Assembly (NCBI GenBank): GCA_965203055.1
Contig: OZ241863.1
Span: forward strand, 3,136,001-3,200,000
Direction of reading: 5' to 3'
Origin: Spirochaetia bacterium
GTDB taxonomy: Bacteria > Spirochaetota > Spirochaetia > SZUA-6 > Bin103
Length of the DNA stretch: 64,000 nucleotides
Shown here: one piece after another, positions 1 through 64,000 of the stretch
How positions within the stretch are numbered: position 1 is the stretch's first letter
How the letters are laid out: the number at the start of each line of letters is the position of its first letter
Notes under the pieces: generated by a model
Databases searched by the model: none
What the model was told of the DNA's origin: nothing
The model's input: only the letters and a program-made list of their open reading frames with translations
Made by a program: the position numbers and the translations under genes

Positions 1-557
1 AGATTGCGCACCATCTCGCCGGGGCGTTGCAGCCGCATCCGTTCCCGGCGCGCCGGGAGCGTCAGGTACTCCTCGCGCGGCAGGAACCCGGAAAATACCG
101 GTATCAGGCGGATGTCCCGCTGATGGACGGCTGCCGCTACGTCGCCGCTTGACTGCGGGGTTATGCGGAACCGGTTGTAGCTGAGCTTCAACGTGAAGGC
201 GATCTCGGCGCCGTTGTCGTACTCCGCGCGGAGCTCGATGGACTGCCTGCCGGGGCTGACCCGTCCGTTCGGCCACAGGTCGGTCGGTTCCGCAACCGGG
301 AGGACGCCGAACTCATCGGGGCTCACCGACCGCTGCCCCAGATCGATTCGGCCGTTGCGCTCGTTGCCGCGGCCGTTGCCGTTGGCCCGGCGCGTCGTCT
401 CGACGCAGTACTGGAACAGCGTCAGCGCCTGCAGGATGGTCGACTTGCCGCTGTTGTTGGCGCCCACGAGCACGGTCACCGGATCGAGGTCGATCGCCGT
501 CTCCCGCTCGAACCGCTTGAATCCCTTGATCGTGAAGCGGCGGATCACCGCCGGCAT
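1..557 (-). CDS. ABC/AAA_21-type ATPase, N-terminal part (runs off the window edge; not in ORF track)
   Basis: Manual translation from ATG at 557: MPAVIRRFTIKGFKRFERETAIDLDPVTVLVGANNSGKSTILQAL. Typical 'I.GFK.F' start plus Walker A GANNSGKS; frame open to position 1. Confidence 0.85.
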   Translation of the reverse strand, partial: MPAVIRRFTIKGFKRFERETAIDLDPVTVLVGANNSGKSTILQALTLFQYCVETTRRANGNGRGNERNGRIDLGQRSVSPDEFGVLPVAEPTDLWPNGRVSPGRQSIELRAEYDNGAEIAFTLKLSYNRFRITPQSSGDVAAAVHQRDIRLIPVFSGFLPREEYLTLPARRERMRLQRPGEMVRN

Positions 558-728
558 CCCCCGTCCATCGCTGCATGGTAGTCCATAATGGCAATAGAGA
601 CCAACACTTGCAGGCCGATGTGAGGAGCGCCGGCGTGGCGGGTGCGCGCTCCCGCGGCCGGCCCCGGCCGCCGGTCCGTTCGCGGTGGGGAGAACCGGGG
701 GCGGCGGTTCCGGTATACTGCGGGCCAT

Positions 729-1760
729 ATGCCCCTTCCTTCATCCGACGAGCGTGCCCTGCAGGCGCAGCTCGCGCAGTACCGTACTCCTGACCGGGCC
801 AAGGGCCTGGGACAGATCGCCAACTCTCTCCTTCCCTACATCGCCGGCATCATCGCCATGGGCGCCCTGTCTCAGGTCTCCTACTGGCTGGCGCTGCTCC
901 TCGCTGTTCCCACTGCGGGCTTCATGGTCCGGGTGTTCATCCTGTTCCACGACGCCGGCCACGGCTCGCTGTTTCGGGATGCGCGCTGGAATCGCTTCAT
1001 CGGTTACCTGACCGGGATCATCGTCTTCACGCCGTTCCGGCACTGGACCCACGAACATGCCCGGCATCACGCCACTTCCGGCGACCTGGACCGGCGCGAC
1101 CTCGGCGACGTGTGGACCATGACGGTGGATGAGTTCATGGCGGCGTCGTTTCCGCTCCGGCTGGTGTACCGGTTGTTCCGCAATCCGTTGGTGCTGTTCT
1201 TCCTGATCTCACCCTTCGGGCACCTCGTCTACAACCGGTTGCCGGTGCCCGGCATCGACAGACGCGCGTTGTGGGCGATCATCTGGACCAACCTCGGCGT
1301 GGTGCTGTTCGTGGTGTTGATGTCGCTCCCGTTCGGCTTCGTGAACTTCGTGTTGACGTTTCTCCCCGTGATGATCGTGGCGTCGGCGGTCGGGACGTGG
1401 CTGTTCTACGTCCAGCACCAGTTCGAAGGGGTATACTGGTCCCGCGCCGGAACCTGGAATTACTCCTGCGCGGCGCTGCGCGGCTCCTCCTATCTGCGGC
1501 TGCCGAAGATTCTGCAATTCTTCACCGGCAGCATAGGCTACCATCACATCCACCACTTGGCCCCGCGCATCCCCAACTACAACCTGGAGCGCGCGCAACG
1601 GGAAGTGCCGGCGCTGCAGGCGGTGCCCGCGCTCCGCTTCCGCGACGTGATTCATTCGCTGACGTTGCGGCTGTACGACGAGGCCGGCGATCAGATGGTC
1701 AGCTTCCGCGAAGGGTTGCGGCGGGCGCGGCTGGCGGCCGCCGCCGGCGCCGCTGTCTAG
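729..1760 (+). CDS. Membrane fatty acid desaturase (Bacillus Des/delta-5-like)
   Basis: Three His boxes HDAGH, HARHH, HHIHH plus YVQHQFE and hydrophobic segments. Start placed at ATG 729, 9 nt after TATACT (714-719). Confidence 0.92.
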   Translation: MPLPSSDERALQAQLAQYRTPDRAKGLGQIANSLLPYIAGIIAMGALSQVSYWLALLLAVPTAGFMVRVFILFHDAGHGSLFRDARWNRFIGYLTGIIVFTPFRHWTHEHARHHATSGDLDRRDLGDVWTMTVDEFMAASFPLRLVYRLFRNPLVLFFLISPFGHLVYNRLPVPGIDRRALWAIIWTNLGVVLFVVLMSLPFGFVNFVLTFLPVMIVASAVGTWLFYVQHQFEGVYWSRAGTWNYSCAALRGSSYLRLPKILQFFTGSIGYHHIHHLAPRIPNYNLERAQREVPALQAVPALRFRDVIHSLTLRLYDEAGDQMVSFREGLRRARLAAAAGAAV

Positions 1761-1854
1761 CCCGCCCGCACGTAATTGCCGACGCGCTACGGCTCGGCTG
1801 CGCGGCGTTCGCGGGCGCCGGAACCCACGTGGCGCGGCAGTGCGGCCGGGCGCA

Positions 1855-4179
1855 TCAGGCGCCGGCCCAGTCGCGCCAGACGCGCCGCACGGCGCTGACC
1901 GCCGCGGCGCCGGGCGCCCGCTTCTTGTAGGCGCTCAGAATCACCCGCCGCTGCTGGCGCTCCAACGTCCGGCCGGCAGGTGAGTGGCACAGCAGGTACA
2001 GGAAGATGAGCGCCGCGGTCGGCGAGTCGAGGCCGCCGTCGAGCAGCTCCTCGAGGGCTTCGATGACGACGGAGGGAAGGCGGCGCCTCAGCAGGTGATT
2101 GAGCGTCGGCGCGGGCGGCAGCGGACTCGCGTTCAGCGCCGCGACGAATTCCTCCGGTGAGATAGGGGGCAGCGGCGGCATGCGGTCCGCCATCGAGGCC
2201 GGCGGCAGACGACGATGTAAGTATTTGAGGCTTGAGCGTGCAGTGTCGGCATCTCCGACGCGCGTCCGGGCCGGCGCGCTGCGTGGCGCGCTGGGCGGCG
2301 TGGGAGGTGCACTCGGTTGGTGGACCCAGTCGTCGATGGGAAGATCGTCGTACTCTACCCGTTCCTCGAAGGTGGGGACGGGACGAGCGTACGCTACGCG
2401 GGCGTCGGCGGATTCGTGCACGGTTCCGGTGCCGTGCCAACCGGCGGCCAGTACCTGCGGGACCTTGGCCAGCTCCGGCAGATCGGGCGCCTTGTCAGCC
2501 TCCGCCCGCACGTGGACGACCAGATAATCGGTCCATTCGGAGACGAGCTGATAGCGAACCGCCAGCTCGGTCGCGGCCGCGGCATCGGCGAGCGCCGGCA
2601 ACCGCAGAGCGGCGCCGATGCGCGCCAGGTCGGAGCGCGCTACGGCCGTACCGGCCCCCGCCGCGGTGTCGGCCGGCGCCGGAGCGATCTCCATTCGCTG
2701 CCTGAACGTGCGCCCGTCGGCCAACTCCAGCTCCAGGACTACTGCGCCCTGCGGGCGCGCCGTGAACGTTCCGAACAGGTGCATGGTGTCGCCGGGGTAG
2801 GGCGGCGGCAGCGGGTCGGGAACCACCTGCCGGACGCCGGCCGGCCAGACCACCCGCGCGGCGCGCGCCAGAGGGGTGAGGATGCGCTGGAAATGGCGGT
2901 AGATGCGGTCCGCCATGTCTTCGCGCGGCGCCACCAGTTCGCATGCGCCGCCGGTCGCTTCGGCGAGGGCGCGGACGAACGGTTCGGCCACCGAGCTGCC
3001 GACGCCGACGGTGAAGATGCGGTGACCCGAAGCGCGCGCCTCCGCCACCACGCGGCCGGTGTCCCACACCTCGCCGTCGGTGATCAACAGCAGATCGCGG
3101 ACCATGCCGGCCTCGCCGGGCAGGCGGTAGGCGGCCCGCAGCGCGGCCCGGATCTCGGTGCCGCCCAGGTCGGCGTCCAGGCCGCGCACGAAGCGGCGCG
3201 CGTGCGCCAGGTTGGCGGCGGACGCCGGCATTTCGCGGCCGAACAGGATGCGCTGGCTGCTGCCGAACGCGACGATGTCGAACAGGTCTCCGGGACGCAG
3301 GCTGTCGAGGATCCGCTCCCCGGCGACCCGCACCTGCGCGATCGAGTCGCCGCTCATCGACCCGGAGCAGTCCACGACGATCTTGAGGCTGCGGGCCGCG
3401 GCGCTTTCCTCGCCGGTCAGCGCCGGGCGGAAGCTCGCCAGCACCACCCAATCCGCCGCGTCCCGGGCCAGCAACGCGCGCGGCTCAGCCGCGGCGGCGC
3501 CGCGCGCTTCCAGCACGACGTCGCGGTCCATCGCCGCGGGCCGCGCGATTTCGATCACCGTCTGGTGAGCGTCGGGCGTGACCGCAATGGCATGCGAAGG
3601 CGAGGCCCAGCGCGCCCCCTGCAGGACGCCGCGCACCGCGACCTGCAGCCGGAAGCACCGTTCGGCGTCGAAGGCGAACTCCGGCGTCTGGTGCGGATCG
3701 AGGCCGCCGGCGGCCGGGGCGCCGTAGCGCGGGGCGATGGTGGTGGGCATCATGAGCCGCACCAGGTCGCCGTTCCAGCGCAGCAGCAGCCCGTAGCGGA
3801 AGCGGACGGTCGCCGTCTCGCCCGGACCGAGGTTGCCGACGTTGGCGGTATACAGTCCCGGCTGCGGCTGTTCCAGGCGCACCGCCGCGTCGCCGTCGGT
3901 AATCGCGTCCTCGTACCGTTCTTCAGCCTCGCGCTTGGCGATGACCGTGCCGGTCAGCGTCCGATCCTGCAGCTCGAACGCGAAGTTCAGCAGCACGGCA
4001 TCCAACGGCAGCGGAAAGGTGTAGACCGCCTCGACGTGCCTGGCGCCGGGATTGCGGTACCGCTGGCATACGCTGACCACGGTCATCAGGTCGTCGACCG
4101 CGGCGTCGACGCCGACCTCCTCCAACACCACCTGACCTCCGGCGGTCTCCATCGTTGCGGCAAAGTACGTTCTCGTCAT
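1855..4179 (-). CDS. VIT + von Willebrand factor A domain protein
   Basis: N-terminal VIT-like segment (Q.YRNP...EAVYTFPLP); vWA MIDAS DCSGSMSG, GGTE, LITDG, FTVGVG. Confidence 0.9.
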   Translation of the reverse strand: MTRTYFAATMETAGGQVVLEEVGVDAAVDDLMTVVSVCQRYRNPGARHVEAVYTFPLPLDAVLLNFAFELQDRTLTGTVIAKREAEERYEDAITDGDAAVRLEQPQPGLYTANVGNLGPGETATVRFRYGLLLRWNGDLVRLMMPTTIAPRYGAPAAGGLDPHQTPEFAFDAERCFRLQVAVRGVLQGARWASPSHAIAVTPDAHQTVIEIARPAAMDRDVVLEARGAAAAEPRALLARDAADWVVLASFRPALTGEESAAARSLKIVVDCSGSMSGDSIAQVRVAGERILDSLRPGDLFDIVAFGSSQRILFGREMPASAANLAHARRFVRGLDADLGGTEIRAALRAAYRLPGEAGMVRDLLLITDGEVWDTGRVVAEARASGHRIFTVGVGSSVAEPFVRALAEATGGACELVAPREDMADRIYRHFQRILTPLARAARVVWPAGVRQVVPDPLPPPYPGDTMHLFGTFTARPQGAVVLELELADGRTFRQRMEIAPAPADTAAGAGTAVARSDLARIGAALRLPALADAAAATELAVRYQLVSEWTDYLVVHVRAEADKAPDLPELAKVPQVLAAGWHGTGTVHESADARVAYARPVPTFEERVEYDDLPIDDWVHQPSAPPTPPSAPRSAPARTRVGDADTARSSLKYLHRRLPPASMADRMPPLPPISPEEFVAALNASPLPPAPTLNHLLRRRLPSVVIEALEELLDGGLDSPTAALIFLYLLCHSPAGRTLERQQRRVILSAYKKRAPGAAAVSAVRRVWRDWAGA

Positions 4180-4188
4180 CGTTCCTCT

Positions 4189-4611
4189 TCAATCCTCCTC
4201 CTTGCGTAGTTCGTCGATGAGCGCGGCTGCTCGACGAGCGAGCGCGCGCACCACGGCGGCGCTGAGGCCGGCCTCCTGCGGATCGATCACCAGCTCCACC
4301 CCCGGCACGAGCGTGACGTGGGTACGCAACGTCACGTCGCCGCGGCGCGGGCGGCGCGGCGGGGGCAGCGGTGAGCGCGCGTCCCCTTCCGCAACCAGCT
4401 CGCGGATGCGCTCCAGGTTCAATCCGGCGCGCTGCCACGTGCGAATCGCCATAAGCTGTTCGACGTGGCGTCTGGTGTAGTAGGCGCCCCGCTTGGCGCC
4501 AACCGGCCGGTCGACGAGTCCTTCCTGGATGTAGTAGCGGACGGTACGCCGGGGCAGGTTCACCAGGGCGCACAGTTCGTCTATCGCCAGCCGGTCGCCG
4601 TCGTTCGACAT
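4189..4611 (-). CDS. MerR-type HTH regulator
   Basis: IDELCALVNLPRRTVRYYIQEGLV...AYYTRRHVEQL matches a MerR HTH. Start placed at ATG 4611; stop lies 9 nt before the VIT gene. Confidence 0.85.
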   Translation of the reverse strand: MSNDGDRLAIDELCALVNLPRRTVRYYIQEGLVDRPVGAKRGAYYTRRHVEQLMAIRTWQRAGLNLERIRELVAEGDARSPLPPPRRPRRGDVTLRTHVTLVPGVELVIDPQEAGLSAAVVRALARRAAALIDELRKEED

Positions 4612-4620
4612 CTCGCCGGT

Positions 4621-4655
4621 AGTATACGACACTAATACTGACAAAAACAAGTGTC
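4621..4655 (-). promoter_or_regulatory. Putative promoter/operator of the merR-VIT operon
   Basis: Minus-strand TATACT (4626-4621) 9 nt before the ATG; possible -35 TTGTTT 18 nt upstream; inverted repeat GACACT (4628-4633)/AGTGTC (4650-4655) in an AT-rich patch. Confidence 0.5.
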
Positions 4656-4736
4656 TAAAAATAATTTCGAGTCACCCCGCGCGGAGCGGGTTCCCGGCCC
4701 CCGACGAGACCGGTTGGAACCGGCCCGGCGCACGGA

Positions 4737-4796
4737 GCGGGCGGTGCGGTACAGGTTGAGGCCCTTGGACGCGGCGTCGGTCGCCACCGGCACGCG
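4737..4796 (-). pseudogene. Short relic resembling SNF2-family helicase motif V
   Basis: Minus strand reads RVPVATDAASKGLNLYRTAR, close to the recalled helicase consensus RVLVATDAASEGLNLQ; no intact ORF around it. Confidence 0.45.
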
Positions 4797-4930
4797 CCGC
4801 CGCTTCAAGCGGGTGCGCGTGCCCCTCGCGGCGGGCGCGCGGCGAGCGGCGCCCCGGCCCCACGGCGCGGCGCCGGCGGGTTGGTACTTGCGGAGGTATT
4901 GGCTAGCGGGCGGTGGAGCGGTGCGGGGCG

Positions 4931-5863
4931 CTACTCGGCCGGCGGGCAGATGGCGGCGATGGCGGCGAGCTGCTCAGGCCCCAGCTCGCCATCGGCCGCG
5001 GCCGCGTTGGCGCGCGCTTGCTCCGGGTTCTTCATTCCCGGAATGGGGCAGGTCACGGCCGGATGGGCCAGCGTGAACTGCAAGGCCAGCTCCACCATGC
5101 TCTGGCCCGGGCGCAGGACCCGTCGCAGCCGGGACACCACGCCGAGCTTGGCCAGGACCGTCTCGCGCTGCCCCCCGCCCGGATTCCACGAGGCGCGCAC
5201 CTGATCGGTGAAGCGCGTGGTCTCGTCGAACTTGTCGGCCAGCAGCCCCTGCGCGATCGGCCCGCGCAGCAGCACCCCGACGTCGTGGTCGCGGCAATAG
5301 GGCAGAATGTCCCGCTCCGCGCTGCGATTGAGAATCGAGTAGTTGATCTGACACGCCGCGCACTGCCCGTTCACGTCGAGGGCGCGAAGCGCCGCCACGT
5401 CGTTGGTGGAGATCGCGTAGTGGCGAATCTTCCCCTGCCGCTTGAGCAGTTCGAACGCCTCCACGAAGATCTCGGGACGTTCGGGGGAGCCGACGTGACA
5501 CTGGTACAGGTCGATCGTATCGATCCCCAGCCGGTACAGGCTGGCGTGGCAGCAACCGATGACGCTGTAGATGCTCTTCAGGCCCGGCGGGTCGTCCTGC
5601 CGGCGCGCCCAGTTGCCCACCTTGGTGGCGACGTACGCGGCGCCGCGCCGGCCGGCCAGGGCCTTGCCGAGCAGGGTCTCGCTCTGACCCAGCCCGTATG
5701 AGTCGGCGGTGTCGAACAGGTTGACGCCCGCGTCCAGGGCGGCGTGCACCGCGGCGATCGCCTGCCGCTCGCTGACCTCCCCCCACTGGCCGCCGATGGC
5801 CCAGCAGCCCATCGATACGGCACTCACGTCCCATCCCGTCTTCCCCAATCGCCGTCGTGTCAT
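4931..5863 (-). CDS. Aldo/keto reductase
   Basis: RRLGKTGWDVSAVSMGCW, DTADSY (catalytic D/Y), ATK, SLYRLGIDTIDLYQCH, IPGMK. Confidence 0.95.
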   Translation of the reverse strand: MTRRRLGKTGWDVSAVSMGCWAIGGQWGEVSERQAIAAVHAALDAGVNLFDTADSYGLGQSETLLGKALAGRRGAAYVATKVGNWARRQDDPPGLKSIYSVIGCCHASLYRLGIDTIDLYQCHVGSPERPEIFVEAFELLKRQGKIRHYAISTNDVAALRALDVNGQCAACQINYSILNRSAERDILPYCRDHDVGVLLRGPIAQGLLADKFDETTRFTDQVRASWNPGGGQRETVLAKLGVVSRLRRVLRPGQSMVELALQFTLAHPAVTCPIPGMKNPEQARANAAAADGELGPEQLAAIAAICPPAE

Positions 5864-5943
5864 CGGCTCCCATCATAACAGATCGGCCGACCCGCGGCGC
5901 GGGAGGCGCCGGATTGCTATACTGAACGGCGGTGGGACCCGCC

Positions 5944-6315
5944 ATGAGAGTCGATCCGGCAGCCACGGTTGCCTTTCTGCGGCGGCGCGAGGCGGCGCGG
6001 CAGCGCGAGCTGGACGCGCGCTTCGCCGCGGCGTGGGCGGACTTCGAGCGCATCGCGGCGATGATCGTGCGCGAGTTCGATCCGTTGCGCATCTGGCAGT
6101 GGGGTTCGCTGCTGCACCGGCGCCACTTCTCGACTCGCTCCGACATCGACATCGCCGTGGAGGGATTGGGCAGGGCCGAGCGGCTGTTCCAGCTCTATGC
6201 GCGCGCCGAGGAGCTGACGGCGTTCCCGCTCCACGTCGTGGAGATGGAGCGCATCGAGGCGGAATACGCGCGCCTGATCCGCAGCACGGGCCGGTTGGTC
6301 CATGGCGTCCGCTGA
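5944..6315 (+). CDS. Minimal nucleotidyltransferase (MNT/MntA-like antitoxin)
   Basis: WQWGSLL...RSDIDIAVEG (GS-x11-DxD); overlaps the downstream HEPN gene. Alternative start GTG 5932; extended -10 TGcTATACT at 5915-5923. Confidence 0.85.
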   Translation: MRVDPAATVAFLRRREAARQRELDARFAAAWADFERIAAMIVREFDPLRIWQWGSLLHRRHFSTRSDIDIAVEGLGRAERLFQLYARAEELTAFPLHVVEMERIEAEYARLIRSTGRLVHGVR

Positions 6316-6802
6316 CCGTATCGCGGCGCTGGCCGCCGAACTCGACGCGGCGCTGCCCGTGCTCGACCGCATCAACGAGTTCTACGATCGGTTCGACCGG
6401 CAACCGGGCGCCGCCGGCCGGTCGGTAGAGAACGCTATCATCGTCAGCGACGTAGTGGTGTCGTTCTACACCTGCCTGGAGACCTCGTTTCTGCGTATCA
6501 GTCAGTTCTTCGAAAACGCGCTCGATGATGCCCGCTGGCACGAGCAACTGCTGCGGGCGATGACCTGGACCGTTCCGGGAGTCCGGGAACGGGTCATTTC
6601 CGAGGCCACCTGGAGTGCGCTTTCGGAGCTGCGCCGGTTCCGTCACTTCAAGCGCTACTACTTTTCGTTCGACTACGACTGGGATCGGCTGGAACTGGTT
6701 CGCGCCAAGTATCTGGCGTGCCGCGCTCCGGTACGCGGTGAGTTGGCAGCGTATTCGGCCTATCTCCAGCGCCTCGCGGAGGAGGCGCGCAAGTCGCCGT
6801 GA
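6302..6802 (+). CDS. HEPN-domain protein (HepT-like RNase toxin of an MNT-HEPN pair)
   Basis: FYTCLETSFLRI...WHEQLL..M...ELRRFRHFKRYYF..YDWDRL is a HepT-like family pattern; coupled to the MNT gene. Confidence 0.8.
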   Translation: MASADRIAALAAELDAALPVLDRINEFYDRFDRQPGAAGRSVENAIIVSDVVVSFYTCLETSFLRISQFFENALDDARWHEQLLRAMTWTVPGVRERVISEATWSALSELRRFRHFKRYYFSFDYDWDRLELVRAKYLACRAPVRGELAAYSAYLQRLAEEARKSP

Positions 6803-7956
6803 GGATTGCCCGCGTCCGTCCATTCATCCTCAGCGTCGAGCTGCCGGACGGCGAGGTATTCGCCTACTCGCAGGCGTGGTACCGCACGCGGCGCTCGCTG
6901 GTGGTGGAGATCGAGACCGCCGACGGAACCGTCGGCTATGGCGAGGCGTTCGGCCCGCCGGCCACCAATGCGGCGCTGATCGACGAGGTATACGCCCCGC
7001 TGCTGCGGGGGCGCGACGCCCGCGACCGCGAGACCTTGTGGCTGGAACTGTACAACGCAATGCGCGACCACGGCCGCAAGGGGACCGCGCTGGAAGCCCT
7101 CAGCGCGGTGGACATTGCGCTGTGGGACCTGCTGGGGAAGCACTTCGGCGTGCCGTGCCACCGCCTGGCGGGGCGCAACTACCGCGCCCGCGTCGCCGCC
7201 TATGCCACCGGCTTCTACCGCAAGCGCGCCGCCGGCAGCCTGACCGGGCAGGCGCCGCTGCTGGTGAAGGAGGCGCTGGGCTACGTTGCCGCCGGCTTCA
7301 CGGCGCTCAAGGTCAAGATCGGCTTCGGCGTCGAAGATGACGTCAGCGTGGTGCGCGCGGTGCGCGCCGCGGTGGGGCCGGAGGTGCGTCTCATGGTGGA
7401 CGCCAACCACGGCTACGACCGGGCCGCGGCGCGGGAGGTGGCGCGGCGCCTGGAGCCGCTGGCCATCGACTGGTTCGAGGAGCCGCTGGTGCCGGAGGAT
7501 CAGCGCGGGCTGGGCCGCTTCCGGCGCGAGTCGCCGATTCCGGTCGCCGCCGGGGAGGCGGAGTTCGGGCGCTGGGGGTTCGCCGAGCTGCTGCGGCGCG
7601 ACGCCGCCGACATCGTGCAGCCCGACTGCTGCGCCGCCGGCGGCCTCACCGAGGCGCTCAAGATCGCGGATCTGGCCGACGCCGCGCACGTGCGCTGCAT
7701 CCCGCACGTCTGGGGCACCGGCCTCGCGGTCGCCGCGGCGCTGCAGATGCTGGCCATGATCGCGCCCTGCCCGCCGGGCCTGGCGCCGCGCGAGCCGCTG
7801 CTGGAACTGGACCGGACCTGGAATCCGCTGCGCGAGGAGCTCAACCTGACCCCGCCCGAGGTCGGCGTCGGCATGGTCTTCACCATCCCCGCCGCGCCCG
7901 GCCTCGGCTTCGAGCCGGACCGCCGCGTGCTCGACCGCTATCGAACGCGCGCCTGA
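6799..7956 (+). CDS. Mandelate racemase/muconate lactonizing enzyme family protein (sugar-acid/lactone metabolism)
   Basis: GYGE, SAVDIALWDL.GK, KVK, DAN, WFEEP, AGE, QPD, PHVWG. Confidence 0.92.
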   Translation: MRIARVRPFILSVELPDGEVFAYSQAWYRTRRSLVVEIETADGTVGYGEAFGPPATNAALIDEVYAPLLRGRDARDRETLWLELYNAMRDHGRKGTALEALSAVDIALWDLLGKHFGVPCHRLAGRNYRARVAAYATGFYRKRAAGSLTGQAPLLVKEALGYVAAGFTALKVKIGFGVEDDVSVVRAVRAAVGPEVRLMVDANHGYDRAAAREVARRLEPLAIDWFEEPLVPEDQRGLGRFRRESPIPVAAGEAEFGRWGFAELLRRDAADIVQPDCCAAGGLTEALKIADLADAAHVRCIPHVWGTGLAVAAALQMLAMIAPCPPGLAPREPLLELDRTWNPLREELNLTPPEVGVGMVFTIPAAPGLGFEPDRRVLDRYRTRA

Positions 7957-8120
7957 CGGCGCCCGCGCCGGCCTCCGCCGCCAACCGGCCGGCTGACCCG
8001 GCCCGCCCGGCCCTTCGGCCGCCCCCTGCCCCCGCGGCGTCGCGCCGCGCGCCGGCAATTGTCGGTCGGCGTCCGGTTTGCTACTATGGCCGCCGGCCCG
8101 CTCCGGCCCGCGACAGCGCC

Positions 8121-9098
8121 ATGCGACCACCGACCACCGAGACCAGCCGCACCCTGCCGACCGCCGCCAACGCCAGCCGCGCCCGGCCCCGCCTGCAGTG
8201 GAGCAAAGTGACCGTCAACTGGGAGCTGTACCTGTTCGTGGCCCTGCCGCTGATCTGGCTGCTGCTGTTCATGTACGTGCCGATGGTCGGCAACGTGATC
8301 GCGTTCAAGAAGTTCGTGCCGATCAAGGGCATGCTGGGCAGCGACTGGGTCGGCTTCGATCACTTCGTGCGCTTCGTGAACTCGTTCAAATTCAGGAACG
8401 TGATGTGGAACACGTTCTACATCAACGCCTACCAGCTCGTGGCCGGGTTTCCGGTCCCCATCATTCTCGCCCTCGCGCTCCACTACTGCCCGGCGCTCGG
8501 CTACAAGAAGACGGTGCAGATGGTGACCTACGCCCCGCACTTCATCTCCACGGTGGTGATGGTGGGCATCATCCTGAAGGTACTGCAGACGCGCATCGGT
8601 CTGGTCAGCGTCGCGCTGGCCAAGCTCGGCCTGCCGGAGCCGCCGTTTCTCGGCAGCCCCGACTGGTTCGCGCACGTGTACGTGTGGACCGGCATCTGGC
8701 AGAACATGGGCTGGGGCACGATCATCTTCCTGGCGGCGCTGGCCGGGGTGGACGTGGAGCTGCACGAGGCGGCGCGGGTGGACGGCGCCACCATCTGGCG
8801 GCGGGTGTGGCACATCGACCTGCCGGGCATCATGCCGACGGTGATCATTCTGCTGATCCTGCAGTCGGGGCAGATGCTCGGCGTCGGCTTCGAGAAGATC
8901 TTCCTGATGCAGAATGCGTTGAACATCCGCGCTTCGGAGGTGGTGGAGACCTACGTCTACCAGATCGGGCTCGCCTCGGCCACGCCCAACTTCTCCTACG
9001 CGGCGGCGATCAACCTGTTTCGCAACGTGATCGCGTTCTTCCTGCTGGTGGCGGTGAACCGCATCTCGCGGCGGGTGTCGGAGACCAGCCTGTGGTAA
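8121..9098 (+). CDS. Carbohydrate ABC transporter permease (LplB-like)
   Basis: WVGFDHF, PHFISTVV, EAA motif ELHEAARVDGA, GFEKI. Confidence 0.93.
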   Translation: MRPPTTETSRTLPTAANASRARPRLQWSKVTVNWELYLFVALPLIWLLLFMYVPMVGNVIAFKKFVPIKGMLGSDWVGFDHFVRFVNSFKFRNVMWNTFYINAYQLVAGFPVPIILALALHYCPALGYKKTVQMVTYAPHFISTVVMVGIILKVLQTRIGLVSVALAKLGLPEPPFLGSPDWFAHVYVWTGIWQNMGWGTIIFLAALAGVDVELHEAARVDGATIWRRVWHIDLPGIMPTVIILLILQSGQMLGVGFEKIFLMQNALNIRASEVVETYVYQIGLASATPNFSYAAAINLFRNVIAFFLLVAVNRISRRVSETSLW

Positions 9099-10075
9099 GG
9101 CGCTCCGGCGCCGATCTGCCGGCCCCGGCCGCTCCGCCCGTGCCGGCCGTGCCGGCCAGGCGCGGGCGCCGGATCAGGAACGCGCGCGAAGACCGGGTGT
9201 TCTACGCCCTCGACTATGCGTTGCTGACCTTCGCGTTCGTCATCGTCATCTATCCGCTGATCTACATCGTCAGTTCGTCGTTCAGCGACGCCCGGGAGGT
9301 GTTGGCCGGGCGCGTGTGGCTGCTGCCGATCAACCCCAGCCTGGACGGCTACAAGGCGGTGTTCGAGTACGGTGAGCTGTGGCTCGGCTACGGCAACTCG
9401 ATCTTCTACACCGTGTTCGGCACCCTCTACAACGTGGCGATGACCATGATCGTGGCCTATCCGCTGTCGCGCAAGGACTTCGTCGGGCGCAGTCCGATCA
9501 TGTTCCTGTTCACCTTCACCATGTTCTTCCACGGCGGCCTGATCCCCACCTATCTGCTGATCAAGAGCCTCGGCATGATCGATACCCGCGCCGTGCTCAT
9601 CATCCCCTGGGCAATCGGCGTGTGGAACGTGATCATCACCCGCACCTACCTGCAGAGCACCGTCCCCGGCGAGTTGTACGAGGCGGCGCGGGTGGACGGC
9701 GCTTCCAATACCCGCATGTTCTGGCACATCGTGCTGCCGCTGTCCGGGCCGATCATCGCCGTCATCACGCTGTTCTACGCGGTCCACCACTGGAACACCT
9801 ACTTCAATGCCCTGATCTTCATTCGCAACGACAACCTGCGCCCGCTGCAGCTCATCCTGCGCGAGATACTGATCCAGAACTCGATGAACATCCTGGACGA
9901 CATGATGGCCGACATGACCGCCGAACAGCTCGAGCAGATGACCCGGCGCGAGTTTCTGGTGGCGTTGCTGCAGTACGCCGTCATCGTGGTGGCCACGGTC
10001 CCGGTCCTGGTGATGTACCCGTTCGTACAGAAGCACTTCGTCAAGGGAGTGATGATCGGATCGATCAAAGGATGA
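9092..10075 (+). CDS. Carbohydrate ABC transporter permease (LplC-like)
   Basis: 3' half of ORF 8078..10075; GTG 9092 overlaps the upstream stop. GGLIPTY, ELYEAARVDGA, YPFVQKHFVKGVMIGSIKG. Confidence 0.9.
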   Translation: MVRRSGADLPAPAAPPVPAVPARRGRRIRNAREDRVFYALDYALLTFAFVIVIYPLIYIVSSSFSDAREVLAGRVWLLPINPSLDGYKAVFEYGELWLGYGNSIFYTVFGTLYNVAMTMIVAYPLSRKDFVGRSPIMFLFTFTMFFHGGLIPTYLLIKSLGMIDTRAVLIIPWAIGVWNVIITRTYLQSTVPGELYEAARVDGASNTRMFWHIVLPLSGPIIAVITLFYAVHHWNTYFNALIFIRNDNLRPLQLILREILIQNSMNILDDMMADMTAEQLEQMTRREFLVALLQYAVIVVATVPVLVMYPFVQKHFVKGVMIGSIKG

Positions 10076-10164
10076 CAAGGAAAGGACAGGACGCACCGCG
10101 GGCGTTGCCGCCCGCAACCGCCCGGGCGTTGCCCGGCGCAACCATCTTCACAAGGAGTTTGCAG

Positions 10165-11871
10165 ATGCGAAGTCTTGCAATCTTGATGATGCTCGCGGCC
10201 GCCGCGGCCATGAGCTTCGCCGCCGGCGAGGGGGAAGCCACCTCGTCCGGCGATTACGCCCTGAATCCACCGGGAACCTATCCGGTGGTCGAACCGACGT
10301 ACGAGTTCGACGTGGTCACCATCTACCTGAGCCACGAATCGTCGGGCCGGCCCGGGGACTCGAAGTTCTCGGCCTTCCTGGAGGACCTCACCAACGTGCG
10401 GGTCAACTTCATCGACGTGATCGAGAGCGGCGCCGCGGGCGAGAAGCTCAACCTGATGTTGGCCAGCGGCGACCTGCCCGACGTGATCATGACGCCGTTT
10501 CACGTCAACGCTCAAACCACCTTTCAGCACGGCGCCGCCGGCAGCTTCCAGCGTTTGAACGAGCTGATCGACAGCCACATGCCGGCGCTGAAGCGCGAGT
10601 TGGAGAAGTGGCCGCAGTACCGGGCGCAGCTCACCATGCCGGACGGCGGCATCTACAACCTGCCGGAGTTGGAGGCGGGCTGCTTCCACTGCCGCTTCCA
10701 GATCAAGTTCTGGATGTACCAGCCGTGGTTCGACAAGCTGGGACTCGACTTTCCGCCCACCACCACCGACGAGCTCTACGAAGTACTGAAGGCGTTCAAG
10801 ACCGGCGACCCCAACGGCAACGGCATTGCCGACGAGATTCCGATGCTCGGCGCCTCCACCGGCTGGAACGCGCTGCCGCTGAACTTCCTGATGAACGCCT
10901 TCACCTACACCCGGCGCGGCACCTACGGCGGCTATCTGGAGCGGACGCCGGATTCGATGCGCTTCGTGGCCGATACGCCGGAGTGGCGCGAGGGCCTGCG
11001 CTACATCCACCGCCTGTACGAGGAGGGGTTGATCGGGCGCGAGACCTTCACGCAGAAGAATGACCAGGCCAAGGCGACCATCGAGAACCCGGACGTAGAG
11101 CTGGTCGGCAGCTTCCCCGCCGGCTGGTTCGGCGTGATGACGGTCAACGGCGGCGGCACCGGGCGGTTCGCCGACTTCAAGCCGATCGCGCCGTTGAAGG
11201 GACCCGCCGGGGGACAGTACACGACCTACTTCCCGCCGCAGATTCGCTACCACACGTTCATCACCGCGCGCGAGGAGCACCCGGAGATCGTGGCGCAGTG
11301 GGCCAACTGGTTCTACGAGGATCCGTTGGTGAACTCCGCGTTGGCCATGGACTTCCTGGAAGAGGGGGTGCACTGGCGCTACCTGACGCCGGACGAGAAG
11401 ACCATGGGTTACGTGGCGCGCGACGGTTCGCCGGCGGTGACCTGGCCGCTGCTGACCAAGACCTACGGCGAGGTGAAGCGCGACGACGGCTGGAGCCGCA
11501 CCGCCCTGCGCTGGGGGCCGGTCGGCACCAGCGCCCTGAACCCGGAGTGGGCCAACGATCCCTCCAAGCAGGAGTGGATCCTGATGGTCGCCACCCGCGA
11601 CATGTACCAGCCGCTGCTGCAGGAGAACTACGTGCCCGCCAACCTCGTGTTCGATGAGGACGTGCAGGATGAGCTGGCCGATCTGACCGCCACCATCGCC
11701 GGGGGAACCGGCTTGGTGGAGCAGTGGAGCACCGAGTTCATCGTCGGCTCCCGCGACATCGACGATCAGGGTCAGTGGGACAACTACGTCAATGAGCTGC
11801 GGCGCGCCGGCGTGGAGCGCTACGTGCAGATCTGGGAGGACACCCTCAGGAACGCCGGCTACCTCAACTAG
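10165..11871 (+). CDS. ABC transporter extracellular solute-binding protein
   Basis: AGGAG SD before ATG 10165; signal peptide MRSLAILMMLAAAAAMSFAAG; LNLMLASGDLPD, PTTTDELYEVLKAFKTGDPNGNG. Confidence 0.92.
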   Translation: MRSLAILMMLAAAAAMSFAAGEGEATSSGDYALNPPGTYPVVEPTYEFDVVTIYLSHESSGRPGDSKFSAFLEDLTNVRVNFIDVIESGAAGEKLNLMLASGDLPDVIMTPFHVNAQTTFQHGAAGSFQRLNELIDSHMPALKRELEKWPQYRAQLTMPDGGIYNLPELEAGCFHCRFQIKFWMYQPWFDKLGLDFPPTTTDELYEVLKAFKTGDPNGNGIADEIPMLGASTGWNALPLNFLMNAFTYTRRGTYGGYLERTPDSMRFVADTPEWREGLRYIHRLYEEGLIGRETFTQKNDQAKATIENPDVELVGSFPAGWFGVMTVNGGGTGRFADFKPIAPLKGPAGGQYTTYFPPQIRYHTFITAREEHPEIVAQWANWFYEDPLVNSALAMDFLEEGVHWRYLTPDEKTMGYVARDGSPAVTWPLLTKTYGEVKRDDGWSRTALRWGPVGTSALNPEWANDPSKQEWILMVATRDMYQPLLQENYVPANLVFDEDVQDELADLTATIAGGTGLVEQWSTEFIVGSRDIDDQGQWDNYVNELRRAGVERYVQIWEDTLRNAGYLN

Positions 11872-11893
11872 CCAGCTTTAGCTTCGTTGGCTG

Positions 11894-11934
11894 GAAGGGC
11901 GCGGGCAGCGACCCGTTCGCTGCCCGCGCCCTTC
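11894..11934 (+). terminator. Hairpin terminator after the ABC operon
   Basis: Perfect 18-bp stem gaagggcgcgggcagcga / tcgctgcccgcgcccttc with a 5-nt loop, 22 nt after the stop; no clear U-tract. Confidence 0.7.
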
Positions 11935-12043
11935 ATGGCCGTCTGGGCGATCGGCGCGGCCGTGAGGACGAGGCGTGTGTCAAGCCTACGATGCCTACGC
12001 AGGGCGCACTAGGCGCACCCATTTGTTGGTACCGCCCCCCCCC

Positions 12044-12515
12044 TTTGAAGCCGCCGGAAAGGCGTACTACGAGTACCGCTACGCCGCCATGGACCGCGCC
12101 GTGCTCGACGCCTGCGGCTGGAGCGACATTGCCACCGCCTGCGACCTCCTCTCGACTACGAGATCGACGAAGCCGCCTGGGGCCAGTTCCTCGACAGCAG
12201 TCATGTCCGATCGAACTTCGGGTTGTCCACCCGTTTGCCCAGCTCCAGGTTCTCATCGATGGTGAACCACCCGGCGGCGACTTTCGTCACTCTGATGCCG
12301 TCGCGGGTGTGGAGGATCGCCAGACTCCGGCGCGGCCGGCGTGGCGGAGGTTTATCTCCGTACTCCGGTCGTGTTATCGGCCTGCCGGAGTAGTCGGTAT
12401 CCGTGCCCATCCTTGCTCCACCATCAGTCTATCGAGCGCCTCCGCTATAGGCAAGAAGTCACCGAATGCCCAGACCTGGCGACGCCTGGGCCGGGTCGTA
12501 AGAAGAAACCCTGCC
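12044..12515 (+). pseudogene. Decayed C-terminal fragment of a type IIG/Eco57I-like N6 DNA methyltransferase, interrupted by an ~300-bp insert
   Basis: Pieces FEAAGKAYYEYR / YAAMDRAVLDACGWSDIATACD / (frameshift) LDYEIDEAAWG ... GRKKKPCR follow the order of the recalled C-terminus of large RM methyltransferases. Confidence 0.6.
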
Positions 12516-12606
12516 GCTCGACGCCGGCGACATTCACGGCAGTAGCATCTGACGGAACGTCCCAGCCGCTTGGAAATGCGCCGCCGAGTCATGCCCGCAG
12601 GTGGCA

Positions 12607-12654
12607 TATTCCGGGCCGGAATAAATTGACTCAAATAGTTTCCATGATTATACT
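12607..12654 (+). promoter_or_regulatory. Near-consensus sigma70 promoter with upstream palindrome, likely leaderless HNH transcript
   Basis: TTGACT (12626-12631), 17-nt spacer, TATACT (12649-12654), ATG at 12661; inverted repeat tattccgg-g-ccggaata at 12607-12623. Confidence 0.7.
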
Positions 12655-12660
12655 TATGTC

Positions 12661-14010
12661 ATGAACAATCATGCTTCCGACGGGGCCGTCACCACTACCG
12701 TTTCGCCCTCTCAGACGACCGCTTGCTGGAGCGGACCAAGGAACTGTCCGGCATTGAACACCATCTCGAAGTGGTCGTCATCGACCACCTGCGGGAGATT
12801 CATAAGCGCCGCCTGTATCTGCGCCGCGGGTTCTCGATCCTGTTCGATTATGCGGTGCGCGAACTGGGTTACAGCGACGCCGCAGCGTGGCGGCGCATCG
12901 AGGCGATGCGGCTCTGCGCGGAGGTCGAGGGCGTGCGGGAGCGCTGCGGAATGGCACGATGACGCTGAACGCAGCGGCGCAGTTGCAGCATGCCTTCGAC
13001 CGGCAGGAGCGCAAGAAGGAACGCGCGGCGAGCGGCGCGCCGGGCGGGGCCGGGTGCGGGGCTGCCGCTCAGTCGCAGAACGGCTCGGCGCCGCCGAGGC
13101 CGGCGGAGCGGAAGCCGGCGCCGGTGCTGGACCCGGAGGCGCGGCGGGAGCTGGTGGAGCAGGCGTCCGGCAAGAGCAGCCGGGAGGTGATGCAGTTGCT
13201 GGCCGAGGTGGACCCGGAGCTGGCGGCGCGGGCGGATCGGGTGCGGCCCCTGGGCGGCGGGCGCTGGGAACTCAAGGCGGTGATCGACGATGAGTGCCGG
13301 CGGGGCCTGGAGCGGCTCCATGGCCTCCTGTCCCACGTCGATCCGCACCTGACGATGGGCAGCTCATGGCGCGGCTGGTGCGGGAAGGGCTCGACCGCCA
13401 CGACCCCGCCCGGCCGCCGCGCGGGCGGCGCGCCGCGCCAGCCAAACGCGCCGAGCAAACTTCGGCGGCGAAGACGCAGGCGGCCGCGGCTCGCGGCGCC
13501 GCCTCGGCAGCGAAGCAGGAGACCAGCGCGGACAGCGCCGCTCCTTCGGCGGCGAAGGTATCGGCTCAGGCGCCGGCGCAGCCGGGAGACGAAGCCGCTG
13601 ACCGCCCGGACACTTCGGCAGCGAAGTCGGCGACCGACACCACTTCGGCGCCGAAGACGCGGCGCCTCGACCGGCAGGCTGCGACGGCCTGCGCGAAGCC
13701 GGCTGCCGCGCCGCGGACCCGGACTTCGGCAGCAAAGCCGGGCGTGACCGGCCGCGCCATCCCGGCGGCGGTCAAGCGCGAGGTGTGGCGGCGCGACCGG
13801 GGCCGCTGCCGCTACGTGGACCGCACCAGCGGACGCCGTTGCGGCTCCCAACACCTGCTGCAGATAGATCACGTCGTGCCGTATGCCCGCGGCGGCGCCG
13901 CCGAGCCGAACAATCTCCGCCTGCTGTGCGCAGCCCATCACCGCTACCGCCACGCCGGCGCCGGATTCGACCGCCCCGGCGAGGATCAGCAGGCGCCGGT
14001 AGACCGGTGA
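12661..14010 (+). pseudogene. HNH endonuclease with N-terminal DUF222-like helical region, three -1 frameshifts (~450 aa if repaired)
   Basis: Joining frames at ~12704, ~12943 and ~13359 gives LSDDRLLERT...SILFDYAVRELGYS...LSHVDPHLTMGQL...RAIPAAVKREVWRRDRGRC...C...LQIDHVVPYARGG....NLRLLCAAHH. Confidence 0.8.
13459..13737 (+). repeat. Array of ~15-bp near-palindromic repeats (acttcggcRgcgaag) inside the HNH gene
   Basis: Copies at 13459, 13501, 13543, 13612, 13642, 13684 (degenerate) and 13723; spacings 42, 42, 69, 30, 42, 39 with unique spacers; encode TSAAK/TSAPK. Confidence 0.8.
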
Positions 14011-14117
14011 TCAGATCGCCGAGAACGTCATCTTACACTGGGACTGGGACTGGGGCTTGGCCGTCAAGCGGCCTGACGCTTACCTACATTTGGAATGCGC
14101 CCGCCTACGCAATCGGA

Positions 14118-15089
14118 TCAGGGGCCGGCGAGCACCTCGGCGAACAGTTCGCGGTCGACGTTGCCGCCGGACAGCGCCAGCGCTACGCGGCGGCCGCGCA
14201 TGAGCGTTCGTTCCTGCAGCAATGCCGCCAGCGGGGCGGCGCCGGCGCCTTCGGCTACGTTGTGCGTGTCGCTGTAGCAGGCGCGCATGGCCGCCCGCAA
14301 CTCGGCTTCCGAGACTGCGGCCACGCGCGCCGCGCCGGCCAGGATCAGCGCCAGCGCGGTGGGGTCCGGGCTGCGCACCGCCATGCCGTCGGCCAGCGTC
14401 TCGCCCGCTTCGGTGCGGCGCGGCGCGCCGGCGGCGAACGAGAGCCGGTAGGCCGGCAGCGCCGCGCTCACCACCCCGATGACCGCCGTCGCCGGGGACA
14501 GCGCGTCGCGTGCCGCCATCACCCCGCAGATCCCCGATCCCAGTCCGATGGGGACGTACACCGCATCCAGGTCGGGCACCGCGCGGAACAGTTCCGCTCC
14601 GTAGCTGGCCGTTCCCGGCACCAAGTCCAGGCTGAACGACGGCAGCAGGCGCAGCCCGTCCCGCGCCGCCAGTTGCCTTGCGTGGGCCAACGCCTCGTCG
14701 AAGTCGCGCCCGTGCTCCACCAGCCGGGCGCCAAAGGCGCGCATCGCGGCGTTCTTCTCCCGGGCGTTGCCGCGCGGCACCACCACGGTGGCGGAGATGC
14801 CGGCCGCGCGGGCGGCGTAGGCGACGCTCTGCCCGTAGTTGCCGCGGGTGGCGGCGATGACGCCGGTCACCGCGGGGTTCTCCCGGAGCAGCCGGTCGAC
14901 CGCGACCAGCGCTCCGCGCAACTTGAACGAGCCGATCGGGGTGTGGTTCTCGTGCTTCACCCACACCGTGCAGCCGGCGCGTTCTTCCAGCAATGGCCAG
15001 CGGTACTGCGGCGTGGGCGGCATCGTCCGGTACACGATCGGGGCGGCCGCGTCGATCTCGTCGATGGTGGGAAGCCGAGGTTCGGACAT
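14118..15089 (-). CDS. PLP-dependent threonine dehydratase family protein
   Basis: KHENHTPIGSFKLRG, TRGNYGQ, PIGLGSG, EGAGA, LSGGNVD. Confidence 0.92.
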   Translation of the reverse strand: MSEPRLPTIDEIDAAAPIVYRTMPPTPQYRWPLLEERAGCTVWVKHENHTPIGSFKLRGALVAVDRLLRENPAVTGVIAATRGNYGQSVAYAARAAGISATVVVPRGNAREKNAAMRAFGARLVEHGRDFDEALAHARQLAARDGLRLLPSFSLDLVPGTASYGAELFRAVPDLDAVYVPIGLGSGICGVMAARDALSPATAVIGVVSAALPAYRLSFAAGAPRRTEAGETLADGMAVRSPDPTALALILAGAARVAAVSEAELRAAMRACYSDTHNVAEGAGAAPLAALLQERTLMRGRRVALALSGGNVDRELFAEVLAGP

Positions 15090-15213
15090 GCCCGCACCCT
15101 AAGCCGGCAGCCTGCCGATAGGGAAGCGCGGGGGCCGGGTCGATTGGCGCGGTGGTTCGTGCGCGCTTCCGGCTATCCCTGCCGCCGGATGCCGGGGTAT
15201 TTTCAGGTACGCC

Positions 15214-15591
15214 ATGGGAGCGTTCACGGTCGACTGCGAGCTGCAGGAACTTACCGGCAATCGGCCGGCGGTGAGCATCGCCGGGGTAATGGTGGACACC
15301 GGGTCCGAGTACACGTGGCTGCCGGAGCAGGTGCTCACCGCCGCCGGGGTGCGAGTGACCAAGAAGGAGGTGGCGTTCGTGATGGCGAACGGCACGACCA
15401 TCACGCGCGACATTGGCTACGCCTACCTGCGAAGCAGCGGATTCGAGACCGTTGACGAGGTGGTATTTGCGCGCCCCGGCGATCTGCGGCTGCTCGGCGC
15501 GCGCACGCTCGAGGGGTTCGCGGCGCTGGTCGATGCGCGCCGGAAGCGCCTGGTGGCCTCGGGACCGCTGCCGGTGGCATCCGGGAGCTGA
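15214..15591 (+). CDS. Clan AA (retropepsin-like) aspartyl protease
   Basis: VMVDTGSEYT catalytic motif and LLGARTLEG. Confidence 0.8.
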   Translation: MGAFTVDCELQELTGNRPAVSIAGVMVDTGSEYTWLPEQVLTAAGVRVTKKEVAFVMANGTTITRDIGYAYLRSSGFETVDEVVFARPGDLRLLGARTLEGFAALVDARRKRLVASGPLPVASGS

Positions 15592-15608
15592 CCTGTCTCG
15601 AGCTGAGC

Positions 15609-16664
15609 ATGCATTCGTTTCGCGACAACCGGCTGCGCGATCATCGGCTGCCGATGAGCACGGCGTGGCTGCTCAACGACATCGCCGAATACAAGGGGAA
15701 GCAGGAGCGGCTTTCCCGGCAGCCGCAGCAGGCCCGCAAGGCGCTCCGCGACTCGGCCGTGGTTCAGAGCGTGGAGTCCTCGAATCGAATCGAAGGGGTG
15801 ACGGTCGGCCGCGACCGGCTGGTGGCGCTGGTACTTGGCCGGTCGGCTGCCCGGGACCGTTCCGAACAGGAGATCCAGGGGTACCGCCGCGCGCTGGGCG
15901 AAATCCATTCCCGCTTCGCGGCGCCGCTCCCGGTTACGCCGGAAACCCTGCAACGGCTGCACGCCCATTGCCAGCCCACCAGCGGCGACGCCGGCCAATT
16001 CAAGCGCGTCGATAACGACATCGTCGAACTCCGGCCGGGACGCGCGCCGGTGGTCCGCTTCCGCTGCGTGCCGGCGCGAGACACCCCGGGCGCCGCGGCG
16101 GAGCTGTGCGCGCGCTACCGCCATGCCCTCGATCAGGACCGCATCCCGCCGCTGATCGCCGGCGCCGCGCTGGTCCTGGACTTTCTCTGCATCCACCCGT
16201 TTCGGGACGGCAACGGTCGCGTGTCGCGGCTGCTCACCCTCCTGACGCTCGACCAGCATGGCTACGAGGTGGGCCGCTACCTCAGCCTCGAACGCCTCAT
16301 CGAGGAGTCGAAGGAGGAGTACTACGCCTGCCTGCACCGTTGTTCGCAACGGTGGCACCAGGGCCGGCACGAACTGACGCCGTGGTTCAACTTCCTGTTC
16401 GCCATCATTCGCCGCGGCTACGTGGAGATGGAGGCGCGCGCCGCGCAGGTGACGGCTCCGCGCGGCGCAAAGGCGGCGCTGGTCCATGCCGCGATTCGCG
16501 CGCAGCCGGGCGAGTTTCGCCTGAGCGATCTGGAACGAGCTTGTCCGGGGGTTGGCCGGGAGTGGATTCGCACCCTGCTGGCCGACCTGAAACGGTCCGG
16601 CGGCGTCACCTGCGAAGGCCGCGGCCCCGGCGCCCGCTGGCGGCTCAAGAATAAGGAGGAATAA
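15609..16664 (+). CDS. Fic-domain protein (class II-like) with C-terminal wHTH
   Basis: HPFRDGNGRVSR catalytic motif; N-terminal inhibitory-type SNRIEG. Confidence 0.93.
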   Translation: MHSFRDNRLRDHRLPMSTAWLLNDIAEYKGKQERLSRQPQQARKALRDSAVVQSVESSNRIEGVTVGRDRLVALVLGRSAARDRSEQEIQGYRRALGEIHSRFAAPLPVTPETLQRLHAHCQPTSGDAGQFKRVDNDIVELRPGRAPVVRFRCVPARDTPGAAAELCARYRHALDQDRIPPLIAGAALVLDFLCIHPFRDGNGRVSRLLTLLTLDQHGYEVGRYLSLERLIEESKEEYYACLHRCSQRWHQGRHELTPWFNFLFAIIRRGYVEMEARAAQVTAPRGAKAALVHAAIRAQPGEFRLSDLERACPGVGREWIRTLLADLKRSGGVTCEGRGPGARWRLKNKEE

Positions 16665-16701
16665 GGGTAGTAACGCCTGAGTAAGGGTAGTAGAGAGGGT
16701 A

Positions 16702-17577
16702 TCAACTGATCCGTTCGCGGACCTGCTCCCACGGCACCACCTGGTCGGGGTTGCTGCTGGCCACGGTGATCGGCCGCATCCGGTAGTGGTCGTAGAGGGT
16801 GGCGTAACCCTGCCGTTCGTCGTCGCTACGCGCCGCGGCCGCTTCCGGAACCACGTAACGCAGATCGACGCTCCAGCGCATCTCAGCGGTGGTGTTGAGG
16901 GTGCTGGCGTGGCAGGTGAGGTTGCTGAACGCCAGCAAGCCGCCACGCCTCATTGGCAGCACGACCGGCGCGGCGCGCTGCTCCACGTCGTCGAACATGC
17001 GCACGATTCGCTGGGAGTCGCGCGCCCCGCCGAGCAGCCCCCAACGGTGGCTGCCGGGAATGAGGTGCAGGCAGCCGTTGCGCTGATCCACGTCCACCAG
17101 CGGAATCCATACCGAGATCACGTGGAGGTGGCGGGTAGGGTTGCCGTAGTACTGGGTGTCCTGATGCCAGGGGGCGGAGGTAGCGTCGCTCTCGGGCACC
17201 TTGGCGCGCACCGCAAAGCTGCCTGTCCAGGCGACTTCCGGCCCCAGCAGCGCGGTCATCAGCGCCAGCAGCCGGGGGTGGCGCACGAACTGGAACAGCT
17301 CCCGCGAGGCCGCGGCGCGCGTTCGCAGCTCCCAGATGCGCACCGCCGCCCGCGCCTGCTCGCACAGCAACACCAGACGCCGGTTGAAGGGCTGATCGGC
17401 GAAGCGCGAGCTGACCTTGCCTTCTCGGAAGAGGCGGCCGGCGAGCTGATCCACCTCCTCCTCGATGGCCGCGCGCACCGGCTCCAGGTCCGCTTCGGTG
17501 AACGTTTCGGGCAGCAGCAGGTAGCCGTCGTTGCGGTACGCTTCGACGCGCGCTCGATCGATCACCGCCGCAGGCAT
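16702..17577 (-). CDS. Phytanoyl-CoA dioxygenase (PhyH) family Fe(II)/2OG oxygenase
   Basis: YRNDGYL, PWHQD, VWIPL.D....NGCL..IPGSH, HAS, RWS. Confidence 0.92.
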   Translation of the reverse strand: MPAAVIDRARVEAYRNDGYLLLPETFTEADLEPVRAAIEEEVDQLAGRLFREGKVSSRFADQPFNRRLVLLCEQARAAVRIWELRTRAAASRELFQFVRHPRLLALMTALLGPEVAWTGSFAVRAKVPESDATSAPWHQDTQYYGNPTRHLHVISVWIPLVDVDQRNGCLHLIPGSHRWGLLGGARDSQRIVRMFDDVEQRAAPVVLPMRRGGLLAFSNLTCHASTLNTTAEMRWSVDLRYVVPEAAAARSDDERQGYATLYDHYRMRPITVASSNPDQVVPWEQVRERIS

Positions 17578-17645
17578 CGCTCAAGTGTGGCATGCCCCGA
17601 TCACGGCGTCAAACTCGCGGCAGGCGTTCCCTGCGATACCATGCC

Positions 17646-17667
17646 GCCGGCCGGTATACTGGCCGGC
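17646..17667. promoter_or_regulatory. 22-bp near-palindrome containing a -10 box upstream of pglW
   Basis: gccggccg-gtatac-tggccggc (one mismatched pair) includes TATACT 17655-17660, 12 nt before the pglW ATG, in the divergent phyH/pglW gap. Confidence 0.5.
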
Positions 17668-17672
17668 ACCCG

Positions 17673-20600
17673 ATGCACCGGACGAGCAGCAGCCATTGGA
17701 TCGAGGTCACCGAGTCGGAGTACGCGTGGGAGCGGGAGGCGCTCCACTACCTGAAGACGCGGCTGCCGGACGGCGAGCCGTTTCGCGCGTGGTCCAACTT
17801 CGAGTTCATCGCCCATGACGGCAGCATCAACGAGGTCGATCTGCTGGTGGTGTCGCTGCACCACGTCTACTTGGTGGAGATCAAGAGTTGGCGCGGCGTG
17901 GTCTCCGGCGATCAGAGCACCTGGACCCGCCGCGTGGAGGGCAGGACGTTCCTGGCCGACAGCCCGCTGCTGCTGGCGAACCGCAAGGCGCGCAAGCTGG
18001 CCTCGTTGCTGAAGGAGCAGCCGGCTCTCGCCAAGGTGCGCCGGCCGTTCCTGGAACCGCTCGTGTTTCTGTCGCAGGCGCGGTGCCGGCTGGAGGGGTT
18101 GGCGCGGACCGGGGTGTACCTGTCGGAGAACCACGCCGGCGCCGGGGAGCCGTCGATCGTCGACGTGCTGAGCGGCGCCGCCGGGTTCGATCCCCGGCGC
18201 CCGCCGCCGCGCATCGACCGCCCGTTGGCGCGGGCGATTGCGCGCGCCATGGAGCAGGCCGGCATCCGTCGCTCGCAGCGGCACCGGCGGGTCTGGGACT
18301 ACGAGTTGCGCGAGCTCCTGCTGGAAACCGATGCGTGGCAGGACTGGGAAGCGGAGCACGTCGCGGTGCCGGGATCGACGCGCCGCATCCGCATCTACCC
18401 GCTGGCCCGCGCCTCGTCGGCGGCGGGCCGCCGGGAACGGCGCGCCGCAGCCGAACGCGAGTATCGCCTGCTCGACGGCGTGGGCCACGACGGCATCCTG
18501 CGCGCGGAGCTGCTGACCGACGCCGAGCAGGGGCCGGCCATCATATTCGAGCACCACCCGGCCGCCGAACGGCTGGATCACTTCCTGGACCGGCGCGGCG
18601 CCGAGCTGTCGCCGGAGACGCGGCTCGACTTGGTGCGCCAGTTGGCCCAGACCGTGCAGTACGCCCACGAGCGGCGGCTCTGCCACCGCGCGCTGAGTCC
18701 GCGCCGCGTTCTGGTGACGGACCCGGCCGCGGAGCGCCCGCGGCTCAAGATCTTCGACTGGCAGACGGCAACCCACGGCGCGAGCGGCACGCGCTCGCCG
18801 CTCGCGCCGGCGACCGCCCCGGCGACCGACCCCGTGAGCGACGAGGCGGAGGGCGTCTACCTGGCCCCGGAAGCCAGCCTGGGCAGCTACGACCCGATGA
18901 AGCTCGACCTGTTCTCGCTGGGCGCGGTTGCCTACCGGGTGTTCGCCGGCGCGCCGCCGGCGCCCACCGTGGCCGCCCTGCACGAGCGTCTGACCCGCAG
19001 CCGCGGCCTGAAGCTCTCCGATCAGATCGACGGCGCGCCGGAGGCGCTGCAACTGGTAGTCGAGTACGCCACCGATCCCGACGCCTCCGGGCGGCTCGAT
19101 TCCGCGGCTGATTTCTGCGGGCAGCTCGATGACGCGGAACGGGAGCTGGCCGCGGCCCGGGAGCCGCGTGAGAAGTTCGCGCACCCGCTCGACGCCGGCC
19201 CGGAAGATATGCTGGAGGGTGGATTCCTGGTGGTGCGCCGGCTCGGCCGGGGCGCGACCGCGCTGGCGCTGCAGGTGGAGCACGACGACCGCGGCGGGGT
19301 GCTCAAGGTGGCGCTCGACCCGACCCGCAACGACCGCGTGCGGCGCGAAGGCGAGCTGCTGCGCTCGCTGCGCCATCCCAACATCGTCGAGGCATACCGC
19401 GAGGTGGAGCTTTCCGGCCACGCCGCGGTCTTCATGGCGCTGGCCGGCGCGGAGAACAAAGGCCGCGCCTACACCCTCGCCGACCGCATCCGGGAGGAGG
19501 GCCGGCTGTCGCTCGATCTGCTGCAGCGCTTCGGCGATCAACTGGTGGGCGTCGTGCAGTGGCTGGAGGAGAAGGGCGTGTCGCACCGCGATCTCAAGCC
19601 CGACAACATCGGCGTGTCGGGCGCGCCGCTCAGCCTGGTGGTGTTCGACTTCTCGCTGGCCGACACGCCGGCGGAACAGATCCGCGCCGGCACGCCGCAG
19701 TACCGCGATCCGTTCCTGGCGTTGCGCCTGCCGCGGCGTTGGGACGCCGGCGCCGAACGCTTCAGCGCGGCCATGACGCTGCATGAGATGGCGACCGGTC
19801 AACTGCCCGGCTGGGGCGACGGGCAGAGCGACCCGGCGCTGCTCGACGAGGAAGTCTCGCTGGACGCCGAGTTGTTCGATTCGTCGGTGCGGGAGGCGCT
19901 GACCGCGTTCTTCCGGACCGCGCTGGCGCGCGACTACCGCGCCCGCTTCGACAACGCCGAGGAGATGCGCCGCGCCTGGTTCCGCTGCTTCGAGGCGATT
20001 GACGTGAGTGCGGCCGGCGGCGAAGAAGGCGAGCTGCCGGAGGAGTTCGACGGCGTGACCGAGGCCACCGCGCTGGCCGAGCTGGGCCTCAGCCCGCGCC
20101 TGCTGAACGCCCTGGAGCGGATCGGCGCGCACACGGTGGCCGAGCTGATCGGGCTGCCGCGCATCCGCCTGTACCGCAACCAGGGCATCGGGCAGCGCGT
20201 CGTCAAGCAGATTCGCCGGCTGTCGGAGGGGCTGGCCGAGCACCTGGCCGAACGGGGGCGGACGGTCGCCGCCACCACCGCCGGCGAGGCGCAGGAGTAC
20301 CCGGCCGACCCGGCGGTCTGGAGCATCGACCTGCTGGCGTCGCGGCTGAAGAGGCGCGGCTCCGCGCCCGCCGCCGCGGCCGGCGGCAGTTGGATGAAGC
20401 CGTTGCGCGACTCGGTGGCGGCGCTGGCGGCGGGCCACGGCGGCGTGATGACGGAGGATGAGCTGGTCGGGGCGCTGGCCGCGGCGCGCGGTTCGGCGGC
20501 GTCCGGCGGCGAACGGCTGCGCCGCGCCGGCCTGGTTGCCGAGGCGGCGCTGGAAGCGGAAGGCAAGCGCCGGGACTGCCGCTACCGCGCGCATCCCGGT

Positions 20601-21719
20601 GCCGCCGGCGCGCTGATCCTGGCGACGGCGGCGCTGGACCCCGCGCTGAGCGCGGCGCCGGCGGCGCGCGCCGACTACGTGCGGCGACTCGGCGCGGTGG
20701 CCGACCGGCTTGCCGATGCCGACCCGCTCGCCTCGCCGGCGCGCGTGCGCGAGGAGCTGGCGGCGGTCGAGGCGCCGGCGGGCATGCCGCCGCTCGACCC
20801 GGACCGGTGCGTGCGGCTGGCGGTGCGGGCGGCGGCGCGGGCGGAGCTCTCCTCGCGCGGCGAGCTGTACCCGCGCGGCATGGCCGCGGCGCGCGCCGTC
20901 AAGCTCGGCGCCAGCTCGCTGCTCGGCCCCCGGGAGCTGACGGCGCGGCAACTCCGGGAGCGGCTGGCGAGCCGCTACCCGGCAGCCGAGCGGCTGCCGG
21001 GGCGTCCCCGGCTGGATGAACTCCTGGATGCGGCCGGGCTCAAGCTGGCGTGGGACCGGGAGCGGGCGAGGTACCGCGCGCGGACCCCGCCGCACCGTCG
21101 CACGACCGGCACCACCTCGTCCCCGGCCGGCGCCGGCGACCAGGAAGCGTACGCCGCGGATGCTCTGGACGAACGGCTGCGGCGCACGATCCGCGCGCAA
21201 GGCTTTCTGACGCTGTCGGTCCCGCCGCGCTACTTCATGGACGCCGAGCGCTACCTGGCGGCCGGCTTCGAGCTGGCCGCGTTCAGCCTGGAGGCGGAGC
21301 TGATCCGCCACATGCGGGCGCTGGCGGCCGAACTGGGCGCCGATTGGCAGGTCGTGGTCGCCGCCGACGCGGCGCCCTCGGGCAGCGTCGATCACCGCCG
21401 TCTGAACCAGCTCGTGCAACGGGCGGCGGAGCGGCTGCAGCGCGCGCTCGTCGGCGCGGACGCCCCGCTGCTGCTGTCCCGTTCCGGTCTGCTGGCGCGC
21501 TACCGCCGGCTCGACCTGCTGGCCGCGGTGCAGGACGAATGCCAGCGCGGCGCGGCGCGCGCGGCGCGGATACTCTGCATCGCCGGAGGCGCGCCCGACG
21601 GTCTGCCGGTGATCGACCGCCAGGCGCTGCCGGTGGTGGTAGCCTCGGCCTGGGCGCGCCCCGGCGCCGCCTGGCTTTCCCGCGCCGCCGCCGCAGGTGA
21701 AGGAGGAAATCGCGGATGA
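17673..21719 (+). CDS. pglW: BREX type 2/Pgl Ser/Thr kinase PglW (NERD + pseudokinase + kinase + RNAP alpha-CTD-like)
   Basis: SEYAWEREAL, AWSNFEF, EVDLL, VEIKS (NERD); HRALSP (first kinase, lacks D); HRDLKPDN/FDFSL/GTPQYRDPF; LGLSPRLLNALER; ELYPRGM. Start at ATG 17673. Confidence 0.93.
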   Translation: MHRTSSSHWIEVTESEYAWEREALHYLKTRLPDGEPFRAWSNFEFIAHDGSINEVDLLVVSLHHVYLVEIKSWRGVVSGDQSTWTRRVEGRTFLADSPLLLANRKARKLASLLKEQPALAKVRRPFLEPLVFLSQARCRLEGLARTGVYLSENHAGAGEPSIVDVLSGAAGFDPRRPPPRIDRPLARAIARAMEQAGIRRSQRHRRVWDYELRELLLETDAWQDWEAEHVAVPGSTRRIRIYPLARASSAAGRRERRAAAEREYRLLDGVGHDGILRAELLTDAEQGPAIIFEHHPAAERLDHFLDRRGAELSPETRLDLVRQLAQTVQYAHERRLCHRALSPRRVLVTDPAAERPRLKIFDWQTATHGASGTRSPLAPATAPATDPVSDEAEGVYLAPEASLGSYDPMKLDLFSLGAVAYRVFAGAPPAPTVAALHERLTRSRGLKLSDQIDGAPEALQLVVEYATDPDASGRLDSAADFCGQLDDAERELAAAREPREKFAHPLDAGPEDMLEGGFLVVRRLGRGATALALQVEHDDRGGVLKVALDPTRNDRVRREGELLRSLRHPNIVEAYREVELSGHAAVFMALAGAENKGRAYTLADRIREEGRLSLDLLQRFGDQLVGVVQWLEEKGVSHRDLKPDNIGVSGAPLSLVVFDFSLADTPAEQIRAGTPQYRDPFLALRLPRRWDAGAERFSAAMTLHEMATGQLPGWGDGQSDPALLDEEVSLDAELFDSSVREALTAFFRTALARDYRARFDNAEEMRRAWFRCFEAIDVSAAGGEEGELPEEFDGVTEATALAELGLSPRLLNALERIGAHTVAELIGLPRIRLYRNQGIGQRVVKQIRRLSEGLAEHLAERGRTVAATTAGEAQEYPADPAVWSIDLLASRLKRRGSAPAAAAGGSWMKPLRDSVAALAAGHGGVMTEDELVGALAAARGSAASGGERLRRAGLVAEAALEAEGKRRDCRYRAHPGAAGALILATAALDPALSAAPAARADYVRRLGAVADRLADADPLASPARVREELAAVEAPAGMPPLDPDRCVRLAVRAAARAELSSRGELYPRGMAAARAVKLGASSLLGPRELTARQLRERLASRYPAAERLPGRPRLDELLDAAGLKLAWDRERARYRARTPPHRRTTGTTSSPAGAGDQEAYAADALDERLRRTIRAQGFLTLSVPPRYFMDAERYLAAGFELAAFSLEAELIRHMRALAAELGADWQVVVAADAAPSGSVDHRRLNQLVQRAAERLQRALVGADAPLLLSRSGLLARYRRLDLLAAVQDECQRGAARAARILCIAGGAPDGLPVIDRQALPVVVASAWARPGAAWLSRAAAAGEGGNRG

Positions 21720-22746
21720 TCCATCTCAGCAGCTTCGCGGCGGTTCACTACCGCGGCCTGGACGGCCTGTCCATCCCCCGGCTGTCCGCCGCCAACCTGG
21801 TGACCGGTGCGAACGGCATCGGCAAGACCGCGCTGCTGGAAGCGATCTGGCTGTTCGTGGGCCGTTACAACCCGGTGCAATTGTGGAATACGAGCATCCA
21901 GCGCTCCGCGTATCCCGTTCTTGATCCGGTCACACGCTTGTCTCATGGGGCAGTGGAACTGCACGGACACGAGAACGGGTCGCGCCACGAACTGAAATGT
22001 ACGTTTGAGTCCGTTCCCTACGCCGGAACGGCCGCGGCGGTTGGCCGCACCGCGGACTCTACGGTCGGCCGTCTGCAAACCCGTATCGACGGGAAGATCG
22101 CGGAAGGGAAGATCGAAGGATTGCATCAAGCACCTGGCGGCACAGTGCGATTCGCAAATCCTAACGCACCGGAGCTGCGGCCGAATTGCATCATAGAGGG
22201 TACCAAATATCAGCAGGATGACTTCGATCATTACCTGAAATACTATTCCGAAATGGTAAGAGAATCCCGAAAGGATGAGTTGACATCCACTCTCAACTCG
22301 ATTCTTCCGGGTATCCGCAGCATCGAGATTCTGATCGACGAGAGCCGGAACACTTACCTGTCAGCGGTTACCGCGGACGGCGAGCAGTTGCCCGTCGATC
22401 ATCTGGGTAGCGGCGTCGTCCGATTGCTGCGGATTCGCTGAGCATGTTCATGTCCAGATACGGAATACTGCTTGCGGATGAGCTGGAAAACGGCATCCAC
22501 TACTCCGCCTTGCAGGATGTCTGGAAGCACATTCGCCGCCGGATGGAGGCGTGGAACGTGCAAATCGTGGCCACCACACATAGCGATGATTGCATCGATG
22601 CGGCGATCGCGGCGTTTGATGATGCGCCCGATGACCTGTCCATACATCAGCTCTTCGTGAACGGAACAACCGGGGGAGTCGACGCAACGACCTTTACCGG
22701 CGTAGCCCTCGAAGGAGCACGCGATCTCAACCTGGAGGTCCGTTGA
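21716..22746 (+). pseudogene. ABC/AAA_21-type ATPase split by a -1 frameshift at ~22436
   Basis: ORF 21716..22441 has Walker A GANGIGKT and signature LGSG; ORF 22444..22746 has Walker B ILLADELENGIH and H-loop ATTHS. One added base joins them. Confidence 0.8.
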
Positions 22747-22858
22747 CAGTGAGCACACGACATCGGACAGATGAGGCCCCTGTACGAGATGTAGGAAATA
22801 AGCAAAACCGAGCTGCAGCTAGCACTCGTGACGAGACGAGGATGATCCTGGACTAGCG

Positions 22859-23299
22859 ATGGCAGTCATATATGACGACCGGGAAATCGATGCGATGATA
22901 AAGGACCCTAAATGTGCCCCGTCCGACTGGCATGACCGGATTCGTCTGAAGCCAAAGTGCGGTCATAGCAGGCAGCAGGTGGAACTCGTCGGCCATAGCG
23001 GGAGTCGATTTCTTGTGATATTCAGGCAGAACTTGATCACTCATTTGGATTTTTCGATCATACTGGCAGTCCGATTGTCAACCTCTGTATTTAGACTCTT
23101 GCGCTACAACGGTAAGAGTCACGAACACTCCAACCATATTGAGCAAACCAAATTCTATGAATTCCATATCCATAGGGCGACAGAACGATACCAGAAGGTA
23201 GGACCAAGGGAAGATGTATATGCCGAACCAACGGACCGCTACAGTGACCGGAGTGGTGCACTGAAGTGTTTGATAGATGACGCCAACATCAAGATATAG
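22859..23299 (+). CDS. DUF6978-like His-motif protein
   Basis: LLRYNGKSHEHSN...FHIHRATERYQ pattern, directly upstream of a DUF1828 gene; lower GC than the flanks. Confidence 0.65.
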   Translation: MAVIYDDREIDAMIKDPKCAPSDWHDRIRLKPKCGHSRQQVELVGHSGSRFLVIFRQNLITHLDFSIILAVRLSTSVFRLLRYNGKSHEHSNHIEQTKFYEFHIHRATERYQKVGPREDVYAEPTDRYSDRSGALKCLIDDANIKI

Positions 23300-23337
23300 T
23301 ACGATTCACAGGGCAGTCTCTTCGAGGAGTAATCGTG

Positions 23338-24150
23338 ATGACCAAAGATACGATAGAACGCGACTTCCGCGACAAGGTATCAAAACAGATCAGACTACAC
23401 CCGGAAGGATTGAACCGCTTCCGTGTGTTCAACCCGTTTCTGTTCGAGGATGGCGATCATTTGGTTGTCGTATTGAAGAAGGAACGAGGTAAATGGGTGC
23501 TTTCCGATGAGGCGCATACCTTCATGCACCTTACCTATAGTATAGAAGAAGAATTTCTTCTACGTGGCAAAATCCGTAAGTTTGTCTCCTCTGTACTGTC
23601 GACGTTAGATGTCGAGGACCGTGATGGAGAATTGGTATTATACGTCCCTGAAGAGCGCTACGGGGATGCTCTCTATTCCTTCATCCATACGTTATTATTC
23701 ATAATAGGACACTTCGAATATCTGTCACCTGGACCTATTCAATCTACGTTCATGGAGGACTTTCGATCCCTGTTGAGCGAAGCGGTACCGGAAGATAGCA
23801 GGTCTTTCGACTGGACCGATCCGGAACGTGATCCGTTTCGAAAATATACCGTAGATTGTCGGATCAGTGGCATGCGGCGGCCGCTATTTATTCATGCTCT
23901 TGCCAACGACGACCGGACCAGGGACGCCACGATAGCACTGCTCAAGTTCCAGGAGTGGGGAATCGAGTTCCGCGCTCTCGGCATCTTCGAGGATCAGGAA
24001 TCGATCAACCGGAGAGTTCTGGCACGCTACAGCGACATCTGCGAGAAGCAGTTTTCCAGCCTTTTGGAGAATCGAGCAGGAATCGTCCATTATCTGAGCG
24101 AGACCATCGGCGTGCCTGATGGCCGAGCCGGGGCTCGCGATGCCGATTGA
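23338..24150 (+). CDS. DUF1828-domain protein
   Basis: PFLFEDGDHLVVVL...WVLSDEAHT, STFMEDF, YTVDCRI; GAGGAG SD upstream; overlaps the pglX start. Confidence 0.75.
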   Translation: MTKDTIERDFRDKVSKQIRLHPEGLNRFRVFNPFLFEDGDHLVVVLKKERGKWVLSDEAHTFMHLTYSIEEEFLLRGKIRKFVSSVLSTLDVEDRDGELVLYVPEERYGDALYSFIHTLLFIIGHFEYLSPGPIQSTFMEDFRSLLSEAVPEDSRSFDWTDPERDPFRKYTVDCRISGMRRPLFIHALANDDRTRDATIALLKFQEWGIEFRALGIFEDQESINRRVLARYSDICEKQFSSLLENRAGIVHYLSETIGVPDGRAGARDAD

Positions 24151-27100
24151 CCGGCGGGAGCTGCTGAGCGATCTGCGGCGCCAGCTCCGGCTGCTGGAGC
24201 GGGACCTGGCCGCGCGCGCCGACGGCGTGCCGGAGATGGCCGCCGCGCTGCAGGCGGAGTATCAGGCGGCGCGCGCCGCCGAGCGCACCGCCGCGACCTT
24301 CCGCGTCTGGCGCGCCGGCGAACTCACCCAGGCCGCAGTCGCGTGGCTGCTCGGCGCCGTGTTCGTGCGCTTCATCGAGGACAACGGGCTGATCGACGAG
24401 CCGCTGATCAGCGGCCCGAACCGCGCCATCGATCGGGCGGAGGAGCGCCAGCTACGCTACTTTCGCTCCCATCCCACCGCGACCGACCGCGACTACCTGC
24501 TTCACGGGTTCGCCGCCGTCGCCCGCCTGCCGGCGCTGGCCATGCTCTACGACCGCGCCCGCAACCCGGTGTGGCGCCTCGGCATCTCCGGCGACGCGGC
24601 GCGCGGCCTGCTGGAGTTCTGGCGCACCGTGAACCCGGACACCGGCGTGCTGCGCCACGACTTCACCGACTCCGAGTGGGACACCCGCTTCCTGGGCGAC
24701 CTGTACCAGGACCTGTCCGACGACGCCAAGAAGCGCTACGCCCTGTTGCAGACGCCGGAGTTCGTCGAGGAGTTCATCCTGGAGCGCACGCTGACGCCGG
24801 CGCTGGAACAGTTCGGGCTGGCCGCAGTGCGCCTGATCGACCCGGCCTGCGGCTCCGGTCACTTCCTGCTCGGCGCGTTCCAGCGGCTGCTGCGCCGGTG
24901 GCGCGCCTGCGAGCCCGAAGCGCCGAAACAGGAGCTGGCGCAGCGCGCGCTGGCCGCCGTGCACGGCGTGGACGTCAACCCGTTCGCGACGGCGATCGCG
25001 CGCTTCCGGCTGGTGGTGGCGGCGCTGCGGGCGAGCGGCATCAGGCGCCTGCGAGAGGCGCCGGCGTTCCCGCTCAACGTGGCCGCCGGCGACAGCCTGC
25101 TCCACGGACGCCGCTTCGGGGAGCTGGACCTGGGCAGCGGCGCGGAACAGCACGCGCTCACCGGCCAGGCCGAGTTCGCGCACGCCTTCCAGTCCGAAGA
25201 CCTCGACGCCCTGAACCGCATCCTCGGCCAGCAATATCACGTGGTGGTAGGGAACCCTCCCTACATCACGGTGAAGGACAAGGCGGTCAACCAGTTGTAC
25301 CGAGCCCGCTACACGACCTGCCGCATGAAGTACGCCATGGGCGTACCGTTCGCCGAGCGACTGTTCGATTTGGCGCTGCACGGCGACTCGGCCGGGTACG
25401 TCGGACAGATCACCTCCAACTCGTTCATGAAGCGCGAGTTCGGCAAGAAGCTGATAGAACGGTTCTTCTCACAGCTCGATCTGACTCACGTCGTCGATAC
25501 GTCGGGGGCCTACATCCCGGGACATGGCACGCCCACCGTGATTCTGGTTGGCCGATCACGCGCTCCGGCGGCCGATACCGTCAGATGCGTGATGGGACTC
25601 CGGGGCGAGCCGACGCCGCCTGCGGTCCCGTCGCGCGGGCGGGTATGGACGGCGATCGTCGAACAGATAGACCGGACCGAAAGCGAATCCGAATGGGTCA
25701 GCGTGGTCGATTACGAACGACGCCACCTGAACGTTCATCCCTGGTCGCTCGGCGGAGGCGCCGCCGTCGATCTGAAGCGGAAGCTGGATGAGTGCGGGGC
25801 CGCGACCCTTGGGCAACGATCGACCGCGATTGGGGTCATGGCGGTAACCGGAGAAGATGAGGTCTTCTCACGTCCAAGTGGTCGAGACTTCGAGCGTCTT
25901 GGCGTAGTGCAGCGTGTATTGCGCCCGTTTGTGGAAGGTAATCGCATTCGTGACTGGGCCATTGCATCGTCGTCCATTTGCGTCTACGACTATGATGCAA
26001 CGGGTTCATTCGTCGCATCCGACACGCCGCCGCCAGTTTTCTGGCCTTATCGAACCAGGTTGCGATCCGGATTAGCGTTTGGTAAGACACGTCAAGAGCG
26101 GGGGATGAACTGGCGTGAATTGTCGTTCGTTATGAAGGACAAGCTCTACACTCTCCTTTCCATTTCCTTAGCCGAAGTTGCTACTCACAATCACTTCGTG
26201 TTCGATCGCGGCGGACGAGTCTTCTCCCAAACCGCGCCCGTGATCAAACTACCGAAGGATGCCAGCGAAACGGATCATCTTGCACTGGTGGGAATCCTCA
26301 ACAGTTCCACGGCGTGCTTCTGGCTGAAGCAGGTAGCGCACAATAAGGGAAGTACCGTCGATGTGAGGGGTGCGCGCCAAACCACCGATTCATTCGAGAA
26401 CTTCTTCCAATTCAATGCTACCAAATTGAAGGGCATTCCGCTTCCTGCCGAGCGTCCTGACAAGCTTGCGGAAGCAATTGATCGCCTTGCTGCTGAGCGG
26501 CAGTCCCATCTGCCGGCGCAACTGACCGACCGCTTTCCCCTGACGCCGGAGGAACTGGATGCTCACTGCGACGCTGCGGCGTCTCTGCAGGCGCGCATGA
26601 TCGCCCTGCAGGAGGAACTCGACTGGGAGTGCTACCGCCTCTACGGCATCATCGACGAAGACTGCCGGTATTCCGCCGGCAACGGCACCGGAGACCGCTC
26701 CGAACCGCCTCCGCTGGCGCTGGGGGAGCGCGCCTTCGAGATCGTCATGGCGCGGCGGATGGCGGCGGGCGAACTGGAGACCCGGTGGTTCGAGCGCCAC
26801 GGCTCCACCCCGATCACCGAGGCGCCGGCCCACTGGCCGGAGGACCACCGCGCCCTGGTTGCCCGCCGCATCGAGCTGATCGGGTCCGACCGCTTCGTCG
26901 GGCTGCTCGAAAGGCCGGAGTACAAGCGCCGCTGGAACACCGAACCGTGGGAGGATCAGGAACGGCGCGCCCTCCGCGCCTGGCTCCTCGACCGGCTGGA
27001 GTCGCCCGCCTACTGGCCGGAGCCCCGGCTCACCACCGTCCGCGAGCTCGCCGCGCGGGCGGCCGCGGATGCCGACTTTCAGCAGGCCGCCGCCCGCTTC

Positions 27101-27790
27101 TCCTATCGCGCCTACGGCTACCTCGACGCGCTGATCGCCGAGCTGGTGGAGGCCGAAAGCGTGCCGGCGCTGCCGGCGCTGCGCTACAAGCCCTCCGGCC
27201 TGGCCAAGCGCGCCGACTGGGAGGCGGTCTGGGCCGCGCAGCGGCGCGAGGACGAAATCGACGCCGAAACGGCCGCCGCGACCCCTCGACTAGCCGGCGA
27301 GACCGAAGATCAGCATGCCGCCCGCCTCAAGACTGAACAGGACCGCCGCAAGCGGGACGAGCTCGGCGACCTGGCGCCGCCGCCCAAGTACCGCGCGGGC
27401 GACTTTCTGAAAGCCGGCTACTGGCGTCTGCGCGGCGCCCTCGACGTGCCCAAGGAGCGCTTCTTCAGCTTGCCGGGCGTGAGCGGCGACGACGATCCCA
27501 CGCTCCTGGTCGGCTGCGCCGGGTGGGACCACTTGACCCTCTGCCAGGCGCTGGCCGCCTACTACAACGAGGCCGACGAGCGCGACGGCTGGACCGCGGC
27601 CCGGGCCGCCCCGCTGCTGGCGGCGATCCGGGAGCACGTGCCGTGGCTCAAGCAGTGGCACAACGACCTCGACGAGGAATACCAGGAGCGTCTGGGCGAC
27701 GTCTACGACAGCTTCGTTCGCTCGCAACTCGCGCGGTTCCGTCTGACCGAACACGATCTGCGGCACTGGGCGCCGCCGGGGCGCTCCTGA
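24140..27790 (+). CDS. pglX: BREX type 2 adenine DNA methyltransferase PglX
   Basis: [92 protein letters not shown]. Confidence 0.95.
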
Positions 27791-27791
27791 A

Positions 27792-30791
27792 ATGCCCGCC
27801 ATCCGCCCGCTGCCTCTCGACCAGAAGTGGAAGCAGCGACTCGACCTCACTGCGCGCACGGCGCCCGATCTCTACGAGGACGCCGCCGCCGTAACGGACA
27901 CCCCGCACGCCCGCGCGATACGCACTACCTTTCGGGACTTGCGCGCGTCGGCCGTGTTCTGCACGCACCGCGTGCCGGCGGTCGTCATCCTGTCGGTCGA
28001 AACCTACGACCGCCGCGCCGTGATCGACCTGCAGGCGAAGCTGTGGAACCAGGGCCTCGCCCACCTGCTCCTCGTCATCGCCGGCGACACGGTACGAGCC
28101 TTTTCGCTGGCGCGCATCCCCCGCCGGGGGAACGACGAAGACTTCGACGACCGCTGCCTCGCCTGGGAGTTGGATGCGGTCGCGCAAGCGCTCGAAGTCA
28201 ACAACCTCATCCATGGCGCCGAATCCGGCCGCCTCTGGGAGCATCCCAAGTTCCGATCGGAGGAACGGATCGACCGGGTGCTCCTGGACAACCTGAAGGA
28301 GTCGCATACGCGGCTACTGGACGGCATGTCCCCGGCCGCAGCTCAGGCGCTGCTCATCCAATCGATGTTCATCGCCTACCTGGAGGACCGGGAGATCGTC
28401 AGCCCCGACTATCTGCGGGCTGCCACCGGCGGCCGCGCGGCCAGCTTTCTGGACATCCTGAAGTCGGGAAGCGTGGCCGCGCTCGATCGCCTCTTCGAGC
28501 GGTTGCGAGACGATTTCAATGGCGACCTCTTCATCGCGCCCTGCTCCTTCGCGGCGGCCAATCGTCATCCGCCTCCCGAACCTCGTCATCTGGAGATTCT
28601 GTCCCGCTTCCGTTCCAGTGAACAGGAGATGGGCAGCGGGCAGTATCGCTTCTGGGGGTATGACTTCAAGTACATGCCCATCGAGTTGATAAGCGCCGTC
28701 TATGACCGGTTCCTGGGCGATCTAGGAACGGTGCGGCGTGGCCGCGGCGCCTACTACACGCCGCGATTCGTCGCGGACCTGGCGATTTCGCAGATCGCCG
28801 ACAGGCTGCCGAGCGAGAAGTTACTCGACCTGCGATTTCTGGACCCGGCGTGCGGGTCGGGTATATTTCTCGTGCGTTGCTTCCAGCTCCTCTGCGAGCA
28901 GCGCCGGCGCGCAACCGAACGCTCCCAAAGGATCCCTTGGGAATCCCTGCTTGCGATGCTTTCCAGACTGGAAGGATGGGACATCGACGAGGCCGCCGTA
29001 CGGGTGGCAGTGTTTTCGTTGTACGTAGCGCTGCTCGAAGAGGTGGAACCGCCCGACATCCAGGCGCTCATCGAGCGTGGCAATCTGTTGCCCGGGTTGT
29101 GGGAGCGCACCCTTCGCGCGCGTGATTTCTTCGCCGTTGATCCAGGTGATGAGAGCGCGCAGGCGGACGTCATCGTTGGCAACCCGCCATGGTCCAGCCG
29201 CGGCCAACCGGAGCGGCGCTCCATCGAGTGGTGCGCGACAGAAGGTCTCCCCATGCCGGGTCGGGAAGAAGCGTGGGCGTTCGTCTGGAAGTCGCTGCGG
29301 CACCTGCGGACGGGCGGCGTCATCGCCCTGCTCCTGCCATCCATGGGGTTCCTGCACAACCACGCCGGCAGCGCGGTCCGGGCGCGAAAGGACCTTCTGC
29401 GCGCCGCCCGGATCTTCCGCATCGTCAATCTTTCCGATCTGCGATTCCAGTTGTTCGATAGCGCGGTCCGGCCCGCCGCCCTGATCGTCTTCGGCCACGC
29501 CGATCCGAAAGAGCGTCCTTATTCGTTCGAGTACTTGACGCCGAAGGCGGACCTCAACCTGAAGAATCGCCGCTTGATCACGCTCAGCAGCGCTGACAAA
29601 CACTCGCTCACGTCGCCGATGGTGGAAGATGATCCATCGATCTTCAAGCGCTTCATGTGGATAAGCGATCCTGAAGAAAAACTGTTTCGCTATCTGTCCT
29701 CTCTGCCCCGCTTAGAAGAGCAAATTACGATCCTCAGTTATCAATGGACCGATCACTTGTCCTGTTCGAGTCACAAGGGATTTGAGGAGGTGTTGACTGG
29801 ACCGCGCGTTCTGGTTCTAAGAGGAGCGACCTATACGAAACAGATGCGCCTGCGTGCTACGTACGTCGAAGCCCGTGTTACGTTTCAGGACAGGATTCAG
29901 ACGATTGTCCATCTGTGCGGCGGAGAACCTCGTGCGAAGCTGTTGACTGCGCTTATCAACAGCAAGATTGCGGTATGGTTCATGTTTCATGGTGCGCCGT
30001 TATTCGGGGTCGAGCGCCCGGACGTCCAAGGAGATGAGTTGCGACTTCTTCCTTTTCCTCGGCCTGACGACCTGCCCGACAGGGCGCGGTCTCGAGCGGC
30101 CGCCGACCAGATGATTTCCGTCATCAACGAGTTGATGCGGGCGTCGGATTATCCGTTCGGCAGTATCGACGACGCGGTCTTCGCGGAGATCGATCGCCTG
30201 GCCTACGACTTCTTCGGTCTGACCGATGAGGAGATCATCCTGGTCGAGGACACGGTGGCGCACGTCATCCCCGCCGTCCATCCGGCTCGCAACAGCGTTC
30301 CCGAAATATGGCGTTCCCCTACACTGGAGGACCGGCGGCGCTATGCTCAGGCGCTGCTGCGCCGTATGAGCGACTGGTTCGAAGGTGACTACACGGTAGC
30401 GGCGAGGCTCGAAGCGCATAACGAGGACTTGGCGATGCTGCGTCTCACCCTGCAGCGGGAGCATGGGGCGGCTGAGTACCACGAGCTGGAATCATCACGG
30501 GTCAATCACGTTCTGGCGGACCTGGCCGCGCAGGTGGGCCGGCCCCTCGCCGGCAACTTTCAGTTGCTGCCCAATTTTCGCCTTGTCACGGGCGACCATC
30601 TCTATCTCGTCAAGCCGGCGCAGAAGCGGTTCTGGCTGCAATCGGCGGCCATCGCCGACGCCGACGCCATAGCCCTCGATCTGCACGACGCCTTGAAGGT
30701 AACGCCGCGTTCGGCGGAGGGATTCGTGAGTGACCATATTCGGGAGAGTGGCACCGCGATCGAGATACGTCATACGATGCTGTCGTTCTGA
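27792..30791 (+). CDS. Second N6-type DNA methyltransferase (type IIG-like RM protein)
   Basis: PIELISAVYDRFL, GAYYTP, DPACGSGIFL (motif I), GNPPW (motif IV), C-terminal KPAQKRFWL; starts 1 nt after the pglX stop. Confidence 0.88.
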   Translation: MPAIRPLPLDQKWKQRLDLTARTAPDLYEDAAAVTDTPHARAIRTTFRDLRASAVFCTHRVPAVVILSVETYDRRAVIDLQAKLWNQGLAHLLLVIAGDTVRAFSLARIPRRGNDEDFDDRCLAWELDAVAQALEVNNLIHGAESGRLWEHPKFRSEERIDRVLLDNLKESHTRLLDGMSPAAAQALLIQSMFIAYLEDREIVSPDYLRAATGGRAASFLDILKSGSVAALDRLFERLRDDFNGDLFIAPCSFAAANRHPPPEPRHLEILSRFRSSEQEMGSGQYRFWGYDFKYMPIELISAVYDRFLGDLGTVRRGRGAYYTPRFVADLAISQIADRLPSEKLLDLRFLDPACGSGIFLVRCFQLLCEQRRRATERSQRIPWESLLAMLSRLEGWDIDEAAVRVAVFSLYVALLEEVEPPDIQALIERGNLLPGLWERTLRARDFFAVDPGDESAQADVIVGNPPWSSRGQPERRSIEWCATEGLPMPGREEAWAFVWKSLRHLRTGGVIALLLPSMGFLHNHAGSAVRARKDLLRAARIFRIVNLSDLRFQLFDSAVRPAALIVFGHADPKERPYSFEYLTPKADLNLKNRRLITLSSADKHSLTSPMVEDDPSIFKRFMWISDPEEKLFRYLSSLPRLEEQITILSYQWTDHLSCSSHKGFEEVLTGPRVLVLRGATYTKQMRLRATYVEARVTFQDRIQTIVHLCGGEPRAKLLTALINSKIAVWFMFHGAPLFGVERPDVQGDELRLLPFPRPDDLPDRARSRAAADQMISVINELMRASDYPFGSIDDAVFAEIDRLAYDFFGLTDEEIILVEDTVAHVIPAVHPARNSVPEIWRSPTLEDRRRYAQALLRRMSDWFEGDYTVAARLEAHNEDLAMLRLTLQREHGAAEYHELESSRVNHVLADLAAQVGRPLAGNFQLLPNFRLVTGDHLYLVKPAQKRFWLQSAAIADADAIALDLHDALKVTPRSAEGFVSDHIRESGTAIEIRHTMLSF

Positions 30792-30822
30792 CGAATCTAT
30801 CTGTGGATGGAGATGATGAGCT

Positions 30823-32496
30823 ATGGCTGACGAGATGAATCAGATGGAGTTCGAGCGACTCGGAATCGGCAGCGTGCTGCGAAGGTATCGTCTCTTCGTT
30901 CCGCCGAACCAAAGGGAATACGCATGGACCGAGCGCGAGGTTTCGACGCTCTTCCGGGACTATGGACGAGCGCTCGAAGACGGGTCATCATATTTTCTTG
31001 GCACCATCGTTGCCATATCGAGACCGGATGGCATGCTCGAGGTGGTGGACGGACAACAGCGTCTTGCTACCACGTCGCTTCTCCTTGCTGCCATCCGGGA
31101 CTATCTGGACGACGACAGGATCTACCAGTCGATCAATAGCGACTTCCTTGTCAGTTTCGATTGGGCAAAGCGGGAGAGTGTCCCCAAGCTGCGGATGAAC
31201 GTCGACGACAACGAGCTGTTCGAGCACATCATCACCGGGTCTTCCTCTGACGCGCATCCGCAGACGACGAAGGAATCGCAGGTGCGCCTGCGAACTGCGT
31301 ACCGAATCGCCAGCGAGCACGTGGAGAAGATCGCGCAGCCGTGGGACCCGTGGGAACGCCGTAACATCTTTGGCGATTGGGTTTCGTTCGTCGAGCAGGG
31401 CGCCTTTGTCGTTCTCATCCGTATGTCGAACGACGCGCACGCCTACCGCATGTTCGAGACGCTCAACGACCGGGGTCTGCGTACTTCTCAAGCTGATCTG
31501 ATAAAGAACTTTCTGTTCAGCCGGTCGGTCGACCGGGTGCAGGAAATACGGCACCGATGGTACCACATGCGGGGCGCGCTTGAGACGCTGGGAGATGATG
31601 ACGTCACGGTGGATTTCTTGCGCGCGGCGGTCATCGTGACTCGCGGCCACACCCGGGAATCGCAAGTCTACGAATCGGTTCAGAACATCGCCAAGACCGA
31701 AAACACGGCGCTGGGATTCGCCTCTACGATCGAACGTCTGGCCCATACGTACGTGGCGACGTTCATCAGTTCACATGAGAAATGGAACGGTTGCCCGCCG
31801 GGTGTCAGGAGTGCGATAGAGGTGCTCGATCTGCTGGACGTACGGGCCATGCGACCGCTGCTGCTTGCCGCGGCCAGCAGGTTCTCTCACAGGGAATTGG
31901 CGGCCACCTTCCGGTTTGCCGTCGCGTTGAGCGTTCGGCTTGTCGTTGCCAATTCGCCGCGCGGCGCGTCGGCTGAGATGCCGCTGGGGGAGGTTGCGAA
32001 CCTTGTCCACAGGCGGGAAGTCGAGTCCACCGAGTCCCTGAAGAAGAAATTGAACGGGATCATACCTTCAGATGAAGAATTCCGAGCGGCCTTCGAGATT
32101 GCCCGGGTGCCGAGGGCGAGCCTGGCGCGGTACTGCCTCCGGTCGTTGGAGCGGGTGGCGAGCGATGAATCCGAGCCGTGGTACTTGCCCAACGAAGACT
32201 CGTCGATCATCAACCTGGAGCACATTCTCCCCAAGAAACAGGAGGGCAACTGGCCGCAGTTCAGCGACGACCACGCGGCGACGTACGTCAATCGCCTCGG
32301 CAATCAGGTGTTGCTGCGCGCCAGCGAAAACTCGGCGGTGGGAAACGCCGGATTCGCGGACAAGCGGGTCCTCTATAAGGAGTCGCCATACCGGTTGACG
32401 AAGATGATCGCGGAGGAAGCGGACTGGACACCGGAGCAGGTCGTCGCGCGGCAGAAGCGGCTTGCCGGCCTGGCGCTCGCCGCGTGGCCGATCTAG
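30823..32496 (+). CDS. DUF262 + DUF1524 protein (fused GmrSD-like modification-dependent nuclease)
   Basis: QREYAW, DGQQR, FETLNDRG; C-terminal HNH-type EHILP...NRLGNQVLL....NS. Confidence 0.92.
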   Translation: MADEMNQMEFERLGIGSVLRRYRLFVPPNQREYAWTEREVSTLFRDYGRALEDGSSYFLGTIVAISRPDGMLEVVDGQQRLATTSLLLAAIRDYLDDDRIYQSINSDFLVSFDWAKRESVPKLRMNVDDNELFEHIITGSSSDAHPQTTKESQVRLRTAYRIASEHVEKIAQPWDPWERRNIFGDWVSFVEQGAFVVLIRMSNDAHAYRMFETLNDRGLRTSQADLIKNFLFSRSVDRVQEIRHRWYHMRGALETLGDDDVTVDFLRAAVIVTRGHTRESQVYESVQNIAKTENTALGFASTIERLAHTYVATFISSHEKWNGCPPGVRSAIEVLDLLDVRAMRPLLLAAASRFSHRELAATFRFAVALSVRLVVANSPRGASAEMPLGEVANLVHRREVESTESLKKKLNGIIPSDEEFRAAFEIARVPRASLARYCLRSLERVASDESEPWYLPNEDSSIINLEHILPKKQEGNWPQFSDDHAATYVNRLGNQVLLRASENSAVGNAGFADKRVLYKESPYRLTKMIAEEADWTPEQVVARQKRLAGLALAAWPI

Positions 32497-32498
32497 CC

Positions 32499-32777
32499 TT
32501 ACCGCGTGAGCAGTTCTACTTGCGTCAGAAATTCGTCGGCGGCGCGGCATTGCACCAGCCGGTCACCGATATCGGCCAGTTGATCCGGGTCCGCGATGGG
32601 GGCAAGCAGAGCAGCCAAACGCTCCCTAGTCTCCGCCCCGAACCGCAACGCGGCCATACGGCAGAGCAGCGCTCGTTCGTGTTCGAGGCCCCGCTCGAGG
32701 CCTTGCTCAAGGCCCTGCTCGCGACCTTCCCGCATCCACTGCTCGGGCCACTCCTTCAAGCGTTCTTGCAGCGTCAT
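32499..32777 (-). CDS. Orphan C-terminal domain of an Rpn/YhgA-like protein (RpnS-like, ~92 aa)
   Basis: MTLQERLKEWPEQWMREGREQGLEQGLERGLEHERALLCRMAALRFG; strong SD GGAGGAGGT 4 nt before ATG 32777; open frame extends to 32891 but has no nuclease domain. Confidence 0.65.
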   Translation of the reverse strand: MTLQERLKEWPEQWMREGREQGLEQGLERGLEHERALLCRMAALRFGAETRERLAALLAPIADPDQLADIGDRLVQCRAADEFLTQVELLTR

Positions 32778-32908
32778 CCGTACCTCCTCCAGGCTGTTCA
32801 TCGCCGGCAGCTCCTCACCGGCCGGCTTGACCTGCTCCATCGAACTCGTCAGCCAGTCGACGTTCTCCGGCCCCGGCGGGCAGTATGGCATTATGTTGGT
32901 GCTGACGC

Positions 32909-35900
32909 ATGAGCACGATAGCTGACATCTTCGATCTACCGGAACGGGTCCACCAGGGGGACTTCGTGCTGCGGCTGGCCGAGGGAGTGGAGCGCGCCGA
33001 GCAGACGCTGCGCGATTACGTGGCGACCCCGCAGCTCGCGCAGTGCTTCGACGCCGCGCTGACGCTGATCGGCAGCGCGGTGGAGCAGGGCACCAGCAAG
33101 GGCGCCTACCTGCACGGCAGCTTCGGCAGCGGCAAGAGCCACTTCATGGCGGTGCTGACGCTGCTGCTGCAGGGCAATCCGCGGGCGCGCTCCATTCCCG
33201 AGCTGGCCGGCGCCGTGACCCGCGCCAACGCCTGGGCCGCGGACCGCCGGTTCCTGGTGGTGCCGTACCACCTGATCGGTGCGGCCAGCATGGAGGCCGC
33301 GCTGCTCGGCCACTATGCCGAACACGTGCGCGCGCTGCACCCGGACGCGCCCACCCCCGGCTTCTACCAGGCCGAACGCGTGTTCGCGGACGCCCGCCGC
33401 CTGCGCGCGAACATGGGCGATGCGGCGTTCTTCAAGGCGTTGAATGACGCGGTGCGGAGCGGTGCGGCGGACGCCGGCGGCGGCTGGGGCGCGCTGGGCA
33501 GCGGCTGGGACACGACCGGCTTCGATACCGCGCTGGCGGCGGCGCCGGGCGACCCCGAACGGGTGCGGCTGACCGGCGACCTGATCGACGCCTTCTTCGG
33601 GGCGATGCGGGCGTCCGGCGGCAGCGGCGGCGAGCGCTTCGCCGACCTGGACGAAGGCTTGGCGGTGATGGCGCAGCACGCGCAGGCGCTCGGCTACGAC
33701 GCCCTGATCCTGTTCCTGGACGAACTGATCCTGTGGCTGGCCAGCCACGCCGCGGACCCGGCCTTCGTCAGCCGCGAAGGGCAGAAGGTCGCCAAGCTGG
33801 TCGAGTCGGGGCGCGCCGACCGGCCGATCCCGATCGTCAGCTTCATCGCCCGGCAGCGCGACCTGCGCGAGCTGGTGGGCGAGCACCTGCCGGGCGCCGA
33901 GCAGCTCGGCTTCGCCGACGTGCTCAACTGGTGGGAAGCGCGGTTCGACCGGATCACCCTGGAAGACCGCAACCTGCCGGCCATCGCCGAGCGCCGCGTG
34001 CTGCGTCCGAAGAACGCCGCGGCGCGCGCCCAGCTCGAAGCGGCCTTCGAGCGGACCGCCCGCGTGCGCGAGGAAGTCCTCAACGTGCTGCTCACCCGCG
34101 CCGGCGACCGCCCCATGTTCCGGCAGCTCTATCCCTTCAGCCCCGCGCTGGTGCAGGCGTTGATCGCCGTGTCGTCGCTGCTGCAGCGCGAGCGCACCGC
34201 GCTCAAGATCATGCTGCAGCTCCTGGTGGAGCAGGGCGGCCGGCTGCAACTCGGCGACGTCATCCCGGTGGGCGACCTGTTCGACGTCGTGGCGCGCGGC
34301 GACGAGCCGTTCACGCAGGCGATGCGGGTGCGCTTCGACGACGCCCTGAACTTGTACCGCACCAAGCTCCGGCCGCTGCTGGAGTCCGAGCAGGGCGTTG
34401 TCGCCGCCGAGGTGGAGGCGGGGACCGCCCCGACGGCCGCCGCGGCGCGGTTCCGTTCCGACGACCGGTTGCTGAAGACGCTGCTGCTGGCGGCCATTGC
34501 CGAAGGGGTGGAAGCGTTGCGGGCGCTCACGCCGGCGCGCCTGGCGGCGCTCAACCACGGCACGGTGCGCTCGCCGATTTCGGGCATGGAGAGTCATGTC
34601 GTGCTGCGCAAGTGCCGGCGGTGGGCGGCGCAGGTGGGCGAGATCAAGGTCGCCGAGGACAGCGCCAATCCGGTCATCTCCTTGCAGATCGTCGGCGTGG
34701 ATACCGAAAGCATCCTGCAGAACGCGGCCGCGCTCGACAACGCCGGCAACCGCATCCGCACGGTGCGCCGGATCATCTGCGAAGCCCTCGGCACCGCGGC
34801 GGGTGAGCTGCACGACCGCCATGAGCTGACGTGGCGCGGCACGCGGCGTACCTGCGAAGTACTGTTCCGCAACGTCCGGGTGATGAAGGCCCCGGATTTG
34901 CGCAACGACCCCGGCTCGTGGCAGGTCGTGATCGACTGGCCGTTCGACGAACCGCAGTACACGCCGCTCGACGACCGCGCGCAGCTCCAGAACTTCCGCC
35001 GAACCGAAGAGCCGGCGGATACTCTGGTCTGGCTGCCGTCGTTCTTCTCCTCCGTTGGGCAGCGCGATCTGGGCCGGCTGGTGCTGCTCGAGGAGGTGCT
35101 CACCGGCAACCGCCTCAACGAATACGGCGCGCACCTGTCGCAGACCGACCGCGAGCAGGCGCGCGCGCTGCTCGCCAATCAACGCAATCAGATGCTGGTG
35201 CGCATCAACGATCACCTGCTCGCCGCCTATGGCATCGGCGACGTCGATAGCGGCGCCATCGATCACAGCCATGAGCTCAGCGAGCATTTCGAGTCCCTGA
35301 ATCCTCGGTGTCAGTTGCGCCCGCCGGTGGCCGGGGCGTTCCGCGGCGCGCTGGAGGAGCTCGTGGGCCAGGCGCTCGCGGCGCAGTATCCCGACCATCC
35401 CAAGTTCGGCGTCGAGGTCAAGCGGCCGGCCTTGCGGCGGGTGCTGGATGTGGTGGAGCGGGCCGTGGCCCACCCGGAGGAGCGGGTCGAGGTGCCGCCC
35501 CCGGTCCGCGAGGAGATGCACGGTATCGCCGTACCGTTGAAGCTTGGCGACATGGGCGAAACGCACTTCAAGCTCAGGCGGCACTGGTTCGACGAGCTGG
35601 ATCTCAAGCGCGCCCGGCACGGCCGCGGACCCATGACCGTTGGTATGGTGCGCGGCTGGATCGAGGCGCCCGAGCGGCGCGGGTTTCCGCGCGACGTCCA
35701 GAACCTGGTGATCGCGGTGTTCGCAGCGCTGGGCGGCTTCGACTTTGTCTACCGCGGCCGGCCGTTGTCCGGGGCCATCGACAAGCTCGACGACGCCTGC
35801 GAGCTGCGGGCGCACGAGCTGCCGTCCGCCGAGGAGTACCAGCGGGCCGTGCAGCGCGCCGGGGAGGTGTTCGACTACGCGACGGTGTCGCGGCTGTCCG

Positions 35901-36577
35901 CCCGTAGCGTGAACGAGTTGGCGCAGGCGGTGCGCGCCGCCGCCGACCGGTGCCGGGCGCCGGTGGACGAGCTGGCGGCGGCTCTCCGGCAGCGGCTGCG
36001 GAGGCGGTCGCTGGCAGTGGCCGACAGCGAGCGCCTGCGCACGGTGGACGCCGCGCTGGCGCTGCTCTCGGCCCTGGAGGGCGCCGGCGACAACGCGGTG
36101 GTGGCGGCGCTGGCGCAGGCCGAGGTGCCCACCAGCGCCGTCGCCATGGGGGCGGTGGTCGCGGGCGCCGGCGGGCTGGTCTCCGCGCTGGCGCCGCACC
36201 GCTGGAAGGTGCTCACCCAGTTGGCGGTCCTGGCCGGGCCGTACCGGGAGCAGGCTGCGGAGATCGATGCGGAACTGAACGACGCCCTGCGCCGCGACGA
36301 GCACGTCACGCCGCTGGCGGCCACCGTGGAGCGGTGCCATGACCGGGCGCTGGGACTCCTCGCCGACGCTGCCGGGGCCGCAACGACTCCCCCGCCGGTG
36401 CCGCCGGTGCCGCCGGTGCCGCCCGTGGCGGCCGCGCGGCGCGGCACCAGCGACGTGGCGGCCGGCGACGTTACCAACGTGCTCGCCGAGATCGAGGCCG
36501 CGATACGGGCGACCGGCGCGACCCGGGTGACGGTCGACTGGAAGGTCTACTCCGACGCGAACGGCGGCGCGGGGTGA
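32909..36577 (+). CDS. pglY: BREX type 2 ATPase PglY
   Basis: LPERVHQGDFVLRL, YLHGSFGSGKSHFM, LFLDELILWL, SFIARQRDL, LEDRNLP, YPFSPAL, LQRERTALK, LAALNHG. Confidence 0.95.
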   Translation: MSTIADIFDLPERVHQGDFVLRLAEGVERAEQTLRDYVATPQLAQCFDAALTLIGSAVEQGTSKGAYLHGSFGSGKSHFMAVLTLLLQGNPRARSIPELAGAVTRANAWAADRRFLVVPYHLIGAASMEAALLGHYAEHVRALHPDAPTPGFYQAERVFADARRLRANMGDAAFFKALNDAVRSGAADAGGGWGALGSGWDTTGFDTALAAAPGDPERVRLTGDLIDAFFGAMRASGGSGGERFADLDEGLAVMAQHAQALGYDALILFLDELILWLASHAADPAFVSREGQKVAKLVESGRADRPIPIVSFIARQRDLRELVGEHLPGAEQLGFADVLNWWEARFDRITLEDRNLPAIAERRVLRPKNAAARAQLEAAFERTARVREEVLNVLLTRAGDRPMFRQLYPFSPALVQALIAVSSLLQRERTALKIMLQLLVEQGGRLQLGDVIPVGDLFDVVARGDEPFTQAMRVRFDDALNLYRTKLRPLLESEQGVVAAEVEAGTAPTAAAARFRSDDRLLKTLLLAAIAEGVEALRALTPARLAALNHGTVRSPISGMESHVVLRKCRRWAAQVGEIKVAEDSANPVISLQIVGVDTESILQNAAALDNAGNRIRTVRRIICEALGTAAGELHDRHELTWRGTRRTCEVLFRNVRVMKAPDLRNDPGSWQVVIDWPFDEPQYTPLDDRAQLQNFRRTEEPADTLVWLPSFFSSVGQRDLGRLVLLEEVLTGNRLNEYGAHLSQTDREQARALLANQRNQMLVRINDHLLAAYGIGDVDSGAIDHSHELSEHFESLNPRCQLRPPVAGAFRGALEELVGQALAAQYPDHPKFGVEVKRPALRRVLDVVERAVAHPEERVEVPPPVREEMHGIAVPLKLGDMGETHFKLRRHWFDELDLKRARHGRGPMTVGMVRGWIEAPERRGFPRDVQNLVIAVFAALGGFDFVYRGRPLSGAIDKLDDACELRAHELPSAEEYQRAVQRAGEVFDYATVSRLSARSVNELAQAVRAAADRCRAPVDELAAALRQRLRRRSLAVADSERLRTVDAALALLSALEGAGDNAVVAALAQAEVPTSAVAMGAVVAGAGGLVSALAPHRWKVLTQLAVLAGPYREQAAEIDAELNDALRRDEHVTPLAATVERCHDRALGLLADAAGAATTPPPVPPVPPVPPVAAARRGTSDVAAGDVTNVLAEIEAAIRATGATRVTVDWKVYSDANGGAG
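36392..36427 (+). repeat. In-frame 9-bp tandem repeat (ccgccggtg x4) encoding a PPV linker in PglY
   Basis: Three perfect copies plus one imperfect copy. Confidence 0.8.
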
Positions 36578-38874
36578 GCCTCACGCCCGAACAACTGATC
36601 CTGCAGGTCAGGCAGCTCTGCGAACGGCGGCCCGACACGCGGGTGATCGGCATCCACGCGCCGCAGTGGCGCGGCGGCGCTTCGATCTCCACCGGCCAGG
36701 CCGCGTTCCGCGTCTCCTGGTGCGAATCGGCGCTGGCGGTGAGCGAGCAGCTTGCCGCGCTGGGCGACGGAGAACGGCTGGTGGTGCTGACGCCGCTCGA
36801 TGAGACCGAGCTGGGCGCCGACGTGCTGGCGCGCCTGGCGCGGCGGCGGTTGATCCACCCCGACCGGTGGCAGATGGTGGCCGACGCCTACGGCGTGGTC
36901 GAGGTCGATCCGCGGCTGCCGATGGAGTCGTGGATGGCCGAGGCGCTGCTCGCGGCGACGCCGTTCCGGCGCACCCTGCCGGCGAAGGTGCTGGATGCCG
37001 GCGCGGCGTGGCGGCAGGTGCTGGGACACGCGCTGGGTCTCGACGACGGCAGTCCCGATGCGGATGCCGTGGTCCGGTGGAGTGCGCGTGAGCAGCCGGA
37101 CGCCGCGGAGCGGTTCGCGGCGCTGCCGGCGCCGCTGGCGGAAGCGGTAGGGCAGCGGCTGGAACAGAGCGCCGGCGGCCTGGGCGCGCCGCTGGCCGCC
37201 GCCATCGCCGCCGGCAATGCCGGGGAGCTGCTGCCGATCGGCCTGGCTTGCGACCTGCTGTTCGGCGGGCCGGCGGAACCGGAGCTCACGCGGGCCGCGG
37301 TGCGACTGGAACCGCTGCTCGCCGGAGCGGGCGTCGAGCCGGCGCGCGGCCGCGAGTGGGCCGCGTGCGCCCGGCGCGCGCTGCGGTCGCTGCCGCCGCC
37401 GCAGCGCCGCGCATGGCTGGAACGCGGCGAACGGTTGCTGGCGCAGCTCAAGGTGGAGGCCTGGGCAGAACGCAGCGCGGTGCTGCCGGCCGGCCTGGCG
37501 GCGCGCCTCGACCGCTTCACCGGCGCCGCCGAGGCGGCGCTGGCCGACGCGGCGGCACTTGGCGCGGCCGAGCGCGCCTTCGACCGCGTGCGCGAGCACG
37601 ACGCCTGGGCCGAGCAGCCGGAGCGCGCCGACCGGCTGGAGATGGCGATGCGGCTGCTGCGCAGCCTCCACCGCCGGGACCGCGCCGCGGAGGCCGGCCC
37701 ATCCACTATCGCCGCCATGATGGAGGATCACGCCGCCGAGGGCGCGTTCGAGGATTGGGCCAGACGCCGGCTCCTGGGCGCGGATGAGCACGCCGGCATC
37801 GCGGCGCTGTATCGGGCGCTCTACCTCGCGGTGCGCGCCCGCCGGGAGCGGCGCAATCGGTCGTTCGCCGCCGGCGTGAGCGCCTGGGCGGCGGAGGAGG
37901 GCGCCGGCGCCGCGGGCGCTGATGTTCTTGCCATCGAGCACTGCCTGGCCCGGACCGTTGCGCCGCTGGCGCAGTCGCGTCCCGTGCTGGTGCTGGTGGT
38001 GGACGCGATGGACGGCGGCATCTTCGAGGAGCTGGGGGAGAGTCTGCGCGCGCTGGGCTGGCGCCGGCAGAGCGGCGCGCCGCGCACGGCGCTGGCGGTG
38101 TTGCCGGCCGTCACGCAGGCGTCGCGCATGACGCTGTTCGCCGGCGCGGTGCGGCAGGGCGGCGGCGCTCAGGAAAAGGCCGCGTTCGCCCGCCATCCCG
38201 AGCTGCTCGCCGCCTCGCAACGCGGCCGCCCGCCGCTGTTGTTCCACAAGGCCGACCTGCTCGACCACGCCGCGATGGGACTGGCGGCGGCGGTGCGCGA
38301 GGCGCTCGGCGACGGGCGCCGGAAGGTAGTCGGAGTAGTCCTCAACGCGGTGGATGACCACTTGGCCAAGTCCGAGCAACTGCAACTGGTCTGGCGCCCG
38401 GACCGCGTGCGGCTCCTGCCCGAGCTGCTGCACGAAGCGCACGCCGCCGGCAGAATAGTGGTGCTGACCTCCGACCACGGCCACGTGCTGGAGGAGGACG
38501 GCGTCAAGCTGCCCGGCGACCTCGAGGGCCGCTGGCGCGCTGCCGGCCGTCCGCCCGCCGACCTCGAAATCGAGCTCGCCGGCGAGCGCGTGCGCGCCGC
38601 CACCGGCCGCGCCGGGATCGTCGTCCCCTGGAGCGAAACCGTGCGCTACACCCAGCGCAAGAACGGCTATCACGGCGGCCTGACCCTGCAGGAAGCGGTC
38701 GTCCCGATCGGCATCTTCACCCCGCCGGGCGAGAACCTCAAAGCCCTGAAGCCGGCGGAATCGCCGTATCCTCCGTGGTGGCGCAGCGCGGCCTCCGAGT
38801 CGGAACCGCCCGCCCAACCGCCGCCCCCCGCCCCGCAACTCGACCTCTTCAATGCCGATGACCCCTCGCGCTGA
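36574..38874 (+). CDS. pglZ: BREX type 2 phosphatase PglZ (apparently lacking the C-terminal domain)
   Basis: LG.DVLARL, VLVVDAM, LPAVTQASR, FHKADL, NAVDDHL, TSDHGH, GYHGG...EAVVP; ends ...PQLDLFNADDPSR. Confidence 0.92.
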   Translation: MSLTPEQLILQVRQLCERRPDTRVIGIHAPQWRGGASISTGQAAFRVSWCESALAVSEQLAALGDGERLVVLTPLDETELGADVLARLARRRLIHPDRWQMVADAYGVVEVDPRLPMESWMAEALLAATPFRRTLPAKVLDAGAAWRQVLGHALGLDDGSPDADAVVRWSAREQPDAAERFAALPAPLAEAVGQRLEQSAGGLGAPLAAAIAAGNAGELLPIGLACDLLFGGPAEPELTRAAVRLEPLLAGAGVEPARGREWAACARRALRSLPPPQRRAWLERGERLLAQLKVEAWAERSAVLPAGLAARLDRFTGAAEAALADAAALGAAERAFDRVREHDAWAEQPERADRLEMAMRLLRSLHRRDRAAEAGPSTIAAMMEDHAAEGAFEDWARRRLLGADEHAGIAALYRALYLAVRARRERRNRSFAAGVSAWAAEEGAGAAGADVLAIEHCLARTVAPLAQSRPVLVLVVDAMDGGIFEELGESLRALGWRRQSGAPRTALAVLPAVTQASRMTLFAGAVRQGGGAQEKAAFARHPELLAASQRGRPPLLFHKADLLDHAAMGLAAAVREALGDGRRKVVGVVLNAVDDHLAKSEQLQLVWRPDRVRLLPELLHEAHAAGRIVVLTSDHGHVLEEDGVKLPGDLEGRWRAAGRPPADLEIELAGERVRAATGRAGIVVPWSETVRYTQRKNGYHGGLTLQEAVVPIGIFTPPGENLKALKPAESPYPPWWRSAASESEPPAQPPPPAPQLDLFNADDPSR

Positions 38875-38970
38875 CCCGGCCTCGCGCCGGCTCCACACGA
38901 AGCGCCACCGCCGCCGCCAAGTGCCGTACTGGCCAGACGCCCCCACGCCGCGGTATGATCGCGCAGCATC

Positions 38971-39570
38971 ATGGACGCCGAGCGGTCTGACATTCAGATT
39001 ATCACCATACCGGATTGGGACTTGCACGGCGTCGTGCCGCCGATCCGTCTAGCTGCACCTACGTCGCGCGACCGTTCTCCGTATTCAGTTTCGCTCATCG
39101 ATTTCATACTACGTTTCGGAACGACCGCGGCTCGTCGCGAAATCATATCAGGATTTCTCAACTACCGCGATGCGTTGCGAGGGGTCCGCATTGTCAGAGG
39201 CTATCAATGGATCGACGGCAGCTTCATCGAGGATATTGAGACGATCGAGTACCGCGCTCCACGCGATATTGACATCGTTACTCTTTTTCATCTTCCTGAA
39301 GGGGATACTCAGGAGACTCTATTGGAACGTATGCCTCGGCTATTCCGAGCGGAAGATACGAAGATAGATTATCGTGTAGACGCCCATTACGTACAATTGG
39401 ACACTGACACCCCGGAGTCTCTCGTCGATCAAATTACCTACTGGTATAGCTTATGGTCACATCGAAGGAGTGGCCGATGGAAAGGATACCTGAAGATAGG
39501 TCTCTCTACTGTCGAAGATCATGCTGCCAGAGCTAGTCTTGATGTGATGACACAGGGAGGTGATACTTGA
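38971..39570 (+). CDS. DUF6932-like Pol-beta-type nucleotidyltransferase-fold protein
   Basis: QWIDGSFIE...PRDIDIVT, VDAHYV, YWYSLWSH.R.G.WKG; TATGAT at 38954-38959 upstream; lower GC. Confidence 0.7.
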   Translation: MDAERSDIQIITIPDWDLHGVVPPIRLAAPTSRDRSPYSVSLIDFILRFGTTAARREIISGFLNYRDALRGVRIVRGYQWIDGSFIEDIETIEYRAPRDIDIVTLFHLPEGDTQETLLERMPRLFRAEDTKIDYRVDAHYVQLDTDTPESLVDQITYWYSLWSHRRSGRWKGYLKIGLSTVEDHAARASLDVMTQGGDT

Positions 39571-40490
39571 ACGCGCGCGAATACCATCAGCTTCAGGCGG
39601 AGGTCAGTACACTGCAAAGCATGATTGAGCGACTTCCGTCCCATCACGCAATCGAGCGGCTTAGTCTGGAATCTCGCAAGAGAGAAGTGGAGGGTGAGCT
39701 TTCATCAATGCCGGCACCCGGGCGAACCCCTGCCCGGGTACGCTTGACGTTCCGTGGAAAACCTGTCGCGGTGTCTCACGGGGTTCGTGCTGACTTCGGT
39801 GCGGCGGCCGTCAAGGCATTTTCCCACGTGGTAGCCACCGTCGGGGCCAGTCAACGTACATTACTCCGATCTCGCGGCGTGGTTCCTAATCGAGAAGACT
39901 ATGATCTGCTGATTACCGATACCGCTCTGGGGTCTTTTGGTTTCGAGTTGGAGGAGCACCACAGGGACGAACTCCTTCCGAGTCAGTATTCCGTCGAGGC
40001 CGCTATCGACCAAACTAAGTCGATCCTTGAAGCCACAGTTGGAACTGACGAAGTATTGGCGAACGCTATTTCGGGAACCGATCCTCGAGCGCTTAGCGCC
40101 GTGCGGGCCTTTCTGAAACTGATGGCGGACCAGGAGGCGGTGTGTGCAATCGAATTCAAGGATGATGTTTTCAGGTTCTTGGACGTGGGGCAGATCAGGC
40201 AGAGTGAAAGCCGCCTGAGAGAGGAAAACATCCGCGAAGAGGAGCGGACAATATCAGGGACATTCGCGGGAGTGTTGCCGGTTGCTCGTACGTTTGAGTT
40301 TCGAGACGGTGATACGGGAGAAGTGATTTCGGGCCGCGTGGGCCCTTCCATCGGGGATGCGTCGGCGATAAACGAGCATATCAACAGACCATTGATGATC
40401 CGCGTTCATTCGACGCGAATAGGAGCATCGAAACCCCGTTACGTGCTTGTGGAATACGATCCACCACGGAAAGATGAATCAGCTCACTAA
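39567..40490 (+). CDS. Hypothetical protein, coupled partner of the DUF6932-like gene
   Basis: TTG start overlapping the upstream stop with GGAGGT SD; N-terminal helical hairpin, GSFGFELEE, beta-rich C-terminus. Confidence 0.75.
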   Translation: MNAREYHQLQAEVSTLQSMIERLPSHHAIERLSLESRKREVEGELSSMPAPGRTPARVRLTFRGKPVAVSHGVRADFGAAAVKAFSHVVATVGASQRTLLRSRGVVPNREDYDLLITDTALGSFGFELEEHHRDELLPSQYSVEAAIDQTKSILEATVGTDEVLANAISGTDPRALSAVRAFLKLMADQEAVCAIEFKDDVFRFLDVGQIRQSESRLREENIREEERTISGTFAGVLPVARTFEFRDGDTGEVISGRVGPSIGDASAINEHINRPLMIRVHSTRIGASKPRYVLVEYDPPRKDESAH

Positions 40491-40578
40491 TTCACTCGGC
40501 AGATTGACCGGTTTACGAACGAACCCAAGATGGTAAAATGCGTTTTCAGAAGACCGAGAAATGCTTCGGAGGTCCTCG

Positions 40579-41748
40579 GTGCTCGCTCGGATTGACCTTT
40601 GCTACTTCAAGTGCTTCACGATGTTGAAGCTGCCGCTGCGGCCGCTGACGCTGCTTTCCGGCACCAACGCTTCCGGCAAGTCGTCGGTGATCCAGGCGCT
40701 GGCGCTCCTGCATCAGACGATGCGCGAACACGAATGGACTTCGCATTTCATGCTGAACGGGAGCGCTGTTCATCTGGGTACAACCGCAGATGTAGTCGAC
40801 CAGGTTCAAGGGCACCGGGCGTTTGGAATCTCGCTTCAGGAAGCTGATGGGTCGTACGTTGAGTGGGAAGCCGAGGGCGAGCGTACCGACATGGCCATGG
40901 CCGTGAAGCGCGTCCGCGCCGAATTCGCCTCCGGCTACGACTGCGATGCCGATGAATCGGAGCCGCTTCGCTTTCTGCTGCCTCGCAACGCGCTTGAGTC
41001 CAGGAAGGCGATGTTGTTGGCGCACCGCCTGCGTCAACTCACCTACCTTGCCGCCGACAGGATGGGGCCGCGCGAGACCTATCCGTTGGAGGATCCGCGG
41101 CACGAGCCGGTCGTCGGTCCACAGGGACTACACACCGCCAGCGTTCTCCTTAACGGAAGCGAAACGCAGGTGCTGAAGAAGCTGGCCACCGAGAGGGTGG
41201 CGCCAACCTTGCGACGTCAGGTTGAAGCGCGCATGCGGGGGTTCTTTCCCGGCTGCGAATTCGTCGTCGAGAAGGTGCCCAAGACGAACGCCGTGACGTT
41301 GCGATTCCGCACGTCCGGGAGCGTGGAGTTCCATCGTCCCGTCCATGCCGGCTTCGGGTTGATGAGGGTCCTTCCGGTCGTCGTGGCGGCGTTGTCGGCT
41401 GAGGAGGACCACCTGCTGGTGATCGAGACCCCCGAGGTCCATCTCCACCCGGCCGGTCAGGCGCACATGGGAGAATTTCTGGCGGAAGTCGCCGCCGCCG
41501 GCGTGCAGGTCATTCTCGAGACGCATAGCGACCACGTGTTGAACGGCATCCGACGCGCGGTCAAACGGAATGCGCTGTCTCCCGACGCCGCGGCCCTTCA
41601 TTTCTTCCGGCCGCGCGATGAGAAGGATGAGAACGCGGCACAGGTGCAGAGTCCGGTTCTGGACCGCGACGGCAACATCGATAGTTGGCCGGATGGGTTC
41701 TTCGATCAGTTCGACAAGGATATGAACCACTTCGCCGGCTGGAGTTGA
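40579..41748 (+). CDS. ABC-type ATPase with C-terminal DUF3696
   Basis: GGAGGT SD then GTG 40579; GTNASGKS, HAGFG, LVIETPEVHLHP, LETHSDH, terminal WPDGFFDQ. Confidence 0.9.
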   Translation: MLARIDLCYFKCFTMLKLPLRPLTLLSGTNASGKSSVIQALALLHQTMREHEWTSHFMLNGSAVHLGTTADVVDQVQGHRAFGISLQEADGSYVEWEAEGERTDMAMAVKRVRAEFASGYDCDADESEPLRFLLPRNALESRKAMLLAHRLRQLTYLAADRMGPRETYPLEDPRHEPVVGPQGLHTASVLLNGSETQVLKKLATERVAPTLRRQVEARMRGFFPGCEFVVEKVPKTNAVTLRFRTSGSVEFHRPVHAGFGLMRVLPVVVAALSAEEDHLLVIETPEVHLHPAGQAHMGEFLAEVAAAGVQVILETHSDHVLNGIRRAVKRNALSPDAAALHFFRPRDEKDENAAQVQSPVLDRDGNIDSWPDGFFDQFDKDMNHFAGWS

Positions 41749-41749
41749 A

Positions 41750-41884
41750 GTGGACATCCTCGCCAACGATCTGTCGATTCACGGACAGCTCCACGACATA
41801 CGGTCATTTCGACGATGCTTCGGCGCCGGTTGCTCGCGGGCGGGCGGTGAGCGACAGCCAGCGACAGGCGGCAGGGCGGATTGA
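41750..41884 (+). pseudogene. Truncated N-terminus of the usual DUF3696 partner gene
   Basis: GTG 1 nt after the ATPase stop: VDILANDLSIHGQLHDIRSFR, then unrelated GC-rich sequence and a stop after 44 codons. Confidence 0.5.
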
Positions 41885-41919
41885 CGGCGCGGCGCCTGAG
41901 CCGGTAGGGTGGGCGCGGC

Positions 41920-42714
41920 ATGGGGACGTTCGAGGAGGGGTTCGGCGCCGTGGAGGCGGCTGCCGGGCGCACGGCCGCGGAGGCGGCGGCATTGGCGAAG
42001 GCGGCGAAGCAACTCCTCAAGGCCGCTCAGGACGGTAATATCGGCCAGCTCCGGCGCCAGAGCATCCGCCTCACCGAGCTGCTCTCCTCGGTCACCGGCC
42101 ACGTCGAACGGGCCTCCGCCAGTTGGCCGTTCGACGTCGAGGATGAACGCGCCTATCTGGAGCAGCGCTTCGGCGCCGAGCTGCGCGCCGAAGCGGACCG
42201 CATCGGCCTGAACGTCACGCCCCGTGACGAGCGGCTGGTCTGCTCGCCGTCGATCATCCGGGTCAGCCCTGCCGACCGCGCCGTGACGATTGACGGCCGC
42301 AAGCGGAGCGCGATCCGCCCGTCAAAGCTCGCCGCCGACCTGCATGCGATCCAGCAGGCCGGTCCGCGCGGCAATCCGCAGCGCTTCCTGGAGGCGCTGC
42401 ACAAGGCCTACCGCATCCTGGCCCCGGCGCCGGCGGACTCCTTGATCCAAGGCGGGCAGGTGGTCGCCCTGGCCAAGGTCTACGCCCTGCTCACCACCTT
42501 GCCGGGGAGCGGCCGGCAGTACTCCAGGACCGACTTCGCGCGCGACCTCTACGTGCTCGACAGCTCGGCCGTGGACACCACCCGCTCCGGCGGCGCCCGG
42601 GTGAGCTTCCTCCACTCCACCGCCGCGCGCTCCGGCAAGGGAGCGTTTTCGTTCGCCGATCGGGCCGGCAACCTGATCACCTACTCCAGCATCCGGTTTA
42701 CGGAGGTCGGTTGA
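41920..42714 (+). CDS. Hypothetical protein (N-terminal coiled coil, possible C-terminal winged helix), first gene of the DUF2791 triad
   Basis: Host-like codon usage; Ala/Lys helical N-terminus; IRPS, VYALLT.LPG...YSRTDFARDLY.LD; stop overlaps the next start. Confidence 0.8.
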   Translation: MGTFEEGFGAVEAAAGRTAAEAAALAKAAKQLLKAAQDGNIGQLRRQSIRLTELLSSVTGHVERASASWPFDVEDERAYLEQRFGAELRAEADRIGLNVTPRDERLVCSPSIIRVSPADRAVTIDGRKRSAIRPSKLAADLHAIQQAGPRGNPQRFLEALHKAYRILAPAPADSLIQGGQVVALAKVYALLTTLPGSGRQYSRTDFARDLYVLDSSAVDTTRSGGARVSFLHSTAARSGKGAFSFADRAGNLITYSSIRFTEVG

Positions 42715-43670
42715 TGCACGCCGCCGAGTGGCTCGATCACCTCGACCGGGAGTACCTGGCCACGTTCATCGCCGACGGCGGAGCCGCCGTCAAGTTCGTC
42801 GTGACCGGCGCCCAGGGCCGCGCGGACCTGATCCGGCGCCTGGCTCACACCGGTGAGGAGCGCGGCTATCTGGTCCTGACCGCCGACGCCGCCGAACAGC
42901 GGTTCCACATGCCGCAGGACCTGTTCTTCGCCATGGCCGCCCAGGTCGACTGGCGCCGCGCCGCGCGCCGCTTCATCATCCGGCTGGCGCAGGACGAAGG
43001 ATTTTCTGTCGACGGCGTAGACGCCGCTCAGGAAGGGGTGATCCGGTCCATCGCCGACCGCGCCGGGACCGGGATCGACGCCGGGTTTCTGTTCACCAGC
43101 CTGGCGCCGGCGCTGCAGCGCCGCCTGTACTTCGACCGGAACATGTCCAAGGACTTCCGCGTCGCCATGACCCATCTCTGTCTGCATGAGCGCTCCCTCG
43201 ACCAGCCGTATCAGGGGCAGGCGATCATCGACTGGCTGACCGGCAGGAACACCCGCATGTCCAACGTCAAGCAGTATTCCATCTTCACTCCCGTCAACCG
43301 CACCACGGCGCGCCACCTGCTGCGCTCGGCCTTCTACTGGTTCCGCAGCGCCGGCTATACCGGGACGATAGTGCTGCTGGACAACGAACGGGTGACCAGA
43401 CGCCTGCGGCCTGAGGATGGGTCGCGGTACTATACGCGAGCAATGACGATCGACCACTACGAATTGCTCCGCGAGTTCGTCGACGGCGCCGACCGCCTGC
43501 CGGCGACGTTGCTGGTCGTCTGTTCCGGCAGCGACTTCCTGGACCAGGAGGCGGACCGGCAGTCGCGCGGCGTCGGCATCTATCCCGCCTTGCAGACCAG
43601 GATCATCGATGACGTCCGCGACCGCACGCGGCAGAACCCGGCCGCCGCGCTGTGCCGGCTGGCCGGCTGA
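42714..43670 (+). CDS. DUF2791/BrxD-like P-loop-fold protein with degenerate Walker motifs
   Basis: WLDHLDREYL, GGAAVKFVV (no GKT/S), IDWLTG, GY.G.IVLLD, YELLREFVD, GIYPALQTRI. Confidence 0.75.
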   Translation: MHAAEWLDHLDREYLATFIADGGAAVKFVVTGAQGRADLIRRLAHTGEERGYLVLTADAAEQRFHMPQDLFFAMAAQVDWRRAARRFIIRLAQDEGFSVDGVDAAQEGVIRSIADRAGTGIDAGFLFTSLAPALQRRLYFDRNMSKDFRVAMTHLCLHERSLDQPYQGQAIIDWLTGRNTRMSNVKQYSIFTPVNRTTARHLLRSAFYWFRSAGYTGTIVLLDNERVTRRLRPEDGSRYYTRAMTIDHYELLREFVDGADRLPATLLVVCSGSDFLDQEADRQSRGVGIYPALQTRIIDDVRDRTRQNPAAALCRLAG

Positions 43671-43677
43671 GGCCGCG

Positions 43678-44964
43678 ATGCCGGAGAACCTGGACCGACT
43701 GGCCTGCCGCAGGGCGATAGAGGCGCTGCGCAACGGCGTGCCCAACCGGGAGGCGGTGCGCATTCTGGGCAGCACGCAGCCGCACGCCGAACGGCGCTTC
43801 CAGAAGCTCCTGCGGCGGGTGGAGGAGGGGAATGGCGCGGCGGCCGGCCGCGGGCTGCTGATCTCGGGCGACTTCGGCACCGGCAAGTCGCACCTGCTGG
43901 AGCATTTCGAGCACTTGGCCCTGGAGCGAAACTTCGTCTGCAGCCGGGTGGCGGTCAGCAAGGAGACGCCGTTCCATGACTTGGCCAGGATGTTCCGGTC
44001 GGCGGTCGATCACGGCACGGTCCCCGGCGGAAAGGTCGGTCTGATGGTGGACGAAATCGGCCACGGGTTGGACCCGGACTCCGACCGCTACGCGCGCTTC
44101 TTCCGCTGGGCGAACGACGACGACAACGGCCTGCACCGTATCTTTCCGGCCACGCTGATGGTGCACGAACGGTTGGGGGAACAGGACACGCTCAGCGCCA
44201 TCCGCTGGTTCTGGTCGGGCGACAAGATCGCGGTTGGCGAGGTCAAGAAGGGGCTGCGCCAGATCGGGCAACAGCGGTCGTATACCTTCCGCGCGCCGAA
44301 GCTGAAGGAGCTGCCGCCGCAGCGCCTGCGCTTCGTCCTGGAGATGGTCAAGGCGGCCGGTTATCACGGATGGGTCGTGCTGATCGACGAGCTGGAGCTG
44401 GTCGGGAGTTACAGCGTGCTGCAGCGCGCCCGCTCCTACGCCGAACTGACCCGCTGGATGGGCGAGAAGCGCGGCGATTATCCCGGACTGGTGGTCGTGG
44501 CGGCGATCACGGAAGACTTTGCCCAGGCGATCCTGGAGCAGAAGAAGGACCGCGTGAAGGTGCCGGAACGGCTGCGCGCGCGCGGTGACCTCGACACCTT
44601 GCGGTGGGCGGAGGCGGGCATGAAGTGGCTCGACTCGCGCCGCACGGCGCTCCACGAAGTGAAGCCGCAGGAGGTGGAGGCCGCGGTGGAGACGATCCGG
44701 CGCATCTACGGTACGGCGTACGACTGGCCGGCCCCACCGGCCGCCCCAACCCCGCCGGACGCCGCCGGCTATCAGAAGCGGATGCGCTACAAGGTCCGCG
44801 CGGCGATCACCACCTGGGACCTGCAGCGCCTGCATCCCGAGGCCCAGCCCGAGCTGGAGAGCGAGGAATACCATTCCTCCTACGCCGAAGATCCCGACGT
44901 GGCGGCCGAAACCAAAGACAACGACGACGCACCTCCCGCCCCGGCGGACCCTGCCGACTCCTGA
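43678..44964 (+). CDS. DUF2791/BrxD-like ATP-binding protein
   Basis: RRAIEALRNGVP, Walker A GDFGTGKS, SKETP, Walker B VLIDELE; acidic tail. Start at ATG 43678. Confidence 0.88.
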   Translation: MPENLDRLACRRAIEALRNGVPNREAVRILGSTQPHAERRFQKLLRRVEEGNGAAAGRGLLISGDFGTGKSHLLEHFEHLALERNFVCSRVAVSKETPFHDLARMFRSAVDHGTVPGGKVGLMVDEIGHGLDPDSDRYARFFRWANDDDNGLHRIFPATLMVHERLGEQDTLSAIRWFWSGDKIAVGEVKKGLRQIGQQRSYTFRAPKLKELPPQRLRFVLEMVKAAGYHGWVVLIDELELVGSYSVLQRARSYAELTRWMGEKRGDYPGLVVVAAITEDFAQAILEQKKDRVKVPERLRARGDLDTLRWAEAGMKWLDSRRTALHEVKPQEVEAAVETIRRIYGTAYDWPAPPAAPTPPDAAGYQKRMRYKVRAAITTWDLQRLHPEAQPELESEEYHSSYAEDPDVAAETKDNDDAPPAPADPADS

Positions 44965-45039
44965 CGCCCCCCTGATCGGCTGACCCGCCCGCACCGGCCG
45001 CGGGCCGGCCGGTCACGCGCGCGGCGGCCGCCGCGGTGG

Positions 45040-46242
45040 TCAGCGGGTATCGGCGAGCGCGGCGGTGGCGCCGCTGACGTCGAGCAGATAGAGCTGCCGC
45101 CCGCCGGCGTGGGCGGAATCGATGGTTACCAGCCGGGCGCCGGGATCGGAGCGCGGGTGCAGGTCGCAACGCAAGTCGTCCCGGTAGGCCGGCGGGGCGT
45201 GAAACCGGCCCAGTTCGACCCGCGCGCCGCTCGGCGCGTGGTACAGATATAGCTCCTGCATGCGGCTCCCTTCCCGCGGATAGCAGTCGTTGAGGATCCA
45301 GTCGCGGTCGCCCAGATAGGTGCAGTGGCCGTTCAGCGCCATCGCCTGCTTGCCGATCACCTCCACGTGATCGCTCCGGTCGCGGTACAGGTAGAACGCA
45401 TCCCGGTGGGAGGGCTGCCACGACCAGGCCAGGATCGTCTCGGGATCACGCCAGATGAAATGCGACATGTGGCCGTAGTCGTCCACCACGTGCAGGTCGG
45501 AGCCGTCCGCGGCCGCGGTGAACATGCGCGTGCGCATGCCGCGGCCGCCGGCGCGCCAGCGGTGCAGGAAGATGAAGCGCGTTCCGTCCGGGCTGAACAG
45601 CAGGTGGTTGAAGTAGTGCTTTGCCTGCGAGAAGTCACCGTGCGGCCAGGGCACCGCCGCGGCCTGGGCCACGGAGACGAGCTGGCGGACGGCGCCGGTG
45701 CGCAGGTCCACGCGGTAGATGCCCGACTCCTCGGGGGCCAACTGGTCGCGGCAGGGGTCGGGAATGCCCTCGTAGCCGTAGCCGGGGCGCATTTCCCCGA
45801 GGCGGCGGAAATCGGTGCCGATGGCCGAGCGGCCGTCCGGCGCCAGGGCGTAGACCGGCGCGGGCAGGGTGCGGCTGGCGCCGGTCGCAGTATCGGTGAT
45901 GCGCGCGGCGTAGCGGTCGCCGGCGCGTTCGTTCCAGATTACCTCGCTGGCCGATCCGGGGATCCACTGCAGCATGCACCCTTGCTGCCAGCACCAGGCG
46001 CTGGTCGCGCCGATGGTGCGCCACGCGTCGCCCCCTTCCAGATCGATCATGCCGATACGTATTTCGTCGTCCGGGCGCGGCGCGCGCTGCTCGAAGTCGA
46101 CGCCCATGGCCAGCGCGTAGCGCGAAGTGGGATCGAACTGCAGCTTGTCGTAGTAGCCGAACCAGTGGTAGCCGGGACCCTTGGTGATGGCCCGGATCGG
46201 AACCGGTGCGCCTTCCGGTCGGCGAAGGTCCTCCGCATTCAT
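45040..46242 (-). CDS. Beta-propeller protein (TolB/oligogalacturonate lyase-like)
   Basis: HWFGYYDK, AWCWQQGCMLQW, HYFNHLLFSPDG.RF.FLHRW, GHCTY, RCDLHPR; start at ATG 46242. Confidence 0.75.
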   Translation of the reverse strand: MNAEDLRRPEGAPVPIRAITKGPGYHWFGYYDKLQFDPTSRYALAMGVDFEQRAPRPDDEIRIGMIDLEGGDAWRTIGATSAWCWQQGCMLQWIPGSASEVIWNERAGDRYAARITDTATGASRTLPAPVYALAPDGRSAIGTDFRRLGEMRPGYGYEGIPDPCRDQLAPEESGIYRVDLRTGAVRQLVSVAQAAAVPWPHGDFSQAKHYFNHLLFSPDGTRFIFLHRWRAGGRGMRTRMFTAAADGSDLHVVDDYGHMSHFIWRDPETILAWSWQPSHRDAFYLYRDRSDHVEVIGKQAMALNGHCTYLGDRDWILNDCYPREGSRMQELYLYHAPSGARVELGRFHAPPAYRDDLRCDLHPRSDPGARLVTIDSAHAGGRQLYLLDVSGATAALADTR

Positions 46243-46374
46243 GCCGATCAGCCTGATGGCCGGCGCACCCCGCGTCAAGCGGCGGCCCTGCGGCCAGGTT
46301 GTTCGGGGCTGCCCGCCGTGCCCGCCCGCCGCCCGCCGTTTGACCGCGCGCCGTGCCGCAGGTAGCATGCCGCG

Positions 46375-46812
46375 GTGGCAGTGGCCGGTCGCCAGTTCGA
46401 CGTTGCGGGCAGCGACGTTCGCGGCAAGATTCGCTCCGCGAGCTGCCGGCCGCAGCCCTATCTGGAGTGCGTCCGCCGGTACAACGCCGGCGAGCACTGG
46501 CAGGCCCACGAGGTGCTGGAAGATCTGTGGCGCGCCACCGGCGAACCGGAGCGGCGGCGCTTCTATCAGGGAATCATTCAGTTGGCCGCGGCCTTCGTGC
46601 ACGCCGAGCGCGGCAACCTGCGCGGGGTGCAGCGCCTGTTGGCCAAGGCGGACGCCAAGTTGGAAGGCGTATCGTCCCCCTGCCTGGGTCTCGACGTCGC
46701 GGCCTTGCGGCGCGCCATGGCCGCGGCCGGACGCGAGGCGCGGGCCGCGGCGGCAGACCCGCGGCGCGCGTTCGACTGGCGCTGCAAGCCGCGGCTGCTC
46801 CTGCGCCCCTGA
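46375..46812 (+). CDS. DUF309 family protein
   Basis: YNAGEHWQAHEVLEDLW...FYQGIIQLAAAFVH..RGN; start uncertain. Confidence 0.85.
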   Translation: MAVAGRQFDVAGSDVRGKIRSASCRPQPYLECVRRYNAGEHWQAHEVLEDLWRATGEPERRRFYQGIIQLAAAFVHAERGNLRGVQRLLAKADAKLEGVSSPCLGLDVAALRRAMAAAGREARAAAADPRRAFDWRCKPRLLLRP

Positions 46813-46829
46813 AGGCCGCGCGGACGTCA

Positions 46830-47786
46830 GTGATCGAACCGACGCTGGATGAGGTGCGCGCCGCAGCGCTGCGCATCGCGCCCTACGTGCACCGCACGCC
46901 GGTGTTTACCAGCTCCTTTCTGGATGCGGCGAGCGGCGCCCGGCTGTTCTTCAAGTGCGAGAACCTGCAGAAGGTTGGCGCATTCAAGATGCGCGGCGCG
47001 GCCAACTTCGTGCTGCGGCTCTCCCCGGCCGAGGCCGCGCGCGGCGTCGTGACGCACTCCTCCGGCAACCACGGCCAGGCGGTGGCGGCGGCGGCGCGGG
47101 CGCGCGGTGTGGCTGCGACCGTGGTCATGCCGCGCAGCTCGGCGGCGGTCAAACGGGCGGCCGTGGCCGGCTATGGGGCGCGGGTAGTGCTCTGCGCCGA
47201 CGGCGACCGGGCGCGCGCCGCGGCCGCGCAACGGATCGTGGAACGGGAGGGCGCCATCCTCATCCATCCCTACGGCCATCCCGACATCGTCGCGGGTCAG
47301 GGCACCCTGGCGCTGGAGCTCCTGGAGCAGGCCGCGCACCTGGACGCGGTGGTGGCGCCGGTCGGCGGCGGCGGCTGCCTGAGCGGGATCGGGCTGGCGG
47401 TACGCGGATTGCGCCCGCAGGCAGCGCTGTTCGGGGCCGAGCCGGAGCGCGCTGACGACGCCGCGCGCTCCCTGGCCGCCGGCCGCATCCTGCCGAGCGT
47501 GCAGCCGGACACGGTAGCCGACGGACTGCGCACCGCGCTGGCGCCGCTCACCTTCGCGCTCCTGCGCGCGCACGGCGTCCGGATTCTGACCGTCTCGGAG
47601 GAGCAGATCGTCGCCGCCATGCGCACCATCTGGATGCGCCTGAAGCTGGTGGTCGAGCCGTCCGCGGCGGCCGCCCTGGCGGCGGTGCTGGCCCACGGCG
47701 CGCTGTTCCGCGGCCGGCGCGTCGGGGTGGTGCTGACCGGCGGCAACGTCGACCTGGAGCGCCTGCCGTGGACCGCGCCCGCCTAG
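46830..47786 (+). CDS. PLP-dependent Ser/Thr dehydratase or serine racemase family protein
   Basis: FKCENLQKVGAFKMRGA, SSGNHGQ, PVGGGG, VEPS, TGGNVD; GTG start 46830. Confidence 0.92.
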   Translation: MIEPTLDEVRAAALRIAPYVHRTPVFTSSFLDAASGARLFFKCENLQKVGAFKMRGAANFVLRLSPAEAARGVVTHSSGNHGQAVAAAARARGVAATVVMPRSSAAVKRAAVAGYGARVVLCADGDRARAAAAQRIVEREGAILIHPYGHPDIVAGQGTLALELLEQAAHLDAVVAPVGGGGCLSGIGLAVRGLRPQAALFGAEPERADDAARSLAAGRILPSVQPDTVADGLRTALAPLTFALLRAHGVRILTVSEEQIVAAMRTIWMRLKLVVEPSAAAALAAVLAHGALFRGRRVGVVLTGGNVDLERLPWTAPA

Positions 47787-47802
47787 GTGGTCCGGCAAGC
47801 GG

Positions 47803-48825
47803 TCAGCGCAGTACCTCGGTCGCCGCCTCCACGGGCGCGAAGTTGCTGCCCCGCACCTGCACGTAGACCTGAAACGGATTGCCGCCCGGCGCCTGCAGGT
47901 CGGATACCTCGTAGGTGAAGTTCTTTTCCGGGTCGAGGCGGAAGCGGCCGCTCCGGATCTGATCCCAGACCAGATCCGTGTCCGGCTTGCGCAGCGCCAC
48001 GTAGACGATGCCATTGCGCGCCGGCTGCGAGCCCAGGTTCTTGACCAGCACCGTCACGTTGGCGGTGACCTCGTCGGCGCCGTCCGGTTGCCCGTACTTG
48101 GCGGTGAATTCCAGGGTCATTACGGGCCGCTCGACGATCGGCCTGATCTCCGCGGGGATGCCCTGGTAGCTCGGCGGTACCACTCCCGGGTCCCAGTTCT
48201 CGCCGGTGGTCTCCAGGTAGCAGTAGCGCGTCAGATGATGCCGGTAGTAGGGTTGCCCGCGGGCGGGGCGGCACCGGAAGCCGACCGCGATGTGTCCGGG
48301 AAAGAGCAGCAGCGCGACGTCGTAGCCAAGCTCGTGGAGCATGGCGGAAGCGAGTATCGAAGTATCCTCGCAGTCGCCGCCGTTGTCGTAGAAGGTTTCA
48401 TAGGGGAACCTCGGATACTCGTCGAAGCCGGTCGTTACCTCGTCCGAGGTATAGGGCAGGTTCTGCACGAAGGAAACGATGAAATAGGGGAGCTCCTCGC
48501 GGCTCAATCCCTGCGCCGTGCCGTGGTCGGCCAGCTTCCTGGTGATTTCCTCGATGAACGGCTTGCTGTAGCGGTCGGAAGCGAATACGTCGTAGTCGCG
48601 CTGCCGCTCACGCTGCCGGAACACTTCGTAGGTGTCGGGATGCAGCTCGAACGCCAGATGGTAGGTGCTGCCGCGGTGCTGCCATTCGAAGTCGCGCGTC
48701 ACGCCGCGCTCGCCGCCCGCGCTCGGCGGAGCCGACGAGCAGCTTGCCAGGATGATCGACAATACCGCCGCCAGCGCGCCGGCCCGGCGCGCGCGCAGGC
48801 CCGCGGGAGCAGGTGCTGCTGCCAC
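47803..48825 (-). CDS. Transglutaminase-like cysteine protease fold lipoprotein
   Basis: Lipobox LASC; FVQNLPY, YPRFPYET...GDCED, GHIAVG, YLETT. Confidence 0.8.
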   Translation of the reverse strand: MAAAPAPAGLRARRAGALAAVLSIILASCSSAPPSAGGERGVTRDFEWQHRGSTYHLAFELHPDTYEVFRQRERQRDYDVFASDRYSKPFIEEITRKLADHGTAQGLSREELPYFIVSFVQNLPYTSDEVTTGFDEYPRFPYETFYDNGGDCEDTSILASAMLHELGYDVALLLFPGHIAVGFRCRPARGQPYYRHHLTRYCYLETTGENWDPGVVPPSYQGIPAEIRPIVERPVMTLEFTAKYGQPDGADEVTANVTVLVKNLGSQPARNGIVYVALRKPDTDLVWDQIRSGRFRLDPEKNFTYEVSDLQAPGGNPFQVYVQVRGSNFAPVEAATEVLR

Positions 48826-48915
48826 GCCGCAACCCTATCATGAGGCCGCGCGCCGGCGTCAGCGGCCTCGGCGCCGGTTGCTCAGGAGGGCGCCGCGCGT
48901 TAGCCTGAGCGGGCC

Positions 48916-51900
48916 GTGAGTACCATCATACGACCTTCGCCCGAACCGCCGGCGGCCGCCGCTTCCGGCTCCCGCGAGGCGGTCCAGAACGTGGCCGACT
49001 TCCTCGCGGACCTGGCGCCGCGGGTGACCGGAGACCTGCGCACCGACACCTACAGCCGGCTCCTGTACAGCACCGACGCCAGCATCTACCAGGTGATGCC
49101 GCACGCCGTCTTCATTCCGCGCCACGCGGAGGACGTGCAGGCCGCGGTCACCCTGGCGGCCGAGCGCGCCATCCCGATCGTGCCGCGCACCGCCGGCTCC
49201 AGCCTGGCGGGGCAGGCGATCGGCGAAGCGCTGATCATCGACTTTTCGCGCCATCTCGACGCGGTCCTGGAATTGAATGCCGAGGAGCGCTGGATACGGG
49301 TCCAGCCCGGCATCGTGCTGGACGAGCTCAACCTCTACCTGCAGCCCCACGGCCTGCAGTTCGGACCCGACCCGGCGAGCAGCAATCGCGCCGCCATGGG
49401 CGGCATCGTGGCCAACAACTCGACCGGCTCGCACTCCATCCTCTACGGCATGACCGCCGACCACGTACTGGAGTTGGAGACCTTCCTCAGCGACGGCAGC
49501 CCCGCCCATCTGGGGCCGGTGGCGGACGCTGCCCTGGACCAGTACCGCCGGCGCGCCGGGCTGGAGGGCCGCCTCTACCGCGGCGTCGACGAGCTGGCCC
49601 GCGCCAACGCCGACGCCATTCTCGCCGGCACTCCCCGGCATTGGCGGCGCTGCGGCGGCTACAACCTGGACCGCTTCGTGGACGGCGCCTCGTTTCGCCA
49701 CCCGCGCGATCCCCGCTTCAACCTGGCCAAGCTGGTGTGCGGCTCGGAGGGCACCCTGGCGGTGATGACCGAGTTGAAGCTGGGCGTGGTGGACCTGCCG
49801 GTGCGCACCGGGCTTGCGGTGGTGCACTTCAGCAGCCTGTACGAGGCGCTGTCTTCGGTGCCGGCGATGCTGGAGACCGGGCCGAGCGCCATCGAGCTGC
49901 TCGACAACCTCGGCCTGACCCTGTGCCGCGCGGTGCCGCAGTACGCGCGCCTGCTGTCCACCTTCATCGACGGCGAGCCCGACTGCGTGCTGATCACCGA
50001 GTTTCGCGGCGACACCGACGCCGAGCTGCGCGCGCGGGTGGACGATCTGCAGCGCCATCTGGCCCGGCAGGGCGTGAAGACGCGAACCGTGGCCGCCATC
50101 GAGCCGGCGTTGCAAAGCAACGTCTGGACCGTACGCAAGGTCGGGCTGGGGCTGATGATGAGCATCAAGGGCGACTACAAGCCGATCCCGTTCATCGAGG
50201 ACGCCGCGGTGCCGCCGCAGCACCTGGCCGATTACGTCACCGAGATCCAGCGCTTCTGCGGCGATATCGGCGTGGAGCGGGTGGCGATGTATGCCCATGC
50301 CAGCGCCGGTTGTCTGCACATCCGCCCGCTGATCAACGCCAAGCTGGCCGCCGACGTCGAGAAGCTGCCGCAGATCTCTTCGTTCGCGGTGGAGCTGCTC
50401 GGCCGTTACGGCGGCGCCTGGTCCAGCGAGCACGGCGACGGCCGCGCCCGCAGTTGGCTCAACGAGCAGTTCTTCGGGCGCGAGCTGTATCAGCTCTACC
50501 GGCAGGTGAAGGGTCTGTTCGATCCCGCCGGGATCCTCAATCCGGGGCAGGTGGTGGACGCCCCGCCCATGACCGAGGACTTGCGCTACGGCGCCGACTA
50601 CCGCGCTTCGCAGCGGCCCGAGCACGTCGACTTCAGCGCCGACCAGGGGTTCGACCGCGCGGTGGAGATGTGCAACGGCGCCGGAATCTGCCGCAAGAAG
50701 ACCGAGGGCACCATGTGCCCCAGCTTCATGGTGACCCGCGAGGAGGAGCACAGCACCCGCGGCCGGGCCAACCTGCTGCGCGCCGCCATGAGCGGGCAAC
50801 TGCCGGAGGAGGAGCTTACCGGCGAGCGGCTGTACGCGGCGATGGACTTGTGCATCGAGTGCAAGGCATGCAAGGCCGAGTGCCCGTCGTCGGTGGACAT
50901 GGCCAAGATCAAGTTCGAGTACTTGGCGCGCTACTACGAGGCCAACCCCGTACCGCGGCGGGTGCGCTTCTTCGCCGACATCGCCCGCGCCAGCCGGGCC
51001 GCCAGCGGCTGGCGCGCGCCGCTGTTCAACTCGCTGCTGGGAGCGGCGCCGGTGCGCTGGCTGCTGGAGCGGGCGCTGGGGATCAGCCGGCAGCGCACGC
51101 TGCCCCGCTTCGCGGCGCTCCCCTTCACCCGCTGGTTCGCCGCCCGCGCGCCGGCGGCGCCCGCCGCCGCGGCCAACGGCCACGCGCCGCCGCCGGCCGC
51201 CCGCGCCGCCGCCAACGGCAGTCCGGGCGTGGCCGCGCCGGGCAGCGGTCGGCGCAGCGTGGTGCTGTTCAACGACACCTTCAACACCTATAACGACCCT
51301 GAAGTGGCGATCGCCGCCACCGAAGTGCTGGAGGCGGCCGGCTATCGGGTGGTGTTGCCCGGCCACTGGTGTTGCGGGCGCCCGATGGTGTCCAAGGGCT
51401 TGGTGGAGCAAGCCCGCGCCGCGGCCCGCGACACCGTGGACAAGCTGCATCCGCTGGTCGCGCAGGGGATGCCGGTGGTGGGGCTGGAGCCGAGCTGCAT
51501 TCTCACCCTGAAGGATGAGTACCTGTCGCTGCTGCCCGACGATCCCCGGGCGCGGGCGGTCGCCGGCGCGGTCGTGACCTTCGAGGAGTTCGTTGCCGCG
51601 GAGGCCGAAGCGGGCCGCTTCGCGTTGCAGTTCCGCCCGCAGACCGGGCGCGTGTTGCTGCACGGTCACTGCCATCAGAAGGCGCTGGTCGGCACCGGCC
51701 CGAGCCGCCGGACGCTGGAACTGGCCGGCTTCGCCGTGGAGGAGGTCGACTCCGGCTGCTGCGGCATGGCGGGGTCCTTCGGCTACGAGGCCGAGCATCT
51801 CGAAGTGTCGCTGGCGATGGCCGAGCGCCGCCTGCTGCCCGCGGTCCGCGAGGCCGGCGCCGGCACCGAAATCGCCGCCGCCGGCACCAGTTGCCGCGCC

Positions 51901-51978
51901 CAGATCGCCCACGGCTGCGCCCGCAAGGCCCTGCATCCGGCGCAGCTCCTCCGCGCCGCCCTGCAGTCAGCCCAATGA
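48916..51978 (+). CDS. FAD-linked, Fe-S-containing oxidoreductase (YdiJ/GlcD-GlcF fusion type)
   Basis: YSTDASIY, GSEGTL, HASAGCLH, EHGDG, CNGAGIC, CIECKACKAEC, CCG motifs. Confidence 0.93.
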   Translation: MSTIIRPSPEPPAAAASGSREAVQNVADFLADLAPRVTGDLRTDTYSRLLYSTDASIYQVMPHAVFIPRHAEDVQAAVTLAAERAIPIVPRTAGSSLAGQAIGEALIIDFSRHLDAVLELNAEERWIRVQPGIVLDELNLYLQPHGLQFGPDPASSNRAAMGGIVANNSTGSHSILYGMTADHVLELETFLSDGSPAHLGPVADAALDQYRRRAGLEGRLYRGVDELARANADAILAGTPRHWRRCGGYNLDRFVDGASFRHPRDPRFNLAKLVCGSEGTLAVMTELKLGVVDLPVRTGLAVVHFSSLYEALSSVPAMLETGPSAIELLDNLGLTLCRAVPQYARLLSTFIDGEPDCVLITEFRGDTDAELRARVDDLQRHLARQGVKTRTVAAIEPALQSNVWTVRKVGLGLMMSIKGDYKPIPFIEDAAVPPQHLADYVTEIQRFCGDIGVERVAMYAHASAGCLHIRPLINAKLAADVEKLPQISSFAVELLGRYGGAWSSEHGDGRARSWLNEQFFGRELYQLYRQVKGLFDPAGILNPGQVVDAPPMTEDLRYGADYRASQRPEHVDFSADQGFDRAVEMCNGAGICRKKTEGTMCPSFMVTREEEHSTRGRANLLRAAMSGQLPEEELTGERLYAAMDLCIECKACKAECPSSVDMAKIKFEYLARYYEANPVPRRVRFFADIARASRAASGWRAPLFNSLLGAAPVRWLLERALGISRQRTLPRFAALPFTRWFAARAPAAPAAAANGHAPPPAARAAANGSPGVAAPGSGRRSVVLFNDTFNTYNDPEVAIAATEVLEAAGYRVVLPGHWCCGRPMVSKGLVEQARAAARDTVDKLHPLVAQGMPVVGLEPSCILTLKDEYLSLLPDDPRARAVAGAVVTFEEFVAAEAEAGRFALQFRPQTGRVLLHGHCHQKALVGTGPSRRTLELAGFAVEEVDSGCCGMAGSFGYEAEHLEVSLAMAERRLLPAVREAGAGTEIAAAGTSCRAQIAHGCARKALHPAQLLRAALQSAQ

Positions 51979-51991
51979 GTCCCGCTCCGGT

Positions 51992-54025
51992 ATGATCGAT
52001 AAGCGGCCGGCAACAATCGGGCAGCGCACGCGCTTTCGCGCCGACGACTTCACGTTGTTGCTGGCCGCCCTTTCGGCGCTGGGCGTCGTCCTGGTGCTGG
52101 CGCGGCAGATCGTCTACGGCGCAGGATTGGCCGGGGACTCATTGGAGTACCTGGCTATCGCCGGAAACGTGCTGGCCGGCGAAGGCTTGACCTACCTGAC
52201 CGGTGCGCCTGCGACGTTGTGGCCCCCGCTCTATCCGCTGCTGTTGGCCGGCGCCACGCTGGGCATCGTCGCCCCGCTCGACGTCGCCGGTCCCCTCAAC
52301 GCCGTCATCTTCGGGCTCACCATATTCGCCGTGGGCCACTACCTGCGCAAACGCCTAGCGGCCCGCTTCCCGGTGGTATGGGTCTGCATAGCGATAGCCC
52401 TGTCGATTCCCTTGGCCGATCTGGCGTCCTGGGCGATGGCCGGCCCTGCCTTCATGCTGTTGGCAACCGCCGCGCTCATCCGCGCCGACACGTTCCTGGT
52501 CGAGGGCAGGACGTCGTCTCTGGTCTGGGCGGGCGTGTTCAGCGCCCTGGCATGGCAGACCCGATACCTAGGCATAGCCGTGCCGGTGGTCGTGGGGCTG
52601 ACGCTCTGCTTCCAATCGGGCGCATCGCTGCGGCAGCGGGTACGACGTTGCGCCGGCTTCTCGCTGCTCGCCGGTGCGCCCATGGCGCTCTGGCTGGTGC
52701 GCAATTACCTGATCGCCGGGGTTATGACCGGACACGATTGGCCGATCGAATACCGTTTGCCGGCGATTCTGGGCGACATTGGCGAGGGTCTGTGGAGCTG
52801 GTTGGCATTCGACCTGCCGTTGTTCTACCGGCTGTCGAGCGAAGCCCCGGCGCTCTCGACCGCAGCGGGATTCGGATTGCTGTTGGCTGCGGCGGCGGTG
52901 GCGGCGAGCGTGATCGCGCGGCAGAAACACCTGCCCTGCTGTCTGTTCGGCGGCTTCGCGCTCACGTATCTCCTGTTGCTGGTCGCCGCGCTTGCGCAGG
53001 GGCGTACCCAATATGGATTCGAGGCGAGATACTTGACTCCACTGTATATTCCGCTGCTGGTCGTCGCCGCGGCCGGGCTGGACCGGATTCTCAGCGGCGC
53101 ACGCAAGCGGACGAGTGTCCCGTCCGCCATCCTGATGCTCTGCCTCTCCCTCGGGGGCGTGGGCCAGACTGCGGCCAACGTCTACCATATCAGGCGAGCC
53201 AACGCCGATCACTTCCACATCGGCTTCAACCGGCAACCCTGGTCTGATTCCGAGACGTTGCGCTACCTCCGAGCCAATCCTCTGGTCGGCGAAGTGCACA
53301 GCAACATGCCCCACATGGTGTTTCTCCAGTACTCTTACCCCCCCTCGGGGGACCGGCGGGATCTCGACCTTGGAAGAGTGGAATATCGGGAGTTACCTAG
53401 AAGCAGGACCGGGGGGTACGTCATCGACCGGCCCCCCGAGTCCGGCCGCGGGCGGGAGCAGTTGGCAGGGTGGCTTGCCGGGATTGTGGACGGAACCTGG
53501 GTGGTCTGGTTCGAGGACCAGGCGACCAACGACCTCTTCGACTACGGCGCCGCCCTGTTGCGGACCTCATCCGCCTTGGAGCCGGTGGCGGAGCTGGCCG
53601 ACGGCGCCGTCTTCAAGGTGAACCGGAACTACGCGGTCCGTTCGGACCCGTATCGGTCGACGTATGAATCGATCGCCGGCGGCAGTCACGGCGCGCCGGC
53701 AGCGCGCTCGGTCTTCGACGTCTACTTTGCCGGGAACACGCTGACGTACCTCAAGGAGCCGTGCGCTGCCGGCGACGTACGGCCGCGGTTCTTCCTGCAC
53801 GTCGTCCCGGAAGACTCAGCCGATCTTCTTGCCGGCGGCAATACGGCTGAAAGGCCAACCTTCGACAACCTTGACTTCAGCTTCCCGGACCGCGGCGTCA
53901 TCCTGAACGGGAAATGCTTGGCGGTGGTAACGCTGCCCAACTACCGAATCAGCCACGTCAGGACCGGGCAGTACGTGGCGGGGGAAGGTCATGTCTGGGA
54001 TGAGACCTTCTCCCCGCCCGACTGA
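51992..54025 (+). CDS. Polytopic membrane protein, GT-C (PMT-like) glycosyltransferase with extracytoplasmic C-terminal domain
   Basis: DSLEY, WPPLYPLLL, TRYLG, RYLTP plus many TM segments; C-terminal FFLHV.P...FDNLDF...RTGQY. Confidence 0.65.
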   Translation: MIDKRPATIGQRTRFRADDFTLLLAALSALGVVLVLARQIVYGAGLAGDSLEYLAIAGNVLAGEGLTYLTGAPATLWPPLYPLLLAGATLGIVAPLDVAGPLNAVIFGLTIFAVGHYLRKRLAARFPVVWVCIAIALSIPLADLASWAMAGPAFMLLATAALIRADTFLVEGRTSSLVWAGVFSALAWQTRYLGIAVPVVVGLTLCFQSGASLRQRVRRCAGFSLLAGAPMALWLVRNYLIAGVMTGHDWPIEYRLPAILGDIGEGLWSWLAFDLPLFYRLSSEAPALSTAAGFGLLLAAAAVAASVIARQKHLPCCLFGGFALTYLLLLVAALAQGRTQYGFEARYLTPLYIPLLVVAAAGLDRILSGARKRTSVPSAILMLCLSLGGVGQTAANVYHIRRANADHFHIGFNRQPWSDSETLRYLRANPLVGEVHSNMPHMVFLQYSYPPSGDRRDLDLGRVEYRELPRSRTGGYVIDRPPESGRGREQLAGWLAGIVDGTWVVWFEDQATNDLFDYGAALLRTSSALEPVAELADGAVFKVNRNYAVRSDPYRSTYESIAGGSHGAPAARSVFDVYFAGNTLTYLKEPCAAGDVRPRFFLHVVPEDSADLLAGGNTAERPTFDNLDFSFPDRGVILNGKCLAVVTLPNYRISHVRTGQYVAGEGHVWDETFSPPD

Positions 54026-54114
54026 GCGCCGGCTCCGGATGGCGGAATCCCCACGTGCGTTCTACGAACCGGCGGCGGCCAGCTCCAGGTATCGTGCCGG
54101 TGTGAGGCTGGTGT

Positions 54115-54804
54115 TCAGGTGGGGAGCAGGAAGGCGCGGCCGAAGCCGCGGACCAAGTGGCTGGCCAGCCAGCGGCCGGTGCCGTCGCGCGGGGCGCCGC
54201 GCTGGCGCATGGCGGCGTTCGGGGGGATTGCGTCGGGATGGAGCAGGTTCATCTGCTCGATCACGACGCCGCGGCGGACGTGGTTGTGGACGTAGCTGAT
54301 AGTGCCGTCGCCGCTGGTCGCGGTGACCATGGCCAAGTGGGTGAGCTCGTCGTTCCAGCGCCGGTCGCCGTTGCGGTCGAAGGTGTTGTCGAAGAACACC
54401 AGGTCGCCGGGGGCCGGGAGCAGGCGCGGGTCGGCGGGGTAGTACAGCCCGTGGGCAACGACCATCTGATAGATGCGCGCCACGCCGCTGCCGGTGTAGT
54501 CGACGAAGCGCCGCCCGAGGTTGACACCCGATGCCGCATAGATCGCCAGGACCGTCCCGGAGCAGTCGAAGTTGTAGCGCGTCCCGCCCACGTACAGTTG
54601 GTCCGCGCCGATGAAGTCGTGCGCCGCCGCTACCAGTTGCCGCTGGCGCTCGTCGCCTCCGGCAACCTCCGGGCCGACCTCGGACGGCGGCAGCAGGGCC
54701 GGTCGCATGGCCGCGGGAGTGGAGCCGCAGGCGCCCAGCGCGCCGGCCGCGGCCACTACCGCCAGGATCAGCTTCCATCGGTGCTTCGCATCCCTACAGA
54801 CCAT
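54115..54804 (-). CDS. NlpC/P60 (CHAP-like) lipoprotein peptidase
   Basis: Lipobox LGAC; FDCSG, PGDLVFF, THLAMV. Confidence 0.85.
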   Translation of the reverse strand: MVCRDAKHRWKLILAVVAAAGALGACGSTPAAMRPALLPPSEVGPEVAGGDERQRQLVAAAHDFIGADQLYVGGTRYNFDCSGTVLAIYAASGVNLGRRFVDYTGSGVARIYQMVVAHGLYYPADPRLLPAPGDLVFFDNTFDRNGDRRWNDELTHLAMVTATSGDGTISYVHNHVRRGVVIEQMNLLHPDAIPPNAAMRQRGAPRDGTGRWLASHLVRGFGRAFLLPT

Positions 54805-54947
54805 CGATTACTCCGCCTAATAACCATCGGCAGATCCGCAGCGACGTTGAATCCGCCTGGCCCTCCGGCGGGTCACGTAACGTCGCCCGCTGGACGCTGG
54901 CTGCCGTGGGCGCTTACGCTGGGCGCGGGAGGTAGCCACTGTCTGTC

Positions 54948-57665
<2,718 letters not shown>

Positions 57666-57678
57666 CAGGAGAACACTG

Positions 57679-58437
57679 ATGACCTTCGTTCGTTTTGCCC
57701 GTGAGGATGAGAGCGTTTCCTACGGCCTGCTCGCCGGCGAGGAGATCCAACCGCTCAGCGGCTCCCCCTTCGGGAGCTGGTCGGAGCAGGGGGCGCCGCT
57801 GGCGGTGAGCGCCGTGCGCCTGCTGGCGCCGGTGGAGCCGAGCAAGGGACTGGCGCTGGCAAGCAACTTCCGCGATCACCTGCACGGGACGCCCGAACCG
57901 ACCCAGCCGGAACCGTTCTGGAAGGCGCCCAACGCCTTCATCGGCCCCGGCGAGACCATCCTGCTGCCCCCCGGGGTGGCGCGCGTCGATGCCGAAGGCG
58001 AAGCCGTAGCGGTGATCGGGAGCTGGTGCAGCCGGGTTTCGGAGCAGGAGGCGTTGAGCCACGTCCTGGGCTACACCTGCGGCAACGACGTCAGCGGCCG
58101 CCCCTGGCAGAGCGGCGACAACCAGTGGTGGCGCGCCAAGTCGGCCGACACCTTCGGCCCGATTGGCCCAGCCGTCGTAACCGATCTGGAAGCGGCCGGC
58201 CTGGAGGTGATAACCCGCATCAACGGCGCCGAGGTGCAGCGCTGCAGCCTCGCCGACATGATCTACGACTTCGCCACGACCATCTCCTTCATCAGCCAGG
58301 CCGTCACCCTGCAGCCCGGCGACGTGATTTTTTCCGGCACCTCCGGCTCCCCGGCGCAGCTCCACGACGGCGATACCTGCGAGGTGGAAATTCCCGGCGT
58401 GGGCGTGCTCGGCAACCCGGTAAAGCTGCGTACCTGA
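57679..58437 (+). CDS. Fumarylacetoacetate hydrolase family protein
   Basis: AGGAG SD, ATG 57679; EGE, GYTCGNDVS, KSADTFGPIGP, TLQPGDVIFSGT. Confidence 0.92.
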   Translation: MTFVRFAREDESVSYGLLAGEEIQPLSGSPFGSWSEQGAPLAVSAVRLLAPVEPSKGLALASNFRDHLHGTPEPTQPEPFWKAPNAFIGPGETILLPPGVARVDAEGEAVAVIGSWCSRVSEQEALSHVLGYTCGNDVSGRPWQSGDNQWWRAKSADTFGPIGPAVVTDLEAAGLEVITRINGAEVQRCSLADMIYDFATTISFISQAVTLQPGDVIFSGTSGSPAQLHDGDTCEVEIPGVGVLGNPVKLRT

Positions 58438-58494
58438 AGTAGCTGAGCAACCTGCCGGAGCGCGCCGGCTGCGCCGGTGGTGAACCCGCCCGCT

Positions 58495-58972
58495 TCAGGT
58501 GAGGTCCGGCGGGGCGAGTTGCCGTAGCGCTTCGTACACCACTACCGCGACCGCGTTGGCCAGGTTGAGGCAACGCAGGCCGCGCCGCATCGGAATGCGG
58601 GCCGCGGCCGCGGCGTGGCGGGTGCGCAGCTCCGCGGGGAGGCCGGCGGTCTCGTTGCCGAACAGCAGGTAGGCGCCGCGGCGGTAGTCGACGTCGGTGT
58701 AGCGCCGCCGGCCGCGGGTGGTCAGCAGCACGAGCTGGCCGGCGGCTGCGGCAGCCAGCACCGGCCCCGGGCCGGCGTGGGTATGAACCGTCACGTCGGA
58801 CCAGTAGTCGAGGCCGGCGCGCCGCACTGCGCTTGCCGTGACCGCGAAGCCGAGCGGTTCGATCAGATGCAACTCGGCCCCCACCGCGGCGCAGGTCCGG
58901 GCGATGTTGCCGGTGTTCTGCGGAATCTGCGGCTGGTACAGGACGACGTGCAGGAGCGCCCCGCCGGACTGA

Positions 58973-58989
<17 letters not shown>
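58495..58989 (-). CDS. trmL: tRNA (cytidine/uridine-34-2'-O)-methyltransferase TrmL
   Basis: [44 protein letters not shown]; start uncertain (GTG 58989). Confidence 0.92.
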
Positions 58990-59935
<946 letters not shown>

Positions 59936-60110
59936 GCCGTACCCGTGCTGCGGTGACCCAAGCGCCGTTACGGAGCGGGTACGATTTGGTAACCCGAGTC
60001 AACGAGCCATTGCAAGCGCCGCAGGCGCCCGCGGCCGGCGGCGTTCGGGGGCGCCGCGGCCGGCCGGTTGCCGCGCCCTGCGGAGTAAGGTAATCTTCGC
60101 CATTCCCGTT

Positions 60111-61718
60111 ATGCCTGTGCCATCCAAGACCAAGACCGGAACCAGCGCCCGCGCGGCCAAGTCGACCGCAACCAGGCGCGCCCGCAGCGCAGTGCCGCCG
60201 GGCACGCTCGCCGAGCTGCGCGCCGCCGGCTACCCGGCGGCGCGCACGGTCAAGGACGAGATGCGCGACAACCTGGAGCGCATGCTGCGCGCCGGCGCCG
60301 ACACCGCGGAGCTGTTCCCCGGCATCCTCGGTTACGAGAAGACCGTGCTGCCGGGTCTGGTGAACGCCGTCCTGTCGCGCCACGACTTCATCCTCCTGGG
60401 CCTGCGCGGCCAAGCCAAGACGCGCATCCTGCGCAGTCTGGTGCGGTTCCTCGATGAACGCATCCCCGCCATCGACGGGACCGACCTCAACGAGAACCCG
60501 TTCGCTCCAATCACCGCGCAGGGGCGCCGCCTGCTGGCCAAGCACGGCGCCGCCACCCCGATCCGCTGGATCGAGCGCGGCGAGCGCTACCAGGAAAAGC
60601 TCGCCACCCCGGACGTGACCATCGCCGACCTGATCGGCGACGTCGACCCGATCAAGGCCGCCACCCAGCGGCTCTCCTACGCCGACCAGGGGGTGATCCA
60701 CTACGGCATCGTGCCGCGCACCAACCGCGGCATCTTCGCCATCAACGAGCTCCCCGACCTGCCGCCGCGCATCCAGGTGGGCCTGCTCAACATCCTGGAG
60801 GAGAAGGATTTTCAGATCCGCGGCTTTCCCCTGCGCATCCCGCTGGACATCTGCATGGTGTTCTCCGCCAACCCCGAGGACTACACCAACCGCGGCAATA
60901 TCATCTCGCCGCTCAAGGACCGCATCGACTCGCAGATCATCACCCACTACCCGCAGGACCTGGAGCATGCCCTGGCGATTACCCGCCAGGAGGCATGGAC
61001 CGCGCGCGGCGGCGCCGCTTGCGTGGAGGTGCCGGATTACTATCGCGAGTTGATCGAGGACGTGGCGTTCGAAGCGCGCGCGAGCGAATTCGTGGATCAG
61101 AAGTCGGGCGTGTCGGCGCGCATGACCATCGCCCTGCTGGAGAACGTCATCTCCAACGTGGAGCGGCGCTGCTTTCGCCACGGCGACCGGTTGGCCTATC
61201 CGCGGCTGTCGGATCTGCACCAGGCGCTGCCGGCCATCACCGGCAAGCTGGAGCTGGTGTACGAAGGCGAGCAGGAGGGACCGGCGCTGGTGGCGCGCAA
61301 GATCATCGGTCAGGCGGTGCGGCGCACCTTTCGCCGCTACTTTCCCAAACCTGACGTCAAGGTGCGGGACGGCAAGGAAGGCAGGGAAGGCAAGGAGAGT
61401 AAGGAAGCGGCCGACGCTTCCTCACCCTACGACCCCATAGTCTCCTGGTTCTCGCACGGCCACACGGTGGAGACGGCGGACGATCTGCCCTACGCGGAGT
61501 ACCGGGGGCGTTTCGAGCAGGTGAGCGGGTTGCGCGAGCTGGCTACCGCCGGCCTGAAGATCGCGGCAGAGGAGGAGGAGGGCCTGGGGATGGAGTTGGT
61601 GCTCGAAGGGCTGCACCAGCACTCGATGCTCTCCAAGCGCGATCTCGACAGCGCCAGCTCCTACCGCGACATGCTCAAGGCGATGTTCGATCAGATGGGC
61701 GACGACGAACGCGACTGA
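60111..61718 (+). CDS. AAA+ ATPase (Mg-chelatase ChlI-like), partner of the VWA protein
   Basis: GLRGQAKT, EKLATPD, AINELPDL, SANPEDYTNRG, SARM; start placed at ATG 60111. Confidence 0.88.
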   Translation: MPVPSKTKTGTSARAAKSTATRRARSAVPPGTLAELRAAGYPAARTVKDEMRDNLERMLRAGADTAELFPGILGYEKTVLPGLVNAVLSRHDFILLGLRGQAKTRILRSLVRFLDERIPAIDGTDLNENPFAPITAQGRRLLAKHGAATPIRWIERGERYQEKLATPDVTIADLIGDVDPIKAATQRLSYADQGVIHYGIVPRTNRGIFAINELPDLPPRIQVGLLNILEEKDFQIRGFPLRIPLDICMVFSANPEDYTNRGNIISPLKDRIDSQIITHYPQDLEHALAITRQEAWTARGGAACVEVPDYYRELIEDVAFEARASEFVDQKSGVSARMTIALLENVISNVERRCFRHGDRLAYPRLSDLHQALPAITGKLELVYEGEQEGPALVARKIIGQAVRRTFRRYFPKPDVKVRDGKEGREGKESKEAADASSPYDPIVSWFSHGHTVETADDLPYAEYRGRFEQVSGLRELATAGLKIAAEEEEGLGMELVLEGLHQHSMLSKRDLDSASSYRDMLKAMFDQMGDDERD

Positions 61719-61748
61719 CGACCGGCGGTGCGCGCAGGAGGGTAGAAC

Positions 61749-62837
61749 GTGAATTTCCAGTATCTGAAGTGGGACGAGTCGTTGGCCGCCGCCCTCCAGA
61801 ACTTCACCAACCTGATGAACCTGTTCAACTTCCTGCTGCTGCAGGCCAGCGGCGACGTGGACCGGGTGCTGGAATGGATGAGGTACCTGCAGCGGCGCGG
61901 CTTCATCGACGAGCGGTTCGATCTGGAGGAGTTCCGCGAGCAGTTGGAGCATCAGGCGATCATTCAGCGTGAGGGCGAAGGCCATTCGCTCACCGTGCGC
62001 GGCGAGCAGCAGATCCGCAAGGAATCGCTCAAGCTGATCTTCAACAACCTCAAGCGCGGCGGCTTCGGCCAGCATCGCACGCCGCATACCGGCGACGGCG
62101 GCGAGCGCCTGCCGGAGACGCGCCCCTATCGGTTCGGCGACCCGATCACCCAGATCGACGCCTTCGCTACCGTCAACAACGCGGTGAAGCGGAGCGGAGT
62201 GGACGACATCATGCTCGGCGAGCAGGACTTCGAGGTGTTCGAGACCGAGCACACCTCCTCCTGCGCCACGGTGCTGCTGATCGACCTCAGCCACAGCATG
62301 ATCCTGTACGGCGAAGATCGCATCACGCCCGCCAAGCAGGTGGCGCTGGCGCTGTATGAATTGATCACCACTCAATTCCCGAAGGACAGCCTGCACGTCG
62401 CCTACTTCGGCGACGACGCGCGCATGATCGAGGTGCGCGACATTCCCTACCTCAAGGTGGGTCCGTTCCATACCAACACCAAGGCGGGGCTGCAGCTCGC
62501 GCAGAACGTGCTGCGCAACCAGAAGCATCCCAACAAGCAGGTGTTCATGATCACCGACGGCAAGCCTTCGGCCATCTTCGAGAACGGCCGCCTCTACAAG
62601 AACTCGTTCGGGTTGGATCCCAAGATCGTCAATCAGACGCTGGAGGAGGCCGCCGCCTGCAAGCGCCAGGGCATCGTGATCACCACCTTCATGGTCACCG
62701 AGGATCCCTACCTGGTGAAATTCGTCGAGGAGCTGTCGCGCATCAACAGCGGCCGCGCCTACTACTCCTCCCTCGACAACCTGGGCAACTACATCTTCGC
62801 CGATTACGCCAGGAACCGCCGCCGCAACGTCCGCTGA
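61749..62837 (+). CDS. VWA-domain protein
   Basis: DLSHSM MIDAS, HTNT, ITDGKP; paired with the upstream AAA+ ATPase. Confidence 0.88.
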   Translation: MNFQYLKWDESLAAALQNFTNLMNLFNFLLLQASGDVDRVLEWMRYLQRRGFIDERFDLEEFREQLEHQAIIQREGEGHSLTVRGEQQIRKESLKLIFNNLKRGGFGQHRTPHTGDGGERLPETRPYRFGDPITQIDAFATVNNAVKRSGVDDIMLGEQDFEVFETEHTSSCATVLLIDLSHSMILYGEDRITPAKQVALALYELITTQFPKDSLHVAYFGDDARMIEVRDIPYLKVGPFHTNTKAGLQLAQNVLRNQKHPNKQVFMITDGKPSAIFENGRLYKNSFGLDPKIVNQTLEEAAACKRQGIVITTFMVTEDPYLVKFVEELSRINSGRAYYSSLDNLGNYIFADYARNRRRNVR

Positions 62838-62864
62838 CCCGCCGAGTGGTACGAAGGCGTTAGC

Positions 62865-64000
62865 GTGCCGCGCAGCGATCTTCCGTTCGGAAGCGAGTTC
62901 TCTCCTAAGCAAATCACCCTGCCGGTGTTACTGGAACTGGCCCATTCTCATGGGTCTGACTGGAAGGCATTCGAGATCGCGGTCTGCAATCGGTACTTTG
63001 CCGGCCACGACACTTCCCCATATAATCAGCGCAAGCTGGCCAACAATACCAAGCTCTCCATGCGCGCCTATGGCATCATCGGCGCACGGGACGCCACGCT
63101 CACGCCGGTCGGCGAGAGACTGTACGGTTTCCGCACCGACGAACTCGCCCTCCACGAAGAATTCACACGGCACATTCTGAAGAACTGTCACGGTATGAAC
63201 TTCGTGCAGTGCGTCCGGGACATGCAGGCCGCCGGCGAGCGGATCGACCTCACCAGGTTGCGCCGCTGGCTGCAAGAGCGCGGCATCGTCGTTCCTCGCG
63301 GCGGCAAGCACATGAGCACATTGCGCCTGTGGCTCGAACGGGGCGGCATCTTCGTATCCGGTTATCGCGTGGATGAGGGGCGCCTGTCCGAGATCCTGGG
63401 TATCGGGGTAGAGGAGTACGAAGCACTCGCCGGCTTTTCACGGGAGCAACGTGGTTACTTGAAGGCGTTGGCGAACCTCGGCGGCGGTGGTCCGTATGCC
63501 TCGAACGAAATCGAGAAGCTCGCGACTGCCACCTACGGGGTAGCCTTCAACGAGAAGAACCTGCCGAAACAGGTGCTCTACGGGTTGCGGGATGCGGGGT
63601 ACATTCGTCTTGAGCGCGGGACCAAGGCGCCGGGAAGAGGCGCAAAGCCGTTTCTGGTCACCGCCACCAGCAAGCTGACTGCGGAGCTCGTTACCCCGCT
63701 GATCGAGCAGTTGGAGCGGCAGACGCTTCCTGATCTGCGGCCGTTGCTCCGCAAGCCGCTCAGTGAGCTCCGCCGGGAGCTCAAGTCGCGGGACCGGCAT
63801 ATCCGCGGTCTGGCGCTGGAGGCCCTGGCGGTGTGGCTGATGCGCCTGATCGATCTGACCTACGTCGCTACGCGCCTGCGCGGGAGCGTCACCGGCGGGG
63901 CTGAAGTCGATCTGATCTTCGAGAGTGCCCGGCTGGTATTCTCCCGGTGGCAGATCCAATGCAAGAATACCGCCGGCGTCGCGCTTGACGACGTGGCCAA
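62865..64000 (+). CDS. Restriction endonuclease with C-terminal Mrr-like PD-(D/E)xK domain (partial; not in ORF track)
   Basis: Manual translation from GTG 62865: MPRSDLPFGSEFSP...RGLALEALA...TGGAEVDLI...RWQIQCKNT...DDVA; frame open to the window end. Confidence 0.8.
   Translation, partial: MPRSDLPFGSEFSPKQITLPVLLELAHSHGSDWKAFEIAVCNRYFAGHDTSPYNQRKLANNTKLSMRAYGIIGARDATLTPVGERLYGFRTDELALHEEFTRHILKNCHGMNFVQCVRDMQAAGERIDLTRLRRWLQERGIVVPRGGKHMSTLRLWLERGGIFVSGYRVDEGRLSEILGIGVEEYEALAGFSREQRGYLKALANLGGGGPYASNEIEKLATATYGVAFNEKNLPKQVLYGLRDAGYIRLERGTKAPGRGAKPFLVTATSKLTAELVTPLIEQLERQTLPDLRPLLRKPLSELRRELKSRDRHIRGLALEALAVWLMRLIDLTYVATRLRGSVTGGAEVDLIFESARLVFSRWQIQCKNTAGVALDDVA

Follow-up and report, generated by a model that had tools for sequence, protein, structure and literature searches.

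BrxD is an ORC/Cdc6-type AAA+ ATPase that forms a dyad with BrxHI and has been proposed to act as a helicase loader, according to the available part of PMC12839542; the fold features given there are an HEH insert, an arginine finger and a helical bundle at the C-terminus. Another system, Shango, consists of a TerB protein, an ATPase and a helicase (available part of bioRxiv 10.1101/2022.11.11.516204). Intact and degenerate Orc/Cdc6-type ATPases paired side by side in anti-invader neighbourhoods are described in the accessible portion of PMC10853773. BrxD-type ATPases are among the least understood components of BREX type 2 and Shango.

The window analysed here is a stretch of 64,000 nucleotides from a Spirochaetia bacterium (contig OZ241863.1, positions 3,136,001 to 3,200,000). 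It carries three tightly coupled coding genes, g1, g2 and g3 (the triad), at 41920-44964 on the plus strand (Table 1). An earlier note had described three tightly linked genes with an overlapping stop and start followed by a 7-nt gap, and the open reading frames, the TGATG junction and the spacer were all confirmed. The g1 stop codon TGA (42712-14) overlaps the ATG of g2 (42714-16), with GGAGG at 42702-06. Alignment showed that the g2 homologues start at MH... residues matching this ATG. The GC3 of g1, g2 and g3 was 0.89–0.90, as usual for coding sequence of the host genome. The promoter scan returned 0 promoter-like sites, the count of terminator-like sites was not above chance in the terminator scan, the repeat scan gave nothing notable, and no tRNA genes lie within the window. 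The linkage of the three genes is real and not a matter of chance, because the gene order is identical across the related loci: g1-g2 stand in the same order in 80/80 loci and g3 follows in 79/80, the single locus without g3 being cut by the contig end.

Table 1. Coordinates of the triad genes and their junctions in the window.
Feature	Coordinates	Strand	Description
g1	41920..42714	+	264 aa (ORF list)
g1/g2 junction	42702..42716	+	GGAGG ribosome-binding site then TGATG (from sequence)
g2	42714..43670	+	318 aa; 319 aa if the start is TTG at 42711
g2-g3 spacer	43671..43677	+	7 nt; GAGG straddling the g2 stop codon
g3	43678..44964	+	428 aa; predicted intact BrxD-type (PF10923) ATPase

The products of g2 and g3 both scored above the gathering cut-off (22.2 bits) of Pfam PF10923 (BrxC_BrxD, formerly DUF2791), g2 with 44.4 bits (1.4e-11) and g3 with 80.7 bits (1.3e-22); g3 also matched AAA_16. 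The motifs claimed for the two proteins were found in the ORF translations. Both nucleotide-binding motifs of g3, Walker A (GDFGTGKS) and Walker B (VLIDELE), recur in nearly all of the 80 homologues. The g2 protein contains GGAAVKFVV, IDWLTG, LLREFVD, IYPALQTRI and LLDN; it has no P-loop, and its Walker B keeps the aspartate, with the catalytic glutamate replaced (LLDN). Homologue alignments showed that g2 proteins have lost the P-loop family-wide, the residues at its position being variable. The two proteins are 24% identical (E 5e-4), and the GGAAVKFVV-TGAQGR segment of g2 aligns to GGAALRFVIGEYGSGKT of the genome's canonical DUF2791 protein. Many surface residues of g2 are invariant, and its E..R motif aligned with that of g3. 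The PF10923 scores, the g2-g3 alignment and the family-wide motifs agree with the proposal of one degenerate and one intact DUF2791/BrxD-like paralogue: g2 is predicted to be a paralogue that lost its P-loop, and g3 an intact PF10923 ATPase. Against the NCBIfam equivalog BREX_BrxD (NF033438), g3 scored 64.5 bits and g2 37.6 bits, and the cut-off of 350 was not reached. PDB sequence profiles of g1, g2 and g3 gave nothing below E 0.02; the PDB sequence search returned weak P-loop matches to TnsC (0.027) and BrxC (0.052).

The g1 protein, for which no recognisable domain had been reported, gave no significant match in PADLOC, NCBIfam or Pfam. Its best Pfam match was a sub-threshold Gag_p30 (E 0.016, 15.2 bits, cut-off 27.4), and TerB, TerB_N and TerB_C were not matched. 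In the AF2 models, a helical hairpin at the N-terminus is followed by a small beta unit and then by a winged-helix-like domain at the C-terminus with an invariant DFARDLY helix. The long hairpin covers residues 4–67 (pLDDT 87.5), which fits the 'coiled-coil' label first given to the protein. The whole model had no Foldseek match at E ≤ 1e-3, and its VIA matches were unspecific coiled coils aligned to residues 1–86 (Z ≤ 9.6). For the C-terminal domain alone, Foldseek gave nothing at E ≤ 1e-3, and nearly all of the best 50 VIA matches were winged-helix domains, all weak and none with Z ≥ 8, the trust level stated for the tool being about 8. The top match was RctB (Z 5.7, rmsd 3.1 over 83 residues), followed by further weak matches to ESCRT-II (5.4), the kleisin C-terminal WHD (5.3), ORC, FOX, Lhr and Hel308. 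There are 141 close homologues of g1, 232 genomes encode it, and its family comprises 865 clusters (50% identity, E ≤ 1e-3), nearly all of stand-alone proteins of 250–290 aa. The sole name returned by the cluster look-up was 'hypothetical protein', and ESM Atlas searches with g1 and with a 179-aa protein that belongs to the full cassette described below yielded just unnamed 'hypothetical' clusters. No match was found by tblastn of g1 against plasmid and phage collections. Judged by these searches, g1 belongs to a large unnamed family without a Pfam match.

The triad had been taken as a whole unit. The three genes do stay together, but the unit normally has four genes: an SNF2 helicase gene follows g3 in 64/80 loci and has an extra N-terminal domain in 62. 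This cognate SNF2 matched PF00176 at 1e-46, and its best PADLOC models were ZorD and DpdE. No cognate helicase or remnant was found in the window, and the SNF2 N-terminal domain, elsewhere also encoded separately as the 179-aa protein, is absent from it. Downstream of g3, the next gene is a convergent one without a Pfam match. The cognate helicase was likewise not found in the remaining host genome or in five triad-bearing relatives. The generic SNF2 genes elsewhere in the genome were rejected as the cognate partner, being 34–38% identical over the helicase core only and having no N-terminal domain. The triad itself encodes no effector (nuclease or motor). The g3 tree placed the window in a Spirochaetota clade of 7 rows (support 100) that is wholly helicase-less; a second helicase-less clade includes Binatia, Terriglobia and Nitrospira, and helicase presence changed at least 5 times on the tree. 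A further 13 relatives of the host genome share the helicase-less triad. The dN/dS of all three genes was 0.14–0.37 against three relatives of the helicase-less clade, and the three genes are under purifying selection despite the loss of the helicase.

The neighbourhood survey of 80 loci, in which the homologues of the three genes stay together, spans about ten phyla, including Spirochaetota, Chloroflexota, Binatota, Latescibacterota, Actinomycetota, Pseudomonadota, Nitrospirota, Acidobacteriota and Thermodesulfobacteriota. The triad proteins are 40–55% identical across phyla. The distribution is patchy: the triad was present in 14/41 relatives, in 12/101 genomes of one Dehalococcoidia order, in 8/10 genomes of the host's own genus and in 0/17 genomes of the other families of the host's order. 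The window's triad is 84% and 78% identical to the sister-genus copies, versus 52–60% to the own-genus copies. At the two own-genus loci scanned (L008 and L010), the triad directly follows the same multihaem cytochrome gene; in the host genome, neither triad nor remnant was found within 1.5 kb after this gene. On these identities and positions, the host's copy is a xenologue that lies away from the usual site of the genus. In tblastx comparisons with six loci (L006-L011), similarity was essentially confined to about 41896..44970, with two weak unrelated matches beyond the triad borders, one to L006 in pglZ and one to L011 at 47294-47755. The tree has clear signs of transfer between phyla.

The flanks of other loci were also surveyed. 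The 106 flanking proteins from 27 loci were mostly housekeeping (cytochromes, PolA, FtsK, BipA, tRNA synthetase and others), and about 15 proteins in 12 of the 27 loci had defence, toxin-antitoxin or mobile-element domains. Specific PADLOC models were matched at 1e-15 at only 5 loci. The association with defence islands outside the window is modest. In the host's own genus, the triad resembles resident genes more than it does a mobile defence gene, because most of the genus genomes carry it and L008 and L010 share the cytochrome site.

In the window, the triad lies in a defence island with PglW, PglX, a type IIG RM enzyme, GmrSD, PglY, PglZ, a DUF6932 pair and an NsnB-like ATPase. The earlier note offered two readings, a stand-alone defence system or a replacement for brxD-brxHI that would define a BREX type 2 (Pgl) subtype. 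The latter draws on the position of the triad, which follows pglZ at a distance of 3 kb and shares its strand, on a Pgl locus that here has no brxD-brxHI, and on the PF10923 domain common to g2, g3 and BrxD; in the relative G012, triad and pglZ are about 41 kb apart. We consider it extremely unlikely and largely refuted. Three other genes, the DUF6932 pair and the NsnB-like ATPase, separate pglZ from the triad, g3 falls below the BrxD equivalog cut-off, and similarity to the closest relatives stops at the triad borders. No pglW, pglX, pglY or pglZ gene was found within 10 kb of the triad in any of the 80 related loci (0/80), and none of four relatives carrying the same Pgl has a PF10923 gene beside it. 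The relative G011 has this Pgl (PglZ 88% identical) but neither the triad nor any PF10923 gene; triad and Pgl are on different contigs in G015 and 600 kb apart in G010. The adjacency to Pgl (BREX type 2) is apparently coincidental, the triad only happening to lie there. The stand-alone reading fits all the evidence. Among relatives, this Pgl and the triad each occur without the other. For annotation, a PF10923 gene near pglZ should not be assumed to be brxD.

The absence of the motor raises another explanation, that the triad is a decaying remnant, non-functional after losing its SNF2 effector. The motor and its N-terminal domain, the cassette's one obvious effector, are absent here without a remnant, and the helicase was lost several times on the g3 tree. 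We regard this as very unlikely, since the three frames are intact, the catalytic motifs of g3 are kept, dN/dS is low against the three helicase-less relatives, and the helicase-less state is common to the whole Spirochaetota clade, with 13 further relatives of the host genome, and to a second clade across three phyla. A cellular role, at least in the host clade, deserves more weight, although we still think it somewhat unlikely. The triad would then be an immune-type machine co-opted for ATP-dependent DNA maintenance, repair or regulation. The mostly housekeeping neighbours in other genomes, the high frequency in the host genus, the cytochrome gene shared by L008 and L010, and an identity across phyla that is unusually high for defence genes all point to it. 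Against it stand the patchy occurrence in the Dehalococcoidia order and the absence from the other families of the host's order, the clear signs of inter-phylum transfer, and the host copy, a xenologue in a defence island rather than at the usual site of the genus. Moreover, the characterised systems closest to the triad, namely the BrxD-BrxHI dyad and Shango, are immune modules.

The reading we favour, and hold to be fairly probable, is that the triad represents, without its motor, a widespread and unnamed cassette of four genes that is transferred between phyla as a unit and is independent of BREX. Besides the orphan g1, the cassette would comprise two BrxD-type ATPases, the first dead and the second live, and an SNF2 helicase extended by an additional N-terminal domain. 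In the host, it appears to have come to lie in a defence island immediately behind the Pgl system, which lacks brxD-brxHI in this lineage. The g3 protein would bind and hydrolyse ATP, and g2, having no P-loop, may join it in an asymmetric ORC/Cdc6-like assembly, an active/inactive heteromer of the kind that the earlier note proposed. Through its coiled coil and winged-helix-like domain, g1 could connect the assembly with DNA or with a partner. We speculate that in most genomes the assembly loads the adjacent SNF2 motor onto DNA that is foreign or abnormal, or activates it there, much as BrxD has been proposed to do for BrxHI. Since the helicase-less clade has lost the cis motor but continues to maintain g1, g2 and g3, the triad there would most likely be an ATP-driven DNA-binding sensor or switch, acting alone or with a partner encoded elsewhere. 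By analogy with known systems, the cassette is probably a DNA-surveillance or anti-phage module.

We also considered a broader idea, which seems quite unlikely, that the triad is a self-sufficient, transferable ATP-driven sensor/loader for varied effectors: usually SNF2 in cis and, in the helicase-less lineages, a trans partner, which might conceivably be a neighbouring defence system of the island. If so, it would be a shared 'front end' of bacterial immunity, resembling a small origin-recognition complex in which one subunit is live and the other dead. The favoured four-gene cassette itself brings together, in a small natural system, a live copy, a dead copy and an adaptor that persist with or without a helicase; the 'loader/sensor' half therefore seems separable from the 'motor' half. 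Should the full cassette prove to be anti-phage, it would count as a new system. It occurs mostly in uncultured lineages (Dehalococcoidia, Binatia, Latescibacterota and sponge-associated Spirochaetota) that lie outside the sampling of defence screens.

Apart from the shared PF10923 domain, the triad was not matched by the named systems in PADLOC 2.0, NCBIfam and Pfam, and no description of the cassette was found in the main texts of the part of the literature covered. The combination of an orphan, a dead/live BrxD pair and SNF2 appears, from these comparisons, to be an unnamed cassette. The paired Orc/Cdc6 ATPases in the accessible portion of PMC10853773 resemble g2 and g3 in being one intact and one degenerate neighbour. 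They differ in that Walker A is kept and Walker B lost, in their link to a KAP NTPase, and in belonging to another family with other partners. Shango (TerB protein SngA, ATPase SngB, helicase SngC) shares with the cassette a layout of three or four genes in which an accessory protein accompanies a DUF2791-type ATPase and an SF2 helicase. However, g1 has no TerB domain, the cassette has an extra dead ATPase paralogue, and its helicase is SNF2-type, not DEAD-type, and is absent in the window. In PADLOC, g3 also matched SngB (7.3e-7, residues 45–100) more weakly than BrxD (1.9e-17). The host genome has a Shango-like trio elsewhere, with a canonical PF10923 protein (493 bits), and its real TerB protein is at C1:1.04 Mb. 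The BrxD-BrxHI dyad resembles the cassette in that g3, a predicted PF10923 ATPase whose Walker A and B are intact, is directly followed in the full cassette by an SF2 helicase. In contrast to the dyad, the cassette has two paralogues, dead and live, plus the orphan protein; its helicase is SWI2/SNF2-type, whereas BrxHI is described as Ski2/Lhr-like; g3 reaches 64.5 bits against the equivalog cut-off of 350; and the cassette is unlinked to pglWXYZ (0/80), with the window carrying its three-gene form without any helicase.

Three genes of the window (G000:C1:3136001-3200000; the genome is one 4.56-Mb contig with ~68% GC) form a tightly linked triad: g1, g2 and g3. Reading of the sequence confirmed the overlapping stop and start and the 7-nt gap between g2 and g3 described in the earlier note, and all of the motifs quoted there were found in the three ORFs. 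The stop of g1 (TGA, 42712-14) overlaps an ATG at 42714-16 that is preceded by GGAGG. This ATG is the likelier start of g2, because g2 homologues begin at matching MH... residues. The GC3 of the three genes (0.89-0.90) is on par with that of PglY, PglZ and other real genes of the window.

Coordinates of the triad, its neighbours and related features elsewhere
Feature	Position	Strand	Remarks
g1	41920..42714	+	ORF reading
g2	42711..43670	same as g1, g3	ORF reading
g3	43678..44964	same as g1, g2	ORF reading
Convergent gene after g3 (520 aa)	45040..46602	-	GC3 0.86 (coding-like); no Pfam or PADLOC match
Pgl genes			PglW (NERD + two kinase domains), PglX, PglY/BrxC, PglZ
AAA_15-type ATPase fragment (241 aa, N-terminal part only), low-GC stretch, DUF1828 protein	21716-24150		between pglW and pglX; GC 0.52 at 22-24 kb
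Type IIG restriction-modification enzyme (999 aa), GmrSD/HEC-06 type IV enzyme (557 aa), 142-aa ORF	27792-32912	+	between pglX and pglY
DUF6932 protein + 307-aa protein	38971-40490	+	4-nt overlap
Lone NsnB-like ATPase	40561-41748	+	directly upstream of triad
Multihaem cytochrome gene	C1:4544511-4547426
Shango-like trio (locus L005, G000:C1:1030001-1050000)	7677-15574 of L005	-
Adjacent PF10923 matches in a same-genus genome	G010:C1:4431901-4434260	-	134 and 42 bits

The Pfam family PF10923 (BrxC_BrxD, formerly DUF2791) matched g3 (1.3e-22) and g2 (1.4e-11). BrxD was the top PADLOC model for both (1.9e-17 and 1.4e-10), and SngB, the Shango ATPase, was weaker. The NCBIfam BrxD equivalog gave 64.5 bits for g3 and 37.6 bits for g2, both below its cut-off of 350. 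The protein g1, for which the earlier note saw no recognisable domain, had no significant match in Pfam, PADLOC or NCBIfam.

The alignment of g2 with g3 showed 24% identity (E 5e-4), and the description of g2 as a degenerate DUF2791 relative held. Its GGAAVKFVV strand followed by TGAQGR aligned with GGAALRFVIGEYGSGKT of the canonical PF10923 protein of this genome; therefore, the P-loop itself is gone. Across 80 homologues, the GG..[VI]KF strand is conserved, the P-loop position is freely variable, and Walker B has LLD[N/D/S] in place of DE. In the g3 homologues, G[DE]FGxGKS and hhhDE[IL]E are conserved in nearly every case. Among 27 g2 sequences, 34 columns are invariant; WLTG is among them, as is an E..R pair (E251, R254), aligned with E256/R259 in g3. 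Despite the loss of its P-loop, g2 is thus under strong constraint, and the arginine of the pair may serve as a finger for the g3 active site.

The g1 family is large, with 141 close homologues. Clustered at 50% identity, it gives 865 clusters at E<=1e-3, and 635 of these reach <=1e-10. Nearly all relatives are stand-alone proteins of 250-290 aa; "hypothetical protein" is their sole name in any source, and the Atlas clusters are unnamed. The AF2 model of g1 (pLDDT 87.5, pTM 0.78) showed a long helical hairpin (4-67) and two more helices, then a beta unit of five strands (100-129) and a C-terminal part of mixed helical and beta structure. Fold searches with the whole model returned only unspecific coiled-coil matches. 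When residues 96-264 were modelled separately (pLDDT 82.2), Foldseek gave no match. For the last ~110 residues, winged-helix domains filled almost the whole list of the 50 best rows, none reaching Z 8: RctB (5.7), ESCRT-II (5.4) and the kleisin C-terminal WHD (5.3) were the best, and ORC, forkhead, Lhr and Hel308 winged helices were also matched. The invariant DFARDLY sits in the third helix of this winged-helix-like unit. The models hint that g1 might be a coiled-coil adaptor whose winged-helix-like head binds DNA or an ATPase.

One genome per species was scanned, and 232 genomes encode a g1 relative. In the best 80 of these loci, taken with 10-kb flanks, g2 lies directly 3' of g1 in all 80 and g3 follows in 79 (L079 stops at a contig edge and was left out of the helicase absences), so the genes do stay together. 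When the ORFs of the flanks were clustered, a further conserved gene emerged immediately downstream of g3, which completes a four-gene cassette. It encodes a ~700-aa SWI2/SNF2 helicase (PF00176 ~1e-46, Helicase_C; top PADLOC models ZorD and DpdE) with an N-terminal region of ~250 aa without Pfam match, partly split off as a separate 179-aa protein in many Dehalococcoidia. The tblastn search found the cognate helicase in 64/80 loci and its N-terminal domain in 62/80. The helicase was absent from L006-L011 (the Spirochaetota loci closest to the window), L015, L020, L028, L043, L050, L056, L071, L074 and L078, the last with only an unrelated SNF2 gene on the opposite strand.

The window copy also lacks the helicase, and no remnant was detected in the window (best E 0.085). 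No cognate helicase was found elsewhere in this genome, where the only candidates were SNF2 genes of a generic kind that share 34-38% identity with it across the helicase core; five triad-bearing relatives gave the same picture. The tblastx similarity between the window and L006-L011 is essentially limited to ~41896..44970; therefore, the triad is a self-contained insert. The dN/dS values against L007, L006 and L008 were 0.30-0.37 (g1), 0.14-0.29 (g2) and 0.22-0.30 (g3), so purifying selection acts on each gene of the triad in the helicase-less clade. A quick, midpoint-rooted FastTree of g3 (80 rows: the window and 79 loci, L079 having no g3) placed the window in a wholly helicase-less Spirochaetota clade of seven rows (support 100). 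A second helicase-less clade (support 98) unites Binatia, Terriglobia and Nitrospira genomes. Helicase presence requires at least 5 changes on this tree, 4 of which follow necessarily from well-supported branches, and 0/500 label shuffles were as low; given such a tree, no direction is claimed for the changes. Both the identity of the triad and its modularity are well supported.

Among 41 relatives, g1 occurs in 14: 8/10 genomes of the window's own genus, 5/13 of a sister genus and 0/17 of other families of the order. It was also found in 12/101 genomes of an order-level sample around a Dehalococcoidia carrier. The window triad appears to be a xenologue that reached the defence island by horizontal transfer, because its g1 is closer to sister-genus copies (84% and 78% identity) than to own-genus copies (52-60%) and because of its site: at L008 and L010, both of the own genus, the triad comes after a multihaem cytochrome gene, whose counterpart here (88% identity) has no triad within 1.5 kb after it. 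Near-identical DNA of 41800-45000 (at least half of the sampled words) occurs in 13 public runs, several labelled sponge or marine metagenome (X4, X5, X10-X13) and none recorded as RNA.

Other elements share the island. Insertion of the type IIG, GmrSD and 142-aa genes has separated pglX from pglY, so that foreign defence genes interrupt the Pgl operon. The DUF6932 protein (Pfam 2.9e-29; PADLOC PDC-M63A 8.6e-12) and its partner without family match have a GC3 of only 0.51-0.57 against ~0.9 in neighbouring genes, which suggests that the pair is of foreign origin and was inserted recently, immediately downstream of pglZ. The content between pglW and pglX resembles debris of another inserted element. 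The NsnB-like ATPase (PADLOC NsnB 3.2e-100; AAA_15/AAA_21 + DUF3696) has no obvious Menshen partners; in four of the best 80 loci (L039, L048, L054, L070), partial NsnB-like matches occur at a distance of 2-9 kb from the triad, on either strand and in three cases upstream of it.

The earlier note had offered two readings, a stand-alone defence system or a replacement for brxD-brxHI that defines a BREX-2 subtype. The window's Pgl system has no brxD-brxHI, and pglZ is followed by the DUF6932 pair, the NsnB-like ATPase and the triad. The replacement reading is not supported by the comparison with other genomes. None of the best 80 loci with their 10-kb flanks matched the window's PglW, PglX, type IIG enzyme, GmrSD, PglY, PglZ, DUF6932 protein or 307-aa neighbour. 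PglZ of this type occurs in 5/41 related genomes; G011 has a PglZ 88% identical, yet it lacks the triad and any PF10923 gene. The triad lies on a different contig from pglZ in G015, 600 kb away in G010 and ~41 kb away in G012. No g2-, g3- or SngB-like gene was found downstream of pglZ in the four relatives that carry it (0/4), so the Pgl system of this lineage is normally without brxD-brxHI, triad or not. According to PMC12839542, 88% of 1309 type 2 taxa have BrxD and 91% have BrxHI; gaps in this pair are therefore known. The Pgl order at L101 (G015:C1:890000-902500) is ...pglZ-pglW-pglX on one strand, against pglW...pglX...pglY-pglZ in the window.

We infer that the triad and the cassette probably act in defence. 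This role is favoured by the patchy distribution with transfer and by the island context in the window. It is disfavoured by the neighbours elsewhere, mostly housekeeping genes, which also speak for a serious rival, namely that the motor-less form serves a cellular role. The flank survey covered 106 proteins from 27 loci (20/126 selected proteins, from five loci, were omitted for size). About 15 of the 106, in 12/27 loci, carried TIR, PIN, HicB, NYN, Fic, Uma2, Schlafen, DUF4143, DUF3800, HTH-M78, NsnB-like ATPase, UvrD, MTase-HNH or transposase domains. At 1e-15, only five loci matched specific PADLOC models, the remaining matches being generic. As a raw count, this is only suggestive.

The L005 trio encodes a 1451-aa protein with TM2, TerB_N, TerB and TerB_C, a canonical PF10923 ATPase (493 bits) and a DEAD/Helicase_C helicase. 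The adjacent PF10923 matches of G010 are additional to its triad and canonical copy, and pairing of BrxD-type genes in tandem may be more widespread. No description of the cassette was found in the part of the literature that was searched. The cassette belongs with the modules of a PF10923 ATPase and an SF2 helicase. It shares its component plan with BrxD-BrxHI and with Shango, a likeness that, by analogy, also favours the defence role.
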